Of a stretch of DNA of 64,000 nucleotides, positions 1 through 64,000 are shown piece after piece. Position 1 is the stretch's first letter. Every line of letters begins with the position of its first letter. This DNA comes from an uncultured beta proteobacterium (GTDB lineage Bacteria > Pseudomonadota > Gammaproteobacteria > Burkholderiales > Rhodocyclaceae), in NCBI GenBank assembly GCA_963727115.1, contig CAVSFS010000011.1, forward strand, positions 89,149-153,148, written 5' to 3'. The position numbers and the translations under genes were made by a program. The notes under the pieces are model-generated. The model searched no databases, was not told where the DNA came from, and saw only the letters and a program-made list of their open reading frames with translations.

Positions 1-674
1 CAGGGCAGCGCCAACTGGACTGTACCAAGCAGCGCAAGCAGCCCGAGATCATGTCCCGAGGCTTGCAGCGGCCAGGCCAGCGGCAGCGAAACCGCCGCCG
101 AGATCAGCGCGCCGACCAGGACCGCCGGCAGCATGTCCGGCGCGCCCGCCCCCGACTCGCCGACCTGCTGCAGCAGGGTCCAGTTGGCCGCGCCAGCTAC
201 CGGCACGGCGCAGGCGACCAGCGAACCGAGCAGCGATCCACCATTGCCGGCCTCGGCGCCGAACATCCAGAGAATGCCGGCAGCGGCGACCAGGATGGCC
301 AGCCAGGTGCGCAATGGCATATGCTTGCCGAGAAAGATGCGCGAGAACAGCGCCGCCACCATCGGTCCGATGGCCATTGTGACGAGCACGTTTGCGACCG
401 TGGTCAGCGTCAGGGCGACCATGAAGGCGGTGAACATCACCGCCCAGCAGAGGCTGGAAGCCCAGAACAGGCGGCCCGAATGCAACAGCCCGCGCCACAG
501 GCCCGGCCCGCGTAATGCCGTCAGGGCAAGCGCCAGCGACAGCGCAGTGAACAGACTGCGCCAGAAAGTAACTTCGAAACTACGCGCGGCATCGAGGTGG
601 CGGGTCACCACGCCGGCGATGCTCCACAGCAGCGTGACCAGCACCATCAGCGCCACGGCGCGGCGGCGAGTCAT
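1..674 (-). CDS. EamA/DMT-family permease; the C-terminal part runs off the window edge
   Basis: Hand translation of the reverse strand from ATG at 674-672 gives MTRRRAVALMVLVTLLWSIAGVVTRHLDAARSFEVTFWRSLF... The frame stays open to position 1, with several hydrophobic helices and GC3-rich codons. It is absent from the ORF track because no stop lies inside the window. Confidence 0.6.
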   Translation of the reverse strand, partial: MTRRRAVALMVLVTLLWSIAGVVTRHLDAARSFEVTFWRSLFTALSLALALTALRGPGLWRGLLHSGRLFWASSLCWAVMFTAFMVALTLTTVANVLVTMAIGPMVAALFSRIFLGKHMPLRTWLAILVAAAGILWMFGAEAGNGGSLLGSLVACAVPVAGAANWTLLQQVGESGAGAPDMLPAVLVGALISAAVSLPLAWPLQASGHDLGLLALLGTVQLALP

Positions 675-693
675 GCGGAAAGCCGTCGGTGTC

Positions 694-1428
694 TCAGGAA
701 TGACGACGTCTGGCCTCGAACAGGCAAACACCGGCCGCCACCGAAACGTTGAGGCTTTCGACGGCACCGTGCATCGGAATGCGCACCAGTTGATCGCAAT
801 TTTCACGCGTCAGGCGGCGCATGCCCTCGCCCTCGGCGCCGAGCACCCAGGCCGTGGCCTGCGGCCATTCAGCGCCGTAAAGATCGCTTTCGGCTTCGCC
901 GGCCGCGCCGATCACCCATATATCGCGCTCCTTCAGCTCGCGCAGGGTACGCGCGAGATTGGTGACCATCACGTAGGGCACGGTTTCGGCGGCGCCGCTG
1001 GCGGTCTTCGCCGCCACGTCGGTGAGGCCGACGGCGCGATCCTTGGGCGCGATCACCGCATGGACGCCGGCCGCATCGGCAACGCGCAGGCAGGCGCCGA
1101 GGTTGCGCGGGTCGGTGATGCCGTCGAGCACGAGCAGGAAAGCCGGCTCCTCCAGCGTATCGAGCACGTCATCGAGATGCGCCAGCTTGCGCCCGCCCTC
1201 GACGCGGGCGATGACGCCCTGATGTTTGGCGCCCGGCGCCATGCCGTCGAGCCGCTTGCCATCCGTGGCGACGATCTTGACGCCCTGCAACTCGGCATGC
1301 TTGAGCAGATCGCGGGCGCGCGCATCCTGACGCGCGGCATCGATCATGAGCTCCTTCACGGAATCCGGGTCATGACGGAGCTTGGCGGTGATGGCGTGAA
1401 AGCCGTAAATCAGGCGCGAGGAGGACAT
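694..1428 (-). CDS. rlmB: 23S rRNA (guanosine-2'-O)-methyltransferase RlmB (SpoU/TrmH family)
   Basis: 244-aa ORF with SpoU-type motifs (LVLDGITDPRNLGACLR, IPMHGAVESLNVSVAAG). It lies directly downstream of rnr, the usual rnr-rlmB arrangement. Confidence 0.85.
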   Translation of the reverse strand: MSSSRLIYGFHAITAKLRHDPDSVKELMIDAARQDARARDLLKHAELQGVKIVATDGKRLDGMAPGAKHQGVIARVEGGRKLAHLDDVLDTLEEPAFLLVLDGITDPRNLGACLRVADAAGVHAVIAPKDRAVGLTDVAAKTASGAAETVPYVMVTNLARTLRELKERDIWVIGAAGEAESDLYGAEWPQATAWVLGAEGEGMRRLTRENCDQLVRIPMHGAVESLNVSVAAGVCLFEARRRHS

Positions 1429-1497
1429 TTCGACGTTCTTTTCCGGAAAGGTGGCAAGTTTACCATCGCCAGCACCCTCACCTTACGCCTGCTACGG

Positions 1498-3708
1498 TCA
1501 ACCCCGCTTTTTGGCCTTTTTTCCGGGCTGCGCGTCACCAGCCAGCACGAAGTCGATCTTGTTGGTCTCCAGGTCGGCGCGCACCAGTTTGACCCGCACC
1601 CGGTCGCCGAGGCGGAAGCGCTGACCGGTGCGCTCGCCGAGCATCTGGTGCTTGATGTTGTCGAACTGGAAGTAGTCGGCGCCGAGTTCCGAAACGTGCA
1701 CCAGGCCTTCGATGTAGATCGTATCGAGGGCGACGAAGATGCCGAAGCCGGTCACCGCCGAAATCGTCCCGTCGAACTCCTCGCCGATGCGCTCCTTCAT
1801 GAAGAAGCACTTGAGCCAGTTCTCGACATCGCGCGTCGCCTCGTCGGCGCGCCGCTCGGTGGCCGAACAATGCAGACCGATTTGCTCCCAGTCGCCGACC
1901 GGCGTGTATTTTTCCCTGGCCAGCACCGCCTTGATGGCGCGATGCACCAGCAGGTCGGGATAACGGCGGATCGGCGAGGTGAAGTGCGTGTAATGCTCGT
2001 AGGCGAGGCCGAAGTGGCCGACGTTGTCGGGGCTGTACATCGCCTGGCGCAGCGAGCGCAGCATCACCGTCTGCAGGAGCTGGAAATCGGGGCGTGGCTT
2101 GATCTGCTCCAGCAGTTTGGCGTAGTCCTTGGCCTTCGGGTCGTCACCGCCGCCCAGCGGCAAGCCGAATTCACCGAGGAAGCTGCGCAGGTTCTTGAGC
2201 TTCTCCTCGCCCGGCGCTTCATGGATGCGGTAGAGACAGGTCTGCTTGTGCTCGGCGAGAAAATCGGAGGCACAGACGTTGGCCGCCAGCATGCACTCCT
2301 CGATGATGCGGTGCGCCTCGTTGCGCACCACCGGCACGATGTTCTCGATCTTGCCCTGGTCGTTGAAGAGCATCTGCGTTTCGGTCGTCTCGAAGTCGAT
2401 CGCCCCGCGCTCACCGCGCGCCTTGTGCAGCGCCTTGTAAAGTTTGTAGAGGTTCTGCAGATGCGGCTGCAGCGCCCGCTGGGCATCGCCTTCCGGCTTG
2501 GTTTCATCGGACAACCAGGACCACACCTGGTTATAGGTCAGCCGCGCGTGCGAGCGGAACACCGCGCGGTAGAAACGGTACTTGCCGATCTTGCCGGCGG
2601 CACTGATTTCCATGTCGCAGACCATGGCCATGCGTTCGACATCCGGGTTCAGCGAGCAGATGCCATTCGACAGCTTCTCCGGCAGCATCGGGATCACCCG
2701 GCGCGGAAAATAGACCGAGTTGCCGCGCTCCATCGCCTCCTTGTCGAGCGCCATGCCTGGCTTGACGTAATGCGAAACGTCGGCGATCGCCACCACCAGC
2801 CGCCAGCCGCGACCCTGCTTCTCGCAGAACACGGCATCGTCGAAATCGCGCGCCGTCTCGCCATCGATGGTCACCAGCGGCAGCCCGCGCAAATCTTCGC
2901 GCCCTTCCAGATCGGCCTTTTTGACCTTGTCGGGCAAGGCCTTGTTCTCGACCAGCGCCGCCTTGGAGAACTCGAAAGGCAAATCATGCTTGCGCAGCGC
3001 GATCTCGATTTCCATGCCCGGATCGGCATAGGTGCCGAGCACCTCGGTAATGCGCCCGATCGGCTGCGAAAACTTGTTCGGCTGCTCGATGATGTCGACC
3101 ATCACCACCTGCCCCGTCTGCGGCTTGATCTTCGCCTTCTTCTCGGGTGGCACCAGGATATCCTGGGCGATGCGCCGGTTCTCCGGCACCACGAAGACGA
3201 CGCCGTGCTCGACGAAGACGCGGCCGACGACCCGCGTATTGGCACGCTCGGTGACTTCGACGATGCTGCCCTCCGGGCGCCCCTTGCGGTCGACGCCGGT
3301 GACCCGAACCAGGGCGCGGTCGCCGTGCAGCACCTTGCCCATCTGGTGCTGCTCAAGAAAGATGTCGGCGCTGCCGTCATCGGGAATCAGGAAGCCATAG
3401 CCATCCGGATGGCCCTGTATCTTGCCCGGCGTCAGACTGGCGCGTTCGGGCAGGATGTAGGCACCCTTGCGATTGCGCATCAACTGGCCTTCGCGCTCCA
3501 TGGCCCCCAACCGGCGCTGGAACATTTCGCGTTCGCTGTCGGCGATGTCCAGCAGCCCGGTCAGTTCGGCGAAAGTGACGGGACGTCCCTCGTCGGCCAG
3601 TATCTGCGATACATATTCGCGCGACGGCAACGGAGACTCATAACGCACCGACTCGCGCTCGAAGAACGGATCGGCACGGCGGGTTTTGGATAGTTTTGTT
3701 CTTGACAT
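1498..3708 (-). CDS. rnr: Ribonuclease R
   Basis: ORF 1498-3777 trimmed to ATG 3708 (MSRTKLSKTRR...) because the upstream codons run into the tRNA-Leu gene. RNB-domain motifs are present (DFDDAVF, YFPRRVIPMLP, HFGLAYEHYTHFTSPIRRYPDL), followed by an S1-like domain and a Lys-rich tail. Confidence 0.93.
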   Translation of the reverse strand: MSRTKLSKTRRADPFFERESVRYESPLPSREYVSQILADEGRPVTFAELTGLLDIADSEREMFQRRLGAMEREGQLMRNRKGAYILPERASLTPGKIQGHPDGYGFLIPDDGSADIFLEQHQMGKVLHGDRALVRVTGVDRKGRPEGSIVEVTERANTRVVGRVFVEHGVVFVVPENRRIAQDILVPPEKKAKIKPQTGQVVMVDIIEQPNKFSQPIGRITEVLGTYADPGMEIEIALRKHDLPFEFSKAALVENKALPDKVKKADLEGREDLRGLPLVTIDGETARDFDDAVFCEKQGRGWRLVVAIADVSHYVKPGMALDKEAMERGNSVYFPRRVIPMLPEKLSNGICSLNPDVERMAMVCDMEISAAGKIGKYRFYRAVFRSHARLTYNQVWSWLSDETKPEGDAQRALQPHLQNLYKLYKALHKARGERGAIDFETTETQMLFNDQGKIENIVPVVRNEAHRIIEECMLAANVCASDFLAEHKQTCLYRIHEAPGEEKLKNLRSFLGEFGLPLGGGDDPKAKDYAKLLEQIKPRPDFQLLQTVMLRSLRQAMYSPDNVGHFGLAYEHYTHFTSPIRRYPDLLVHRAIKAVLAREKYTPVGDWEQIGLHCSATERRADEATRDVENWLKCFFMKERIGEEFDGTISAVTGFGIFVALDTIYIEGLVHVSELGADYFQFDNIKHQMLGERTGQRFRLGDRVRVKLVRADLETNKIDFVLAGDAQPGKKAKKRG

Positions 3709-3729
3709 GTCATTTACTTTCTTTATAAT
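3702..3729 (+). promoter_or_regulatory. Sigma-70 promoter candidate for tRNA-Leu (TTGACA-N16-TATAAT)
   Basis: TTGACA at 3702-3707, a 16-nt spacer, and TATAAT at 3724-3729. The tRNA 5' end at 3750 lies about 20 nt downstream. The -35 box overlaps the divergent rnr start codon. Confidence 0.6.
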
Positions 3730-3749
3730 TCGCGGCTCTTCGCACCGAT

Positions 3750-3834
<85 letters not shown>

Positions 3835-3847
3835 ACGATTTTGATCG

Positions 3848-3876
3848 AAGGCCTTGTTTATGCAAGGCCTTTTTTC
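3848..3876 (+). terminator. Intrinsic terminator after tRNA-Leu
   Basis: Perfect 9-bp stem aaggccttg / caaggcctt with a 6-nt loop, followed by a T-run (ttttt). Confidence 0.75.
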
Positions 3877-4027
3877 ATTTCCGAGGCCAGATTCCGGTCA
3901 ACCGCAGGGCGATCAGACCGTCTGTAAACCGATTGTCTCACAGGCCGAATCCTTGCTCAGTAACAATTCCTCACAATTCAGCGCCTGCTTGCCGTCATCG
4001 GCCTGCGCCCCGCCGCGTTATTTGGGC

Positions 4028-4429
4028 ATGAAAACGACCATTACGACTATCAGCTCAATCAGCCTCGCGCTCTGCCTCGCTCTGGGTACTTCCACGCCAG
4101 CTCTGGCGGACCGCGGGCACGACCGCGGCGGCTATCGTGGCCACTACGCCCCACCCTCACAGCATTACCACGGGGATCATCGCGGTTACGGGTGGGCCGG
4201 CCCGGCCGCCTTACTGGCGATCACCGGCATCGCCGCCAGCATAGCCGCTTCGAACTACTACGCGCCAGCTCCGGTGTACGTTGCGCCGCAGCCGGTCTAT
4301 GTCGCCCCGGCGCAACCGGTCTATTCGGCCCCGGCAGCCGGATACTGGAACTATTGCGGATCGGCCGGACAGTATTACCCCTACGTCAACGACTGCAGCG
4401 AAGGCTGGCAACTGGTTCCGGCGCGTTAG
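4028..4429 (+). CDS. Small exported protein: signal peptide, His/Gly/Arg/Tyr-rich segment, hydrophobic helix, Pro-rich PxPVY repeats, C-terminal two-Cys motif
   Basis: ORF 3854-4429 trimmed to the internal ATG 4028 (MKTTITTISSISLALCLALGTSTPALA...). It ends with GYWNYCGSAGQYYPYVNDCSEGWQLVPAR. The function is unknown. Confidence 0.6.
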   Translation: MKTTITTISSISLALCLALGTSTPALADRGHDRGGYRGHYAPPSQHYHGDHRGYGWAGPAALLAITGIAASIAASNYYAPAPVYVAPQPVYVAPAQPVYSAPAAGYWNYCGSAGQYYPYVNDCSEGWQLVPAR

Positions 4430-4486
4430 TACAAGGGGGCCAGGGGGCGCATGGACTGAACGCCGGCAAGGCCGTAGAGTGCGGCA

Positions 4487-5404
4487 TTGATGCACCGATA
4501 CTGCCCCACGATCCCCATGCGCCGACTGTTTCTTTCCTGGCTACTGATTGCCTGCACCCTCCCCGGCATTGCCGGCGCGAAGCAGGCCTATCCGTTTTCG
4601 GTGAGCGCCGAACGGCGCGACTCGGGTCACGACCTGATCGCCAGAAATCGCGGCCCGGCGCCGGTATCGGTTCGCCTCGCGCTGAACGCCACAGACAACG
4701 TCAGCGCCACCCAGCCCCTGCCCGTCTATGCCGTAGTACGACCCCATAGTGAGCTCTTGCTCCTGCAGATCCGCCCATCCTACCCGGGACGCAGCCTCCG
4801 CTTCTCGACCCAATCGACCTACAGCATCGGCAGCATTTACGCGATTCCCGACCCGCGCGCGAGCTACCGCCTGCCCTACCGGGATGGAAGCAGTTTCGTC
4901 ATCAGCCAGGCGGCCGGTGGCCCGCAGACCACTCACAACGCCGAGGACAGCGAGTATGCGGTCAACTTCACGATGCCGGAAAACACACCTGTCGTCGCCG
5001 CCCGCGATGGCGTGGTGATCGAGACTGAATCGGCGAACCGCTTCGGCGGCAAGGATCGCGGACTGTTGGCCATGGCCAACTACGTGCGCATCCTGCATGC
5101 CGACGAGACAGTGGCGACTTACGCCCATCTGGCCGCCGGTGCGGTTCGCGTGCAGACCGGGGAAAAGGTGAGCGCCGGGACGGTGATCGGACTGTCCGGC
5201 GCCACCGGCTATACCTCCGGCCCCCACCTGCACTTCGTGGTGCAGAAACTGGTGCGCAAGAACGAGGGATTCGCGATGGTCTCGCTACCAATCCGCTTCC
5301 ATGTCGGCAATCCACCCTATGTCTTCGAGCCGAAGTTCCGCCAGATGGCGACGGCCGATTACGCGACGCCCGGCAAGCCGCCGCCATTGGTCGACGCCCC
5401 GTAG
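4487..5404 (+). CDS. M23/LytM-family metallopeptidase, exported
   Basis: 305-aa ORF. A signal-like N-terminus follows the alternative ATG at 4517 (MRRLFLSWLLIACTLPGIAGA). M23 motifs are present: NYVRILHADETVATYAHL and GLSGATGYTSGPHLHFVV. Confidence 0.8.
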   Translation: MMHRYCPTIPMRRLFLSWLLIACTLPGIAGAKQAYPFSVSAERRDSGHDLIARNRGPAPVSVRLALNATDNVSATQPLPVYAVVRPHSELLLLQIRPSYPGRSLRFSTQSTYSIGSIYAIPDPRASYRLPYRDGSSFVISQAAGGPQTTHNAEDSEYAVNFTMPENTPVVAARDGVVIETESANRFGGKDRGLLAMANYVRILHADETVATYAHLAAGAVRVQTGEKVSAGTVIGLSGATGYTSGPHLHFVVQKLVRKNEGFAMVSLPIRFHVGNPPYVFEPKFRQMATADYATPGKPPPLVDAP

Positions 5405-5476
5405 GAATCCGCAGCGACGCCCCAGCTTTGCTGGCCGTCTTGCTGCGCAGGGGCTTCATCAGTCCCCTTGAGGGAC

Positions 5477-5503
5477 GAAAAACGGGCCGTTCAGGCCCGT
5501 TTG
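5477..5503 (-). terminator. Intrinsic terminator downstream of purA; may act weakly on the convergent M23 gene
   Basis: Stem aacgggcc / ggcccgtt (5481-5488 / 5494-5501) with loop gttca. A T-run follows on the minus strand (the complement of aaaaa). Confidence 0.65.
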
Positions 5504-5540
5504 ACCACAACCCGGTGCCACACTGGCACCGGAACGGGAA

Positions 5541-6848
5541 TCAGTTGAAGGGATGCTGTTTGAGAATGGTCTCGTCGCGTTCCGGACCGGTGGACACGAT
5601 GGCGATCGGCACCTGACAGAGCGTTTCCAGGCGATTCAGGTAGGCCTGGGCATTGGCCGGCAGGTCTTCCCAGCGCTTGGCCCCGAAGGTCGTTCCTGAC
5701 CAGCCGGGCATGGTTTCGTAGATCGGCTCGCAGCGCGCGACTTCGTCGGCGCCGATAGGCAGCAGATCGATGACCTTGCCATCCAGTTTGTAACCGTTGC
5801 AGATCTTGAGCTCTTCCATGCCATCGAGCACGTCGAGCTTGGTGATGCACAGCCCGGTCAGCCCGTTGATGCGGCCTGAACGGCGCAGCGCGGCGGCATC
5901 GAACCAGCCGCAACGGCGCTTGCGCCCGGTGACCGTGCCGAATTCCTTGCCGACCTGCGACATCTGGTAGCCCGGTACGCCGACCGTTTCGATATCGAGT
6001 TCGCTCGGGAACGGCCCGCCACCGACGCGGGTGCAGTAGGCCTTGGTAATGCCCAGCACGTAATGCAGCATGCCGGGGCCGATACCGGAGCCAGCGGCCG
6101 CCTGCCCCGCAACGCAGTTCGAGGAAGTGACGAACGGGTAGGTGCCGTGGTCGATATCGAGCAGCGTGCCCTGCGCGCCCTCGAACAGCAGGTTCTCGCC
6201 GGCCTGGTTGGCCTCGTACAGCGCTGCCGAGACATCGGCAACCAGCGGCCGCATGTGCTCGGCATCAGCCATCGCCTGATCGAGCACCATTTGGTAATCG
6301 ACCGCGGGCGCCTTGAAATACTGGGTCAGTGAAAAGTTGTGATACTCGATGACTTCCTTCAGTTTTTCGGCAAAACGTTCCGGGTGGAACAGGTCGTAGA
6401 CACGCAGGCCGCGCCGCGAAACCTTGTCCTCGTAGGCCGGGCCAATACCCTTGCCGGTCGTGCCGATTTTCTTGCCTTCGGCCTTGACGCTTTCACGCGC
6501 CCGATCGAGGGCGGAGTGGTAGGGCAGGATCAGCGAGCAGCCCGGGCTGACCTTGAGGCGCGAGCGGACATCGATGCCGCCTTTTTCCAGTTCGGCGATT
6601 TCGGCGATCAGGTGATGGATGTCGAGTACCACGCCATTGCCGATGTAGCACTTGACGCCGTCACGGACGATGCCCGAGGGCACCAGGTTCAGCTTGTAGA
6701 CCCGTTCGCCGACAACCAGTGTGTGGCCGGCATTATGCCCGCCCTGAAAGCGCACGACTCCCTTTGCATGGTCAGTCAGCCAGTCGACGATCTTGCCCTT
6801 CCCCTCGTCGCCCCACTGGGTACCCACCACGATGACATTCTTGGCCAT
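5541..6848 (-). CDS. purA: Adenylosuccinate synthetase
   Basis: ORF 5541-7706 trimmed to ATG 6848 ([22 protein letters not shown]...). P-loop and GGHNAGHT motifs are present. The longer N-terminal extension would overlap hisZ. Confidence 0.95.
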
Positions 6849-6850
6849 TA

Positions 6851-8005
6851 TCAGTCCTCTTGTATTGTTTCGATGATCCAGTGCTCGCCCACCTGCGCGA
6901 GCTTTCTGTCGCAAACCGGGCCTTCGCAGGCAGTTTCGCCCGGCAGCAGTTCGACGACAACCTCTCCCTGTTCGCGCAGCGCGGCAATGTGCGCTGCGAG
7001 TTTTCCATCTTGTGCGGCATGCGGCGCCAATATGGCACCGCGCGTCTTGCTCGCCGGCGCCAGACGCGCAACCTCGCGCAAATCCATCGAGAACCCGGTC
7101 GCCGGACGATCCCGTCCGAAAGCCTTGCCGGCGCCATCGTAACGGCCGCCGAGCGCAATCGCGACGGGATAACCCGGACAGTAGGCGGCAAACACGACGC
7201 CGTTGTGATAATGATAACCGCGCAGGTCGGAAAGATCGATCGAGAACGGCAGGTCTGCCGCCGCCGATGCCAGGTGACGCAAGCCCTCGAGCGCCGCCGT
7301 GATGGCCGGCAGCGCGGGCAGTTCGGCCGCCGCGCGGTCGAGCACCTCGACGCCGCCATACAACTGCGGCAGACGCTGCAGCGCTTCCCGGTAAGGCGAA
7401 GGGACCTCGGCGCAAGACTCGATCAGGCCCGGGACATCCTTGGCCCGCAACAGGTTGAGAACCATCTCCTCGGATTCCTGCGGCAGTCCGGCGGCTTCGG
7501 CCAGCGCGCGGAAGATGCCGACGTGTCCGAGGTCGATGCGGCTTACCGGCACCCTGATCCGCGCGAAGGCACTCGCCATCAGACGGATCACTGCGAGGTC
7601 GGCGGCGATGCCGGCATGGCCGTAGAGTTCGGCGCCGATCTGCAGCGGCTCGCGACTGGCGGAAATGGTCGCCGGCAGCGTATGCAGCACGCTGTCGCAG
7701 TAGCACAGCCGGGTAACGCCGCGATGGTTGAGCAGGTGCGCGTCGATGCGCGCGGCCTGCGGCGTGATGTCGGCGCGGACGCCCATGGTGCGCCCGGAAA
7801 GCTGGTCGGCCAGCTTGAAGGTGCGCAGCTTGAGATCCTGCCCGGCCCCGGTCAGCAGTGATTCCAGATATTCCAGCATCGGCGGCATGACGAATTCGAA
7901 GCCGTGTCCGCGGAAATGATCGAGCACGGTACGGCGCAGGCGCTCGATGCGTTCAGCCTCGGCCGGGAGGGCGTCGGCAATGTATTCGGGTAACAGCCAG
8001 TTCAT
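6851..8005 (-). CDS. hisZ: ATP phosphoribosyltransferase regulatory subunit HisZ
   Basis: 384-aa HisRS-like protein lacking an anticodon-binding domain ([21 protein letters not shown]...). The hisZ-purA pairing downstream of hflKC is typical. Confidence 0.85.
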
Positions 8006-8187
8006 GAGAACACCATGATCAGGACGAGGCCGATGATCATCGAGGTCAAGCCGATGAAGCGGATCTGCCCGTCCGTGAGTTGAACGAGCCGGCGGAAGGT
8101 TTCACGCCAGGCCGCCGGCGCGATGAAGGGCATCAGGCCTTCGAGCACGAGCATCAGCGCGAAGGCCAGCAACAGCGTCGAGGTCAT
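8002..8187 (-). CDS. DUF2065-type small membrane protein
   Basis: 61-aa two-helix ORF with 4-nt overlaps to both hflC and hisZ. This is the conserved position between hflC and hisZ. Confidence 0.65.
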
Positions 8188-9074
8188 TTGCCCTTGTCGT
8201 TGCCGCGCCCGGTGCCCTTCATGTACTTGAAGAATTCGGAATTGGGCTCGACGACCAGCAGGTCGCTCTTGTTCTTGAAGCTGGAGCGATACGCTTCCAG
8301 ACTGCGGTAGAACGAATAGAACTCGGGATTCTGGTTGAACGCCTGACCATAAATGGCCGTCGCCTGGGCGTCGCCGTCACCCTTGATTTTCTGCGCGTCG
8401 CGATAGGCGTTGGCGATGATGACCTCGCGCTGGCGATCGGCATCGGCGCGAATCTTCTCCGCTTCCGCCGAGCCTTCGGAACGCAGTTCGTTGGCCACCC
8501 GCTTGCGTTCGGCCTCCATGCGGCGATAGACCGCTTCGCTGACCTCGCTGGGCAGCTCGACCCGCTTCAGCCGCACGTCGACGATCTGCACGCCGATCTT
8601 GCGCGCATCGGTATCGGCCTTGACGCGCATGTCTTCCATGATCCGGTCACGCTCGCCGGAAATCACGTCATGCACCGTGCGCTTGCCGAATTCCTCGCGC
8701 AAACCGGCGTTCACCGTCTGGTTCAGGCGGGTCTTGGCGCGCGCTTCATCGCCGCCAACCGAGATGTAATAGAGCTTGGGATCGACGATCCGCCACTTGA
8801 TGTAGGAGTCGACCAGCACGTTCTTCTTTTCGGACGTGATGAAACGTTCCGGTTCGTTGTTGTCCAGCGTCAGGATGCGCCTGTCGAAATAGCGGACATT
8901 CTGGATCATCGGGATCTTGAAGTTCAGGCCCGGCTCGGTAATCACCCGCTTGACTTCGCCCAACTGGAAAACCAGCGCGTACTGACGCTGATCGACGGTA
9001 AACATCGACATGGCGAGCAGGACCAGAACGGTGACGACAATCGCCCCCAGCAAATTGAGTTTCGTGCTCATCAA
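8184..9074 (-). CDS. hflC: Protease modulator HflC (SPFH/band-7)
   Basis: 296-aa ORF with an N-terminal membrane anchor and SPFH domain, overlapping hflK by 4 nt. Confidence 0.9.
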   Translation of the reverse strand: MMSTKLNLLGAIVVTVLVLLAMSMFTVDQRQYALVFQLGEVKRVITEPGLNFKIPMIQNVRYFDRRILTLDNNEPERFITSEKKNVLVDSYIKWRIVDPKLYYISVGGDEARAKTRLNQTVNAGLREEFGKRTVHDVISGERDRIMEDMRVKADTDARKIGVQIVDVRLKRVELPSEVSEAVYRRMEAERKRVANELRSEGSAEAEKIRADADRQREVIIANAYRDAQKIKGDGDAQATAIYGQAFNQNPEFYSFYRSLEAYRSSFKNKSDLLVVEPNSEFFKYMKGTGRGNDKGK

Positions 9075-10372
9075 CGGGCCTCCCGATCACGAGAACGCAG
9101 CGAGGGTTCGCGCGCGCGGCTCTGGTTGCTCAATGAATTGTCGAGCTGCGGCGGCGATTCATTGGAGGTCGGCGTCGCCGGCTTGGCCGCCGTTTGGGGC
9201 GCGACGACCGCATCCGTCGTGGCTGGCGAGGCGGCGATGGCGCCGGCACCCTGCATCAGCTTGTCGAGCGGCAGGTAGAGCAGATTGCCCTGTCCCTTCG
9301 CATCGACCATGACCTTGCTGGTATTGGAATATACCTGCTGCATGGTTTCGAGATACATCCGCTGCCGCGTCACCTCCGGTGCCTTGGCGTACTCGACCTG
9401 CACCTGCTTGAAGCGCGAGGCATCACCTTCGGCGGTCGAAATCACGCGCTGCTTGTGGCCGCTGGCCTCTTCCATCAGGCGCGCCGCCGTGCCCTTGGCC
9501 TTGGGAATGACGTCGTTGGCGTAAGCCTGGCCTTCGTTCTTCTGACGCTCGCGGTCCTGGCCGGCCTTGACGGCATCGTCGAAGGCCGCCTGCACCTGCT
9601 CGGGCGGCTGGGCATTCTGCATCGTCACCTTGGAAATCAGGATGCCGCTACTGTAGCGGTCAAGAATTTCCTGCATCAGCTTGGCGGCCTGGGCGGCAAT
9701 CTGCTCGCGGCCCTCGTAGAGCACGAAATCCATTCGGCTCTTGCCGACGATTTCACGCACGGCCGTTTCAGCAGCGCCCATCACCGCATCGTCGGGATGG
9801 CGGTTGTTGAACAGGTATTCACTTGGATCGCTGAGGAAGTACTGCACGGCGAACTGGATGTTCACGATGTTCTCGTCATCAGTCAGCATCAGCGCTTCGC
9901 GCAACACCTTGTTGCGCTCGCTGCCGCGATAGCCGATTTCGACGGTCCGCACGCCGGTCAGGTTGACCAGATCAACCGACTGGATCGGATAAGGCAAGCG
10001 CCAGCGCAGACCGGGCTCGGTCGTTTCCTTGTACTTGCCGAACTGCAGCACGATACCGCGCTGCGATGCATCGACGATGTAGAAACCGGAAGCCAGCCAG
10101 ATGACAAGCGCCAGCGCGACGAGCAAGCCGATGCCGCCGCCGAGGAACTTCGGATTGAAATCGATCTGCGGCAGGCGCGGCCCCTCGCCGCCGCCACCGT
10201 TGTTGCCACCGCCGCCTTTCTTGCCGAACATCTCGTTCAGCTTGCGGTTGAAGTCACGCCACAATTCTTCGAGGTCGGGCGGCCCCTGATTGGGCCGGCG
10301 CGGGCCGCCGCCATTGGGCTTGTCGCCGTCGCCGCTGCCACGGTTGCCCCACTGCGGGTCGTTAAGTGACAT
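9071..10372 (-). CDS. hflK: Protease modulator HflK (SPFH/band-7)
   Basis: ORF 9071-10396, probably starting at ATG 10372 (MSLNDPQWGN...). Gly-rich N-terminus, transmembrane helix and SPFH domain. Confidence 0.9.
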   Translation of the reverse strand: MSLNDPQWGNRGSGDGDKPNGGGPRRPNQGPPDLEELWRDFNRKLNEMFGKKGGGGNNGGGGEGPRLPQIDFNPKFLGGGIGLLVALALVIWLASGFYIVDASQRGIVLQFGKYKETTEPGLRWRLPYPIQSVDLVNLTGVRTVEIGYRGSERNKVLREALMLTDDENIVNIQFAVQYFLSDPSEYLFNNRHPDDAVMGAAETAVREIVGKSRMDFVLYEGREQIAAQAAKLMQEILDRYSSGILISKVTMQNAQPPEQVQAAFDDAVKAGQDRERQKNEGQAYANDVIPKAKGTAARLMEEASGHKQRVISTAEGDASRFKQVQVEYAKAPEVTRQRMYLETMQQVYSNTSKVMVDAKGQGNLLYLPLDKLMQGAGAIAASPATTDAVVAPQTAAKPATPTSNESPPQLDNSLSNQSRAREPSLRSRDREAR

Positions 10373-10408
10373 GAAAATTCCTAATGTCGGGATCATTTAT
10401 ATTGGGTA

Positions 10409-11563
10409 TCAGTTTATGAAATCGGGTTGGGCATCGCGAGCGGCCGTCGCCAGTGCTTCCTGGCGACTTTCGGCCTTTGCCCGGGCGTATTCGGCAAGGG
10501 ATTCGCGCAACAGTTCCATCCCCTCGCCTGACCGCGCACTGACACGAACGCGCGCGATATTACCATATTCGTCCCGCTCGACGCCGGCGGTCGCCTCGGT
10601 CAGGTCGATCTTGTTCCAGACGATGACCTGACGAAGCTCGCGGGCGCCAATTTCCTCGAGGACCTTGTTGACTTCGAATATCTGCTCGTCGCGGGCATGA
10701 CTGGCGCTATCCACCACATGCAGAAGCACGTCGGCATCGATGGCCGCCTCCAGCGTGGCATGAAAAGCATCGACCAGCGAATGTGGCAGAGCGCGGATAA
10801 AACCGACGGTATCGGAAATGACGATATTGCCGGCGCCTTCAATCCACAATTTGCGCGAGGTGGTATCCAGCGTCGCGAACAACTTGTTGGCGGCATAGAC
10901 GCCAGCGTGCGTCAGTGCGTTGAACAGGGTGGATTTTCCGGCATTGGTGTAGCCGACCAGCGAGACGTTGAGTACGTCGCCGCGCATCCGCGCCTTGCGC
11001 TGCACGCCGCGCTGGCGAGACAGTTTATCCAGCCGCTCCTTGAGCAGCTTGACACGATTGCCGAGCAAGCGGCGGTCGGTTTCCAGCTGCTTTTCGCCGG
11101 GACCGCGCATACCGATCCCGCCGCGCTGCCGCTCGAGGTGAGTCCAGCCGCGCACCAGGCGCGTCGACAGGTGTTCGAGTTGAGCGAGTTCGACCTGCAG
11201 CTTGCCCTCGGCGCTGGCCGCGCGCAGGGCAAAAATGTCGAGAATCAGGCTGGTGCGGTCGATCACGCGACATTTGAGCTCGCGTTCGAGATTGCGTTCC
11301 TGGGCCGGTGAGAGCTCGTGATTGAAGATCACCAGATCGGATTCGCCCGCCGCCAGCATGGCGGCGATTTCCTGCACCTTGCCCTTGCCGGCAAAGGTCT
11401 TCGGGTCAGGGCTGTGGCGCCGCCCGCCAACCTCGGCAACGACGACAGCGCCCGCCGACTCGGCGAGCAGGCGCACCTCTTCCAATTGATCCTCAAGATC
11501 TGGCTGACCGAAATCGAGCTGAACGATCACCGCGCGTTCACCAGCGGCGGGACGTTCAATCAT
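10409..11563 (-). CDS. hflX: GTPase HflX
   Basis: ORF 10409-11599, with a likely start at 11563 (MIERPAAGERAVIV). G-motifs are VGYTNAGKSTLFN and DTVGF, NKID. It sits immediately after hfq. Confidence 0.9.
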   Translation of the reverse strand: MIERPAAGERAVIVQLDFGQPDLEDQLEEVRLLAESAGAVVVAEVGGRRHSPDPKTFAGKGKVQEIAAMLAAGESDLVIFNHELSPAQERNLERELKCRVIDRTSLILDIFALRAASAEGKLQVELAQLEHLSTRLVRGWTHLERQRGGIGMRGPGEKQLETDRRLLGNRVKLLKERLDKLSRQRGVQRKARMRGDVLNVSLVGYTNAGKSTLFNALTHAGVYAANKLFATLDTTSRKLWIEGAGNIVISDTVGFIRALPHSLVDAFHATLEAAIDADVLLHVVDSASHARDEQIFEVNKVLEEIGARELRQVIVWNKIDLTEATAGVERDEYGNIARVRVSARSGEGMELLRESLAEYARAKAESRQEALATAARDAQPDFIN

Positions 11564-11623
11564 GGGCGTTTCCAGGAATGTGAAGCACCGGCCCGCCAAC
11601 CGGCCGGGCTGTTGAGCAGGGGC

Positions 11624-11863
11624 TTATTCGTCCGCCGCCTGTTCTTGCTGGAGGTTGACCGGGCGCGCCGGGACGACGGTCGAAATCGCGTGCTTGTATA
11701 CCATCTGGGTAACGGTGTTCTTCAACAGCACGACGTACTGATCGAAGGATTCAACCTGGCCCTGCAATTTGATCCCGTTCACCAGGTAGATCGAGACGGG
11801 AACGTGTTCACGGCGAAGAGCGTTGAGGAAGGGGTCTTGTAGCAATTGCCCTTTGTTGCTCAT
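11624..11863 (-). CDS. hfq: RNA chaperone Hfq
   Basis: 79 aa: [49 protein letters not shown]... This is the Sm1/Sm2 signature. Confidence 0.97.
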
Positions 11864-11933
11864 GGTGGGGACTCCATGTGTGTTGTTATGAGTTGTCTAA
11901 TGTACCGAAAATTACCTCGGGACGCCAAGGTTT

Positions 11934-13265
11934 TTACTTTTTATCCTTGCCGGCAAAGGGATTCTTGCTGGTCACGAACTGGATGCGCAACGGCGTACCC
12001 TGAAGTTTGAACGCCTCGCGGAAAGTATTTTCGAGATAACGGCGGTAGCTGTCCGTAATATGATCGACCGCGTTGCCATGGACCACGATGATTGGCGGGT
12101 TTGATCCGCCCTGGTGGGCATAGCGCGGCTTGGGCCGGAAAACCCCGTGCTTGGGCGGCGCCTGCTTGGCCACCGCATCGATCAGAACGCGCGCCAGGCG
12201 CGGCGTGGACATCTTGGTCATGGCCGCCGCGAAGGCCGCGTCGACCGAGCGGAACAAGGCCTCGAGACCGATATTGTCGCGCGCGGAAATGAAGTGAAAT
12301 TTCGCGAAATCGAGGAATTTGAGCTTGCGTTGCAGGGTCAGGCGCGTCTGCTCACGGGTATAGGCATCGAGCCCGTCCCACTTGTTGACCGCAACCACCA
12401 GCGCGCGGCCGGATTGCACGATGAAATCGGCGATGTGCGCATCCTGCTCGGAAACATCGGCCTGCGCGTCGACCATCAGGATCACGACATTTGCATCCTC
12501 GATCGATTTCAGCGTCTTGACCACCGAGAATTTTTCGATCGATTCGAAGACCTTGCCGCGCTTGCGCATGCCGGCGGTATCGACGAGCACGTATTTCCTG
12601 CCGCCGCGCTCGAAATCGATTTCGATCGAATCGCGCGTCGTGCCCGGCGCATCGAAAGCAATGACGCGCTCCTCGCCGAGCAGCGTATTGATCAGCGTCG
12701 ATTTGCCGACGTTCGGGCGACCGACGATGGCAACCCGGACTGCATCGGATTTCTCCTCCTCTTCATCCGGCTCGGGGAAAGACGCCAGCGCCAAATCGAC
12801 CAGGCCGCGCACGCCTTCGCCATGGGCGGAGGATATTGCATTGGGTTCGCCAAGGCCGAGTTCATGGAAATCCGCTTCGACCATCCCGGAATTCATGCCT
12901 TCCGCCTTGTTGACCGCAACAAACACCGGCCGCTCCAGGCGGCGCAGCATGTTGGCGATTTCCTTGTCGTGCGGCGTCAGGCCGGAACGTCCATCGACGA
13001 CGAAGATGACGGCGTCGGCCTCGGCAATCGCCTGCTCGGTCTGGCGCGCCATTTCGTGCAGGATGCCGTCCTTGATCAGCGGCTCGAAACCACCCGTATC
13101 GACCACCAGATAAGGCTTGCTTCCCAGCCTGCCGTGGCCGTAATGGCGGTCGCGGGTCAGGCCGGGCAAGTCGGCGACGATGGCGTCACGCGACTTGGTC
13201 AAACGATTGAACAAAGTCGATTTGCCGACATTCGGCCGCCCGACCAGAACCAGGGTGGGTTTCAT
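11934..13265 (-). CDS. der: Ribosome-associated GTPase Der/EngA (double G domain)
   Basis: 443 aa with two P-loops ([12 protein letters not shown] and [12 protein letters not shown]) and a KH-like C-terminus. Confidence 0.95.
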
Positions 13266-14425
13266 TGAGCCTCGATCGCGACGACGCTGCCGCCGGTGGT
13301 CTGCACCAGGAAGCCCGAACCCATCGCCTGAACCGGCGTGCGCACCCGCGTGCCGTCGATTTTCTGGCGCGCCACGAAACTGCCATCCTCACGCGACAGG
13401 AAATGGACGATGCCCTCGCCATCGGCCACGGCAACCACGCCACGCTGGACAGCCGGGCCCGAAACGCGGCGATTGAGCAGCTTGTCCTGCTTCCACAGGC
13501 TGGCGCCCGAATTGCGATCCAGTGCATGTACGGCGCCGCGGTCATCGGTCACGAACAGGAAACGGTTGTCGAGGGCCAGCCCCGCCGCCGAGGAGAAATC
13601 ACGGCCCCAGAGCAGCGTACCGCCCTGCGCCATGTCGAAACAGGCGATCCGTCCCTGGAAAGCCACCGCGCAAATCATCCGTCCGTCGATCACCGGCACG
13701 GTAACGATATCGGCCACGCGATCCAGTTCGGTGGCGCCCTTGGGCGAGGCCACCGGGCCTTCCCAGACCGGCGCGCCATTCTGCAACGCGAGGGCAACCA
13801 GCTTGCCGCCCGGGAAGCCGATGAAGACGAAGCGATCGGCAAATACCGGCGGCGCCGCGCTGCGCAGTGCCAACGGCGGCGTCGAGCGCTGATAGATCCA
13901 CTTGCGACCGCCGTCGCCGGCATCGAGCAGCACCACGCGATTGTCGCCGCTCTTGACGGCGACGCCTTCGGGACCAACCGCCGGCGCCGCCAGCACTTCG
14001 CTCGTCACCTTGGCTGTCCAGCGTGGCTGGCCATCGTCGGCGGAGAACGCCAGGACATCGCCCTTGGCGGTGGCAACGACGACCAGCCGCGAATCGGCGC
14101 CGACGCCCGCCGAAAGTTCCTGATCCGCCTTGATCGACCACTCCGTGCGCCCGTTGACCAGCTTGCTGACCGTACCGTTGCGAGCGGCGACATAGACCGC
14201 ATTGCCGACTACGGCTGGCGTGAACGTGTAATCGCCGGCCTTGCCGATGCTGGCCGACCACCGGTCGCGAACATTGACGGTCGTTTCGAATGGGGTTAAC
14301 GGCGCCATCTTCGGGCCTGACGAGGTAAACGGATTGACCGAGTCGATGGCATCCGAGAACGTCGAGCAACCGGCAACGAGAAGGCTGGCCGTCGCCAGCA
14401 ACGGGAGCAGGCGGCGCGCCATCAT
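13262..14425 (-). CDS. bamB: Outer-membrane assembly lipoprotein BamB (PQQ-like beta-propeller)
   Basis: 387 aa with a lipobox (LLVAGCS), repeated propeller blades, and the conserved position between the yfgM-like gene and der. Confidence 0.85.
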
Positions 14426-15069
14426 GCGGCCTCGCCGAGGTTGTCGAGTTTCTGCTGCAGCAGTTCGCGACCGACGCCGCCCTTGCCTTCGCGAACCTCG
14501 CCCTTGTCCAGCGCGGCCTTGTAGGCAGTGCGCGCCTCGGGTTTCTTGTCCTGGGCCGCCAGCACGTCGCCCTTGAGTTCGAGGAAGCGCCCGGCGAAGG
14601 CCGCGGCAGGCGCGGCATCCAGTTGTTTCAGGGCTTCGTCGTAGGCCTTTTCGTCGAGCAGCACCGAGGCCAGCCGCAGGCGGGCCAGGTCCTTGATCTC
14701 GTCCTTGCCATTGTCGGCAACCCAGGTGAGCTGGGCCTTGGCCGTCTTCAGGTCGCCCGCCTCGAAGGACTGGCGGGCGGCAACGAGAGCGCCCAGCGAC
14801 GCGTAGCTGGTACCGCTGAATTTTTCGGCCAGCTCGCCGGCCGCCGCCTTGATCTTCTGCGCATCACGCATCGCGACCGCCTGTTCCAGCACGCCGTAGA
14901 TGGCCGACGCCTGGGCCGACTGGCTGCGCTGATGCCAGTTCCAGCCCTGCCAGCCGATCACCGCCAGCGAACCGGCGAGCATCACGCCGCTCACCAGGTT
15001 GCCGTACATTTTCCACCAGGTCTTGATGGAGGCTATCTGTTCCTGTTCCTCGAGGTCGTAGTGAGCCAT
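14422..15069 (-). CDS. YfgM-like membrane-anchored TPR protein
   Basis: 215 aa with an N-terminal transmembrane helix after IKTWWKMYGN and a TPR-like remainder. It sits between hisS and bamB as in many proteobacteria. Confidence 0.7.
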   Translation of the reverse strand: MAHYDLEEQEQIASIKTWWKMYGNLVSGVMLAGSLAVIGWQGWNWHQRSQSAQASAIYGVLEQAVAMRDAQKIKAAAGELAEKFSGTSYASLGALVAARQSFEAGDLKTAKAQLTWVADNGKDEIKDLARLRLASVLLDEKAYDEALKQLDAAPAAAFAGRFLELKGDVLAAQDKKPEARTAYKAALDKGEVREGKGGVGRELLQQKLDNLGEAA

Positions 15070-15073
15070 GCGC

Positions 15074-16363
15074 TTATTCCTCTTCGTCCGAATCGATCAA
15101 TTGTCCGATGATGGCTTCCGCCAGATCATCCACTTTCAGTTTCAACTGCGCCGCGCCTTCTTCGCGCAACGGCTTGAGCTGCACTTCCCCGGTCGCCGCT
15201 TCGTCATCGCCGATAATGACGGCAAAGGTCGCGCCGCTGCCGTCGGCCTTCTTCATCTGCGACTTGAAACTGCCGCCGCCGCAATGCAGCAGCACATCTA
15301 TGCCCTGGTCGCGCAGGCCTTCGGCGACGCGGAAAGCCAGGCGCGAGGCGGCGTCGCCCTGATGCACCAGATAGACATCCGGCGCCGGGCCGGCCGGTTC
15401 GCCGCCGGCGTCCTTGATCAGCGCGATCAGGCGCTCGATACCCATGGCGAAGCCGCAGGCCGGCGCCGGCTTGCCGCCGAGCTGGCCGACCAGCCCGTCG
15501 AAACGCCCGCCGGCGCAGACCGTGCCCTGCGCGCCGAGGCGGTCGGTAACCCACTCGAACACCGTCAGGTTGTAATAATCCAGGCCGCGCACCAGGCGCG
15601 GATTGATCTTGTAAGGCAGGCCGGCATCGCGCAGGACGCGCTGCACGCCTTCGAAATGAAGCAGCGACTCGGCGCCGAGGAAATCGATCAGCTTGGGCGC
15701 GGCGCCGCACAGGTCCTGCAGCGCCGGATTCTTGGTATCGAGAATGCGCAGCGGGTTGGTGTAAAGACGGCGCTTGGCGTCTTCGTCGAGCAGCTCGGCG
15801 TTTTCCTCGAAATAGGCGACCAGCGCGGCACGGTGCTGGGCGCGCTCTTCCGGCTGGCCGAGGCTGTTGATCTGCAGCTCGATGCCGTCCAGCCCAAGGT
15901 CGGCCCACAGACGCGCGCCCATCAGGATCATTTCGGCATCGATGTCCGGCCCGGCATAGCCGAGCGCCTCGACGCCAACCTGATGAAACTGGCGATAACG
16001 GCCCTTCTGCGGCCGTTCGTGACGGAACATCTGGCCGATGTAGTAGAGCCGTGCCGGCTGGCGGGCAATCAGGTTGTGCTCGATGACGGCGCGCACGCAA
16101 CCGGCAGTGCCTTCCGGGCGCAGGGTCAGCGCTTCACCGTTGAGGCTGTCGATGAAGGAATACATTTCCTTCTCGACGATGTCGGTGACCTCGCCAATGG
16201 CGCGCTTGAAGAGCGGCGTCGGTTCGACGATGGGCAGGCGAATCGGCCGATAGCCGTAACTCTTCAGCCACGAGCGGATGGTCTCCTCGAACAGTTCCCA
16301 GAATTCGGCTTCGTCGGGCAGGATGTCGTTCATCCCGCGCACGGCTTGCAGCGTTTGACTCAT
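15074..16363 (-). CDS. hisS: Histidine--tRNA ligase
   Basis: 429 aa with class II aaRS motifs ([25 protein letters not shown]) and a C-terminal anticodon-binding domain. Confidence 0.95.
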
Positions 16364-17590
16364 GACTTCAGTTTCTTGACATAGGTGCGCTGAACATAGC
16401 GCTCGATGATCTGCTTGAATTCGGCGGCGATGTGGTCACCCTTCAGCGTGACGGTCTTCTGGCCATCCTCGAAAACCGGCGCGGAAGGCGCTTCACCGGT
16501 GCCGGGCAGGGAAATGCCGATGTTGGCATGCTTCGATTCGCCGGGACCATTGACGATGCAGCCCATGACGGCCAGCGTCATGTTCTCGGCGCCGTCATGG
16601 TGGAGCTTCCATTCCGGCATCCTGGCGCGCACGAAATCCTGCACCTCGCCGGCCAGTTCCTGGAACAGGGTGCTGGTCGTCCGGCCGCAACCCGGGCAGG
16701 CCGCGACCATCGGCGTGAAGGCGCGCAAGCCCATGGTCTGCAGGATTTCCTGGGCGACGATGACTTCCTGGCTGCGCGAACCGCCCGGTTCCGGCGTCAG
16801 CGAAATGCGGATGGTGTCGCCGATGCCTTCCTGCAGCAGAACGGAGAGTGCCGCGGTCGACGCGACAATTCCCTTGGATCCCATGCCGGCCTCAGTCAGC
16901 CCGAGGTGCAGCGCGTAATCGGCGCGCTTCGACAACTCGCGGTAGATGGCGATCAGGTCCTGCACGCTCGACACCTTGCAGGAAAGAATGATCTTCTCGC
17001 CAGCCAGGCCGACTTCCTCTGCCTTGGCGGCGGACTCCAGCGCCGAAGTCACCATCGCGTGGCGCATGATCGCGGTCGCATCGAGCGGCTCGGCACGCTT
17101 GCTGTTCTCGTCCATGACGCGAGCCAGCAGGTTCTGGTCGAGGCTGCCCCAGTTCGACGCCGATGCGCACCGGCTTGTCGTACTTGCAGGCGAGCTCGAC
17201 CATCTGCGCGAACTGTTCGTCCTTCTTCCTGCCGAAACCGACGTTGCCCGGATTGATCCGGTACTTGGCCAGCGCCTCGGCGCAAGCCGGGTTATCGGTC
17301 AGCAGGCGATGGCCGTTGTAGTGGAAATCGCCGATCAGCGGCACGTTGCAGTTCATGCGGTCGAGATGCTCGCGAATTTTCGGCACGGCGGCGGCAGCTT
17401 CCGGCGTATTCACCGTAATGCGCACCAGTTCGGAGCCGGCGCGCGCCAGCTCGGCGGTTTGCAAGGCCGTGGCCAGGTAATCGGCGGTATCGGTATTGGT
17501 CATCGACTGGACGACGACCGGGGCGCTGCCGCCAATCTTTACATGGCCGATCAGGCAACTGCGCGTCAGGCGCTTGGCAACTGCACTCAA
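16360..17590 (-). CDS. ispG: 4-hydroxy-3-methylbut-2-enyl diphosphate synthase IspG, with an apparent 1-nt insertion frameshift near 17155
   Basis: The N-terminal part lies in the frame of ORF 16892-17746 (TTG start at 17590: [34 protein letters not shown]...KPVRIGV). The C-terminal part lies in ORF 16360-17115 ([20 protein letters not shown]...CPGCGRT). Reading ggcgtc-g-aactggggc shows one extra base. Confidence 0.85.
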
Positions 17591-17594
17591 CGAC

Positions 17595-18506
17595 TTACTC
17601 CAGGACGAGGCGGGCGACTTCGCCCTTGGTATGCGGCGCCAGATCGATCGCCTGGCCGCGCCAGAACAACTTGACGCCCGGCGCATAGCCGATGACCAGC
17701 GACAGCGGACCCTGCCCGCTGACGCCCTGCTCGGAACCGGCCGCACCGCGCTGCGAGAAAATCACCTTGTTGTCGCGGTCGCGCACTTCGACCCAGGATT
17801 CTCCGCTGAAGACAAAGCGCAACTGCTCATTGCCCGCCACCGCAGCCGCGGCGCCAGGGGCGGGCGCGGAAAGCTGGGCGGGCGCCATCTCGGCCGAAGC
17901 CTGGGCCTGCGGATTCATGACCTGTTGCTGCGTCGCACCGGGCGGGAATACCGGCTCGCTGGCCGCCGCCGGCGCTGATACAGGCGTACTCGCGGCCGGC
18001 ACCGGCGCCGATTCCTTGCGCGAAAGCGAATCGATCAGCCCCTGGGCGCGCTCGCGCAGCGCCGAAAGGTCGTTGGGCAACAGCACGTAGGCCAACCCGG
18101 CGAGCACCAGAAGAACGAGGCCGGCGAAAACCATCGTCCGGTCGCGGCGCGGCTGGGTTCTCGGCATCGCAGCCATCCTGGTAGCCGACACGTTCAGGCT
18201 GTCGGCAGGCTTGTCGAGCGTCGCATCGAGATGGTCCATCAGCGGCGCCGGGTCAATCTGCAACATACGGGCATAGTTGCGCACGAAACCGCGAACGAAA
18301 GTCTGCCCGGGCAAGCCTTGCCAATCGCCATTCTCGAGCGCTTCGACCTGGCGCGGGCCAAGCTTGAGGATTTGCGCGACATCGCTCACGCTCAGCGAGC
18401 GCATCTCGCGAGCCAGACGCAGACGGGCGCCGACTCCCGGAACCGGTCCGCTACCGACCTCCGCTGTCGGTGCGAGCTGCTGATCCGGACGCTCTGACTC
18501 GGTCAT
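17595..18506 (-). CDS. rodZ: RodZ-like cytoskeleton protein (XRE-type HTH, transmembrane helix, DUF4115-like C-terminus)
   Basis: 303 aa. HTH segment [26 protein letters not shown], a central transmembrane helix and a Pro/Ala-rich linker. Conserved position upstream of ispG. Confidence 0.75.
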
Positions 18507-19360
18507 TCAAAATTCCCCCTGAGGAACGACTGGTATTCCTTCGACGTCGGATAGCGGCTGCGCAACTGCGATGCGTAGCTGCCTTCGCCCGCCTTGTTGC
18601 CCAGCTTGCGCTCGAGCCGGACGCCAAGCCAGAGCGCCTCGGGCGTGGGGGGCTCCATCGCCTTGACCGCCTCATTCAGGTAGATCTTGGACTCGTCGAG
18701 ATTCCCGCGCAGGTAGAAGACATTGGCCAACTGGTAGCGCGTTTCCGGGGCCGAATTCTTCGACAGGCGCAGTGACTGCAGCAAATATTCCTGCGCGCCA
18801 TCCATGTCGCCGGCCTTCAGCGCACACTTGCCGGCGTTGGCATAGGCCACTTCGGGCGTTTCGTAGAGCGGATCCTTCACCGCATTCAGGAAATACTGGA
18901 TCGCCTGCCGAGGTTGACCGGTCTCACAGAGGAACCAGCCATAGTTGTTATTGACGTCCGGATTCTTCGGGGCAATCTTGAGCGCCCGCTGGAAATCTTC
19001 GTCGGCCTTGACGTTTTCCTTGAGCTGAGTGCGGATCAGGCCGCGAACGCTATACGCCTGAACGTAGTCAGGGTCCGCTTCGAGCGCAATGCGCACCTCT
19101 TCGAGCGCCACCGCCATGCTGCCGGCCTGGTAATAGGCGGCGGCCAGTTCGGTATGAATTTTCGCGCGGTACTTCGGATCAGCCGGCTTGGCCTGGGGCG
19201 CATTGGACTCCGGGACAAGGGTCGTGGTCGGACCCTGGCCCTGGCCCTGGCTCGGCATTTCCTTGACCCACTCCAAATTCTGCTGTGCGTACGCGGACAG
19301 GGCGAAGCACGCGCCCAGGCATGCCACCACGATCCGGTTCTTTATCATCAAGCCAATCAT
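18503..19360 (-). CDS. pilW: Type IV pilus biogenesis/stability TPR lipoprotein PilW (PilF-like)
   Basis: 285 aa with a signal/lipobox region ([15 protein letters not shown]) and TPR repeats. It lies between rlmN and rodZ. Confidence 0.7.
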
Positions 19361-20451
19361 GGCCTAGCCTCCTGAAGGGGAATAACCCGCCCGGCTGTAC
19401 GCCGGGTCTTGTCCTGCACCTGCCCGGCCAGTTGGCCGCAGGCAGCATCGATGTCGTCGCCGCGCGTCTTGCGCGTCGTGGTGATGACGCCCGCCGCCAT
19501 CAGAATATCGGCGAAACGCCGCACCCGCTCGGCCGGCGAACGCTTGAACGGCGAACCCGGGAAGGGATTGAAGGGGATCAGGTTGAATTTACAGTACACC
19601 GTTTTGACCAGCGCCAGCAATTCGCGGGCGTGGGCATCTGAATCGTTGATGCCGTCGAGCATGATGTACTCGAAGGTAATGAAATCGCGCGGCGCCTTTT
19701 CCAGATAACGCCGGCAGGCAGCCATCAGCTCCTTGAGCGGATATTTCTGGTTGATCGGCACCAGTTGGTCGCGCAACTTGTCGTTCGGCGCATGCAGCGA
19801 CACCGCCAGGGCCACCGGGCATTCGTCGCGCAGGCGATCCATGACCGGCACCAGGCCGGAAGTCGAAACCGTGACGCGGCGGCGCGACAGGCCGTAGGCG
19901 TTGTCGTCGAGCATCAGGCGCAAGGCGGTGATCGTGTTCTCGAAATTGGCGAGCGGTTCGCCCATGCCCATCAGCACGACGTTGGAAATGACCCGTTCGT
20001 CGCCGTGGACCGCACCCAGCGCCTTGTTGGCCAGCCACACCTGGCCGATGATTTCCGCCACTGTCAGGTTGCGGTTGAAACCCTGCTTGCCGGTCGAACA
20101 GAAGGCGCAATCGAGCGCGCAGCCGGCCTGCGTGGACACGCATAGCGTGCCTCTATCGTCTTCGGGAATGAACACCGTTTCGACGGCATTGCCGTTGCCG
20201 ACGTCGATCAGGAACTTGCGCGTGCCGTCGTCCGACAGCTTGTCGGAAACGACCGTCGGCGGCGCGACGACCGCCTTCGCCTTGAGCTTCTCGCGGAGGC
20301 TCTTGGCGATGTCGGTCATGGCATCGAAATCCGCCACGCCGGAACGATGGATCCAGCGCAGCACCTGCTTGGCGCGGAAGGGCTTTTCGCCCTGTTCCGC
20401 GAACCAGGCGGTCAGCCCTTCAGCATCGAAATCCAGCAGATTGACGGTCAT
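19357..20451 (-). CDS. rlmN: Dual-specificity RNA methyltransferase RlmN (radical SAM)
   Basis: 364 aa with the CxxxCxxC radical SAM motif ([12 protein letters not shown]) and a C-terminal catalytic Cys region (DIDAACGQL). Confidence 0.93.
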
Positions 20452-20461
20452 GCGGCGTGGA

Positions 20462-20890
20462 TCAGCGGCCGGAATAAACGTTCATGCCGGGGAAAAAGAA
20501 CGAAATCTCCACGGCAGCGGTTTCCGGGGCATCGGAGCCGTGCACGGCGTTGGCGTCGATCGATTCGGCGAAATCGGCGCGGATGGTGCCGGCGTCAGCC
20601 TTTTTCGGATCGGTGGCGCCCATCAGTTCGCGGTTCTTGGCGATCGCGCTTTCGCCTTCCAGCACCTGGATCATCACCGGGCCGGAGATCATGAAGGAGA
20701 CCAGATCCTTGAAGAAAGGACGCTCTTTATGGACACCGTAGAACTGGCCGGCTTCCTGCGGCGACAGCCAGGCCATCTTGGAAGCGATGACCTTGAGGCC
20801 ATTCGATTCGAAACGGGAATAGATCTTGCCGATGACGTTCTTGGCGACGGCGTCGGGTTTGATGATGGAGAGAGTGCGTTCGATAGCCAT
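20462..20890 (-). CDS. ndk: Nucleoside diphosphate kinase
   Basis: 142 aa: [15 protein letters not shown]...NAVHGSDA, with the active-site His motif. Confidence 0.96.
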
Positions 20891-20961
20891 TTGATTGCTC
20901 CGCAGTGCTAGTCAGTTGAAAAACGGGCAATTTTAGCAGATATGGGCCGAACGCGCCCCGC

Positions 20962-21660
20962 TCAACGTGGCGAGTTTTCGACCGGCGCCGCGAGCAGCGG
21001 GTCGCGCAGGCGGGCAAATTGTTGCGGCGCAACGTATTGCAGCAATTCCTTGCCATCCTTGTCGACCACGACATCCAGCCCCAGCTTCGGGTAGAGCAGA
21101 TGGGTCCGCTTGTCGGAAACGACGATGCGCTCGCCCGGCTCGCCGAAGCGCTGCACAACCGTCGCCTCGTCCAGATTCACCGTCGGAATCACGCTGATGG
21201 CGCGAATCGGCAGCCGGTCGGCGGCCGCCAGATCATCCGGATGCAGCGTGATGCGGCGCGTCGTGCTCTCCATGTGCTTCGCCTTCACGGCGCGCTCGCG
21301 CATCGCGGAAATCGCCTCATCCGGCACGTCAACCGTGACAATCATTTTCGCCAGCACGAAACCGAGCGGCAACTGCGCGTAATAGCCTTCCAGCGATCCG
21401 ATCTCGTTCGGCTCGGCGATGATCGCCACCTCGATCTCATCGCCGAGGCGCCGGCGGACGTCGCCCAGCGTGCTGACGCCGGGCTTCAGACCGAAGACGC
21501 TGCTGCCGCCCTGCCCGTCCACGGTGATCTGCCACGGCAGGTTGCTGTTCGGATCGACGCCCTCCTGCTTGCCGGAGCCGGGGATGAAGAAGGGCACGAT
21601 CAGCGCGAGCAGGACGAGGGCAATCAGCGAGAGGGCGAATTTCATGGGTTTCTGCGGCAA
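20962..21660 (-). CDS. Hypothetical exported/membrane-anchored protein
   Basis: 232-aa ORF with an N-terminal hydrophobic segment (KFALSLIALVLLALIVPFFIPG). I recognise no motif. Confidence 0.5.
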   Translation of the reverse strand: MPQKPMKFALSLIALVLLALIVPFFIPGSGKQEGVDPNSNLPWQITVDGQGGSSVFGLKPGVSTLGDVRRRLGDEIEVAIIAEPNEIGSLEGYYAQLPLGFVLAKMIVTVDVPDEAISAMRERAVKAKHMESTTRRITLHPDDLAAADRLPIRAISVIPTVNLDEATVVQRFGEPGERIVVSDKRTHLLYPKLGLDVVVDKDGKELLQYVAPQQFARLRDPLLAAPVENSPR

Positions 21661-21703
21661 ACGAGGAAGGCGGATTGTGCCACAGGGAAAGCCGACAACC
21701 CGG

Positions 21704-21925
21704 CTACAGCCTGTCTTTCCAATAGCCCGGCTCGCGGCTCAGGAGGCGCTCGAAAACTGCCTCGCCGGGTACTGCCACCACCTCGCCGCTGCGCAGTTCA
21801 GCCAGACGACGGCGGGCAACAGTCAGCCACGCCCTGTCATTCTCGGCAGACGTTGGCGTCAATGTCTGCCGAGTGGTGTCGACCGCCGGAGCGAGGCACT
21901 TCGTTTGTTGGCTCATTCGATTCAC
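21704..21925 (-). CDS. Small protein resembling the 'putative addiction module component' antitoxin family (Unstab_antitox-like C-terminal half)
   Basis: 73 aa. The segment AWLTVARRRLAELRSGEVVAVPGEAVFERL matches my memory of the W..E..RR..E..sG motif of that family. The GTG start overlaps the higA stop (GTGA); an alternative ATG lies at 21916. Confidence 0.45.
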   Translation of the reverse strand: MNRMSQQTKCLAPAVDTTRQTLTPTSAENDRAWLTVARRRLAELRSGEVVAVPGEAVFERLLSREPGYWKDRL

Positions 21926-22332
21926 CCCGCAAAAACCTCCATCGGCACCGCAAACCGCTTGGCCAGCGCGCTGGCTTGGCGCAGGTTGATACTGCGTTTG
22001 CCGGAGAGGATTTCGGAAACTACCGACTGCGTTCCGACTTCAGGCAAGTCCTTCTGGTTCAGGCCGTGGCTTTCCATCAGGAAGGCCAGGCAACCGGCCG
22101 GGGTGGCGCTATCCGGCCAGGGATGTTGCCGATCCTCGTATTCGCGAATCCGCTCGGCGACCAAACTCACCAAGGTAAAAATCGGGTGTTGATCGTCATG
22201 GCCGAATTTCTCGAACACCTCATCGACAAAGGCCAGAAGCTCGGCGTAATGCGCGTCGTCGCGCACCGGACCAGACAAGCCGAGCGCTGTGTTGATGGTT
22301 TCCCAGGAAGTCAGCAGTTCGTTCACGCTCAT
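21922..22332 (-). CDS. higA: HigA-family antitoxin (C-terminal XRE-type HTH)
   Basis: ORF 21922-22383 trimmed to ATG 22332, which overlaps the higB stop (ATGA). HTH segment: LNQKDLPEVGTQSVVSEILSGKRSINLRQASALAKRF. Confidence 0.75.
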   Translation of the reverse strand: MSVNELLTSWETINTALGLSGPVRDDAHYAELLAFVDEVFEKFGHDDQHPIFTLVSLVAERIREYEDRQHPWPDSATPAGCLAFLMESHGLNQKDLPEVGTQSVVSEILSGKRSINLRQASALAKRFAVPMEVFAG

Positions 22333-22612
22333 TTCCAGTCTCCTTTGTCGTATTCGGTGTGGGTCAAAATCGCCTTGACCCACAACAGTTGTGGCGCGAA
22401 AGCAATCGCCGCAATCAGGCGATATTTATTGCCGCCGATATTGAACACGAAACGTTCGCCCACTTTATCCACGCTGCCAAAGGTCGTCTTCAGATCGGCA
22501 AAGCTGTTGAAACGGCCTTTCTCAACCAGCAGCCGGAAGTTCTGCAAGGGCATTTCGGCGGCTGGATGCTTACCGCGAAATCCCGTAGCGCCTTGTTCGA
22601 TATCAGCTTCAT
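22329..22612 (-). CDS. higB: HigB-family toxin (RelE/ParE superfamily), with an apparent 1-nt deletion frameshift near 22573-22575
   Basis: The C-terminal 74 aa lie in ORF 22329-22553 (...FVFNIGGNKYRLIAAIAFAPQLLWVKAILTHTEYDKGDWK). The N-terminus MKLISNKALRDFA is read by hand from ATG 22612 in another frame. The two join if one G is restored in gcg-g(g)t-aag. Confidence 0.7.
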
Positions 22613-22655
22613 TGGCAATTTATCGCAGAATGCGATTTATAGCAAGTTGCGATTT

Positions 22656-25600
22656 TTAGACAGCGGCCCACGTTTCCCCCTCCTGCCGTGCGCGGCCGAG
22701 GGCGACGAGGGTTTGCAGGAGGTCGGGGAGGCGTTTTTTCCACGGGCCTTTGCCGGCGATGCGGGCGGCGAGTTGGGTTTCGCTTTGCGGGGTGGTGGCG
22801 AGCAGGCGGGCGAGGAGTGCCATTTGTTCCGGGAGCGTGGCGGGCCACGGGGATTTTTCGGCGGCTGGCAGTGCGGCGACGGGCTTCGACGGTTCGGTCG
22901 ATTTCGGTTTTTGGCCGATTTTTTCGGGCGTCGACCGCAGCAAGGCTGGCTTGCGGGTTCTGGAAGGCCGGGCGCAGCCAGCGGATGTGGCCGGCGGCTT
23001 CTTCGCGGGCGCGCTCGAGCGTTAAGGGCGACGAGGCGGGTGAGGATTTCCTCGCGGAAGGCTTCGTCCGTCACCCCGGCGCAGGCCGGGGTCCAGGCCG
23101 TGCTGTTCTGGATTCCGGCCTGCGCCGGAATGACGGCAGTGAGGTCGGACCAGCCGTAGGCGGCGAGCACGGCGGCGTCGAGTTCGTCGTGCAGGGTTTG
23201 CAGGACGCTGACCAGGCCTTGTTCGTGGATGGTTTTGTCTTTCGCGGTCAAGGCCTCGCCGGCGCGGATTTTGGCAGCACGTTGTAGATGCCGGTCAGGG
23301 TCAGCGTCGGGTGTTGCGCCTGCTGGCGCTTGCGGTGGGCGTCGAGTTGTTCGGCGAGGGCGCGGATGCGGGCTTGCTGGTCGGGCGTGGCGTCCGGGAA
23401 GGGGAAGGTTTCGAAGCAGCGGGTTTTGTTGTAGACGCGGATCGGTCTTCCGAGCGTGCCGCCCGCCGCCAGCGCCCAGGCGACATGCACGGCGCTGGAC
23501 AGCACGCCCAGCGGGTAAGCGTCGTCGAGGGCGATGCAAATCAGCATGTTGTCCGGCGCGATGGCGGCGTCGAGGAACTGGAAAGCGCGGTGCTTGGCGG
23601 TTTCGACGGTGGCGATGTAGCGCGGCAGGCCGGCAAGCATTGGGCGCAAATCTGCGCCGTGGTTCGCCAAATAACCACCAGTTGTCGCGGTAGGTGGCGC
23701 GCGCGATTCTGGTCGCGCTCCGGCTTCACCCGTTCGTAAACCCACTGGTAAGTCGCCGGGTAACGGCTGCGCACGTCTGCTGCGGTCAACCCGAATAAAT
23801 CGATGATTTTCACGCCGCGCGGCCGGTCGGTCAGGTCGCGGCCGTTGCGGTAGTCCTTGATCGGCGCGTCGGCTTCGAGCCTGGCGGCTTCTTCGGGCGT
23901 GACGATGAAACCCGCGCCGTGCAACTTGAAGCCGGGCGAACTGATGCCGCAGTTCGCGCGCAAGGTCGCCGCCCCCGCGACATCCGCCCCGATCCGCAAA
24001 TCGGCGTGCAGCTTGCCGCTGCGGCTGTCCAGCGTCACCTCCAGCCCTTCGCCGCCGGCTTCGCGCTCGCCGGTTACGGTCAACAGCCGGCCATCGCCGT
24101 TTTTCGTGGCCGTGCCGACGGTCATCGCGATGCGCACGGCGGCGCCGTCGGCGCTGTCGACCCACGGGTGGTCGGGGATGGCGAAGGCGAGGTGGAGGCC
24201 GCCGTCGAGCGCCTGCTGGACGATGCGGCGGTTGAAGGTCTGCTTCAGGCTGTTGGTGGTGATGAAGCCGAAGCGCTGCACCGCACCGGCATTGACCAGC
24301 GCGGCGGCGTGCTGCCACCAGTACATGACGTAGTCGGCGGATTCCGGCACTTCGGACCAGGTTGACCGCAGCGCTTCGACATAGCCGTCGCCGAGCGCGG
24401 CGCGCAGCGTGGCGGCGCCGATGAAGGGCGGGTTGCCGACGATGTAGTCGGCGGCCGGCCATTCGGCGCGGCGCGGGTTGTGGTAGCGCAGCAGCGGCTG
24501 GCGGGCGCTTTCGTCGGGCACCTGTTCGCCGGTGATGGCGTGGGCCTTGGTGGTCTTGCCGTCCCAGCGGCTTTGCGGGATGCCGTTCTGGTCGCAGACC
24601 GGTTCGCTGCCGTCGTGGGCGAGCACGGCGTCGCGGCATTCGATGTTCTTGAAATCGCGCAGAATCGGGCTGGGCGGCAGGCCGGCGCTGCGCGTGCGGA
24701 AGTGCCATTGCAGGTAGCCGATCCAGAGGACGAGTTCGGCGATGGCGGCGGCGCGCGGGTTGAGTTCGAGGCCGAGGAACTGGTGCGGGTCGACGGTGAG
24801 GCCTTCGGCCTCCAGCCGTTGTTGCCCGGCGCCGATGCTGTGGGCGAAGTCGAGGATTTCGCCTTCGAGGCGCTTCATGTGTTCGAGCGTGACGTAGAGG
24901 AAATTGGCCGAGCCGCAGGCCGGGTCGAGGACGCGCACCGAGCAGAGCTGGTGGTGGAAGGCGTCGATTTCGGCGAGCGCGGCGGCGGCCTTGCCTTCGT
25001 TGGCGAGGAGCAGCGCGGCGGCCTGGACGTTGGCCCAGCGTTCGCGCAGCGGCTCGATGACGGTGGGCAGGACGAGGCGTTCGACGTAGGGGCGCGGGGT
25101 GTAGTGGGCGCCGAGGCTGTGGCGCTCGGCGGGGTCGAGGGCGCGTTCGAGCAGGGTGCCGAAGATGGCGGGTTCGACCAGCGTCCAGTCGGCGCCGGCG
25201 GCTTCGCGCAGGAGGCCGATCTGGTCGCGGTCGAGCGGCAGGACGTCGGGCGTCTTGAACAGCTTGCCGTTGAAGCGCGGCAGGGTGTGGCGCAGGACGA
25301 CGGAGAAGCCGCCTTCGTCCATCTCTTTCCACAGGGCGCCGACGAGCGGGACGAACTGGCCGGGGCTGTTCTGCAGCGAGGCGAGCAGGTCGCTGAAGGC
25401 GTTTTTGGGCAGCAGGCCGACGTCTTCGGCGAACATCGAGAACAGGCAGCGGGTGAGGAAGCCGGCGACGCGTTCGGCATCGTGGCCGGCGCTTTCGAGG
25501 GCCTTGGCGATGCCGGCGAGCTTGCCGGCGATTTCGCGCGTGGCTTTGGCGCTGGCGCGCGACGGGTCGAGGGAAAGCGGGTCGAGCCAGACGGCGCGCA

Positions 25601-26103
25601 GGCGGGCGCGGATGGCTTCGTCGCGCAGGTCTGCGAGCCGGATGCGGTGCGAGCGGGGGTCGGGGAACGGGGTGTAGGTGGCGCCGCTGCGGGTGAATTC
25701 GGCGAACAGCTCGATGCGGTGGCCGACATCGATGGTGATCAGGAAGGGCGGCCTGCCCTCCTCGGCCGGCAAGGCGCGGGCGTAGTTTTCGGCCTGGCCG
25801 CGGGCGCGCAGCATGGCGTCGTCGAAGCCCTTGGTCTGCGGCGCCGAGCTTGAGTTTCTTGGCTTCGATGATGGCGCTGCCGCGCCGGTAGCAGTCGATG
25901 AAGCCGTTGCTGGTGCTGCCGTCGCCGTGGCGGAAGGTGACGCGGCGCTCGAAGACGTAGGCGTTGTCGCGGGTGTCGTCCTGCGCCGGGTCGGGCTTGG
26001 GGAGTTCGAGCAGGTCGCAGAGATCGGCGATGAAGAGCTGGTAGTTGGCGCGCTCGGAGCCGCCGGCGTTGTGCCAGCGGGTGATGAATTGCTCGGCGGT
26101 CAT
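22656..26103 (-). pseudogene. MmeI-family type IIL restriction-modification enzyme (N-terminal PD-ExK-like nuclease plus gamma-class N6-adenine methyltransferase), interrupted by at least 6 frameshifts
   Basis: The protein was reassembled by hand from three frames: [22 protein letters not shown]...[16 protein letters not shown] (26103 to about 25845); [24 protein letters not shown]...[13 protein letters not shown]...IVGNPPFIG...[16 protein letters not shown] (to about 23700); [14 protein letters not shown]; [23 protein letters not shown]...LTGIYNVL; [13 protein letters not shown]...LVALNA; [22 protein letters not shown]; PEKIGQKPK...[17 protein letters not shown]. Approximate shift sites: 25840, 23700, 23658, 23272, 23018, 22925. 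Confidence 0.75.
23069..23135. repeat. REP/MITE-like nested palindrome inside the RM gene
   Basis: Arm 1 is cgtcaccccggcgcaggccggggtccag (23069-23096). Arm 2 is ctggattccggcctgcgccggaatgacg (23108-23135). The reverse complement of arm 2 matches arm 1 at 24 of 28 positions. The 4 differences are compensatory within each arm's own hairpin (ccccgg..ccgggg versus attccgg..ccggaat). Confidence 0.75.
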
Positions 26104-26221
26104 GCGAATTCGCCCGTCATGAAGGATGGGCGATGATAAACCGGTTTTGGCCGGTACCCCAAGGGCACTTCCTGCGGGGCGTTTTTGGGGGTGGACCGCA
26201 GCAGGCTCCGGCGGCCGGCCG

Positions 26222-28085
26222 TCATATCACCAGTTGCGTCCCCAGCTCGACGACGCGATTGATTGGAATCTTGAAGTAGTCGGTGGCGCTGGTGGCGTTC
26301 TTGGACATGATCGCGAAGAAGCGTGCCCGCCAGTAGGCGATGCGCTTGTGCGACAGGGTCGGGACAACGGTTTCGCGCGAAACGTAGAAGGTGGTTTCCA
26401 TCATGTCGAAGCGCTCGCCGAAGCCGCAGCACATGGCGAGCGCGCCGGGCACGTCGGGGTCTTCCATGAAGCCGTAGCGGACGACGATGCGCATGAAGCC
26501 TTCGTCGAGCCGGTGCAGGTAGATGCGGTCCATGTCGTTGACGTAGGGCGAGCTGGCTGTTTGCAAGGTCAAGAGGACGACCCGGTCGTGCAGCACCTGG
26601 TTATGCTTGAGGTTGTGCAGCAGAGCCGGCGGCACACCTTCCTTGGAACCGGTCATGAAGACGGCGGTGCCGGGAATGCGATGAACGCCACCGAGGGAAC
26701 GGATGAAATCGCCGATCGGGATGCTCTGCTTGGCCATTTCTTCCATCACCAGTGTGCGCCCGCGGCGCCAGGTGGTCAGCGTGGTGAAGGAAACCAGGGC
26801 CATGGCGATGGGGAACCAGCCGCCTTCGGGAATCTTGATCGCGTTGGCGGCGAAGAAGGCGATATCGACGGCCAGCAGCGAGCCGGCGACGAGGGCGACG
26901 AGCGTCCAGTGCCAGCGCCAGAGCAGGACCATGACGAAGGCGACGAGAACGGTGTCGATCAGCATGGTGCCGGTGACCGCGATGCCGTAGGCGGCCGCCA
27001 GGTTGGACGAGTTCTTGAAGCCGATGACGAGGGCGACGACGGCCAGATAGAGCGTCCAGTTGGTGAACGGAACGTAGATCTGGCCTTCTTCGTGGCCCGA
27101 GGTATGGACGATCTGCATGCGCGGCAGCAGGCCCATCTGCACGGCCTGGCGCGCCACCGAGAAGGCGCCGGAGATGACCGCCTGCGAGGCGATGACGGTG
27201 GCCAGCGTGGCCAGGATGACCATCGGGATCAGCGCCCAGTCGGGGCCGAGGTGGAAGAAGGGGCTTTCGATGGCGGCCGGCTCGTTGAGCAGCAGCGCGC
27301 CCTGGCCGAAGTAGTTGAGGACCAGCGCCGGCATGACGAAGCCGAACCAGGCGAGGCGGATCGGCGGGCGGCCGAAGTGGCCCATGTCGGTATACAGCGC
27401 TTCGCCGCCGGTCACCGCGAGGACGACGGAGCCGAGGGCGAGGAAGGCCAGCCCCGGATGGGCAGTGACGAAGCCGACGGCGTAGAGCGGGCTCAAGGCC
27501 ACCAGCACGCCGGGGTATTGGGCGATTTCGAGCGCCCCGAGGAGGCCGAGGATGGCAAACCAGCCGACCATGACCGGGCCGAACAATATGCCGACGGCGC
27601 CGGTGCCGTGGCGCTGGATGAAGAACAGGCCGGTAAGCACGACGAGGGTGATCGGGATGACGTAGGGCGTCAGCGTCGGGGTGACGATCTCCAGGCCTTC
27701 GACGGCGGAGAGCACCGAGATTGCCGGGGTGATCATGCTGTCGCCGTAGAACAGCGCGGCGGCGAAGATGCCGAGCAGCGAGATGACCCAGGTCAGGCGC
27801 GGACTCTTGGCTTTTTCGGTGACCAGCGACAGCAGCGCCAGCGAGCCGCCCTCGCCCCGATTGTCGGCGCGCATGATGATGAGCACGTACTTGACGGTGA
27901 CCAGGATCATGATCGCCCAGAAGACCAGCGACAGGATGCCGAGGATGTTCTCCGGCGTGACCGGGAATCGGATGGTGGCCGTTGAAGATTTCCTTCAGCG
28001 CGTAGAGCGGGCTGGTGCCGATGTCGCCGAAGACGACGCCGATGGCGGCGACGGTGAGCGCCGGCATGGCTTTACGCGAGTGCAT
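26222..28085 (-). CDS. kup: KUP/HAK/KT potassium uptake protein, with an apparent 1-nt insertion frameshift near 27961
   Basis: The N-terminus [41 protein letters not shown] lies in one frame (ATG 28085). The continuation [39 protein letters not shown]... lies in ORF 26222-27910. Confidence 0.88.
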
Positions 28086-28263
28086 GAGAATTCCCCTGTG
28101 TTTTTGTGTTGGCCGGCGCATCGGCCGCGCGAAGAAGCCCCCTTCCCACGTGCAACCAATGGCTGACGCATCATTCTCCGCCTCCGGCTTCAAGACAAGT
28201 TTGACATTGCTCAACGATTTCCCGAATACCATTCACGCAATCGGGAATGACAGCGCAAGTTAA

Positions 28264-29973
28264 ATGGGCAAGAATTACGCCTGCCAAGTGAGCCAGCGAA
28301 CGGGAGAACATTCGGTGCCAGCAGGAGAAGATAGCCGGAATGCCGGAAAGGTCGATCTGTTCCACGCCAACCTGCTCTGGCCGCTGCAACTCGAGCCATT
28401 CCCGGCCAAGGGCACCGAGGGGCGGCACTGGGAGGTGTTCGAGGCGCGCCGGGACAGCCACGCCTGGCGCCTGATCGACGACGAATTCACAGCCGATCCG
28501 GAGCAGTTCCGGGAACGGCATTACCGCGAGTTCGTGTCCTTCCTGCCTTATGTCCAGCGCTTCCTGTATGGCGAAGGCCGCCCCCGGAAAACCGATCCTG
28601 ACAATCAGCCCGGCGCGTCACCGGTGCATGTTTTCCGGCGCAAGGACATCGCCCGCCTGCGCCTGACGCTGCGCAAGGGGCAGGCGCCGATCGAACTGGA
28701 TGTCGTCCATCTCGACCTCTATTTCTTCCACGACCTGGACGTCGTCCAGCTCAATGTGGAGGTACGCGGCGACGATCTGCCACTGGATACGGTGCGCGAC
28801 ATCCTGTTCCGCTTCGGCCGCGCCTATCCATCGGGCTGGAACGAATACGACGAGGGACTGCACAACGCCCACCTGGCCGAATGGCTGGACGAGGCCGGCC
28901 AGGTCGTCGCCCGCTCCGACGCCGAAGATCGCCGGAAATACCTGGCCTTCGTCTGCGAGCACCGCAGCCCGTGCATTTCCGAGCACTGGGCCTGCCTGCT
29001 GCGCCCGCTCGTGCTCGCCCACTCGGACGAGCCGGGCGACCTGCGCTACCGGCTGATCGAGTATCACCGGATGCCGGTCATGGCCTATCTGGCCGTCGAA
29101 TCACCTCGCCTGCTGCAGCGCGAGGACTGGGTGCGCATCGGCCTGGCCACGGTACTCCATCCCGACGAACCTCTCCCGGTCAACGACCCCGGCATCACCG
29201 AATTCGAGACGCGCTACTGCCAGGACCGTTTCTGGAACGACAATGCGGCCGGACCGAACACGCGTTTCATCTGTACCGGCAACTCGCTGACCGTGGTCGG
29301 CGACGCCAGCGTACCGTCCTGCACCGACGGCGAGCGTGGCGTGCTGGCCCAGTTCCGCCACCAGTATTTCCTGATCTTCCTGATCGCCCATCTGCATCGG
29401 GCGGCACTGCTGACCTTCTCCGAAATTCTCGTCGATGCGGTCAACGATCTCAACATTCTCGACGATGCCTCGGTGCGCCGCTTCAAGCGCCGGATCCGGG
29501 CCAACTTCGAGACATTCCTGCGTTTCACGCATCGCTACTGGTTCCATGAACTCTCGGAACGCCAGCACGTGCAGGCCGTCTTCGCACTGTGCGCGAAGCA
29601 TTTGTGCAACGATGCCCTGTACGATGAGGTGCGCGACGAAATCCGCGAGATGAGCCAGTACCTCGACAGCGATTCGCAGCGCCGCCAGTCGAACACCGTG
29701 GTCCGCCTGACCGTGATCACCATCCTCGGCCTGATCGCGACGGTGACGACCGGCTATTTCGGCATGAACATCATCGCCTTCGGCGAGGGAACGGCGCAGG
29801 AACGCCTGCTGCACATGCTGGCCGCAACCGTGGTCTTCGTCGGCCTGGTGCTGTTCGCCGTCGCCCGCTCGAAGCGCCTGTCGGACTTCCTCGAACATCT
29901 CGCCGACGAACGGCTGAGTACCGGCGGAAAACTGCGCGCCCTGTGGGCTGCGCTGTGGGGGAAAAAAAGGTAA
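28264..29973 (+). CDS. CorA-like protein: about 480-aa uncharacterised N-terminal domain plus a C-terminal two-helix GMN module
   Basis: Single 569-aa ORF. The C-terminus reads RLTVITILGLIATVTTGYFGMNIIAF...LLHMLAATVVFVGLVLFAVARSKR, which is CorA topology with the GMN signature. An alternative GTG start at 28315 is preceded by GGGAGA at a 7-nt spacing. Confidence 0.7.
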   Translation: MGKNYACQVSQRTGEHSVPAGEDSRNAGKVDLFHANLLWPLQLEPFPAKGTEGRHWEVFEARRDSHAWRLIDDEFTADPEQFRERHYREFVSFLPYVQRFLYGEGRPRKTDPDNQPGASPVHVFRRKDIARLRLTLRKGQAPIELDVVHLDLYFFHDLDVVQLNVEVRGDDLPLDTVRDILFRFGRAYPSGWNEYDEGLHNAHLAEWLDEAGQVVARSDAEDRRKYLAFVCEHRSPCISEHWACLLRPLVLAHSDEPGDLRYRLIEYHRMPVMAYLAVESPRLLQREDWVRIGLATVLHPDEPLPVNDPGITEFETRYCQDRFWNDNAAGPNTRFICTGNSLTVVGDASVPSCTDGERGVLAQFRHQYFLIFLIAHLHRAALLTFSEILVDAVNDLNILDDASVRRFKRRIRANFETFLRFTHRYWFHELSERQHVQAVFALCAKHLCNDALYDEVRDEIREMSQYLDSDSQRRQSNTVVRLTVITILGLIATVTTGYFGMNIIAFGEGTAQERLLHMLAATVVFVGLVLFAVARSKRLSDFLEHLADERLSTGGKLRALWAALWGKKR

Positions 29974-29992
29974 ACCCCAGCACCGTATTAAG

Positions 29993-30027
29993 GAAAAAGC
30001 CGCATCCCGACGGTATCGGAATGCGGC
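29993..30027 (-). terminator. Intrinsic terminator downstream of dctM; the hairpin is shared with the convergent CorA-like gene
   Basis: Stem gccgcatcccga / tcggaatgcggc (one mismatch) with loop cggta. A T-run follows on the minus strand (the complement of aaaaa at 29994-29998). Confidence 0.65.
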
Positions 30028-30046
30028 TTGGCAGATCGCCGGCCGG

Positions 30047-31330
30047 CTAGAGCATGCCCAGTTGCTGCGGCAGCCAGAGCGAGAGACTTGGCCAGTAGGT
30101 GACGACCATGAGGAAGCCGAGCATGGAGAGCAGCCACGGCCAGACGGCGACCGTCAGCTCGGTAATGCCCATCTTCGTTATACCCGACGCGACGTAGAGG
30201 TTGAGGCCGACCGGCGGGTGACACATGCCGACTTCCATGTTCACCACCATCAGGATGCCGAAGTGCACGGGATGGATGCCGAGCTTGATCGCCACCGGGA
30301 AGAGAATCGGCGCGAAGATCAGGACGATGGACGACGGCTCCATGAAGTTGCCGGCGAGCAGCAGGATGACGTTGACCGCGAGCAGGAAGGTGATCATCCC
30401 GAGGCCGTTGCCCAGCATCCAGTCGGCGAGCGCCTGCGGGATGTTCTCGTTGGTCATGATGAAGGAGAACAGCACGGCGTTGGTGATGATGTAGAGCAGC
30501 ATCGCCGACATGTTGGCCGAGTTGAGCAGCACCTTCGGCACATCCTTGATGCCCAGGTCCGGTAGATGAAAACCGCGCAGATGAAGGCGTAGACCGCGGA
30601 CATCGCCGCCGCTTCGGTCGGCGTGAAGATGCCGGTGTAGATGCCGCCCATGACGACGACGATCAGCAACAGGCCCCAGACCGACTTGCGGAAGGCTATG
30701 CCAGCGCTCGCCCCAGGTCGCCTTGGCCTGACGCGGGTAGTCGAACTTCTTGGCGCGGTACCAGGTGACGCCGCCGAGCGTCAGCGCCAGCGCAATGCCG
30801 GGCAAAACGCCGGCCATGAACAGCGCGCCGACCGAGGTGTTGGTCGCCACCGAGTACATGACCATGACGATGGACGGCGGGATCAGGATGCCGAGCGCGC
30901 CCGAGGTGGCGATGACGCCGGCCCCGAACTTGTTCGGAAAGCCCGCCTTGACCATCGCCGGCAGCAGGATCGAGCCGATCGCCACGACGGTCGCCGGGCT
31001 GGAACCCGAAACCGCGGCGAACAGCGCGCAGGCCAGCACGCCGGCCAGACCGAGGCCGCCGTACCAGTGGCCGACCATCGAGGTGGCGAAGTTGATCATG
31101 CGTTTCGCCACCCCGCCGTGGGTCAGGAAGTTGCCGGCGAGGATGAAGAACGGGATGGCCATGATCTCGAATTTCTCGATGCCGGTGAACAGCTTGAGCG
31201 CCACCGATTCGAGCGGCACCTGGGTCATCGTGAACAGGAAGGTCAGCACGGTCAGGCCGAGCGAAATCGAGATCGGCATGCCGGTCAGCATGAGGACAGC
31301 CAGCAGGCCGAAAATCACCATTGCGTTCAT
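30047..31330 (-). CDS. dctM: TRAP transporter large permease DctM, with two compensating frameshifts (near 30695 and 30560)
   Basis: The 427-aa ORF is open throughout, but its residues ...WHSLPQVGLGPVADRRRHGRHLH...HLPD are nonsense. The alternative frame (ORF 30454-30669) reads the expected LIVVVMGGIYTGIFTPTEAAAMSAVYAFICAVFIYR. The rest of the protein is typical DctM. Confidence 0.88.
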   Translation of the reverse strand: MNAMVIFGLLAVLMLTGMPISISLGLTVLTFLFTMTQVPLESVALKLFTGIEKFEIMAIPFFILAGNFLTHGGVAKRMINFATSMVGHWYGGLGLAGVLACALFAAVSGSSPATVVAIGSILLPAMVKAGFPNKFGAGVIATSGALGILIPPSIVMVMYSVATNTSVGALFMAGVLPGIALALTLGGVTWYRAKKFDYPRQAKATWGERWHSLPQVGLGPVADRRRHGRHLHRHLHADRSGGDVRGLRLHLRGFHLPDLGIKDVPKVLLNSANMSAMLLYIITNAVLFSFIMTNENIPQALADWMLGNGLGMITFLLAVNVILLLAGNFMEPSSIVLIFAPILFPVAIKLGIHPVHFGILMVVNMEVGMCHPPVGLNLYVASGITKMGITELTVAVWPWLLSMLGFLMVVTYWPSLSLWLPQQLGML

Positions 31331-32106
31331 GGCTGGTCTCCCTCGTCGTTCTTGTTGCGACGCTCGTCATGGCGACGTTCGGGATCGGGCTCTTTGCCGG
31401 CTTCATGGCGGCGCTCCTCGCCGCTGCGGCGGTCGCCGACCATCGTGTGCTTGAGGTCGTGCATGTGCAGGTTGTCTTCCATGCCGTAGAAATCGACATC
31501 GACCGGTGGCACGACTTCTTCCAGGCCATCGACATGGCCGTGGTCGTGGTGCGGCAGCTCGCCCGTTTTCACGAACCCCCACATGACCTGCAGGAAGCGG
31601 AAGCACATCAATGAGGAGCCGAGCGGAATGGCGCTGTATACGATCCAGGTCGGCCATTCGAGGTCAGGCGTGGTCGGCCCCTGGTAGTTGTCGCCGGTGT
31701 CGATCCCGAGGAACTGGAAGATGGCGTAATGGGCGCCGTTTTCCCAGACGAAGTGCGCGCCCAGGGTAGCGACGATGCCGGTAAACGTGGCCCCGGCGAG
31801 CAGGCCGAAGACGATGAACTTGCCGCGCATGCGGTCGTCGAGACGGTTGATCAGTACATCGACGCCGACGTGGATGCCGGTACGCACACCATAGGCGGCG
31901 CCGAACTTGGCCATCCAGACGAACATGATGATGCACAGCTCCTGGGCCCACCCGAAATCGAGGGTCAGCAGCCAATCCTGCAATCCGGGAATAGCCATCC
32001 CGGCCATGTAGCGGTGGACAACCGATGCGAAGATTATCAGCGTGGCCGCCCCCATCAGGAAGGTGACCAGCAGCTCTTCGAGGTGATTGAGCGCCTTGTT
32101 GATCAT
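31327..32106 (-). CDS. dctQ: TRAP transporter small permease DctQ with an unusual charged, His-rich C-terminal tail
   Basis: 259 aa with a four-helix DctQ-like core, overlapping dctM by ATGA. The last 74 or so residues are hydrophilic (HHDHGHVDGLEE...ERRHDERRNKNDEGDQP). Confidence 0.8.
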   Translation of the reverse strand: MINKALNHLEELLVTFLMGAATLIIFASVVHRYMAGMAIPGLQDWLLTLDFGWAQELCIIMFVWMAKFGAAYGVRTGIHVGVDVLINRLDDRMRGKFIVFGLLAGATFTGIVATLGAHFVWENGAHYAIFQFLGIDTGDNYQGPTTPDLEWPTWIVYSAIPLGSSLMCFRFLQVMWGFVKTGELPHHDHGHVDGLEEVVPPVDVDFYGMEDNLHMHDLKHTMVGDRRSGEERRHEAGKEPDPERRHDERRNKNDEGDQP

Positions 32107-32212
32107 GAGGAATTCCCCCTTGCGAATCGGGGGCCGCGCCCCGTATGGCCTTGGGCCACGACGGGAAGTACCCTTGGAGTACGGCCCCCGATGTCCTTGT
32201 GGCTAAGTAGCG

Positions 32213-33217
32213 TTACAGGGAATCCGGCTTGAAGCCGATGTCCTTGTACACACTCTGGATGACTTCCTTGCCGATCCGGCTTTCCATCTTCTGATGCACA
32301 GGCACCAGCACCTTCTTGAACGCCAGGCGTTCTTCCTTGGTCGGCACATAGACGGCGGTCTTGCCACTCTTCTTCACTTTTTCCAGCGATTCGTCGTTTT
32401 CCACCTTGGCGATCTGGTTGGCGTAACGGGTCGCCTGCTCCATCGCGTCTTCAAGCTGCTTGCGAATATCAGCCGGCAGGCCATCCCAGAACTTCTTGTT
32501 GACGATCACCGCGTAGCCCAGATAACCGTGGTCGGTAATGGTCAGGTGCTTCTGTACTTCGAACATCTTCTGGGTATAAAGGTTGGAAATCGGGTTCTCG
32601 GTGCCGTCGACCACGCCCGTCTGCAGCGCCTGATAAACCTCGGAGAAGGCCATCACCTGCGGCAGGGAGCCCAGTGCGCGCATCTGTTCCTCGAGCACCT
32701 TGGACGACTGGATGCGCATCTTCTTGCCCTTCAGATCGGCCGGAGCCTTGATCGGCGAGTTCAGCGAGAAGGACTTGAAGCCGTTGTCCCAGTAAGCCAG
32801 GCCACGGATACCCTTGGGTTCCAGCTTGGCCAGCAATTGCTTGCCGACCGGGCCGGTCGTGATCTTGTGCAGATCGTCGTAATTGCTGAAGATGAAGGGC
32901 AGGTCGAAGACCTCGAATTCCTTGACGCCGAGCGGGCCGAACTTGGCCAGCGACGGGGCGAGCATCTGCACGGCGCCGAGCTGCAGCGCTTCCATTTCTT
33001 CCTTGTCCTTGTACAGCGTCGAGTTGGCATAAACCTCGACCTTGACCCGGCCCTTGGTCAGCTCGGCCGCCTTCTTGGCGAACATTTCCGCCGCCTTGCC
33101 TTTCGGGGTATCAATGGCAACCACATGGCTGAACTTGATGACGATCGGTTCCTCGGCGCAAACCGCCAGCGAAATTACGCTGGCAAACAGGCCAATCAGA
33201 AGCTTGGAAACTTTCAT
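32213..33217 (-). CDS. dctP: TRAP transporter periplasmic solute-binding protein DctP (C4-dicarboxylate type)
   Basis: 334 aa with a signal peptide (MKVSKLLIGLFASVISLAVCA) and DctP-family sequence (KFSHVVAIDTPKGKAAEMFAKK...). Confidence 0.88.
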   Translation of the reverse strand: MKVSKLLIGLFASVISLAVCAEEPIVIKFSHVVAIDTPKGKAAEMFAKKAAELTKGRVKVEVYANSTLYKDKEEMEALQLGAVQMLAPSLAKFGPLGVKEFEVFDLPFIFSNYDDLHKITTGPVGKQLLAKLEPKGIRGLAYWDNGFKSFSLNSPIKAPADLKGKKMRIQSSKVLEEQMRALGSLPQVMAFSEVYQALQTGVVDGTENPISNLYTQKMFEVQKHLTITDHGYLGYAVIVNKKFWDGLPADIRKQLEDAMEQATRYANQIAKVENDESLEKVKKSGKTAVYVPTKEERLAFKKVLVPVHQKMESRIGKEVIQSVYKDIGFKPDSL

Positions 33218-33301
33218 TATTTTCTCCTCCGGAAGATGGGTGCCACGGGTTTTTTTGATTGAGACTGTATGAAGTATTACGAAAGAGACAAGCGCTGCGT
33301 A

Positions 33302-33317
33302 TTGTGGTTATCCACAA
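33302..33317. promoter_or_regulatory. Palindrome TTGTGG-ttat-CCACAA upstream of dctP (candidate operator)
   Basis: Perfect 6-4-6 inverted repeat lying 85-100 nt upstream of the dctP ATG (33217). The same core recurs in the dctA/dctS intergenic region. Confidence 0.45.
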
Positions 33318-33329
33318 ATCTTCATGGAC

Positions 33330-33360
33330 CGAAATGGAAGCCGCCGGCTGGTCCGGCGGC
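33330..33360 (-). terminator. Probable intrinsic terminator after dctA
   Basis: Stem gccgccgg / ccggcggc (33340-33347 / 33353-33360) with loop ctggt, followed on the minus strand by ttccattt. Confidence 0.5.
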
Positions 33361-33379
33361 TATTTCGGCGCATCCTTGC

Positions 33380-34729
33380 TCAGTGATGCTCAAGAATCGG
33401 ACGCGGGCTATGCGAAATCGTCGGCTCCGGCGAATCGTCGAGAACGAGTTCCGGGAAATCGGCCTCGTCCGTCGTTTCACCGTCGAGAACCGCCTTCAGT
33501 TTCGCTGTATCCAGTGCCTTGCACCACTTGGCGACGACCAGCGTGGCGACGCTGTTACCGATGATGTTGGTCAGCGCCCGCGCTTCGGACATGAAGCGGT
33601 CGATGCCGAGAATCAGCGCCAGGCCGGCCACCGGCACGGTGCCAACGGCGGACAGCGTGGCCGCCAGCACGATGAAGCCGCTGCCGGTGACGCCGGCGGC
33701 GCCCTTGGAGGTCAGCAACAGAATGACCAGCAGCGTGACCTGCTGCGTCAGGGTCATCGGCGTGTTGGTCGCCTGGGCAATGAAGACGGCCGCCATGGTG
33801 AGGTAGATCGAGGTACCGTCGAGGTTGAAGGAGTAACCCGTCGGCACGACCAGGCCGACCACCGATTTCTCGGCGCCGGCGTTTTCCATCTTGGCCATCA
33901 GGCGCGGCAGCGCCGATTCGGACGAAGAAGTGCCGAGGACAAGGAAGAGTTCTTCCTTGATGTACTTGATCAATTTCCAGATGTTGAAGCCGTGGGCCGC
34001 TGCAATGCTGCCCAGCACGCCGAAAATGAAAACCACGCAGGTCAGGTAGAAGGCGCCCATCAGGCTGGCCAGTTGCGTCAGGCTGCCGAGGCCATGCTTG
34101 CCGATGGTGTAGGCCATCGCACCGAAGGCGCCGATCGGGGCAACCTTCATGATGACGCCGACGATGCCGAACAGCACATGCGAGAGTTTTTCGATCAGAT
34201 CGAACACCGGCTTGCCGCGTTCGCCAAAGGCGTGCATCGAGTAACCGAACAGGATGGAGAAGAACAGCACCTGCAGCATGTCGCCCTTGGCGAAGGCATC
34301 GACCACGCTGGTCGGGATGATGTTCAGCAGGAACTCGGTGGTCGTCAGCATCTTGCCCGGACCGGCGTATTTGTCGATGCCCTTGGTGTCCAGCGTGCTC
34401 GGATCGACGTTCATGCCGACGCCGGGTTGCCAGAGATTCACGACAATGAGGCCGATGACCAGCGCGATGGAACTGACCACTTCAAAATAGAGCACCGCCA
34501 GACCGCCGGTCTTGCCGACTTTCTTCATGTCCTCCATGCCGGCAATACCGACGACGATGGTGCAGAAGATGATCGGCGCGATGATCATCTTGATCAGCTT
34601 GATGAAGCCATCGCCCAGCGGCTTCATCGCCGCGCCGGTGTCCGGGTAGAAATGGCCGAGCGCCACGCCGATGACGATAGCGACGATCACCTGGAAGTAC
34701 AGACTCTTGAATAACGCTCTCTTGGCCAT
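33380..34729 (-). CDS. dctA: C4-dicarboxylate transport protein DctA (DAACS family sodium/proton:dicarboxylate symporter)
   Basis: 449 aa: [29 protein letters not shown]...[11 protein letters not shown]...[18 protein letters not shown]. Confidence 0.92.
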
Positions 34730-34817
34730 GGAAACGAGCTCCTCGAATGGCTACCCTGGGAAATTCCGGAATCCAGTATCGGTATCCGCGGCCATCTGCA
34801 CCATTGTGGACATCCGC

Positions 34818-34835
34818 ATTGTGGATTTCCACAAT
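34818..34835. promoter_or_regulatory. Perfect 18-bp palindrome ATTGTGGATTTCCACAAT in the divergent dctA/dctS intergenic region, plus an extra direct half-site at 34803-34810
   Basis: The core is TTGTGG-attt-CCACAA, lying 89-106 nt upstream of the dctA ATG and 40-57 nt upstream of the dctS ATG. The half-site ATTGTGGA is repeated 15 nt away. Confidence 0.5.
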
Positions 34836-34874
34836 CGGCGGATGAGCGGGCGGCGGCTGGGTTAACATCTGCCC

Positions 34875-36854
34875 ATGCATCCCCTTCCGCCGCCTGTCAG
34901 CTCGCGCCGCCTGCGCTGGTTTCTCGCCCTGCCCAAGCTGGGCGTGGTGCTGCTGCTGGCTGCCGTCCTCGCGCTGCTCTGGCTGCTGCACCAGAACGAG
35001 GTGGAAGAGGAACGTCTCAGCCTGATCAAGGATGTGCTTTGGCTGGAACAGAACCTGCGTTTCCATCTCGGCAACAATGAAGAACAGCTCCAGCAACTGG
35101 CCTCCGACCTTGGCAACCAGCCGGACCGGCAGCACCTGTTCCGGGTGCGCGCCAACCACATGCTGAAGAACAATCCGGATATCTCGCAGATCATCTGGTT
35201 CGATCCGCGGCGCAAGGTGATCGATGCCCTGCCGGCGGCGCTGCCGGCCGACAGCGAGCTGGAGGCCTTCGGGCCGCCGGTGACGCAGAAAGCCTTCGAG
35301 CTGGCGAGCCGTCTGAGCAAGCGCGTTTACAGCGAACCATTTTTCCTGAGCGGCAACGTCGCCCACTTCGCGCTCGCCGTGCCGGTTTTCGCCGAACGCG
35401 AGCTGGCCGGCATGCTGGTCGTCACCTATTCGATCGACGGGCTGCTCGGGAGTCTTGTGCCCTGGTGGTTCGCCGAGAAATACCGGGTGGTCGTGGTTGA
35501 CGACAACGAGGTGCAATTCGCTGCCAAATCGAACATCGAAGGCATTCCCAGCATCTCCTACGAACTGCCCTTCGAGCCGCCCGGCTACGGCCTGAAATTC
35601 CGTGTCACCAGCTACCAGAACCCCGGCAATCCCTTGCAGCGCTTGCTGGCCGGCGCCATTCTGATACTCGCCGCCGGGGTCTTCTGGAGTCTGTGGATCG
35701 TCCGCGACCTGATGAAGAAGCGCGCGCTGGCCGAAGAGGCGCTGCGCGCGGAACATGCATTGCGCGCGGCAATGGAGGATTCGCTGACCGTCGGCATGCG
35801 GGCGCGCGACCTCGTCGGCAAGATCATCTACGTCAATCCGGCGTTCTGCCGGATGACCGGGTTCACCAGCGAGGAACTGGTCGGCCGCAGCCCGCCGATG
35901 CCCTACTGGGTTCCGGAACAATTGAACGAAACGATGGCGGTGCACCAGGCTGTGCTGGCCGGCGACGCGCCGCCCGACGGCTTCGAGATCACTTTCCGGC
36001 GCAAGGACGGCGGACATTTCCAGGCGCTGATCTACGAGGCGCCGCTGATCGACGGCAATGGCCGGCACACCGGCTGGATGGCCTCGGTACTCGATGTCAC
36101 GGAACGGCGGCGCGCCGAGGAACTGGCCCGCCAGCAGCAGGAACAACTGCAATTCACTTCACGCCTGGTGACCATGGGCGAGATGGCGTCGACACTGGCG
36201 CACGAACTGAACCAGCCGCTGGCAGCGATTGCCAGCTACAACACGGGTTGCCTGAACCTTCTCGCGAAAGGCGACATCGATACCCAGGACATCCGCCAGG
36301 CGCTGGAAAAACTTGGCATCCAGGCCCAGCGCGCCGGACGCATCATTCGCCGCGTGCATGATTTCGTCAGGAAGAGCGAGCCGAAGCGCGCGCCCTGTGC
36401 GCTCGGCGAGATCATCGAGGACTGTGTCGGCTTCGTCGAAGCGGAAGCGCGCAAGCGTCATGTGACCCTCGAAATCCGGATGCCGGAACTGCCCCCGGTA
36501 CTGGCCGACCGCCTGATGCTCGAACAGGTGCTGCTCAACCTGATCCGCAACGGCATGGAGGCGATGGCCGGAACGCCGGAAGCACAGCGCTTGTTGCGCG
36601 TTTCCGCCGAGCGTAACGACAGCGAAGCGGTCGTCAGCATTGTCGACAACGGCTGCGGCATCGCGCCCGATGTGCGCGAGAAGCTGTTCACCGCCTTCTT
36701 TACGACCAAACCCGAAGGCATGGGCGTCGGCCTCTCGATCTGTCGCTCGATCATCGAATTTCACCGCGGCCGCCTGTGGGTGGAAGAGAATTCACTGTCG
36801 CCGTCCGGAAGCGGTACGATATTCAGCTTCACCCTGCCGCTGGAGTCCGCGTGA
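34875..36854 (+). CDS. dctS: Sensor histidine kinase, DctS-like (periplasmic sensor, PAS, HisKA, HATPase)
   Basis: 659 aa with two transmembrane segments flanking a periplasmic domain of about 250 aa and a PAS region (MEDSLTVGMRARDLVGKIIYVNPAFCRMTGF). H-box is EMASTLAHELNQPLAAI; N/G boxes are LLNLIRNGMEAM and DNGCGI. It sits next to dctA/dctPQM and a FixJ/LuxR-type regulator. Confidence 0.7.
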   Translation: MHPLPPPVSSRRLRWFLALPKLGVVLLLAAVLALLWLLHQNEVEEERLSLIKDVLWLEQNLRFHLGNNEEQLQQLASDLGNQPDRQHLFRVRANHMLKNNPDISQIIWFDPRRKVIDALPAALPADSELEAFGPPVTQKAFELASRLSKRVYSEPFFLSGNVAHFALAVPVFAERELAGMLVVTYSIDGLLGSLVPWWFAEKYRVVVVDDNEVQFAAKSNIEGIPSISYELPFEPPGYGLKFRVTSYQNPGNPLQRLLAGAILILAAGVFWSLWIVRDLMKKRALAEEALRAEHALRAAMEDSLTVGMRARDLVGKIIYVNPAFCRMTGFTSEELVGRSPPMPYWVPEQLNETMAVHQAVLAGDAPPDGFEITFRRKDGGHFQALIYEAPLIDGNGRHTGWMASVLDVTERRRAEELARQQQEQLQFTSRLVTMGEMASTLAHELNQPLAAIASYNTGCLNLLAKGDIDTQDIRQALEKLGIQAQRAGRIIRRVHDFVRKSEPKRAPCALGEIIEDCVGFVEAEARKRHVTLEIRMPELPPVLADRLMLEQVLLNLIRNGMEAMAGTPEAQRLLRVSAERNDSEAVVSIVDNGCGIAPDVREKLFTAFFTTKPEGMGVGLSICRSIIEFHRGRLWVEENSLSPSGSGTIFSFTLPLESA

Positions 36855-37453
36855 CCCTGCCCAAAGCCCATCTGGTCGACGACGACGAAGCCATCCGCGA
36901 TGCGCTGGCCTGGCTGTTCAAGTCGCGCGGCGTATCCTGCACGACCTATGACCGCGCCGAAACTTTCCTCGCCGCCTGGACGCCGAAGCTGACCGGCTGC
37001 GTGATTCTCGACATGCGCATGCCGGGCATGAGCGGACTCGACTGCTTCGATGCGCTGAATGGGCGCAATTCGACACTGCCGGTGATATTCCTGACCGGGC
37101 ATGGCGATGTACCGCTGGCCGTTGCCACCCTGAAAAAAGGCGCCTTCGATTTCTTCGAGAAGCCCTTCAACGACAACGAACTTGCCAGCCGCGCCCAGGA
37201 AGCGATGGAGTTCGATGCCGCGCAGCGCGCCGCCAATGCCACGGTCAACTCGGTAAATTCCCGGATTTCCACCTTGACCACCCGCGAGCGGCAGGTCATG
37301 GAACTGGTCCTGCTCGGCAAGTTCAACAAGGTCATTGCCGACGAACTGAACATCAGCATGCGCACCGTCGAGGTTCATCGCGCCAATCTGTTCGACAAAA
37401 TGAAGGTTAAAACCGCGGTCGAACTCGCCAATTTGCTCAAACCCAACCGCTGA
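36851..37453 (+). CDS. dctR: FixJ/LuxR-family response regulator, DctR-like
   Basis: The GTG start at 36851 overlaps the kinase stop (GTGA). Receiver domain (HLVDDDEAIRDAL...ILDMRMPGMSG) plus a LuxR HTH (LTTRERQVMELVLLGKFNKVIADELNISMRTVEVHRANLFDKM). Confidence 0.75.
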   Translation: MTLPKAHLVDDDEAIRDALAWLFKSRGVSCTTYDRAETFLAAWTPKLTGCVILDMRMPGMSGLDCFDALNGRNSTLPVIFLTGHGDVPLAVATLKKGAFDFFEKPFNDNELASRAQEAMEFDAAQRAANATVNSVNSRISTLTTRERQVMELVLLGKFNKVIADELNISMRTVEVHRANLFDKMKVKTAVELANLLKPNR

Positions 37454-37561
37454 CCCTTCCCTTGTGCCCTCTTTTTCGCTAGCATTTCCCGAGGCATACC
37501 TGCGCCAGTCCCGGCGCCCCCTTTTTTATTCCGGGTTTTACCCCATTCCACGAGGCATTAC

Positions 37562-37888
37562 ATGAGCGAGCACATCCATTACATCACCGATGACACCTTC
37601 GAAGCCGAAGTGCTGCAATCGCAGCAGCCGGTTCTGGTGGACTACTGGGCCGAATGGTGCGGCCCATGCAAGATGATCGCTCCGATCCTCGACGATATCG
37701 CTAAGGAATACGCCGGCAAGCTCAAGGTAGCCAAGGTCAATATCGACGACAACCAGGCGACGCCGGCCAAGTTCGGCATCCGCGGCATCCCGACCCTGAT
37801 GATCTTCAAGAATGGCAACGTCGAGGCGACCAAGGTTGGCGCGCTGTCGAAATCGCAACTCGCTGCCTTTATTGACAGCAACCTGTAA
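37562..37888 (+). CDS. trxA: Thioredoxin 1
   Basis: 108 aa with the WCGPC active site ([15 protein letters not shown]). Confidence 0.96.
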
Positions 37889-37904
37889 TCTCCGTACCCT
37901 CCCG

Positions 37905-37933
37905 GCCTGAAGGTGCGTTCTGCGCCTTCAGGC
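37905..37933 (+). promoter_or_regulatory. Strong stem-loop between trxA and rho with no U-tract
   Basis: 12-bp stem gcctgaaggtgc / gcgccttcaggc (one G-T pair) with a 5-nt loop, 17 nt after the trxA stop. It lies in the 164-nt trxA-rho spacer. Confidence 0.4.
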
Positions 37934-38052
37934 AGACGCACCAGGCTTCGCGCCCCGGCGTCTTTCCCCACACCAAAAGCTCTCAAGCTTCAGCGCCCCG
38001 GTTTTCGGGCAGTCGCCCGGCCCTTCTTTTCGGCGCCACACACACTCAATAA

Positions 38053-39312
<1,260 letters not shown>

Positions 39313-39326
39313 GCCGCTAAAACGTA

Positions 39327-39355
39327 TTGCAAGCGCGTGATTATTCGAGGATAAT
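39327..39355 (+). promoter_or_regulatory. Sigma-70 promoter candidate for rpmE (TTGCAA-N17-GATAAT)
   Basis: TTGCAA at 39327-39332, a 17-nt spacer, and GATAAT at 39350-39355, about 55 nt upstream of the rpmE ATG. Confidence 0.45.
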
Positions 39356-39409
39356 CATGCGTTTCCCAGATCGGCCACATCCGCCGGTCGCTTGCTTAAA
39401 GGACAAAAG

Positions 39410-39634
39410 ATGAAAGCCGATATCCACCCGAACTACAAAGAAATTCAGGTCAACTGCTCGTGCGGCAACGCCTTCACGACCCGTTCGACGATGAACAAGG
39501 AATCCTTCCACGTCGAAGTCTGCTCCGCCTGCCACCCGTTCTATACCGGCAAGCAGAAGATCGTCGACACCGCCGGCCGCGTCGAAAAGTTCAACCAGAA
39601 ATTCGGCGCCATGCGCGGCAAGGCTGCCGCCTGA
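39410..39634 (+). CDS. rpmE: 50S ribosomal protein L31 (Zn-ribbon type A)
   Basis: ORF 39392-39634 trimmed to ATG 39410 ([20 protein letters not shown]...[13 protein letters not shown]). Confidence 0.93.
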
Positions 39635-39655
39635 TCGGTTTGAGCCACTCAGGAA

Positions 39656-39681
39656 AGGGCAGCCGCAGGGCTGCCTTTTTC
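39656..39681 (+). terminator. Intrinsic terminator after rpmE
   Basis: Sequence gggcagcc-gca-gggctgcc followed by ttttt. Confidence 0.75.
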
Positions 39682-39715
39682 ATTTACAGGCTCATTTACA
39701 GACCTTCCGCTTTGC

Positions 39716-41338
39716 ATGTCTGATTTCGCCACCCGCCTCCGTTCCGGTATCCGCCTGCCCCCGGTCGGCTGGGCACTGGCCGCCATGCTGGCGTTCTACG
39801 TTCTGGCCGGCCTTTTCGGGCGCGACCCATGGAAGGGCGAAGACGCCATCCACATCGGCACCGCCTGGCACATGCTGCACTACGGCGACTGGCTGTCACC
39901 CGACCTCGCCGGGCGCCCCTTTCACGAACCACCGCTCTACTACTGGACCGCCACCCTGACCGGCAAGGCGCTCGGCTGGCTGTTGCCGCTGCATGAAGCA
40001 ATTCGCCTGGCCAGTGGCGTCTGGGTCGCGCTGGCACTGGTCGGAATCTACTATGCCGGCCGCGAACTCCACGGGCAGGAAAGCGCCGCCGCCAGCCCGC
40101 TCCTGCTCGCCGGTTGTGTCGGCCTTCTCATCCATGCCCACGATGCCCAGCCGATGCTGGTCGCCGTCGCTGCCTACAGCGGCGCCATCGGTGCGCTTGC
40201 CGCACTGGGCCGCCGGCCACGGCTGGCGGGTACGTTCTACGGTCTCGCCATCGCCGCCTGTCTGCTCGGCACCGGGATTGCCCCGACCCTGCCACTGCTG
40301 GCCATCGCGCCGCTTGCCTGGTGGCTGTCCGCTGATCGGCGGAAGGCGCTGCAGGCCCTTGCCCTCGGCCTTGGTCTCGCGCTGATCCTCATTCTTCCCT
40401 GGCCGCTCTTGCTGCTCGCCTTCGAACCCTCGCGCTTCCACGGCTGGCTGAACACCGAACTGGTCCCGCTCAAGACGCCCTTCTCATTCAGCGGCGCCGG
40501 GCGCTTTCTGTTGCTGCTGCCATGGTTCGCCTTCCCGGCCCTGCCGCTGGCAGCCTGGGCACTGTGGACGCGGCGCAAGGCGCTACAGGCGATGCCGCAG
40601 TTGCTGCCCCTGGTCTTCCTGCTGCTGACCTTCCTGATGCTTGCTCTCGCTTTCCGGCCACGCGAGATCCCCGCCCTGCTGATGCTACCGCCGCTCGCCT
40701 TGCTGGCGACGCCGGGCGCCCTGACATTGCGTCGCGGCGCCGCCAACGCCTTCGACTGGTTTGCCATGATGACCTTCAGCGTCTTCGCGGTGCTGGTCTG
40801 GGTTGGTTGGTCGGCCATGGTACTCGGCTGGCCGGAACGGCTGGCCAAACGGGTCGTTGTTCTGCGTCCGGGTTTTGTCGGGCACTTCGAGATCGTCGCG
40901 TTTGTCATCGGCATTCTGGCATCGATCTGGTGGCTCTGGCTGATCGTCACCGCCCCGCGCTCGCCTTATCGCAGCCTCACCCACTGGACGCTCGGTTTCA
41001 CGACCATCTGGCTGATGGCGACCTCGCTGGTCCTGCCCTGGTTCGACTATGGCAAAACCTATCGTCCGGTCGCCGAGGCCATTGCCCGGGCTTTACCTGA
41101 CGACCACGGCTGCCTGGCCGAACGCGGCCTCAACGACACCCAGCGCGCCTCGCTCGCCTATTTCATCGGGATCGAACCCGATGCGGCGGATACCGCCGCC
41201 GGCAAACAATGCGACTGGCTATTGGTCACCGGCAACAACAAACAGGAACTGGCTGCCCCGGAAGGCACATGGACCCGCGCCTGGGAGGGCAATCGCCCCG
41301 CCGATCGCAGGGAAAAATTCCGCCTCTACCGGCGCTGA
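39716..41338 (+). CDS. Polytopic membrane glycosyltransferase, GT39/ArnT-PMT-like
   Basis: 540 aa with at least 10 predicted helices. The N-terminal loop RDPWKGEDAIHIGTAWHMLHYGDWLSPDLAGRPFHEPPLYYW resembles the ArnT/PMT_2 family. Confidence 0.6.
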   Translation: MSDFATRLRSGIRLPPVGWALAAMLAFYVLAGLFGRDPWKGEDAIHIGTAWHMLHYGDWLSPDLAGRPFHEPPLYYWTATLTGKALGWLLPLHEAIRLASGVWVALALVGIYYAGRELHGQESAAASPLLLAGCVGLLIHAHDAQPMLVAVAAYSGAIGALAALGRRPRLAGTFYGLAIAACLLGTGIAPTLPLLAIAPLAWWLSADRRKALQALALGLGLALILILPWPLLLLAFEPSRFHGWLNTELVPLKTPFSFSGAGRFLLLLPWFAFPALPLAAWALWTRRKALQAMPQLLPLVFLLLTFLMLALAFRPREIPALLMLPPLALLATPGALTLRRGAANAFDWFAMMTFSVFAVLVWVGWSAMVLGWPERLAKRVVVLRPGFVGHFEIVAFVIGILASIWWLWLIVTAPRSPYRSLTHWTLGFTTIWLMATSLVLPWFDYGKTYRPVAEAIARALPDDHGCLAERGLNDTQRASLAYFIGIEPDAADTAAGKQCDWLLVTGNNKQELAAPEGTWTRAWEGNRPADRREKFRLYRR

Positions 41339-41349
41339 GCACCCTGAAA

Positions 41350-41895
41350 TCAGGCTTTCAGGAAGTGTTCCCGGTAATACTTGAGTTCGTCGATCGACTC
41401 GTGGATATCGGCCAGCGCCGTATGCCGGCCCTTCTTCTTGAAGCCCTTGTAGATTTCCGGTTGCCAGCGCTTGCACAACTCCTTCAGGGTGCTGACGTCG
41501 AGATTGCGGTAGTGAAAGAAAGCTTCCAGCGTCGGCATGTAGCGGGCCATGAAACGGCGGTCCTGGCCGATCGAGTTGCCGCACATCGGCGAGTGTCCCT
41601 TCGAGGAATATTTCTTCAGGAATTCCAGGGCCAGCAGTTCAACCGCAGCCTCGTCCAGCGTCGATGCCTTGACCTTGTCGATCAGGCCGGAACGGCCATG
41701 CGTCTTCTGATTCCACTCGTCCATGGCGGCCAGCGCTGCGTCCGACTGGTACACGACCCAGGCCGGCGACTCAGCGACCATTTCCAGTTCCGAATTGGTC
41801 ACCACCATCGCCATTTCGATAATCCGGTCGCCATCCGGATTAAGACCGGTCATTTCCATATCCAGCCAGACGAGGTTGTTTGCGTTGCCTGTCAT
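41350..41895 (-). CDS. orn: Oligoribonuclease
   Basis: ORF 41350-42024 trimmed to ATG 41895 ([29 protein letters not shown]...). DEDDh exonuclease motifs are present, including [17 protein letters not shown]. Confidence 0.92.
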
Positions 41896-41951
41896 ATAAT
41901 TGCCCAACACCTTGAAAACCAGCATTTTCTCATAGCTTCGCACCCAGTTTC

Positions 41952-43196
41952 TTGACCGCCGACTTTTCCTTCCTGTTTCTTGCAGCTTTCGGCCTGACGC
42001 TCGCCGGCCGCCTGTGGCTGACACTGCGCCAGATTCGCCACGTCGCCGCGCACCGCGCCGCCGTCCCGGCCGATTTCGCCGAGCGCATTCCGCTCGCCGC
42101 CCACCAAAAAGCCGCCGATTATACGGTCGACCGCAACAAGCTGGCCATTTTGACGACGCTGATCGACGCCGTGCTGCTGCTCGCCCTGACGCTCGGCGGC
42201 GGACTCGCCTGGCTGCACGATTTCTGGAGCGCCCGCCTCGCCGGCCTGCCCTACGGCCTGGCGCTGATTTTCAGCGTGCTGGCGATTTCGGCGCTGATCG
42301 ACCTGCCGTTTGCGCTCTACCGCCAGTTCGTCATCGAAGCCCGCTACGGCTTCAACCGCATGACGCTCGGACTCTTCTTCGGCGACCTGCTCAAACACAC
42401 GCTGATCGGTATCGTGATCGGCGCCCCGGTCATCCTCGCCGTGCTCTGGCTGATGGGCGCCATGGGCAGCGCCTGGTGGTTCTGGGTCTGGCTGTTCTGG
42501 TGCGCCTTCAACCTGCTGATCCTGTTCATCTACCCGACCTGGATCGCGCCGCTGTTCAACAAGTTCGCGCCGCTCGAAGACGGCGAGATGAAGTCGCGCA
42601 TCGAAGCACTGCTCGTGCGCTGCGGCTTTACATCGTCCGGCCTGTTCGTGATGGACGGCTCGAAGCGCTCCAGCCACGGCAACGCCTATTTCACCGGCTT
42701 CGGCAACAACAAGCGCATCGTCTTCTTCGACACCCTGCTCTCCCGCCTCGCAGCGCCGGAAATCGAAGCGGTGCTGGCGCACGAACTCGGCCATTTCCGC
42801 CGCCGCCATGTCGTCAAGCGCATCGTTTTCATGTTCGCCGCCGCCCTCGGCCTGCTCTGGCTGCTCGGCCAGTTGATCGATGCGCCATGGTTCTACAACG
42901 GGCTCGGCGTGCCGGCAAAAAGCACGGCGCTGGCGCTCATACTTTTCTTCCTCGTCATTCCGGTGTTCACCTTCCCGCTCAGCCCGCTGACGAGCCAGCT
43001 CTCGCGCCGCCACGAGTTCGAGGCCGATGCCTACGCCGCCGAACACACAGCGGCCGCCGACCTCAGCCGCGCGCTGGTCAAGCTCTATGAGGACAACGCG
43101 GCGACCCTGACCCCCGACCCGCTGCATTCGCTGTTCTATGACTCCCACCCGCCGGCCGCGCTGCGCATCGCCCGGCTGCAGGCGGCAGCGCACTGA
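41952..43196 (+). CDS. M48-family zinc metallopeptidase (Ste24/HtpX-like, membrane)
   Basis: 414 aa with multiple transmembrane helices and the HEXXH motif ([12 protein letters not shown]). Confidence 0.85.
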
Positions 43197-44062
43197 TGGA
43201 AGGCCGCGTCGTCGCTGCCCACGGGCGTCAATACGTCGTCGAACTGCCCGACGGCAGCTTGCTGCCCTGCTTCACGCGTGGCAAGAAAAGCGATGTCGCC
43301 TGCGGCGACCGCGTTGACATCCAGCGCACTTCCGATGACCAGGGCGTTATCGAGGCGATCCAGCCGCGCACCAGCCTGCTCTACCGTTCGAACGAGATCA
43401 GACAGAAGCTGATTGCCGCCAACGTGGATCAGGTCGTCATCGTCGTCGCCACCGAGCCGGGGTTCTCCGACGAACTGGTGACGCGCGCCCTGCTCGCCGC
43501 CGAGAGCGAGGAGATCGAGCCGCTGATCGTCCTCAACAAATGCGACCTGACCGAACGCGTTGCGGCTGCCCGCGCGCAACTCGCCGTCTTCGCCAACCTT
43601 GGCTACCGCGTTCTCGAACTGTCCGCCCTTGACCATGCCGAGGATCTACGCCCCGAGTTACAGGGCTACACCAGCGTGCTGGTCGGCCAATCCGGCATGG
43701 GCAAGTCGACGCTGGTCAATGCGCTGGTCCCGGAAGCCCGCGCCGCGACGCGCGAGATTTCATCGGCGCTCGATTCCGGCAAGCACACGACGACGCATGC
43801 CACGCTCTACCATCTCGATGCCGACAGCGCGCTGATCGATTCGCCGGGACTGCAGGAATTCGGCCTCGGCCATCTCGACCGTCAGGAAATCGAATACGCC
43901 TTCCGCGAATTCCGCCCCTACGTCGGGCAATGCCGCTTCCGCGACTGTCGCCACGACCGCGAGCCCGATTGCGCGCTGACTGCCGCCGTCGCCGCCGGCA
44001 AGATCGACCAGCGGCGCTTCGCCGTCTATCACCGCATCATGGGCACGCAGCGCACGGACTGA
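43196..44062 (+). CDS. rsgA: Ribosome small-subunit-dependent GTPase A
   Basis: 288 aa with circularly permuted GTPase motifs (LNKCDL, GQSGMGKSTLVNAL) and the C-terminal zinc cluster CRFRDCRHDREPDC. Confidence 0.92.
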   Translation: MEGRVVAAHGRQYVVELPDGSLLPCFTRGKKSDVACGDRVDIQRTSDDQGVIEAIQPRTSLLYRSNEIRQKLIAANVDQVVIVVATEPGFSDELVTRALLAAESEEIEPLIVLNKCDLTERVAAARAQLAVFANLGYRVLELSALDHAEDLRPELQGYTSVLVGQSGMGKSTLVNALVPEARAATREISSALDSGKHTTTHATLYHLDADSALIDSPGLQEFGLGHLDRQEIEYAFREFRPYVGQCRFRDCRHDREPDCALTAAVAAGKIDQRRFAVYHRIMGTQRTD

Positions 44063-44077
44063 GCGCCGCGCCAAGTT

Positions 44078-45292
44078 TCAGGATAGTCCGCTCAACCAGG
44101 CACGCGCGCCCTGCCCGGCGGCGCGTCCCGTGGCAAAGCAGGCGGTAAGCAGGTAGCCGCCGGTCGGCGCCTCCCAATCGAGCATCTCACCGGCGCAGAA
44201 AACCCCCGGCAGGTCGCGCAGCATCAGGTTCGCGTCGAGCGCCTCGAAGACAACGCCGCCGGCCGTGCTGATCGCCTCGTCGATCGGTCGCGCCGCCGTC
44301 ACCGGCAGCGGCAGATGCTTGATTGCCGCGGCCAGGTGGTCTGTCGCGGTCAACGTCTCGGGAGGCAGCAATTCGCGCAACAGGCCGGCCTTGACGCCTT
44401 CGATCCCGGCCCGCCGGCGCAGGTGGTTGGCCAGCGAATCGCGGCCACGCGGCCTTGCCAAATCGGCGGTCAGGCGCGCCAGCGTCCGGCCCGGCGCCAG
44501 ATCGAGATACAGCACGGCGTGACCTTTGGTGGCCAGCGCATCGCGCAGCGGCGCCGAGAGGGCATAGACCAGCCCACCTTCGATACCTCCATCCGTGATG
44601 TTGAACTCGCCCTGCTGGCGTCGCCCGGCCACCGAGCCGATCACCGGCTTGACCGGCTGGCCGGCGAAGCGCTCGCTGAAATGCGCGCTCCACGCCACGT
44701 CGAAGCCGCAATTGGCTGGCTTCAAAGGGGTGACCTGAATGCCGCGCTCGGCCAGCAAGGCCACCCAGGCGCCGTCCGAACCGAGCTTTGCCCAACTGCC
44801 GCCGCCGAGCGCCAGAATCACCGCGTCGAAAGCCAGCAGTTTCTCGCCTTCCGGCGTCGCGAAACGCAGGGCGCCATCGGCGGCCCAGCCCAGCCAGCGA
44901 TGGCGCACATGAAACTGGACGCCGGCCCCGCGCAGGCGATGCAGCCAGGCGCGCAACAGCGGCGCCGCCTTCATTTCGGAGGGAAAGACGCGGCCCGAAG
45001 AGCCGACGAAGGTCGCGATGCCGAGGCCGCCGATCCATTCGCGCAATTGTTGCGGCCCGAAGGCTTCCAGCAGCGGCGCGATCACCGTCTGCCGCGCGCC
45101 GTAACGGCCGACGAAAACGGGCATGGGTTCGGAATGGGTGATGTTCATGCCGCCCTTGCCAGCCATCAGGAACTTGCGGCCAAAAGAAGGCATGGCATCG
45201 AAAACAGCCACTTCCAGACCGTTGACCATGGCAAGCTGTTCGGCCGCCATCAAGCCGGCCGGCCCGCCACCGACAATGGCGACGCGCGTCAT
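44078..45292 (-). CDS. FAD-dependent flavoprotein of the HI0933/BaiN-like family
   Basis: 404 aa with an N-terminal Rossmann motif (VAIVGGGPAGLMAAEQL) and a C-terminal GEMLDWEAPTGGYLLTACFATGRAAG. Its start codon overlaps the stop of the upstream transglutaminase gene by 1 nt. Confidence 0.7.
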   Translation of the reverse strand: MTRVAIVGGGPAGLMAAEQLAMVNGLEVAVFDAMPSFGRKFLMAGKGGMNITHSEPMPVFVGRYGARQTVIAPLLEAFGPQQLREWIGGLGIATFVGSSGRVFPSEMKAAPLLRAWLHRLRGAGVQFHVRHRWLGWAADGALRFATPEGEKLLAFDAVILALGGGSWAKLGSDGAWVALLAERGIQVTPLKPANCGFDVAWSAHFSERFAGQPVKPVIGSVAGRRQQGEFNITDGGIEGGLVYALSAPLRDALATKGHAVLYLDLAPGRTLARLTADLARPRGRDSLANHLRRRAGIEGVKAGLLRELLPPETLTATDHLAAAIKHLPLPVTAARPIDEAISTAGGVVFEALDANLMLRDLPGVFCAGEMLDWEAPTGGYLLTACFATGRAAGQGARAWLSGLS

Positions 45293-46263
45293 CAGGGCTG
45301 GAGCGCCCCGGATTCAGCGACTCTCCCGGACGACGCCGCGATTGCGGGTGGCTCTTCCTCGTCGAGTGGCGTGACAGTCACCTCGACCTCCGGCTCCGCC
45401 CCGCCACCGCCAAGGATGATGCCGCGCAGCGGGGAGATGTCGCCGAAATCACGGCCGATGGCGACCGTGATGTGTTCGGTGTCGGGCAGCAGGTTGTTGG
45501 TCGGATCGAAATCCACCCAGTCGTCGGCAAATCCGGGCGCATAGACCGAGACCCAGGCATGCGATGCATCGGCGCCGATCAGGCGCGGCTTGCCCGGCGG
45601 CGGCCGGGTCAGCAGGTAGCCGCTGACGTAGCGCGCGGAGAGACCTAGCGCCCGCAGGCAGGCAATCATCAGGTGGGCAAAGTCCTGGCAGACGCCGCGC
45701 TTCTTCTCCAGCACTTCCATGACCGGCGTTGACACCGTGGTCGCCTCCGGGTCGAACTTGAATTCCTTGAATATCTTGGCCATCAGCGTCCGGGCGCCGA
45801 CCAGCACCGGCGTATCGGGCGGGAAGCAGTCAGCGGCGTATTGCGCGAGCTCATGCTTGATGCGGACATGGGCGCTCTCGAACAGGAAGCGCATCGCATC
45901 AAGATCTTCCGGCCTTGGCGCCATTGCGTTGTAGGCCAGCCGGTCATGCACCTGCTCCCAGGGCAGCGACTTCTCGAGATGCACCGGCAGATGCGGCTGC
46001 ACGGCGATGGTCATCGCCGAGCGGATGATCAGCCCCTCATGCGGCGCGTGAAAGGCGATCCAGGTCACCGGATTGCCGAAGGCGTCCTGCCCGTCGCGCC
46101 GCCAGGTCGGCTGCGGGGCGATGTCGATGCGCTGCTCCTCGACCTGCTGCCAGGCCAGGACGCGCGGCGAGAGATGCAGTTGCTGCTGCGACAGCGACAC
46201 CGCGCTGCCGTATTCGTAGCGCGTCTCGTGCAGCACATGGTAGCGGATGGCTTGGCGATCCAT
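45292..46263 (-). CDS. Transglutaminase-like cysteine peptidase-fold protein (Bact_transglu_N plus transglutaminase core)
   Basis: 323 aa. A Cys-His-Asp triad is plausible: RGVCQDFAHL, ASHAWVSVY, VDFDPTNN. Confidence 0.8.
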   Translation of the reverse strand: MDRQAIRYHVLHETRYEYGSAVSLSQQQLHLSPRVLAWQQVEEQRIDIAPQPTWRRDGQDAFGNPVTWIAFHAPHEGLIIRSAMTIAVQPHLPVHLEKSLPWEQVHDRLAYNAMAPRPEDLDAMRFLFESAHVRIKHELAQYAADCFPPDTPVLVGARTLMAKIFKEFKFDPEATTVSTPVMEVLEKKRGVCQDFAHLMIACLRALGLSARYVSGYLLTRPPPGKPRLIGADASHAWVSVYAPGFADDWVDFDPTNNLLPDTEHITVAIGRDFGDISPLRGIILGGGGAEPEVEVTVTPLDEEEPPAIAASSGRVAESGALQP

Positions 46264-46265
46264 GA

Positions 46266-48785
46266 CTAGAGGGCCATCGTCTGCCGGCTGACATCCGACA
46301 CATGCGTGAAGTAGCGCATGGCCAGCCAGTCGGAAAGCTCGACCGAGGCGGCGTCGAGTTCGTCCAGCAGGGTCGCCAGATCCTCACAAGACGAGCAGTT
46401 GCGGCACTGGTTGAACTGCAGGTGTTCGAAGCGACCGAGATCGAAAGCGCGCAGGCGCTTGAGCGCATCGCTCATCCGGGCGTCGCTGGACGCACCGAGT
46501 TCGCGCATCATCCGCTCGAGGTAGCGGGCCAGCACGCTGGCCTGGAAAACCACGCCGTGCGGGTTGCTGTCGTCGAAAACCAGCAGGTCGAGGACCGGCA
46601 GCAGTTCCGGAAGGCGCGAATAGCGCGAACGGTAGGTAATGATCGAATCGGCCAGTTCGAGCAGCCACTCCAGCGCGCCAGGGCCACGCGTTAACGGCAT
46701 GCGCAGGAAATTGGCCAGCGCCTGGGCGAGGAAGGACAGTCGTTCCAGGCGGCGACCGATGATCAGGAAACGCCAGCCGTCGTCGCGCGTCATGTTGTCC
46801 ATCGCAAAGCCGGTCAGCGACGACGAGACGCCGAGTACGCGGTCGAGGAAGGCGATCGCCTCGGTCAGCGTCGGGTGGCGCTTGAGCGCAGCCTGCTGCT
46901 CGCGCTGCAGGCGGTTCAGCGAGTGCCAGTGATCGAGCGACAGGCGCTCGCGAACGTGGGTCGCCGACCACATGACGTTGCGGATCGTGCCGGCCAGACT
47001 GCCCGGCTGCTCCGGATCGTAGATCGCCTCGAGCAGCGCGTGTTCGCTGCCCGCCCTGATTTCGTCATCTTCTTCGGGAGCGGGCAGGATATGCAGGCGC
47101 AAGGCAAGCTCCAGCGCCGACTCGACCGCCGGCGTTTTCTCGCCGCCGGCCTCGACGAGGCGGCTGAGGGCGACGCGCAACATGCGCGCGCTGTCGTCGA
47201 AGCGTTCCGAGTAGCGGCCGAGCCAGAACAGGTTTTCGACGACGCGCGAAGTCAGGTTGGCGCCGGCGCGCACGATTTCGCGCACGCCGAGCGAGGGCGT
47301 GAGCATCGTGAATTCGCTGACCGGGCCTTGCGCCAGCACCCAGGCATCCTTGGACGAGCCACCGCGCTGCATCGAGATGATGCGGGCGTTGGCGCCGGTG
47401 GCGACGCGGGCCAGCCCCCCCGGCATCACCGAATAGCCGTCGGGCGTCGTCACCGCATAGGCGCGCAGGCCGACCGGCCGCGCCAGCAGGCGCCGCTCGT
47501 GCGAGCGGCTCCAGCCCGGCGCCTGCGACAGTTCGACCATCTCCTGCGCGACATAGGCATGCGGCCGCGCCTCGATGCGCTGCAGCATCTCGACCCGCGC
47601 CGCGCCCTTCAACTCGTAGCCGAAGACCGGATCCATGCGCTGCGACGGATAGGCCGGCTTGATCACCAGGTCGTCGAAATTCTCGCGGACATACTCGAGC
47701 GCCGGCTTCTCGCCGCACCACCAGGTCGCCACCGAAGGCATCGCCAGTTCCTCGCCCAGCAGTTCGCGGCAAATGGCCGGCAGGAAGCCCATCAGCGCCC
47801 CCGAAGCGAGCATGCCGCTGCCCAGTGCGTTGGCGACGACGACCCGGCCGGCGCGCGCGACATTGATCAGGCCGGGAATGCCGAGCGCCGAATCGCCGCG
47901 CAGTTCGAGCGGATCGCAGAAGGCATCGTCCTGGCGGCGCAGGATGACATGGACGCGCTTGAGGCCGCGCAGGGTCTTGAGATAGACCGTATCGCCGCGT
48001 ACCGTCAGGTCCTGGCCCTCGACCAGCGGGTAGCCGAGATAGCGCGCCAGGTAGGCGTGCTCGAAATAGGTTTCGTTGTACGGCCCCGGCGTCAGCAGCA
48101 CGACATGCGGCTGCTCGTCGCCGTCGAGCGGCGCGAGGGCGGCGAGGCCATCCTGCTGGTCGCGGAAGAAATCGGCGACATGCTGGACGTGCAAGTCGCG
48201 GAACATCTCGGGAAAGACGCGCGAAACGATCAGCCGGTTTTCCAGCGCGTAGCCGGCTCCCGAGGGCGCCTGCGTGCGGTCGGCGATGACCCACCAGCGG
48301 CCGTCCGGCGAACGCGCCAGGTCGACCGCATAATGATGCAGCCAGACGCCGCCGGGCGGCTTGATCCCCTGACACGGCCACAGGTAACCGTGCTGGCCAT
48401 AGACCAGCGCCGGTGGCAGCAGGCCTTCCGACAGCAGTTTCTGTTCGCCGTAGAGGTCGGCCAGCATGGCGTTGAGCAGCGTCGCGCGCTGCGCCACGGC
48501 GGCCGAGACCTCGGCCCACTCGTCAGACGGGATGATCAGCGGCAGCGGATCGAGCGCCCACGGGCGGTCCGAACCCTTGGGGTCGGCGTAGACGTTGTAA
48601 GTGACCCCGTTTTCCTGAATCCGCCGGTCGACGAATTCGAGCCGCTCCTGCATGTCTTCCGGCGCCACCGAATCGAGATGGCCGAGAAATTTCCGCCAGT
48701 GCGGACGCACCGCCCCTTCTTCCGCCAACATTTCGTCGTAACGGTGGGGGCTATGCGGATAGATCGCGAGTAGGGTACGGGCCAT
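46266..48785 (-). CDS. Fusion protein: circularly permuted ATP-grasp (type 2) plus alpha-E domain
   Basis: 839 aa. The N-terminal half is collinear with the stand-alone ATP-grasp at 53154-54566 (YNETYFEHAYLARYLGYPLVEGQDLTV, RRQDDAFCDPLELRGDSALGIPGL). The C-terminal half resembles the alpha-E protein at 52204-53151 (NLFWLGRYSERFDDSARMLR). Confidence 0.8.
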   Translation of the reverse strand: MARTLLAIYPHSPHRYDEMLAEEGAVRPHWRKFLGHLDSVAPEDMQERLEFVDRRIQENGVTYNVYADPKGSDRPWALDPLPLIIPSDEWAEVSAAVAQRATLLNAMLADLYGEQKLLSEGLLPPALVYGQHGYLWPCQGIKPPGGVWLHHYAVDLARSPDGRWWVIADRTQAPSGAGYALENRLIVSRVFPEMFRDLHVQHVADFFRDQQDGLAALAPLDGDEQPHVVLLTPGPYNETYFEHAYLARYLGYPLVEGQDLTVRGDTVYLKTLRGLKRVHVILRRQDDAFCDPLELRGDSALGIPGLINVARAGRVVVANALGSGMLASGALMGFLPAICRELLGEELAMPSVATWWCGEKPALEYVRENFDDLVIKPAYPSQRMDPVFGYELKGAARVEMLQRIEARPHAYVAQEMVELSQAPGWSRSHERRLLARPVGLRAYAVTTPDGYSVMPGGLARVATGANARIISMQRGGSSKDAWVLAQGPVSEFTMLTPSLGVREIVRAGANLTSRVVENLFWLGRYSERFDDSARMLRVALSRLVEAGGEKTPAVESALELALRLHILPAPEEDDEIRAGSEHALLEAIYDPEQPGSLAGTIRNVMWSATHVRERLSLDHWHSLNRLQREQQAALKRHPTLTEAIAFLDRVLGVSSSLTGFAMDNMTRDDGWRFLIIGRRLERLSFLAQALANFLRMPLTRGPGALEWLLELADSIITYRSRYSRLPELLPVLDLLVFDDSNPHGVVFQASVLARYLERMMRELGASSDARMSDALKRLRAFDLGRFEHLQFNQCRNCSSCEDLATLLDELDAASVELSDWLAMRYFTHVSDVSRQTMAL

Positions 48786-48864
48786 CGAGCCTGAAAGGAA
48801 ACGCGGACGGGCCGTTGCCAGCCAGAACAGCGCGGCCCGCTGACCGCGCCTGCATCTTTAGCGG

Positions 48865-51800
48865 TTAAAAACGCCGCAAGTCTAGCGTAAACGGGTGCTC
48901 GGCGCTGACTTCCGGCGCCGCGACCTGAATCTTGCCGGGTGTATGCCCGAAGCGGAAGAAGCGGGCCAGACGCCGGCTTTCGGCCTCGAAGGCATTGACC
49001 GGGAAGGTATCGAAGCTGCGGCCGCCAGGGTGGGTCACATGGTATTGACAGCCGCCCAACGAACGCTGCATCCAGGTATCGACCAGGTCGAAGACCAGCG
49101 GCGCATGGATGCCGATGGTCGGATGCAGGCACGAGTCCGGCTGCCAGGCGCGATAACGCACGCCAGCGACGAACTCGCCGTTGGTCCCGCTGTTCTGCAG
49201 GGGCACCGGCACGCCATTGCAGGTCAGTACATAGCGGTCTGGCGCCATCCCCCTGATCTTGACCTGTACCCGCTCGACCGACGAATCGACATAGCGCACG
49301 GCACCGCCGGCCGCCCCCTCCTCGCCCATGACATGCCATGGCTCGAGGGCGTGGCGCAGTTCGAATTCGATGCCCTTGACCGCGAAGTCGCCGTATTTCG
49401 GGAAACGGAATTCGAAGTGTGGCGCGAACCATTCCGCCTTGAACGGGAAACCGGCGGCCTGCATTTCGTCCATGACATCGCGGAAATCCTGCTCGACATA
49501 GAAAGGCAGCATGAAACGGTCGTGCAGGTCGGTCCCCCAGCGCGCCAGGCGCGCCGGAACGTAGGGCTCTTCCCAGAAGCGCGCGATCATCGCGCGCAGC
49601 AACAATTGCTGGGTCAGCGACATGCGGGCATGCGGAGGCATTTCGAAGGCCCGCAACTCGAGCAGGCCAAGGCGGCCGGTCGGACCATCCGGGGAGTAGA
49701 GCTTGTCGATGCAGAACTCGGAACGGTGCGTGTTGCCGGTAACGTCGGTCAGTAGGTGGCGGAGGACGCGGTCGACCAGCCACGGCGCGATGTAATCGCC
49801 GACCGGCGGGATCTGGCTGAAGGCAATTTCCAGTTCGTAGAGGCTGTCATTGCGCGCCTCGTCAACGCGCGGCGCCTGGCTGGTCGGCCCGATGAACAGG
49901 CCGGAGAACAGGTAGGAAAGACTCGGATGGTTGTGCCAGTAGGCGATCAGGCTGCGCAGCAGATCGGGGCGGCGCAGGAAGGGCGAATCGCTGGGTGTCG
50001 CGCCGCCGAGAACGAAGTGGTTGCCGCCGCCGGTTCCGGTGTGGCGCCCGTCGACCATGAATTTTTCGCTGGTCAGGCGCGAGACATGGGCCGCATCGTA
50101 GAGGTGGGTGGTCTGGTCAACCAGTTGATCCCAGCTCTTCGCGGGGTGGACGTTCACCTCGATGACACCGGGATCGGGGGTGACGCGGAAGTTGGTCAGG
50201 CGCGGGTCGCCTGGCGGTTCGTAGCCCTCCATGATGATCGGCATGGTCAGTTCTGCCGCGGTCGACTCTACGGCAGCGACCAATTCCAGGTAATCGTCCA
50301 GCGTCTCGGTCGGCGGCATGAAGATGTAGAGCCTGCCTTCGCGCGCCTCGGCAGACATCGCCCGCCGGCTTACCCAGGCGGCAGATTCCTTGAATCCGGG
50401 GACCGTGTCGGGCGCCTTGCCACGGCCGGCGACCGCCTCAGCCACGACAACAGGCGCCAGCGTTGCCCACGCTTCAGTCTGGCACACGATTTCGGCATGG
50501 CTGCGCAGCGGCACCGTTGCCTGGAACGGGTCAGGCGGGTTAACGTAAGGATAATCGCTCTTGGCCGCCCACGGCTGCGAATCGAGCGGCAAACGGTAGC
50601 CCATCGCCGAGTCGCCCGGGAACAGGTAGCAGCGTTGCGCGCGCAGGAACCACGGACCGGTCTCCCACTGTTTGCGTTCGTTCTTCATGACCGGCAGCAC
50701 GTGACCGACCGTGTGGGTCAGGCCCTGCGTGAAGATTTTCATCAGGCGTTCGCGCTCGAGCGGGTCGTCGAGGCGCGAATCGAAGGGGTCGACGTTGTCC
50801 GGCAGGCGGCGCTCGCGCCACATGTAGTAGTAGGCATCCTCGAAGGCCGGGAAGACGTACCGGGGATCGAGCGCCAGCTTTTCGGCGATGCGCTTCATGA
50901 AGCGCTCGGCGTGCTCGCTGGTCGCGCCGTAATCCTTCTTTTCGTCGGCGTAGAGATCCGGCGAATTCCAGATCGGCTCGCCATCCTTGCGCCAGAAACA
51001 GTTGAGGCTCCAGCGCGGCAGTTGCTCGCCGGGGTACCACTTGCCCTGACCGAAGTGCATCAGGCCGTTCGGCGCATACCGCTCGCGCAGGCGGTGAAAC
51101 AGTTCGGCGGCGAAAATCCGCTTGGTGGGGCCGAGCGCGGCGGTGTTCCATTCGGCGCCATCCGGGTCGTTGACCGCGACGAAGGTCGGCTCGCCGCCCT
51201 GGGTCAGACGAACATCCAGTTTCTGCAGGGTGGCGTCGATCTGGTGGCCAAGGCCCTCGATCTCGACCCACTGTGCGTCCGAATAGGGCTTGGTGACGCG
51301 CGGCGCTTCCCAGATGCGGGTCACCTGCATGTGATGTTCGAAGGTGGTTTCGCACTTGTCGATGCCACCGCTGACCGGCGCGGCGGACGCCGGTTGCGGC
51401 GTGCAGGCGAGCGGAATGTGCCCTTCGCCGGCGAACAGGCCGGACGTCGGATCGAGGCCGATCCAGCCCGCCCCCGGCAGATAGACTTCGCACCAGGCGT
51501 GGAGATCGGTGAAGTCGACTTCCGTGCCGGAGGGTCCGTCGAGCGATTTGACATCTGCGGTCAACTGGATCAGATAGCCGGAAACGAAGCGCGACGCCAG
51601 ACCGAGGTGGCGCAGTATCTGGACCAGCAGCCAGGCCGAGTCGCGACACGAGCCGGAACGCTTCCGTAAGGTCTCTTCCGGCGTCTGCACCCCGGGTTCC
51701 ATGCGGATCGTGTAGTTGATGTCCTTCTGCAGCCTGGCGTTGAGCGCGACCAGGAAGTCTACGCTGCGCGTCTTCTCCAGTGAAATGCCATCGAGGTACT

Positions 51801-52185
51801 TCTGGAACAGCGGCGTCGCCGGGAGCTTGAACAGATAGGGCGCCAGTTCGTGGCGTTCCCACGCCTCGTAGGTGAAGGGGATTTTCTCGGCATGCGGTTC
51901 GAGAAAGAAATCGAAGGGGTTGATGACCGACATTTCGGCGACCAGATCGACCTCGATGCGGAATTCGCGCGTCTTCTCGGGAAAGACCAGACGGGCCAGA
52001 TAATTGCCCTGCGGGTCCTGCTGCCAGTTGATGAAATGCTGCTCCGGCCCGACCTTCAGCGAATACGAAAGAATGCGCGTCCGGGAATGGGGGCATGGAC
52101 GCAGGCGGACGACCTGCGGCGCGAGATTGACCAGGCGGTCGTAGGAATAATGGGTAACGTGATTCAGTGCAACGTGGATGGACAC
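48865..52185 (-). CDS. Large transglutaminase-family protein (N-terminal transglutaminase core plus DUF2126-type extension)
   Basis: 1106 aa starting MSIHVALNHVTHYSYDR, with SGSCRDSAWLLVQILRHLG, DLHAWCEVYLPGAGWIGLDPTSG and a long conserved C-terminal region. Confidence 0.8.
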   Translation of the reverse strand: MSIHVALNHVTHYSYDRLVNLAPQVVRLRPCPHSRTRILSYSLKVGPEQHFINWQQDPQGNYLARLVFPEKTREFRIEVDLVAEMSVINPFDFFLEPHAEKIPFTYEAWERHELAPYLFKLPATPLFQKYLDGISLEKTRSVDFLVALNARLQKDINYTIRMEPGVQTPEETLRKRSGSCRDSAWLLVQILRHLGLASRFVSGYLIQLTADVKSLDGPSGTEVDFTDLHAWCEVYLPGAGWIGLDPTSGLFAGEGHIPLACTPQPASAAPVSGGIDKCETTFEHHMQVTRIWEAPRVTKPYSDAQWVEIEGLGHQIDATLQKLDVRLTQGGEPTFVAVNDPDGAEWNTAALGPTKRIFAAELFHRLRERYAPNGLMHFGQGKWYPGEQLPRWSLNCFWRKDGEPIWNSPDLYADEKKDYGATSEHAERFMKRIAEKLALDPRYVFPAFEDAYYYMWRERRLPDNVDPFDSRLDDPLERERLMKIFTQGLTHTVGHVLPVMKNERKQWETGPWFLRAQRCYLFPGDSAMGYRLPLDSQPWAAKSDYPYVNPPDPFQATVPLRSHAEIVCQTEAWATLAPVVVAEAVAGRGKAPDTVPGFKESAAWVSRRAMSAEAREGRLYIFMPPTETLDDYLELVAAVESTAAELTMPIIMEGYEPPGDPRLTNFRVTPDPGVIEVNVHPAKSWDQLVDQTTHLYDAAHVSRLTSEKFMVDGRHTGTGGGNHFVLGGATPSDSPFLRRPDLLRSLIAYWHNHPSLSYLFSGLFIGPTSQAPRVDEARNDSLYELEIAFSQIPPVGDYIAPWLVDRVLRHLLTDVTGNTHRSEFCIDKLYSPDGPTGRLGLLELRAFEMPPHARMSLTQQLLLRAMIARFWEEPYVPARLARWGTDLHDRFMLPFYVEQDFRDVMDEMQAAGFPFKAEWFAPHFEFRFPKYGDFAVKGIEFELRHALEPWHVMGEEGAAGGAVRYVDSSVERVQVKIRGMAPDRYVLTCNGVPVPLQNSGTNGEFVAGVRYRAWQPDSCLHPTIGIHAPLVFDLVDTWMQRSLGGCQYHVTHPGGRSFDTFPVNAFEAESRRLARFFRFGHTPGKIQVAAPEVSAEHPFTLDLRRF

Positions 52186-52203
52186 AGATTCTCTCCGTAA
52201 CGA

Positions 52204-53151
52204 TCAGGCAGCTTCGGCCACGGGCAATAGAAAATCCTTGCTGATGCCGTCGCCAAGCATATAAATGCGATCCATGAAGTCGGTGAGCCATTCGTGCAGG
52301 CCCTGCTCCAGGATATCCTCGACCCGCGCATAGTGCAGTTGCGCATGCAGCAGGCCCGCGTGACGCTGGGTTTCACCGGATTGCCGGTTGGCGATCAGAT
52401 CGAGATTCTTGACCACGCCGTTCATGCAGAAATGCAGCGAACGCGGCATGTCCATCCTCAGGATCAGCAATTCGGCAACCCGCTCGGGCGTGATCACGTC
52501 ACGGTACGCCTTGCGATAGACTTCGAACGCCGACACCGAGCGCAGCAGCGCGCTCCACTGGTAGAAATCCGTGGCCCCCTCGTCGCCGTGCGGACGCAGG
52601 ACGTGGTATTTGACATCGAGGATGCGCGCCGTATTGTCGGCGCGTTCCAGCAGCGTGCCGAGACGGATGAAGTGGAAGGCCTCGTCCTGCAGCAGCGTGC
52701 CCAGCGTCGTGCCGCGCGACAGCGAGGAGCGCATCTTGACCCACTCGAAGAACTCGCCGACTCCCGCGTTGAATATCTGTTCGAAGCTCTTTTCGCGTGC
52801 TTCCAGCCAGGTCGCGTTCATCGTCTCCCACATTTCGGAGGTCACCGTGCCGCGCACGGCATGGGCATTCTCGCGTGCCAGGCGCAGGCAACTGTGGATC
52901 GACATATGGTTGCCGGTATCGCTGACCATGAAACGCAGCACATTTTCGGCGTTGACCGCGGAATACCGGGTCGCGAACTCTTCCTCGAGGCTGTTCAGGG
53001 CGATGATGGCGTTCCAGTTCTGATTCGCCGCTTCCAGCGACTGCGGCACCAGCGACATCTGCCAGGTGACGTCGAGCAGGCGTGCAAGGTTCTCGGCCCG
53101 CTCGATGTAGCGGGACATCCAGAAAAGATGGTCGGCGGTACGGGATAGCAT
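52204..53151 (-). CDS. Alpha-E domain protein
   Basis: ORF 52204-53268 trimmed to ATG 53151 (MLSRTADHLFWMSRYIERAENLARLLD...), 2 nt after the ATP-grasp stop. Confidence 0.8.
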   Translation of the reverse strand: MLSRTADHLFWMSRYIERAENLARLLDVTWQMSLVPQSLEAANQNWNAIIALNSLEEEFATRYSAVNAENVLRFMVSDTGNHMSIHSCLRLARENAHAVRGTVTSEMWETMNATWLEAREKSFEQIFNAGVGEFFEWVKMRSSLSRGTTLGTLLQDEAFHFIRLGTLLERADNTARILDVKYHVLRPHGDEGATDFYQWSALLRSVSAFEVYRKAYRDVITPERVAELLILRMDMPRSLHFCMNGVVKNLDLIANRQSGETQRHAGLLHAQLHYARVEDILEQGLHEWLTDFMDRIYMLGDGISKDFLLPVAEAA

Positions 53152-53153
53152 GA

Positions 53154-54566
53154 TCAGTCCTCCAGAATCCAGGTATCTTTGGTGCCGCCGCCCTGCGACG
53201 AATTGACGACCAGCGAACCCTTGGTCAGCGCGACCCGGGTCAGGCCGCCCGGCACCATGCTTACGCACTCGCCGGACGACAGCACGAAGGGTCGCAGATC
53301 GAGGTGGCGTGGCGCGATGCCTTCATCGACGAAAGTCGGGCAGTTGGACAGCGCCAGCGTCGGCTGGGCAATGTAGCCGTCCGGCTTGGCGATCAGCAAC
53401 TGGCGGAAGCGTTCGATCTCCTCCTTGCTGGCGGCCGGGCCGACCAGCATGCCGTAACCGCCGGCGCCATGGACTTCCTTGACCACCAGTTCGGGCAGGT
53501 GATCGAGCACGTACTTGAGATCATCCGGCTTGCGACACATGTGGGTCGGCACGTTGTTCAGCTTCGGCTCCTCGCCAAGGTAGAAGCGGATCATGTCCGG
53601 CACGTAGGGGTAGATCGACTTGTCGTCGGCGACGCCGGTGCCGATCGCGTTGGACAGCGTCACGTTGCCGGCCTGGTAGGCCCTGAGGATGCCCGGCACA
53701 CCCAGCGAGGAATCCTCACGGAAGACCAGCGGGTCCATGAAGTCGTCGTCGATGCGCCGGTAGATCACATCGACGCGCTGCGGCCCCTGCGTCGTGCGCA
53801 TATAAACCACCTCGTCCTTGACGAAGAGATCGCGGCCTTCGACCAGTTCGACACCCATCTGCTGGGCGAGGAAGGTGTGCTCGAAATAGGCGCTGTTGTA
53901 GGCGCCCGGCGTCAGCACGACCACGGTCGGATCACTGACCCCCTTGGGCGAGACGGCGCGCAGCTTTTCCAGCAGCAGGTCGGGATAGTGCTGAACCGGC
54001 GCCACCTTGTGTTTGGCAAAGAGCTCCGGGAACAGCCGCATCATCATCTTGCGATCTTGCAGCATGTAGGAAACACCCGACGGCACGCGCAGGTTGTCCT
54101 CCAGCACGTAGAACTCGCCGGCGCCGGCGCGCACGATGTCAATCCCGGCTATATGGGCATAGATACCGCCGGGCAGGTCGACGCCCTTCATGACCGACCG
54201 GTACTGCGCGTTGTTGAGCACCTGCTCGGCCGGTATCTTGCCCGCCTTGAGAATTTCCTGACCATGGTAGATGTCGGCAAGGAACATGTTGAGCGCCTTG
54301 ACCCGCTGGCGCAGGCCCGCCTGCATGGATTTCCATTCGGCCGAAGGAATGATGCGCGGAATAATGTCGAAGGGAATCAGGCGTTCCTTGCCCGCCTCCT
54401 CGCCGTAGACGGCAAAGGTGATCCCGACGCGATGGAAGGCCAGATCGGCCTCGGCCCGCTTGCGGGCGATGCGTTCGGGCGGGGTCGCCTTGAGCCATTC
54501 ATCATAGGCCTGGTAATGAGCACGGACGCCGCCGTTGGCGTCGATCATTTCGTTATAGAAGTTCAT
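53154..54566 (-). CDS. Circularly permuted ATP-grasp protein (type 2)
   Basis: 470 aa: MNFYNEMIDANGGVRAHYQAYDEWL...YNSAYFEHTFLAQQMGVELVEGRDLFV...RRIDDDFMDPLVFREDSSLGVPGIL. Confidence 0.82.
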   Translation of the reverse strand: MNFYNEMIDANGGVRAHYQAYDEWLKATPPERIARKRAEADLAFHRVGITFAVYGEEAGKERLIPFDIIPRIIPSAEWKSMQAGLRQRVKALNMFLADIYHGQEILKAGKIPAEQVLNNAQYRSVMKGVDLPGGIYAHIAGIDIVRAGAGEFYVLEDNLRVPSGVSYMLQDRKMMMRLFPELFAKHKVAPVQHYPDLLLEKLRAVSPKGVSDPTVVVLTPGAYNSAYFEHTFLAQQMGVELVEGRDLFVKDEVVYMRTTQGPQRVDVIYRRIDDDFMDPLVFREDSSLGVPGILRAYQAGNVTLSNAIGTGVADDKSIYPYVPDMIRFYLGEEPKLNNVPTHMCRKPDDLKYVLDHLPELVVKEVHGAGGYGMLVGPAASKEEIERFRQLLIAKPDGYIAQPTLALSNCPTFVDEGIAPRHLDLRPFVLSSGECVSMVPGGLTRVALTKGSLVVNSSQGGGTKDTWILED

Positions 54567-54604
54567 ATTCGACTCGTCGCTGAGGATGCTCTCGCAACTG
54601 ATTC

Positions 54605-54620
54605 AGCAGTTTCCGTGCCA
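54605..54620 (-). promoter_or_regulatory. Sigma-54 (-24/-12) promoter candidate for the ATP-grasp operon
   Basis: The minus strand reads TGGCACGGAAACTGCT, against the consensus TGGCACG-N4-TTGCW. GG and GC are at the canonical spacing, and the -12 GC lies about 40 nt upstream of the ATG at 54566. Confidence 0.5.
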
Positions 54621-54802
54621 CGGAATAAACCCACATAAAATCAGCGGATTGAAATATCGTGCTCACAAGCCACGCCCCACTGCGGTGCGTGCAACTCCAA
54701 AGTGGTGCAACATCTACAGGGGATACGGCCCAAGGCCGCCCGGTGGACCATGGCCCGAGGCCACGCAGAGGCCATGCCGCCTTCACCGGCACCGCCGGTG
54801 AT

Positions 54803-54834
54803 ATAAAAAAACCCACCGGATCGCTCCGGTGGGT
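54803..54834 (-). terminator. Intrinsic terminator after the thiolase gene
   Basis: 10-bp stem acccaccgga / tccggtgggt with loop tcgc, followed by a T7 run on the minus strand (the complement of aaaaaaa at 54804-54810). Confidence 0.8.
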
Positions 54835-54861
54835 TTCTGTCCGGCTAAAACGCCGAAGCGA

Positions 54862-56043
54862 TCAGGCGCGTTCGAAGATACAGGCGATACCTTGACCACC
54901 GCCGATGCACATCGTCACCAGGCAGTACTTGCCGCCGACACGCTCCAGCTCGTACAAGGCCTTGGTGGCGATGAAGGCGCCGGAACAGCCGACCGGGTGA
55001 CCGAGGGCGATGGCGCCGCCGTTCGGGTTGGTCTTGGCCGGATCGAGGCCGAGCACCTTCGAAACCGTCAACGCCTGAGCCGCAAAGGCTTCGTTGGACT
55101 CGATGACGTCCATCTGGTCCAGGGTCAGGCCAGCCTTCTTCAGGGCCAGCTTGGTGGCCGGGATCGGGCCTTCGCCCATGATGTCGTTCGGCACGCCGGC
55201 AACGGCGTAGGAAACCAGACGAGCCATCGCCTTGTGGCCGGCCTTGGCGGCCACATCGGCGGCAGCCAGCACGAAGAAGGCGGCGCCGTCGTTGATGCCC
55301 GAGGCGTTACCGGCGGTCACGGTGCCGTCTTTCTTGAACGCCGGCTTCATCTTGGCGAGGGTTTCCATGGTCGTGCCGCGCTTGACGTGCTCGTCGGTAT
55401 CGAAAACGACTTCGCCCTTGCGGGTCTGCTTGACGATCGGGATGATCTGCGACTTGAAGTGACCGGCGTCGATGGCGGCAGCCGCGCGGCGCTGCGATTC
55501 GACGGCGAGGGCATCCTGCTGCTCGCGCGTGAAGCCATGCTTGACGGCCAGGTTCTCAGCGGTGATGCCCATGTGGCCGACGCCGAACGGGTCGGTCAGG
55601 ACGGCAACCATCGAGTCGACTGCCTTGGTGTCACCCATGCGGGCGCCGGAACGCAGCGCCGGCAACAGGTAGGCGGCCTTGGACATGACCTCGACACCAC
55701 CGCCGATACCGTAGTCGGCATCGTTCAGCATGATGTTCTGGGCGGTGCTGACGATACCCTGCAGACCGGAGGCGCACAGGCGGCTGACCTGCATGGCGAC
55801 TGATTCCATCGACAGGCCGGCCTGGATCGAGGCGACGCGCGACACGTAGGCGTAGCGGGAATCGGTCGGCATCGTGGTGCCGACGGTGACGTAGTTGATC
55901 TGTTGTGGATCGACACCGGAGCGGACAACAGCTTCCTTCATGACGATGCCAGCCAGCTCGGTCGATTCGAAATCGGCCAGGGCACCACCAAAAGTACCAA
56001 TCGGGGAACGAACTGCGCTTAGAACGACAACATCTCTGCTCAT
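54862..56043 (-). CDS. Acetyl-CoA C-acetyltransferase (thiolase II)
   Basis: ORF 54862-56115 trimmed to ATG 56043 (MSRDVVVLSAVRSPIGTFGG...). Active-site regions are VSRLCASGLQ, NEAFAAQ and CIGGGQGIA. Confidence 0.92.
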   Translation of the reverse strand: MSRDVVVLSAVRSPIGTFGGALADFESTELAGIVMKEAVVRSGVDPQQINYVTVGTTMPTDSRYAYVSRVASIQAGLSMESVAMQVSRLCASGLQGIVSTAQNIMLNDADYGIGGGVEVMSKAAYLLPALRSGARMGDTKAVDSMVAVLTDPFGVGHMGITAENLAVKHGFTREQQDALAVESQRRAAAAIDAGHFKSQIIPIVKQTRKGEVVFDTDEHVKRGTTMETLAKMKPAFKKDGTVTAGNASGINDGAAFFVLAAADVAAKAGHKAMARLVSYAVAGVPNDIMGEGPIPATKLALKKAGLTLDQMDVIESNEAFAAQALTVSKVLGLDPAKTNPNGGAIALGHPVGCSGAFIATKALYELERVGGKYCLVTMCIGGGQGIACIFERA

Positions 56044-56066
56044 ATATTTCTCCTTATTAAATTGAT

Positions 56067-56990
56067 TCAGCCCACCAGACTGGCGAGCCCCAACAACAGC
56101 AACAACAACATCCAAAGCACCGTGGCCCGCCAGACGAGTCCGACCGCACTCTGCATGAAATCGACATCGGCCGGGTCACCGACACCCAACTCCGCCCCCT
56201 CGATCACCTCGGCGCCTTCGACCAGCGGCAGGCCGAGCCGGACACCCAGCGCGCCGGCGCCGCTGGCCAGCACGATCCCGACATTACGGTCCGGCCATTG
56301 AGCAGCCTGGGTGCGCCAGCAATACAGCGCATCCTCGAAATCGCCAACGATGGCGAAGGCAGATGCCGTCGCGCGCGACGGCAACCACTCGATAATACTG
56401 AAAACCCGTGCTGAGAACGCGGGGAAATCATTACGTTCCGTGGAATTTCTGGCTTGCCAGCGATCCCTGACCACCGCCGCCATCCGGTAAAGCAGCGCGC
56501 CACACGGCCCCGGCACCAACACGAAACAGAGGATCACCGCAAAGACATGGCGATGCGCGGCGACCAGCCCGGCTTCGATCGACAGGCGCGCAATTTCCTG
56601 CGAACCCAGCCCATCCGCCGAGCGCCCCTGCCATTCGCCCAGCAGGTGCCTGGCGCGCGGCAAATCGTCCATCCGCAATGCGAGTTCGATTTCGTTGTAG
56701 TGGTGGCTGAACTGGCGAAACCCCAGCGTCAGGTAGAGGATACCGACATTGAGCAACCAGCCGAAAAGCGGACTGAGCGAGTAGAGAAATCCGTAAATGA
56801 CCGCAACCAGAACCACCGGCGCCAGCACCGCAAGGCACCAGGCGATGACGCCATGACGATATTCACCGGCATCGAAGCGCGATTCGATGAAATCCGCCCA
56901 GGCCGCAAGGGGCTCTTCCACCACGCGACGGTAATGCAGGGGCTGCAACTGCTCGATGAGAAAAACCGCGATCAGCGAGAGAAAGCTCAT
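56067..56990 (-). CDS. CobD/CbiB-family (AmpE-like) membrane protein
   Basis: 307 aa (MSFLSLIAVFLIEQLQPLHYRR...) with a polytopic architecture typical of this family. It sits next to a CoA-type Nudix gene, as I recall from other betaproteobacteria. Confidence 0.55.
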   Translation of the reverse strand: MSFLSLIAVFLIEQLQPLHYRRVVEEPLAAWADFIESRFDAGEYRHGVIAWCLAVLAPVVLVAVIYGFLYSLSPLFGWLLNVGILYLTLGFRQFSHHYNEIELALRMDDLPRARHLLGEWQGRSADGLGSQEIARLSIEAGLVAAHRHVFAVILCFVLVPGPCGALLYRMAAVVRDRWQARNSTERNDFPAFSARVFSIIEWLPSRATASAFAIVGDFEDALYCWRTQAAQWPDRNVGIVLASGAGALGVRLGLPLVEGAEVIEGAELGVGDPADVDFMQSAVGLVWRATVLWMLLLLLLGLASLVG

Positions 56991-57054
56991 TTGGGGCCAA
57001 AAATTGCCGTGTTCGGCTTATTTTCTTGTACTAAAGCGCCACGATACCACAAGC

Positions 57055-57648
57055 TCAAGCCGCGTGGAGACCCAAACGCTCGGTCAGCGAGCGAATCATG
57101 CCGGCCGTCGCGCCCCAGATGAAATAGTCGCCGTAGGGCATGGCGAAGAAATGGCGCAGGGCGCCGCGATAATGCAGCGAATGGCGCTGGTGGTTGGCCG
57201 GGTCGAGCAGGAAGGAAAGTGGCACCTCGAACGCCTCCGCTACCTCGAATGGATCGAGCACAAGCTCGAACGGCGGCGTCACCAGCGCGACCACGGGCGT
57301 CACCCGAAATCCCGTGCCGGTTCTGTATTCCGGAAGGTAGCCAAGAATCTCGACTTGCTCCCGCGAAAGACCGATTTCCTCTTCCGTCTCGCGCAATGCG
57401 GTATGAACCGGCGACTGATCCTCCGCCTCGACACGCCCGCCGGGAAAGCTGATCTGCCCCGCATGATCCCGCAGATGCGCGGTGCGCTGGGTTAACAACA
57501 CCGTATGGCCGTCATCGCGCAACACGATGGGAAAGAGGACGGCGGCGCGCGTCAGCGGCAAACCCTCGCCGCCATCTTCCTGCACGAAAATGCCGTCCGC
57601 AGGTTCGCTCAGCAAGCTCGCCCGCAGGCGCTCAAGATCAAAACTCAT
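57055..57648 (-). CDS. Nudix hydrolase, CoA pyrophosphatase type
   Basis: 197 aa with the Nudix box GGRVEAEDQSPVHTALRETEEEIGL. The preceding LLTQRTAHLRDHAGQISFPGG is typical of the NudL-like subgroup. Confidence 0.8.
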   Translation of the reverse strand: MSFDLERLRASLLSEPADGIFVQEDGGEGLPLTRAAVLFPIVLRDDGHTVLLTQRTAHLRDHAGQISFPGGRVEAEDQSPVHTALRETEEEIGLSREQVEILGYLPEYRTGTGFRVTPVVALVTPPFELVLDPFEVAEAFEVPLSFLLDPANHQRHSLHYRGALRHFFAMPYGDYFIWGATAGMIRSLTERLGLHAA

Positions 57649-57902
57649 GCGGTTTCGGCGTCGTCCTCGATCTCCACATGGATTGCTGAAAGGGCATCCT
57701 GCAAGGTTTCCTCGGAAAGCTCGTTGAGCGACGTGGCCACCATGTCGGCGGCCTCGACTGCACCGACCGGCAGTTGCTTGCTGTCGAGGCTGGCAATCAG
57801 CGCGGCCGACGCGCCCGCCACGCGCAGAATGGCCTGCCGCTCCGCCATCAGCATTTCGACTTCGTGCCGAAGCATGGCAATTTCCTGATCGCGGTGCGGC
57901 AT
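57645..57902 (-). CDS. Hypothetical small acidic coiled-coil-like protein
   Basis: 85-aa ORF whose stop overlaps the Nudix start (ATGA). Codon bias matches its neighbours. No recognisable motif. Confidence 0.5.
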   Translation of the reverse strand: MPHRDQEIAMLRHEVEMLMAERQAILRVAGASAALIASLDSKQLPVGAVEAADMVATSLNELSEETLQDALSAIHVEIEDDAETA

Positions 57903-57911
57903 CTTTCTCTC

Positions 57912-58589
57912 CTAAAATCGTTTCTTGAGGGTCATGGAACTGCCGTCGCGCTGCATTTCCATCCGGTTCAGAAAACTCATGCCGAGAAGGGCCATGGGCA
58001 TCTCCGTCTGGTGTATCAGCGCATCCACATTGTGCAGCGTCACATCGCCAATCCGCACGGTATCGAGTTGAATCTTGCTCACTATACTCTGGCCGTTGGC
58101 GGTCTGGGTCATGCCCTTCTGGCCACGATTGAAATCGAGCCCGATCCGGCGGGCATCGCTCGCGCCCAGGGAAATCATCGTCGCCCCGGTATCGACCAGG
58201 AATCGCACCGAAACGCCGTTGATCGTCCCGGTGGTGTAGAAATGCCCCTGATTATCCGCCGTCATGACGACCTTGCCCGAGCCATCGGCCGTCGTAGCGC
58301 CGATGGCGTGCTGGCCGACGCGCAACGGGCGCTTCTTGCCGCCGATTTCGATGACGACCTGATCACCCTGGACCGAGACCACTTTCACGCCGTCGAGCGA
58401 TTGTCCGACCGCGACCGACTGCGGCTCGCCGCCGTTGACCATCAACATTGCCTTGCTGCCCATGACGCCGGCGAGGCCGACATCCTGCGCATCGGCGCTC
58501 CCGGAAATCAGGCAAAGCGCCAGCGCCAGCGGCGTACAATGACGGGTCAATTTTCCGGACGTTTCTGCAGCCATGCTACCTGTTGCCAT
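57912..58589 (-). CDS. Retropepsin-like (clan AA) aspartic protease, exported
   Basis: 225 aa with a signal-like N-terminus (LALALCLISGSADA) and the catalytic motif FLVDTGATMISL. An alternative start lies at 58574. Confidence 0.7.
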   Translation of the reverse strand: MATGSMAAETSGKLTRHCTPLALALCLISGSADAQDVGLAGVMGSKAMLMVNGGEPQSVAVGQSLDGVKVVSVQGDQVVIEIGGKKRPLRVGQHAIGATTADGSGKVVMTADNQGHFYTTGTINGVSVRFLVDTGATMISLGASDARRIGLDFNRGQKGMTQTANGQSIVSKIQLDTVRIGDVTLHNVDALIHQTEMPMALLGMSFLNRMEMQRDGSSMTLKKRF

Positions 58590-59286
58590 ATTTCGCCACG
58601 CTCCGACGGAAGGTCCGGGCTATTTTGCCATATTCCTTGAGCGGCAAGGGATTCCATGGCGGCTGATCGCCATCGACCAAGGCGAATCCGTACCTGCCAC
58701 GGTCAACGGCTTTTCCGGCCTCTGTTTCATGGGCGGCCCGATGAGCGTCAACGATCCGCTGCCATGGATCGAACCAGTGTGCAAACTGATCCGCGCTGCC
58801 GTGGCGCTGAACATCCCGGTGATTGGCCACTGCCTCGGCGGCCAGTTGATGAGCAAGGCACTGGGCGGTGCAGTGACGCGGAATCCGGTCAAGGAAATCG
58901 GCTGGGGCGAAGCCGGCGGCGAGGACAGCGCACTTGCAAGAGACTGGCTAGGGCCTTATGCGGGAAAACCGGGCACGGTTTTCCAGTGGCACGGCGAAAC
59001 TTTCAGTATCCCGCCGGGCGCCACCCGCCTGTTCACCAACCAGCACTGCACCAACCAGATGTTCGCCCTTGGCCCGCACCTTGGCATGCAGTGCCATGTC
59101 GAGATGACCCCGGAAATGATTTCCACCTGGTGCGAACAATGGGCGGAAGAAGCGGCCACGGTGGCCGACCAACCCAGCGTACAGACCCCCGAGACCATGC
59201 AGGCCGAAATCGGCGAACGCCTCCCGGTCATGCGCCAGCTTTCGGAGCAGCTTTACTCGGTGTGGATCAAGGGGCTACAGCGCTGA
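58573..59286 (+). CDS. Class I glutamine amidotransferase-like protein
   Basis: 237 aa with the nucleophile elbow region VIGHCLGGQLM and a later His (MQCHVEMT). Confidence 0.7.
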   Translation: MLPVAIFRHAPTEGPGYFAIFLERQGIPWRLIAIDQGESVPATVNGFSGLCFMGGPMSVNDPLPWIEPVCKLIRAAVALNIPVIGHCLGGQLMSKALGGAVTRNPVKEIGWGEAGGEDSALARDWLGPYAGKPGTVFQWHGETFSIPPGATRLFTNQHCTNQMFALGPHLGMQCHVEMTPEMISTWCEQWAEEAATVADQPSVQTPETMQAEIGERLPVMRQLSEQLYSVWIKGLQR

Positions 59287-59319
59287 AAGCGCGACAAATG
59301 CCCAAGCGAAGCGGTGGGC

Positions 59320-59814
59320 TCAGTCGCGGAAATTGCCGTACTTGATCGGAAAATCCGCGATCGATTTGGTGATCAGCGCAATACAGCCCTGCAGATCATC
59401 GCGCTTGGCACCCTGAATGCGCACGGTATCACCCTGGATCGAGGCCTGCACCTTCAGCTTGCCATCCTTGACCAGCTTGACGATCTTCTTGGCCAGATCG
59501 CTGTCGATGCCATCCTTGATCTTCAGATCCTGCTTGACCTTGTTGCCGGAAACGCTGATCACCTTCTGGTGATCCAGGCGCTTGACGCTCTCCTTCTCCT
59601 TCTTTTCCATGGCCGGAAAAAGAAGATCCTTGATCTGGTCGAGCTGAAAGTCGGAATCGCCCCACAGGGTGATGACCTTGTCCTTCTCGTTGAGTTCGAC
59701 CTTGGCGCTGGTGCCCTTGAAGTCGTAGCGATTGTCGATCTGGCGGGAAGTGACATCGATGGCGTTCTTCAACGCCACCATGTCCGCTTCTGAGGTGAAG
59801 TCAAAGCTCGGCAT
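59320..59814 (-). CDS. yajQ: YajQ-family nucleotide (c-di-GMP)-binding protein
   Basis: ORF trimmed to ATG 59814: MPSFDFTSEADMVALKNAIDVTSRQIDNRYDFKGTSAKVELNEK... Confidence 0.88.
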   Translation of the reverse strand: MPSFDFTSEADMVALKNAIDVTSRQIDNRYDFKGTSAKVELNEKDKVITLWGDSDFQLDQIKDLLFPAMEKKEKESVKRLDHQKVISVSGNKVKQDLKIKDGIDSDLAKKIVKLVKDGKLKVQASIQGDTVRIQGAKRDDLQGCIALITKSIADFPIKYGNFRD

Positions 59815-59819
59815 TATGC

Positions 59820-60131
59820 TTATCCAAAGTGGCAAACGTAGTGATACGGCTCGTCGCAGGCGATTTCAAAACTGGAATTGCCCGGCACGTTGAAGGACTG
59901 GCCATCGCCGTAGTTCTTCCAATCGCTTTCGCCCTTGAGCCTGACGCGGCAGGAACCGCCAACGCCTTCCATGATTTCCGGCGCACCGGTGTTGAAGGTC
60001 AGGCTGGACGGCATGATCACGCCGACCGTTTTCTTCGTGCCGTCAGGAAGCACAACCGTGTGGCTGACGCACTTGCCGTCGAAATAAACATTGGCCTTCT
60101 TGACCACCGAAATGTTGTCGTATTGAGACAT
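59820..60131 (-). CDS. ppnP: Pyrimidine/purine nucleoside phosphorylase PpnP (DUF1255 cupin)
   Basis: 103 aa: [42 protein letters not shown]... Confidence 0.85.
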
Positions 60132-60355
60132 CAGATACCCCAGAGTTTTTGAATGATGGCCTTGGCGATGAAGCCAACCATGCCGAAAGAGAGCACGAAG
60201 AAGAGAACGAAGGTACCCATCTTGCCGGCCTTCGATCTCCAGGCGATCTCGCCGATGATGAACAGCATGAACAGGATGAACGCGCCCACCCCCCAGGTTG
60301 CGCCAAAATTCGCAAGCTGCTCCTCGGTAAAGCCGAACAGGGTGCCGCTTTCCAT
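60131..60355 (-). CDS. DUF2788-type small membrane protein
   Basis: 74 aa with two hydrophobic helices. The stop overlaps the ppnP start by 1 nt. Confidence 0.6.
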
Positions 60356-60358
60356 CGC

Positions 60359-61670
60359 TTAGCCTTTTTTACCGGCCACCGTCTTCTTCACCGGCGCCTT
60401 TTTGACGGGTTTGGCAGCAGCTTTCTTGGCCGCCGGCTTGCCCGACTTGCGCGCAGCCAGATTGGCGGCGATGCGCATGCGCAGTGCGTTCAACTTGATG
60501 AAGCCGCCGGCATCGCGCTGGTCGTAAGCACCGGCATCGTCCTCGAAGGTGGCGATGGTCGAGTCAAACAGCGAATCGGTCTCCGAGTCGCGACCGACGA
60601 CGATGACGTTGCCCTTGTACAGTTTCAGGCGCACCGTGCCGTTGACGCGTCTGCTGCGTGTGGTCGATCAGCACCTGCAGCGCCTTGCGCTCCGGGCTCC
60701 ACCAGTAGCCGTTGTACACCAGGCTGGCGTAGCGCGGCATCAGGTCGTCCTTGAGGTGGGCGACTTCGCGGTCCAGCGTCACCGATTCGATGGCGCGGTG
60801 GGCGCGCAGCAGGATCGTGCCGCCCGGGGTTTCGTAGCAGCCGCGCGACTTCATGCCGACGTAGCGGTTCTCGACCAGATCGAGACGGCCGATGCCGTGC
60901 TTGCCGCCGATTTCGTTCAGCGTGCCGAGCACTTCGTGGGCCTTCATCTTCTTGCCGTTGATGGCGACGACGTCACCCTTGGCGAATTCGAGGTCGAGGT
61001 ATTCGGCCTTGTTCGGCGCCTTTTCCGGCGACACGGTCCACCGCCACATCGATTCTTCGGCTTCGGCCGCCGGGTCTTCGAGGTGACGGCCTTCGTAGGA
61101 AATGTGCAGCAGGTTGGCGTCCATCGAATACGGGGAGCCGCCCTTCTTGTGCTTCATGTCGATCTCGATGCCATGCTTCTCGGCATAGGCCATCAGCTTC
61201 TCGCGCGACATCAGATCCCATTCGCGCCACGGGGCGATGACCTTGATGCCCGGCTTCAGCGCGTAGGCGCCGAGCTCGAAACGCACCTGGTCGTTGCCCT
61301 TGCCGGTCGCGCCGTGACAGATGGCGTCGGCGCCGGTTTCATTGACGATCTCGATCAGGCGCTTGGCGATCAGCGGCCGGGCGATCGAAGTACCGAGCAG
61401 GTACTCGCCTTCGTAAACGGTATTGGCGCGGAACATCGGGAAGACGAAGTCGCGGACGAACTCCTCGCGCACATCGTCGATATAGATGTTCTTCGGCTTG
61501 ATGCCGGCCTTCAGCGCCTTGGCGCGCGCCGGCTCCAGTTCTTCACCCTGGCCGAGGTCGGCCGTGAAGGTGACCACTTCGCACTTGTACACATCCTGCA
61601 GCCACTTGAGGATGACCGAGGTATCCAGACCGCCCGAATAGGCCAGCACAACTTTTTTGATATCACTCAT
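60359..61670 (-). CDS. argG: Argininosuccinate synthase with an apparent 1-nt frameshift near 60648 and an Ala/Lys/Pro-rich C-terminal tail
   Basis: The N-terminal part runs from ATG 61670 ([19 protein letters not shown]...[19 protein letters not shown]). The continuation [28 protein letters not shown]...[48 protein letters not shown] lies in the frame of ORF 60359-60634. Confidence 0.9.
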
Positions 61671-61680
61671 TTCTGTTTCC

Positions 61681-62604
61681 CTATTTCGTTTCAATCTTGC
61701 CGAGCAGGAGATACTCCATCAGGGCCTTTTGTACGTGAAGCCGATTCTCCGCTTCGTCCCAGACCACCGATTGCGGCCCGTCGATCACCTCGGCGGTCAC
61801 CTCCTCGTCACGGTGGGCCGGCAGGCAGTGCATGAACAGCGCATCCGGCTTTGCCACGCGCATCATGTCGCCGTCAACGCGCCACTCGGCGAAGGCCTTG
61901 ATCCGCACCTCGTTTTCCGCCTCGAAACCCATCGAGGTCCACACGTCGGTGTTCACCAGGTCGGCGCCCCGACAGGCATCCATCGGGTCGGCGAAGACCT
62001 GGAAATGCGCGGCATCAACGCCAAAAATCAGTTCTGGTTGCAACTCATAGCCCGGCGGGGTCAACACATGAACCTTGAAATCAAGCACCTGCGCGGCCTG
62101 CAGCCAGGTGTGGCACATGTTGTTGGCGTCGCCGACCCAGGCCACGGTCTTGCCCTGAATGCTGCCGCGATGTTCGATGTAGGTGTAGATGTCGGCGAGG
62201 ATCTGGCACGGATGGTATTCATTGGTCAGGCCATTGATCACCGGCACGCGCGAGTTCGCCGCAAAGCGTTCGATGATGTCCTGCTCGAAGGTGCGAATCA
62301 TGACGATGTCGCTCATCCGCGAAATCACCTGCGCCGCATCCTCCACCGGCTCGCCGCGCCCGAGCTGCGAATCACGGGTATTCAGGTAGATCGCCGAGCC
62401 GCCAAGCTGGTGCATGCCGGCCTCGAACGAGAGGCGCGTACGCGTGCTGGCCTTCTCGAAAATCATCACCAGCGTGCGGTCGCTGAGCGGCCAGTATTGC
62501 TGGTAGGACTTGAACTGATTCTTGATCCGGCGCGTGCGTTCGAACACGTAGTCGAACTCTTCGCGCGTGAAATCCTTGATTTGCAGAAAGTGTTTGATCG
62601 CCAT
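61681..62604 (-). CDS. argF: Ornithine carbamoyltransferase
   Basis: 307 aa with motifs [21 protein letters not shown] and HCLPAHR. Confidence 0.93.
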
Positions 62605-62610
62605 AAGTCG

Positions 62611-63785
62611 TCAGGCTGCCAGAAATTCCTTGATGAGGGGACTGCTGCGGTCAACCAGCTCTTTTGCCTCATTTTCACTGAAGATCAGCGGCGGCAGCAG
62701 GCGGACGACCGTGTCGGACGTCACGTTGATCAGCAATCCGGCGGCCAGCGCCTTGCCGACCAGTTCACCGCACGGGCGAGCGAGCTCGATGCCGATCATC
62801 AAGCCCATGGCCGCGAATCTCGACAACGCCCTTGACGCCCGCCAGCGCCTCACCCATCAGCTTGCGAATCAAGGCCCCGACACGCTCGGCGTTGGCCATC
62901 AGGCCATCCTGCTCGATGGTTGCTATCGTCGTCAGGGCAGCGGTACAGGCCAGCGGATTACCGCCGAAGGTCGAGCCGTGGTTGCCCGGCCCGAACAGGC
63001 CGGCCGCCCTGCCACCCACCATGCAGGCGCCGATCGGCACGCCGGAACCGAGCCCCTTGGCCAGCGTCGCGACATCGGGCTGGATGCCGGCATGCTGGTA
63101 GCCGAACCACTTGCCGGTGCGCGCCATGCCGCACTGCACCTCGTCGCAGATCAGCAGCCAGCCATGCTCGTCGCACAACTGGCGCAAGCCCTTCTGGAAT
63201 TCGATGGAGGCGAGATGGATGCCCCCCTCGCCCTGGATGATTTCGATCATCACGGCGACGACATTCTTGTTATGTTCGGCAACCGCCTTGATGGCCGCCA
63301 GATCGTCGTAGGGAACGCGCACAAAGCCGGAAACCAGCGGCTCGAAACCGGCCTGCGCCTTGCGGTTGCCGGTCGCCGACAAGCGTCGCCATCGTCCGCC
63401 CATGGAAGGCCTTTTCCATGACGATGATGGTCGGCGAATCGATGCCCTTCTTGTGGCCGTAGAAGCGCGCCAGCTTGATCGCGGCCTCGTTGGCCTCGCA
63501 GCCGGAATTGCAGAAGAAGATTTCCTGCATCCCCGAGAGTTCGGCCAGCTTGTCGGAAAGCTGCTCCTGCTCGCGGATGTGATAAAGGTTGGAGGTATGC
63601 AACAGGCGCCCGGCCTGTGCGGCAATCGCCGAGACCAACCTTGGATGGGCATGACCGAGCGTCGAAACGGCAATCCCGGACAGCGCGTCCAGATATTCCT
63701 TGCCCCCGGTATCGGTAATCCGGCTCCCCTGGCCATGACTGAAGGTCACGGGCAACCGGGCATAGGTATTCATCACATGCGACAT
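62611..63785 (-). CDS. argD: Acetylornithine aminotransferase with two apparent frameshifts (near 63381 and 62802)
   Basis: Three collinear pieces: MSHVMNTYARLPVTFSHGQGSRITD...EKAFHGRTMATL (ORF 63270-63818 frame); SATGNRKAQAGFEPLV...CDEVQCGMARTGKWF...STFGGNPLAC...VVEIRGHG (ORF 62765-63736 frame); LMIGIELARPCGELV...SPLIKEFLAA (ORF 62611-62853 frame). Confidence 0.88.
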
Positions 63786-63794
63786 GAGCCAACC

Positions 63795-63826
63795 CCAAAA
63801 AACGAAAACGGCGGCCAATGCCGCCG
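63795..63826 (-). terminator. Terminator-like hairpin plus U-tract about 10 nt upstream of the argD start
   Basis: GC-only 7-bp stem cggcggc / gccgccg (63809-63815 / 63820-63826) with loop caat, followed on the minus strand by ttttcgtttttt. Confidence 0.5.
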
Positions 63827-64000
63827 AAACGACCGCAACCCAAACGCCTGTATACCATCAGAAAGGGCTGCAGAAAGGCGAATGTTAAGTTAAAAACAAG
63901 GCCTTGTATAGAACGACAAACCCGTCAAAACCCCCAGACAAGCGACGGCATCTGCACGCTGGACGAAAGAAAATAGTTCAGGACACCCAGCGCGCACGAA

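Follow-up and report, generated by a model that had tools for sequence, protein, structure and literature searches.

Six genes for ATP-dependent amide ligases and cysteine amidases in an uncultured betaproteobacterium form an operon very probably induced by nitrogen starvation

The window analyzed here is a 64,000-nucleotide stretch of DNA from an uncultured beta proteobacterium of the Rhodocyclaceae. It contains six consecutive minus-strand genes (G1 to G6 in order of transcription; Table 1), which form a real and intact operon encoding both ATP-dependent amide ligases and cysteine amidases. The positions, tight co-directional packing, and domain assignments given for these genes in the original prediction, which was made from the sequence alone, were confirmed by open reading frames, junction sequences, and Pfam and NCBIfam profile searches. 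The successive gaps are 2, 18, 79, 2, and -1 nt. The G2 ATG lies 2 nt past the G1 stop (TGA-tc-ATG), the G2 TGA and the G3 GTG are separated by 18 nt that include GGAGAG, G4 and G5 are joined as TAG-tc-ATG, and the G6 start overlaps the G5 stop by 1 nt (TGATG). All six genes are predicted to be carried on a single transcript. A terminator-like hairpin with a T-run, located 3' of the upstream thiolase gene and not listed by a simple terminator scan, indicates the upstream operon boundary, and the downstream neighbor is a convergent rsgA gene. All six proteins have identical counterparts on a 166-kb contig in public Azonexus/Dechloromonas MAGs. In the 34.8-44 kb part of the window, the ORFs have the same lengths as the genes called in a Dechloromonas isolate genome.

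Table 1. Genes and sequence elements of the operon and its 5' flank, in window coordinates.
Feature	Description	Position	Strand	Basis
G1	Circularly permuted ATP-grasp ligase, 470 aa	53154..54566	-	Pfam profiles
G2	Alpha-E protein, 315 aa	52204..53151	-	Pfam Alpha-E, 329 bits, 5e-98
G3	Cys-His-Asp transglutaminase-like domain + DUF2126, 1106 aa, GTG start	48865..52185	-	Pfam, AlphaFold
G3-G4 hairpin	GC-rich hairpin, then ttcctttc, in the 79-nt gap	48792..48850	-	Sequence and fold
G4	Circularly permuted ATP-grasp + Alpha-E fusion, 839 aa	46266..48785	-	Pfam
G5	Transglutaminase-like protein, 323 aa	45292..46263	-	Pfam Bact_transglu_N + Transglut_core
G6	FAD flavoprotein, HI0933-like superfamily, subfamily TIGR03862, 404 aa	44078..45292	-	NCBIfam/Pfam
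Sigma-54 (-24/-12) promoter motif	TGGCACGGAAACTGCT, 38 nt 5' of the G1 ATG	54605..54620	-	Motif search
NtrC-type enhancer-like sites (two)	TGCACCACTTTGGAGTT and CGCACCGCAGTGGGGCG	54673..54709	-	Conserved in window, L001, L002
Intrinsic terminator-like hairpin	cccaccgga-gcga-tccggtggg + T-run, 3' of thiolase gene	54805..54835	-	Read from sequence

G1 matches the Pfam profiles CP_ATPgrasp_2 (554 bits, 2.4e-166) and CP_ATPgrasp_1 (520 bits, 3.5e-156) and shares 35% identity with the N-terminal half of G4. Residues 15-484 of G4 match PDB 3N6X (E 1.4e-91), which was deposited under the title 'putative glutathionylspermidine synthase'. No solved structure related to G2 by sequence was found, and to our knowledge Alpha-E proteins have no catalytic precedent. 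For the ATP-grasp, phosphate release from ATP has been reported for a Yersinia homolog (PMC6376114). G5 has the PDB relatives 3ISR and 6G49, and its triad (C192/H235/D253) aligns to that of G3 (C180/H229/D245), which does not vary among 26 orthologs. These patterns bear out the claim that the Cys-His-Asp residues of both transglutaminase cores are intact.

G3 consists of Bact_transglu_N, Transglut_core, and DUF2126 (1357 bits). Its AlphaFold model is confident (pLDDT 90.8) and contains the transglutaminase fold, and a Foldseek search with this model recovered 3ISR (E 2.6e-13). Weaker matches, at E 0.016-0.13, were YbdK (1R8G, probability 0.99), glutamine synthetases, the gamma-glutamylmethylamide synthetase GmaS, and Dop (7OXV); for the DUF2126 part the structural matches are weak (E 0.016-0.13; target-normalized TM-score 0.26-0.38), and profile searches of this part against PDB sequences gave no match. 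The Rv2566 family has been described as a transglutaminase-like domain joined to a carboxylate-amine ligase domain, with glutathione-like peptide synthesis as the favored activity and no Pup-like ORF found (PMC2588565). Together with this description, the model suggests that DUF2126 is a carboxylate-amine ligase-type domain of the glutamine-synthetase/GCS2 type. The prediction of a transglutaminase/DUF2126 protein was thus correct for the domains but incomplete, and the block would hold three ligase domains of two kinds. Sequence identity of G3 is 61-91% over two proteobacterial classes and one Verrucomicrobiota MAG, suggesting a universal substrate.

A GC hairpin had also been pointed out in the 79-nt gap between G3 and G4. 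Both gap and hairpin are there, but the hairpin is not significant by itself (z = -0.56 and -1.44). Structured G3-G4 gaps recur among relatives (median z = -1.6; z < -2 in 28 of 65), with clear terminator-like forms at L003-L005, L007, and L017 and apparent compensatory changes, read by eye, in the Pseudomonas sequences. The element is probably a partial terminator or mRNA-stability element, which would probably reduce expression of G4-G6 relative to G1-G3.

The sigma-54 type promoter predicted before the block was substantiated. Apart from TGGCACGGAAACTGCT, no site in the window matches the motif with one mismatch or fewer. Such motifs stand before the first gene of the unit in 64 of 97 cases from Beta- and Gammaproteobacteria; the controls gave 1/97 (opposite strand) and 4/90 (upstream of internal genes). 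The motif lies before G1 where G1-G2 abut G3, before G3 where that gene is first, and before both where they are apart. The enhancer-like sites TGCACCACTTTGGAGTT and CGCACCGCAGTGGGGCG, about 60-90 bp 5' of the -24 element, are imperfect, each with three mismatches to TGCACC-N5-GGTGCA. NtrC-type sites are nonetheless enriched 5' of the sigma-54 motifs of homologous units, both at two mismatches or fewer (14% versus 0.9% of shuffles) and at three or fewer (55% versus 15.5%). In Burkholderia cenocepacia H111, RNA-seq showed that I35_5080-83, annotated as permuted ATP-grasp (DUF404/407), Alpha-E (DUF403), transglutaminase-like, and 'large' transglutaminase-like proteins, are strongly lowered in an ntrC mutant and are common targets of sigma-54 and NtrC (PMC5491218). 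Similarly, PP_2685-2688 of Pseudomonas putida are induced by nitrogen limitation, which was ascribed to NtrB/NtrC (PMC7801951, PMC3325844, PMC8050072, PMC5666114). The conserved promoter architecture and this literature on relatives make it very probable that nitrogen starvation switches the operon on. The regulation is not uncharted, since homologous clusters are already published NtrC/sigma-54 or nitrogen-limitation targets (PMC5491218, PMC7801951, PMC8050072, PMC3325844).

Across 80 species, the conserved unit is G3-G4-G5 (the DUF2126 protein, the ATP-grasp/Alpha-E fusion, and the small transglutaminase). G4 follows G3 in 76 of the 80 loci and G5 is present in 69; the missing cases are contig ends, with the sole exception of L055, which lacks G5 although the contig would allow it. 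G1-G2 occur within 10 kb of G3 in 33 of 80 loci, in five different arrangements, and are a separate, mobile partner of variable position. The original view that a three-domain logic is present twice, once split and once fused, is correct for the domains, but evolution parses the modules as G1-G2 and G3-G4-G5. The paralog pairs of the two sets share 35%, 23%, and 27% identity; judged by these values, the sets are ancient paralogs and not a recent duplication. Alternatively, G1-G2 and G3-G6 may be two functionally independent systems with a common regulator that were juxtaposed by chance. This is consistent with the low identity of the paralogs, with the close relatives L003, L004, L081, and L083-85, in which G3-G6 are preceded by a sigma-54 motif of their own and G1-G2 are absent within 10 kb, and with the Pseudomonas loci, all of which lack G1-G2 nearby. 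However, we consider this reading unlikely: the two units lie within 10 kb of each other in 33 of 80 species, in several arrangements. Moreover, both carry the same promoter type, and in a survey of ORFs of at least 110 aa, no gene family apart from G1-G2 recurred next to G3-G5 across orders. In relatives, G1-G2 often have their own small transglutaminase, whereas none was found for them here in a search of the entire window; G1-G2 may therefore depend on G3 or G5.

The flavoprotein G6 scores 581 bits against TIGR03862 (cut-off 243) and consists of an HI0933-like Rossmann domain with an inserted barrel/H2TH region (Pfam); its PDB relatives are 2I0Z, 4CNJ, 3V76, and 2GQF. These domains and structures are shared with other HI0933-like flavoproteins (RdsA/YhiN, BaiN, and aminoacetone oxidase), but G6 belongs to a separate subfamily, of which no characterized member was found in the literature searched. 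The proposed coupling of G6 to the cluster stands within the Azonexaceae and fails beyond them. Nine Azonexaceae contigs whose flanks differ retain both the gene order and the 1-nt overlap (flavoproteins 73-88% identical), whereas the flavoprotein adjoins the cluster in only four of 80 species loci and five further contigs, all Azonexaceae, and is not in the cluster at the other 76 loci. One Pseudomonas copy lies about 2 kb off on the opposite strand, with a PAAR-domain gene and two unannotated ORFs between. G6 may thus be a passenger, that is, a housekeeping FAD enzyme, such as an RNA dihydrouridine-synthase-like protein (Escherichia coli YhiN/RdsA), that came to lie 3' of G5 in an ancestor of the Azonexaceae and plays no part in the ligase/amidase chemistry. 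This explanation deserves slightly less than even credence. G6 also scores above the cut-off of TIGR00275 (289 bits), and the superfamily is not isofunctional and includes the 23S rRNA dihydrouridine synthase RdsA (PMC11317573). On the other hand, the overlap persists even where the downstream flank has changed (L002-L004 lack rsgA, and L081 carries an insertion of three sensor genes), indicating that G6 travels with G3-G5 and not with other neighbors. In addition, amine oxidase activity is known for one characterized family member (4CNJ) and would be in keeping with a release of nitrogen.

The attribution of these families to the surveys of Iyer, Aravind, and co-workers was correct (PMC2588565, PMC3495828). 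In agreement with the original prediction, no defined substrate, product, or phenotype for any member was found in the literature searched. A nitrogen-starvation ligate-and-trim pathway is the most likely role. Our tentative reading, to which we give a little under an even chance, is that two anciently related units are combined here in one operon acting on a small molecule or short peptide. Transcription from the NtrC-type enhancer and sigma-54 promoter before G1 would read through G1-G2 and G3-G4-G5, usually separate transcription units, to the flavoprotein, which appears to have been recruited only in Azonexaceae. The ligases would spend ATP on converting a carboxylate to an acyl-phosphate and couple this to an amine, and the Cys-His-Asp proteins would hydrolyze or transfer the resulting amide. 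Such a cytoplasmic cycle, with a short peptide or a small molecule that contains nitrogen as its substrate (gamma-glutamyl, glutathione, or polyamine-amide type), may capture nitrogen, redirect it, or set it free under ammonium scarcity; both this chemistry and the substrate class are inferred.

Against a small-molecule substrate, transglutaminase-fold enzymes act mostly on proteins or peptides, and the proteasome-like Anbu of related operons also points to protein substrates. Alternatively, the ATP-grasp and GS-like ligases may attach amino-acid or peptide tags to proteins in the manner of RimK, tubulin TTL, or pupylation, and the transglutaminase-like proteins may remove the tags or cleave the tagged proteins, with turnover and amino-acid recycling in nitrogen starvation. 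This is the later view of the Aravind group for ATP-grasp/Alpha-E/transglutaminase-like operons (PMC3495828), and related operons that end in Anbu are induced by nitrogen limitation (PMC6376114, PMC5666114, PMC8050072). Furthermore, the structural matches of G3 include the depupylase Dop, the relatives 3ISR and TgpA with a transglutaminase fold are directed at proteins or peptides, and Alpha-E, given its lack of catalytic precedent, could be an adaptor. Nevertheless, no peptidase activity was seen for Anbu, which also formed no complex with the partners from its operon; the lack of a detectable complex among the co-expressed Yersinia proteins counts against the small-molecule reading as well (PMC6376114). 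The gaps inside the operon leave no room for a tag gene, neither Anbu nor another peptidase recurs beside G3-G5 in the survey of ORFs of at least 110 aa, and the nearest solved ligase relatives are small-molecule enzymes. We regard protein tagging as less likely than the small-molecule reading.

Rv2569c of Mycobacterium tuberculosis, which we take to be a G5-type transglutaminase-like protein adjoining Rv2566/Rv2567, has given rise to yet another reading, in which the cluster encodes a secreted or virulence-type protease. Recombinant Rv2569c, for which the paper states only a predicted cysteine-protease domain, was reported as a 'serine protease' that cleaves E-cadherin; however, the activity is insensitive to the cysteine-protease inhibitors E-64 and N-ethylmaleimide, at odds with a Cys-His-Asp fold (PMC11081392). 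The conservation of the cluster in free-living environmental bacteria and its nitrogen regulation also argue against this reading, and a secondary-metabolite cluster is disfavored by the neighbor survey (ORFs of at least 110 aa), in which no transporter, NRPS, or precursor-peptide gene recurs; matches to anti-phage defense were likewise absent. Both versions are highly unlikely.

The preferred ligate-and-trim reading has possible precedents in glutathionylspermidine synthetase/amidase, PuuA/PuuB/PuuD, Pau, and GmaS, in which an ATP-dependent carboxylate-amine ligase and a cysteine amidase act on the same kind of bond; the Puu and Pau pathways also include an FAD oxidase. G4 resembles 3N6X, the 'putative glutathionylspermidine synthase', and the G3 model weakly matches GmaS and glutamine synthetase (Foldseek), but the hydrolase folds differ (CHAP or GATase there, transglutaminase-like here), the ATP-grasp here is circularly permuted, and Alpha-E has no counterpart there. 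Pupylation supports survival of nitrogen starvation in mycobacteria. Its enzymes PafA and Dop belong to the ligase superfamily of G3 (PMC2588565; Dop 7OXV, Foldseek). However, the block has no Pup-like gene, proteasome, or AAA ATPase. The gene order Rv2566/67/69c in M. tuberculosis presumably matches G3-G4-G5, and the G3 architecture of a transglutaminase-like plus a carboxylate-amine ligase domain is shared (PMC2588565). The Anbu operons of P. putida (PP_2688-2685) and Yersinia bercovieri begin with the same two genes in the same order as G1-G2, and the nitrogen-limitation/NtrC induction of the former (PMC7801951, PMC8050072) parallels the sigma-54 promoter found here. The present block differs in that no dedicated small transglutaminase follows G2, which instead abuts G3, and no Anbu was seen after G2 or in the window in a non-exhaustive search. 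B. cenocepacia BCAM1233-1236 and the following genes form a homologous, NtrC/sigma-54-dependent cluster (PMC5491218), and in the Burkholderia locus L065 the same tandem order is likewise headed by G1-G2, but with an extra small transglutaminase between G2 and G3 and without the flavoprotein. Taken together, the system belongs to a widespread, computationally described class, within which this copy is ordinary apart from one local addition, the flavoprotein.

The six minus-strand open reading frames of the block (G1 to G6) lie exactly where the original prediction placed them, the tight junctions between them read as it described, and HMM searches recovered every domain that it proposed at very high scores (see table). 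CP_ATPgrasp_1 and CP_ATPgrasp_2 gave full-model matches to G1 and to the N-terminal half of G4 (Pfam, E 1e-104 to 1e-166). The Alpha-E domain directly follows the ATP-grasp in both sets, in G2 starting 2 nt past G1 and in G4 by fusion (residues 511-826; Pfam, 8e-64). DUF2126 in G3 matched with 1357 bits over 826/826 model positions (Pfam). The Cys-His-Asp residues of both transglutaminase cores are intact as claimed, corresponding to C180/H229/D245 in G3, where they are invariant across 26 orthologues, and to C192/H235/D253 in G5. In all, the six genes specify three predicted ATP-dependent ligase domains, representing two folds, along with two Cys-His-Asp domains, a pair of Alpha-E domains, and a single flavoprotein. 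Its upstream edge is a hairpin with a T-run 3' of a thiolase gene and its downstream edge is the convergent rsgA; the operon is intact and tightly coupled. Identical sequences of the block proteins are present in Azonexus/Dechloromonas MAGs (Azonexaceae, Betaproteobacteria; 166-kb contig).

Features of the six-gene block, its surroundings, and the G3-G4 gaps of related loci (L numbers denote relatives' loci around G3 homologues; positions without an L number are those of the window)
Feature	Coordinates	Strand	Description
G1	54566-53154	minus	470 aa; circularly permuted ATP-grasp by HMM search
G2	53151-52204	minus	315 aa; Alpha-E by HMM search, 5e-98
G3	52185-48865	minus	1106 aa; Bact_transglu_N + Transglut_core + DUF2126
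G4	48785-46266	minus	839 aa; permuted ATP-grasp fused to Alpha-E
G5	46263-45292	minus	323 aa; Bact_transglu_N + Transglut_core
G6	45292-44078	minus	404 aa; HI0933-like flavoprotein, TIGR03862
G1/G2 junction		minus	TGA-tc-ATG, read from sequence
G2/G3 junction		minus	18-nt spacer, GGAGAG ribosome-binding site, then GTG start, read from sequence
G3/G4 junction		minus	79-nt gap, read from sequence
G4/G5 junction		minus	TAG-tc-ATG, read from sequence
G5/G6 junction		minus	TGATG overlap, read from sequence
Sigma-54 -24/-12 motif TGGCACGGAAACTGCT	54620-54605	minus	38 nt upstream of G1 start
540-aa ORF	39716-41338	+	no Pfam match
Retropepsin-like aspartyl protease	57912-58589	minus	225 aa; PF13975 / PF13650
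G3-G4 insert	L058:13513-15860		PAS/HisKA/receiver hybrid sensor kinase gene
G3-G4 insert	L066:13513-17352		PAS/HisKA/receiver hybrid sensor kinase gene
G3-G4 inserts	L039:4850-7936; L054:13336-14830; L034:5411-6040		
Pseudomonas G3-G4 gap repeats	L023:13291-13436; L025:13291-13445; L033:13291-13518		long near-perfect inverted repeats

Residues 15-484 of G4 match PDB 3N6X (E 1.4e-91), a structural-genomics entry deposited as a 'putative glutathionylspermidine synthase', and the PDB relatives of G5 are 3ISR and TgpA. A Yersinia homologue of the ATP-grasp hydrolyzes ATP (PMC6376114). No sequence-related solved structure was found for Alpha-E, and none was detectable by sequence for DUF2126 when profile HMMs built from 26 G3 homologues, or from 50 diverse ones, were searched against PDB sequences; these profiles matched the transglutaminase domain only. 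For an AlphaFold model of G3 (pLDDT 90.8, pTM 0.90; 50 diverse representatives in the alignment), the first Foldseek match was likewise 3ISR, covering the transglutaminase domain (E 2.6e-13, target-normalized TM-score 0.73). Weak matches were obtained to the YbdK/GCS2 structure 1R8G (probability 0.99, E 0.016) and to several glutamine synthetases, the gamma-glutamylmethylamide synthetase GmaS, and the depupylase Dop (E 0.02-0.13). These carboxylate-amine ligase matches are coherent in kind and weak, with target-normalized TM-scores of 0.26-0.38. Published profile searches place the family of M. tuberculosis Rv2566, whose architecture G3 shares, in the carboxylate-amine/ammonia ligase (GS/GCS2/PafA) superfamily (PMC2588565), and the predicted G3 fold may back this assignment, not strongly.

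The block was compared with 80 species-representative loci around G3 homologues (61-91% identical to G3) from Rhodocyclales, Burkholderiales, Pseudomonas, Marinobacter, Serratia, Steroidobacteraceae, and one Verrucomicrobiota MAG, with ORFs assigned to the six window proteins. Where the contig is long enough, G3, G4, and G5 are co-directional and contiguous (G4 in 76/80 loci and G5 in 69/80), and with one exception (L055) all misses fall at contig ends. The window has the same co-directional order of DUF2126 protein, fusion, and small transglutaminase, and this triad, as judged from gene order, defines the true conserved unit. G1-G2 behave as a separate unit. They lie directly upstream of the triad and co-directional in 14 of the 80 loci, divergent and adjacent in five, and downstream in six. 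In eight they are on the other strand, 2.6-5 kb upstream; they are absent within 10 kb in the remaining 47, which include every Pseudomonas. Several lineages (L032, L034, L062, L065, and L075) carry their own small transglutaminase-like gene after G1-G2, and this combination is the classical three-gene operon. A small transglutaminase of that type is absent anywhere in the 64-kb window. The three-domain logic that the original prediction saw twice is present in G4-G5; G1-G2 are followed by G3, which has an intact transglutaminase domain, and lack a small transglutaminase of their own.

The paralogues of the two units are evidently old, with sequence identities of 35% between G1 and the G4 N-terminus, 23% between G2 and the G4 C-terminus, and 27% between G5 and the G3 N-terminus. 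Closer relatives (L003, L004, and the further Azonexaceae contigs L081 and L083-L085) have G3-G4-G5-G6 at the same chromosomal site without the upstream G1-G2, in whose place they carry a sensor-kinase gene, and the full arrangement of the window is common only to L001 and L002. This makes the tandem layout a fusion of two units that is specific to the lineage, although Burkholderia, Marinobacter, Ideonella, and Rhizobacter have similar tandems. Across orders, no gene family other than G1-G2, alone or together with the small transglutaminase, recurs beside G3-G5. The remaining neighbors within 3.5 kb showed only genus-level synteny: in Pseudomonas a radical-SAM gene, azurin, and LOG; in Comamonadaceae ComEC; and elsewhere generic hybrid kinases. 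G3 itself is 61-91% identical across two proteobacterial classes, and the DUF2126 family comprises about 3,200 clusters at 50% identity (E <= 1e-30).

Gene-neighborhood comparison bears out recurrent co-occurrence across orders for G1-G2 and G3-G5, and finds the flavoprotein G6 with the cluster only in Azonexaceae. G6 matched TIGR03862 with 580.9 bits (cut-off 242.65) over 375/376 model positions (NCBIfam), twice its score against TIGR00275 (289 bits, cut-off 184). It follows G5 in four of the 80 loci, all Azonexaceae, and in five further Azonexaceae contigs; outside this family it is absent from the cluster in the 80 loci. In every Azonexaceae case the 1-nt G5/G6 overlap is present and the flavoproteins are 73-88% identical. 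The arrangement is kept even where the downstream flank differs, and G6 therefore travels with the cluster in Azonexaceae. As gene linkage, the proposed coupling to a flavoprotein holds within Azonexaceae, where overlap and order are kept, but not elsewhere, and the comparison identifies G6 as an addition in this one lineage. A search for G6 homologues returned relatives at at least 77% identity only. A flavoprotein near the cluster in Pseudomonas sp. ML96 was rejected as a coincidence; it lies on the opposite strand, with a PAAR-domain gene and two unannotated ORFs in between. Three activities have been characterized in the G6 superfamily, which is expressly described as not isofunctional (PMC11317573): rRNA dihydrouridine synthesis by RdsA/YhiN, bile-acid reduction by BaiN, and oxidation of aminoacetone. 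No characterized TIGR03862 member was found in the literature searched. Participation of G6 in the cluster chemistry and carriage as a passenger are about equally likely. Isolates of Dechloromonas and Azonexus, both Azonexaceae, are in culture, which makes the flavoprotein a possible chemical handle on the product.

The sigma-54 type promoter that had been proposed is present upstream of G1, and TGGCACGGAAACTGCT is the sole match in the window to the motif at <=1 mismatch. Across loci, the motif was sought in the 5-130 nt that precede each unit's first gene and was found in 64/97 cases, compared with 1/97 on the opposite strand of the same windows and 4/90 before internal genes. Its placement tracks operon structure. 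It stands before G1 and not G3 where G1-G2 abut G3, before G3 where G3 comes first, and before both units where these are apart; every Pseudomonas locus has TGGCATAAGTCTTGCG at about -37 before G3. NtrC-type dyads (TGCACC-N5-GGTGCA), searched 20-200 nt upstream of the sigma-54 motifs, are clearly enriched over shuffles at <=2 mismatches (14% vs 0.9%) and at <=3 mismatches (55% vs 15.5%). The window has two such sites, with three mismatches each, and both are kept in L001 and L002. The enriched dyads, like the two imperfect candidate sites of the window, are putative NtrC sites, at which other enhancer-binding proteins may act instead. Both units show the same conserved, predicted sigma-54/NtrC-type promoter architecture. 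In four loci of Steroidobacteraceae type (L015, L016, L042, and L048, at about 9800-10000), G1 and G3 are divergent and about 200 nt apart, and the sigma-54 motif of most other lineages is on neither side. In Marinobacter, the only motif is 266-324 nt upstream of G1. Regulation may be different in these two groups.

This architecture agrees with published nitrogen-control experiments in relatives. In Burkholderia cenocepacia H111, the genes I35_5080-83, annotated as DUF404/407 (permuted ATP-grasp), DUF403 (Alpha-E), transglutaminase-like, and 'large' transglutaminase-like, belong to the loci that depend most strongly on NtrC and sigma-54 (values from -6.0 to -9.4; PMC5491218). The P. putida operon PP_2685-2688, whose last gene encodes the proteasome-like protein Anbu, is 11- to 37-fold up under nitrogen limitation, credited to NtrB/NtrC (PMC7801951), and its induction under this limitation is also reported elsewhere (PMC3325844, PMC8050072, PMC5666114). 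By analogy with these relatives, the system is best described as a putative member of the nitrogen-starvation regulon, and the six window genes are probably served by one promoter. Taken together, the block is very probably a ligase/amidase operon that is regulated by nitrogen starvation and composed of two units.

The GC hairpin claimed for the 79-nt G3-G4 gap exists and structured gaps recur in relatives, but in the window alone the fold is not significant (z = -0.56 over 111 nt and -1.44 over the gap itself), and a simple terminator scan did not flag it. The gaps of relatives have a median z of -1.6 (z < -2 in 28/65). A clear hairpin with a T-run is present in L003-L005, L007, and L017, and in the Pseudomonas loci L014, L021, and L031 the hairpin sequences seem, when read by eye, to carry compensatory changes. 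Structured RNA at this junction is recurrent. No sigma-54 motif beyond chance level was found before G4 in the loci survey. The likeliest role of the hairpin would be partial termination or transcript stabilization that sets G1-G3 above G4-G6, consistent with the Burkholderia study listing genes only up to G3 (PMC5491218). Insertions into the triad fall in the same gap (L034, L039, L054, L058, and L066), and the triad seems to tolerate them only there. Several Burkholderiales and Accumulibacter genomes have 0.6-3.8 kb of inserted DNA in this otherwise short gap. In three Pseudomonas loci (L023, L025, and L033), the gap is filled by inverted repeats of the TGTGGGAGC...GCTCCCACA type that resemble REP elements (fold z = -4 to -12); other Pseudomonas have a shorter hairpin with seemingly compensatory changes by eye.

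For the rest of the window, the frequent frameshifts asserted in the original prediction were not seen in 34875-44062, where ORFs of 659, 419, 540, 414, and 288 aa equal the gene-call lengths in a syntenic Dechloromonas isolate (L083/L084). A gene as long as the 540-aa ORF occupies the corresponding position in Dechloromonas sp. H13 (L083:13955-15577), beside the RNase T-domain gene and upstream of those for L31 and rho. Some 3 kb upstream of the operon, past the thiolase and a CobD/AmpE-like membrane protein, is the retropepsin-like gene, for which no link to the cluster was seen. The 22000-28000 region has long overlapping ORFs on both strands, GC up to 0.70, and GC skew of +0.15 to +0.19 (elsewhere GC 0.59-0.67, skew near 0).

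With regard to function, the ligases would form acyl-phosphates and make amide bonds, which the transglutaminase-like proteins would hydrolyze or transfer. The substrate is, tentatively, a small molecule or short peptide of gamma-glutamyl, glutathione, or polyamine-amide type, and the function nitrogen economy, with a probability approaching an even chance. This reading is favored because the nearest relatives of the ligases with a solved structure act on small molecules, the operon has no room for a tag gene, the Ntr regulon is mostly scavenging chemistry, and the conservation of G3 is extraordinary. Its main rival, protein or peptide tagging that feeds turnover, draws on the linkage to Anbu and the usual substrates of transglutaminase-fold enzymes (PMC3495828), but no small tag gene fits intergenic gaps of 2, 18, 79, 2, and -1 nt and no proteasome gene is present in the six-gene block (Pfam), and tagging is rather unlikely. 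A role in anti-phage defense was rejected, with no PADLOC match beyond a trivial Rossmann one. It is quite improbable that the six Azonexaceae genes constitute a complete nitrogen-starvation pathway of a new kind, or a bacterial tagging system that recycles nitrogen without a proteasome. In the first case, a defined amide/isopeptide conjugate would be assembled by the three ligase domains on a molecule or protein ubiquitous in cells; after its transfer or trimming by the two transglutaminase-like domains, the TIGR03862 flavoprotein would oxidize the attached amine and free ammonia. If true, this would give Alpha-E, DUF2126, and TIGR03862 their first function at once.

Both units have been described computationally before (PMC2588565; PMC3495828, citing Iyer et al. 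2009), and the tandem form is present and transcriptionally characterized in Burkholderia (PMC5491218). As the original prediction had stated, no paper defining a substrate of either unit was found in the literature searched, nor was 'DUF2126' found there by name, and no newer paper on Anbu-operon function was found. A 2026 preprint on GABA-trehalose synthesis uses Rv2411c and Rv2567 solely as negative controls, and a report of Rv2569c as a 'serine protease' is biochemically at odds with the fold (PMC11081392). For Anbu, neither peptidase activity nor a complex of the operon proteins was detected (PMC6376114). The window copy is therefore a member of a kind already described yet biochemically uncharacterized, and it is peculiar locally in lacking the small transglutaminase and in having gained the flavoprotein. 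The DUF2126 system is a large family in the nitrogen-starvation regulon of model bacteria. It is a real, long-standing puzzle, and the window alone makes it no easier to approach than it is in the Pseudomonas or Burkholderia models. The comparison sharpens the problem by providing a conserved unit, a shared promoter architecture, G1-G2 as the only recurrent partner, and the Azonexaceae flavoprotein.

Among known systems, the Pup-proteasome has a tag gene and a compartmentalized protease, whereas the block has neither. In the Anbu operon, Anbu is the fourth gene; all six genes of the block are assigned otherwise, and neither Anbu nor another recurrent extra gene was found among them or among the neighbors in the loci survey. 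Compared with RdsA/YhiN, G6 is above the TIGR00275 cut-off and scores twice as high on TIGR03862. With the permuted ATP-grasp/Alpha-E/transglutaminase-like system of Iyer and Aravind, the window shares the permuted ATP-grasp followed by Alpha-E, twice. As the third gene, G4 is followed by the transglutaminase-like G5, and G2 by G3 and not by a dedicated small transglutaminase. With the Rv2566-type triad, the window shares the N-terminal transglutaminase-like domain fused to DUF2126 as well as the gene order, and with the Ntr (NtrC/sigma-54) regulon it shares the -24/-12 promoter before the first gene.
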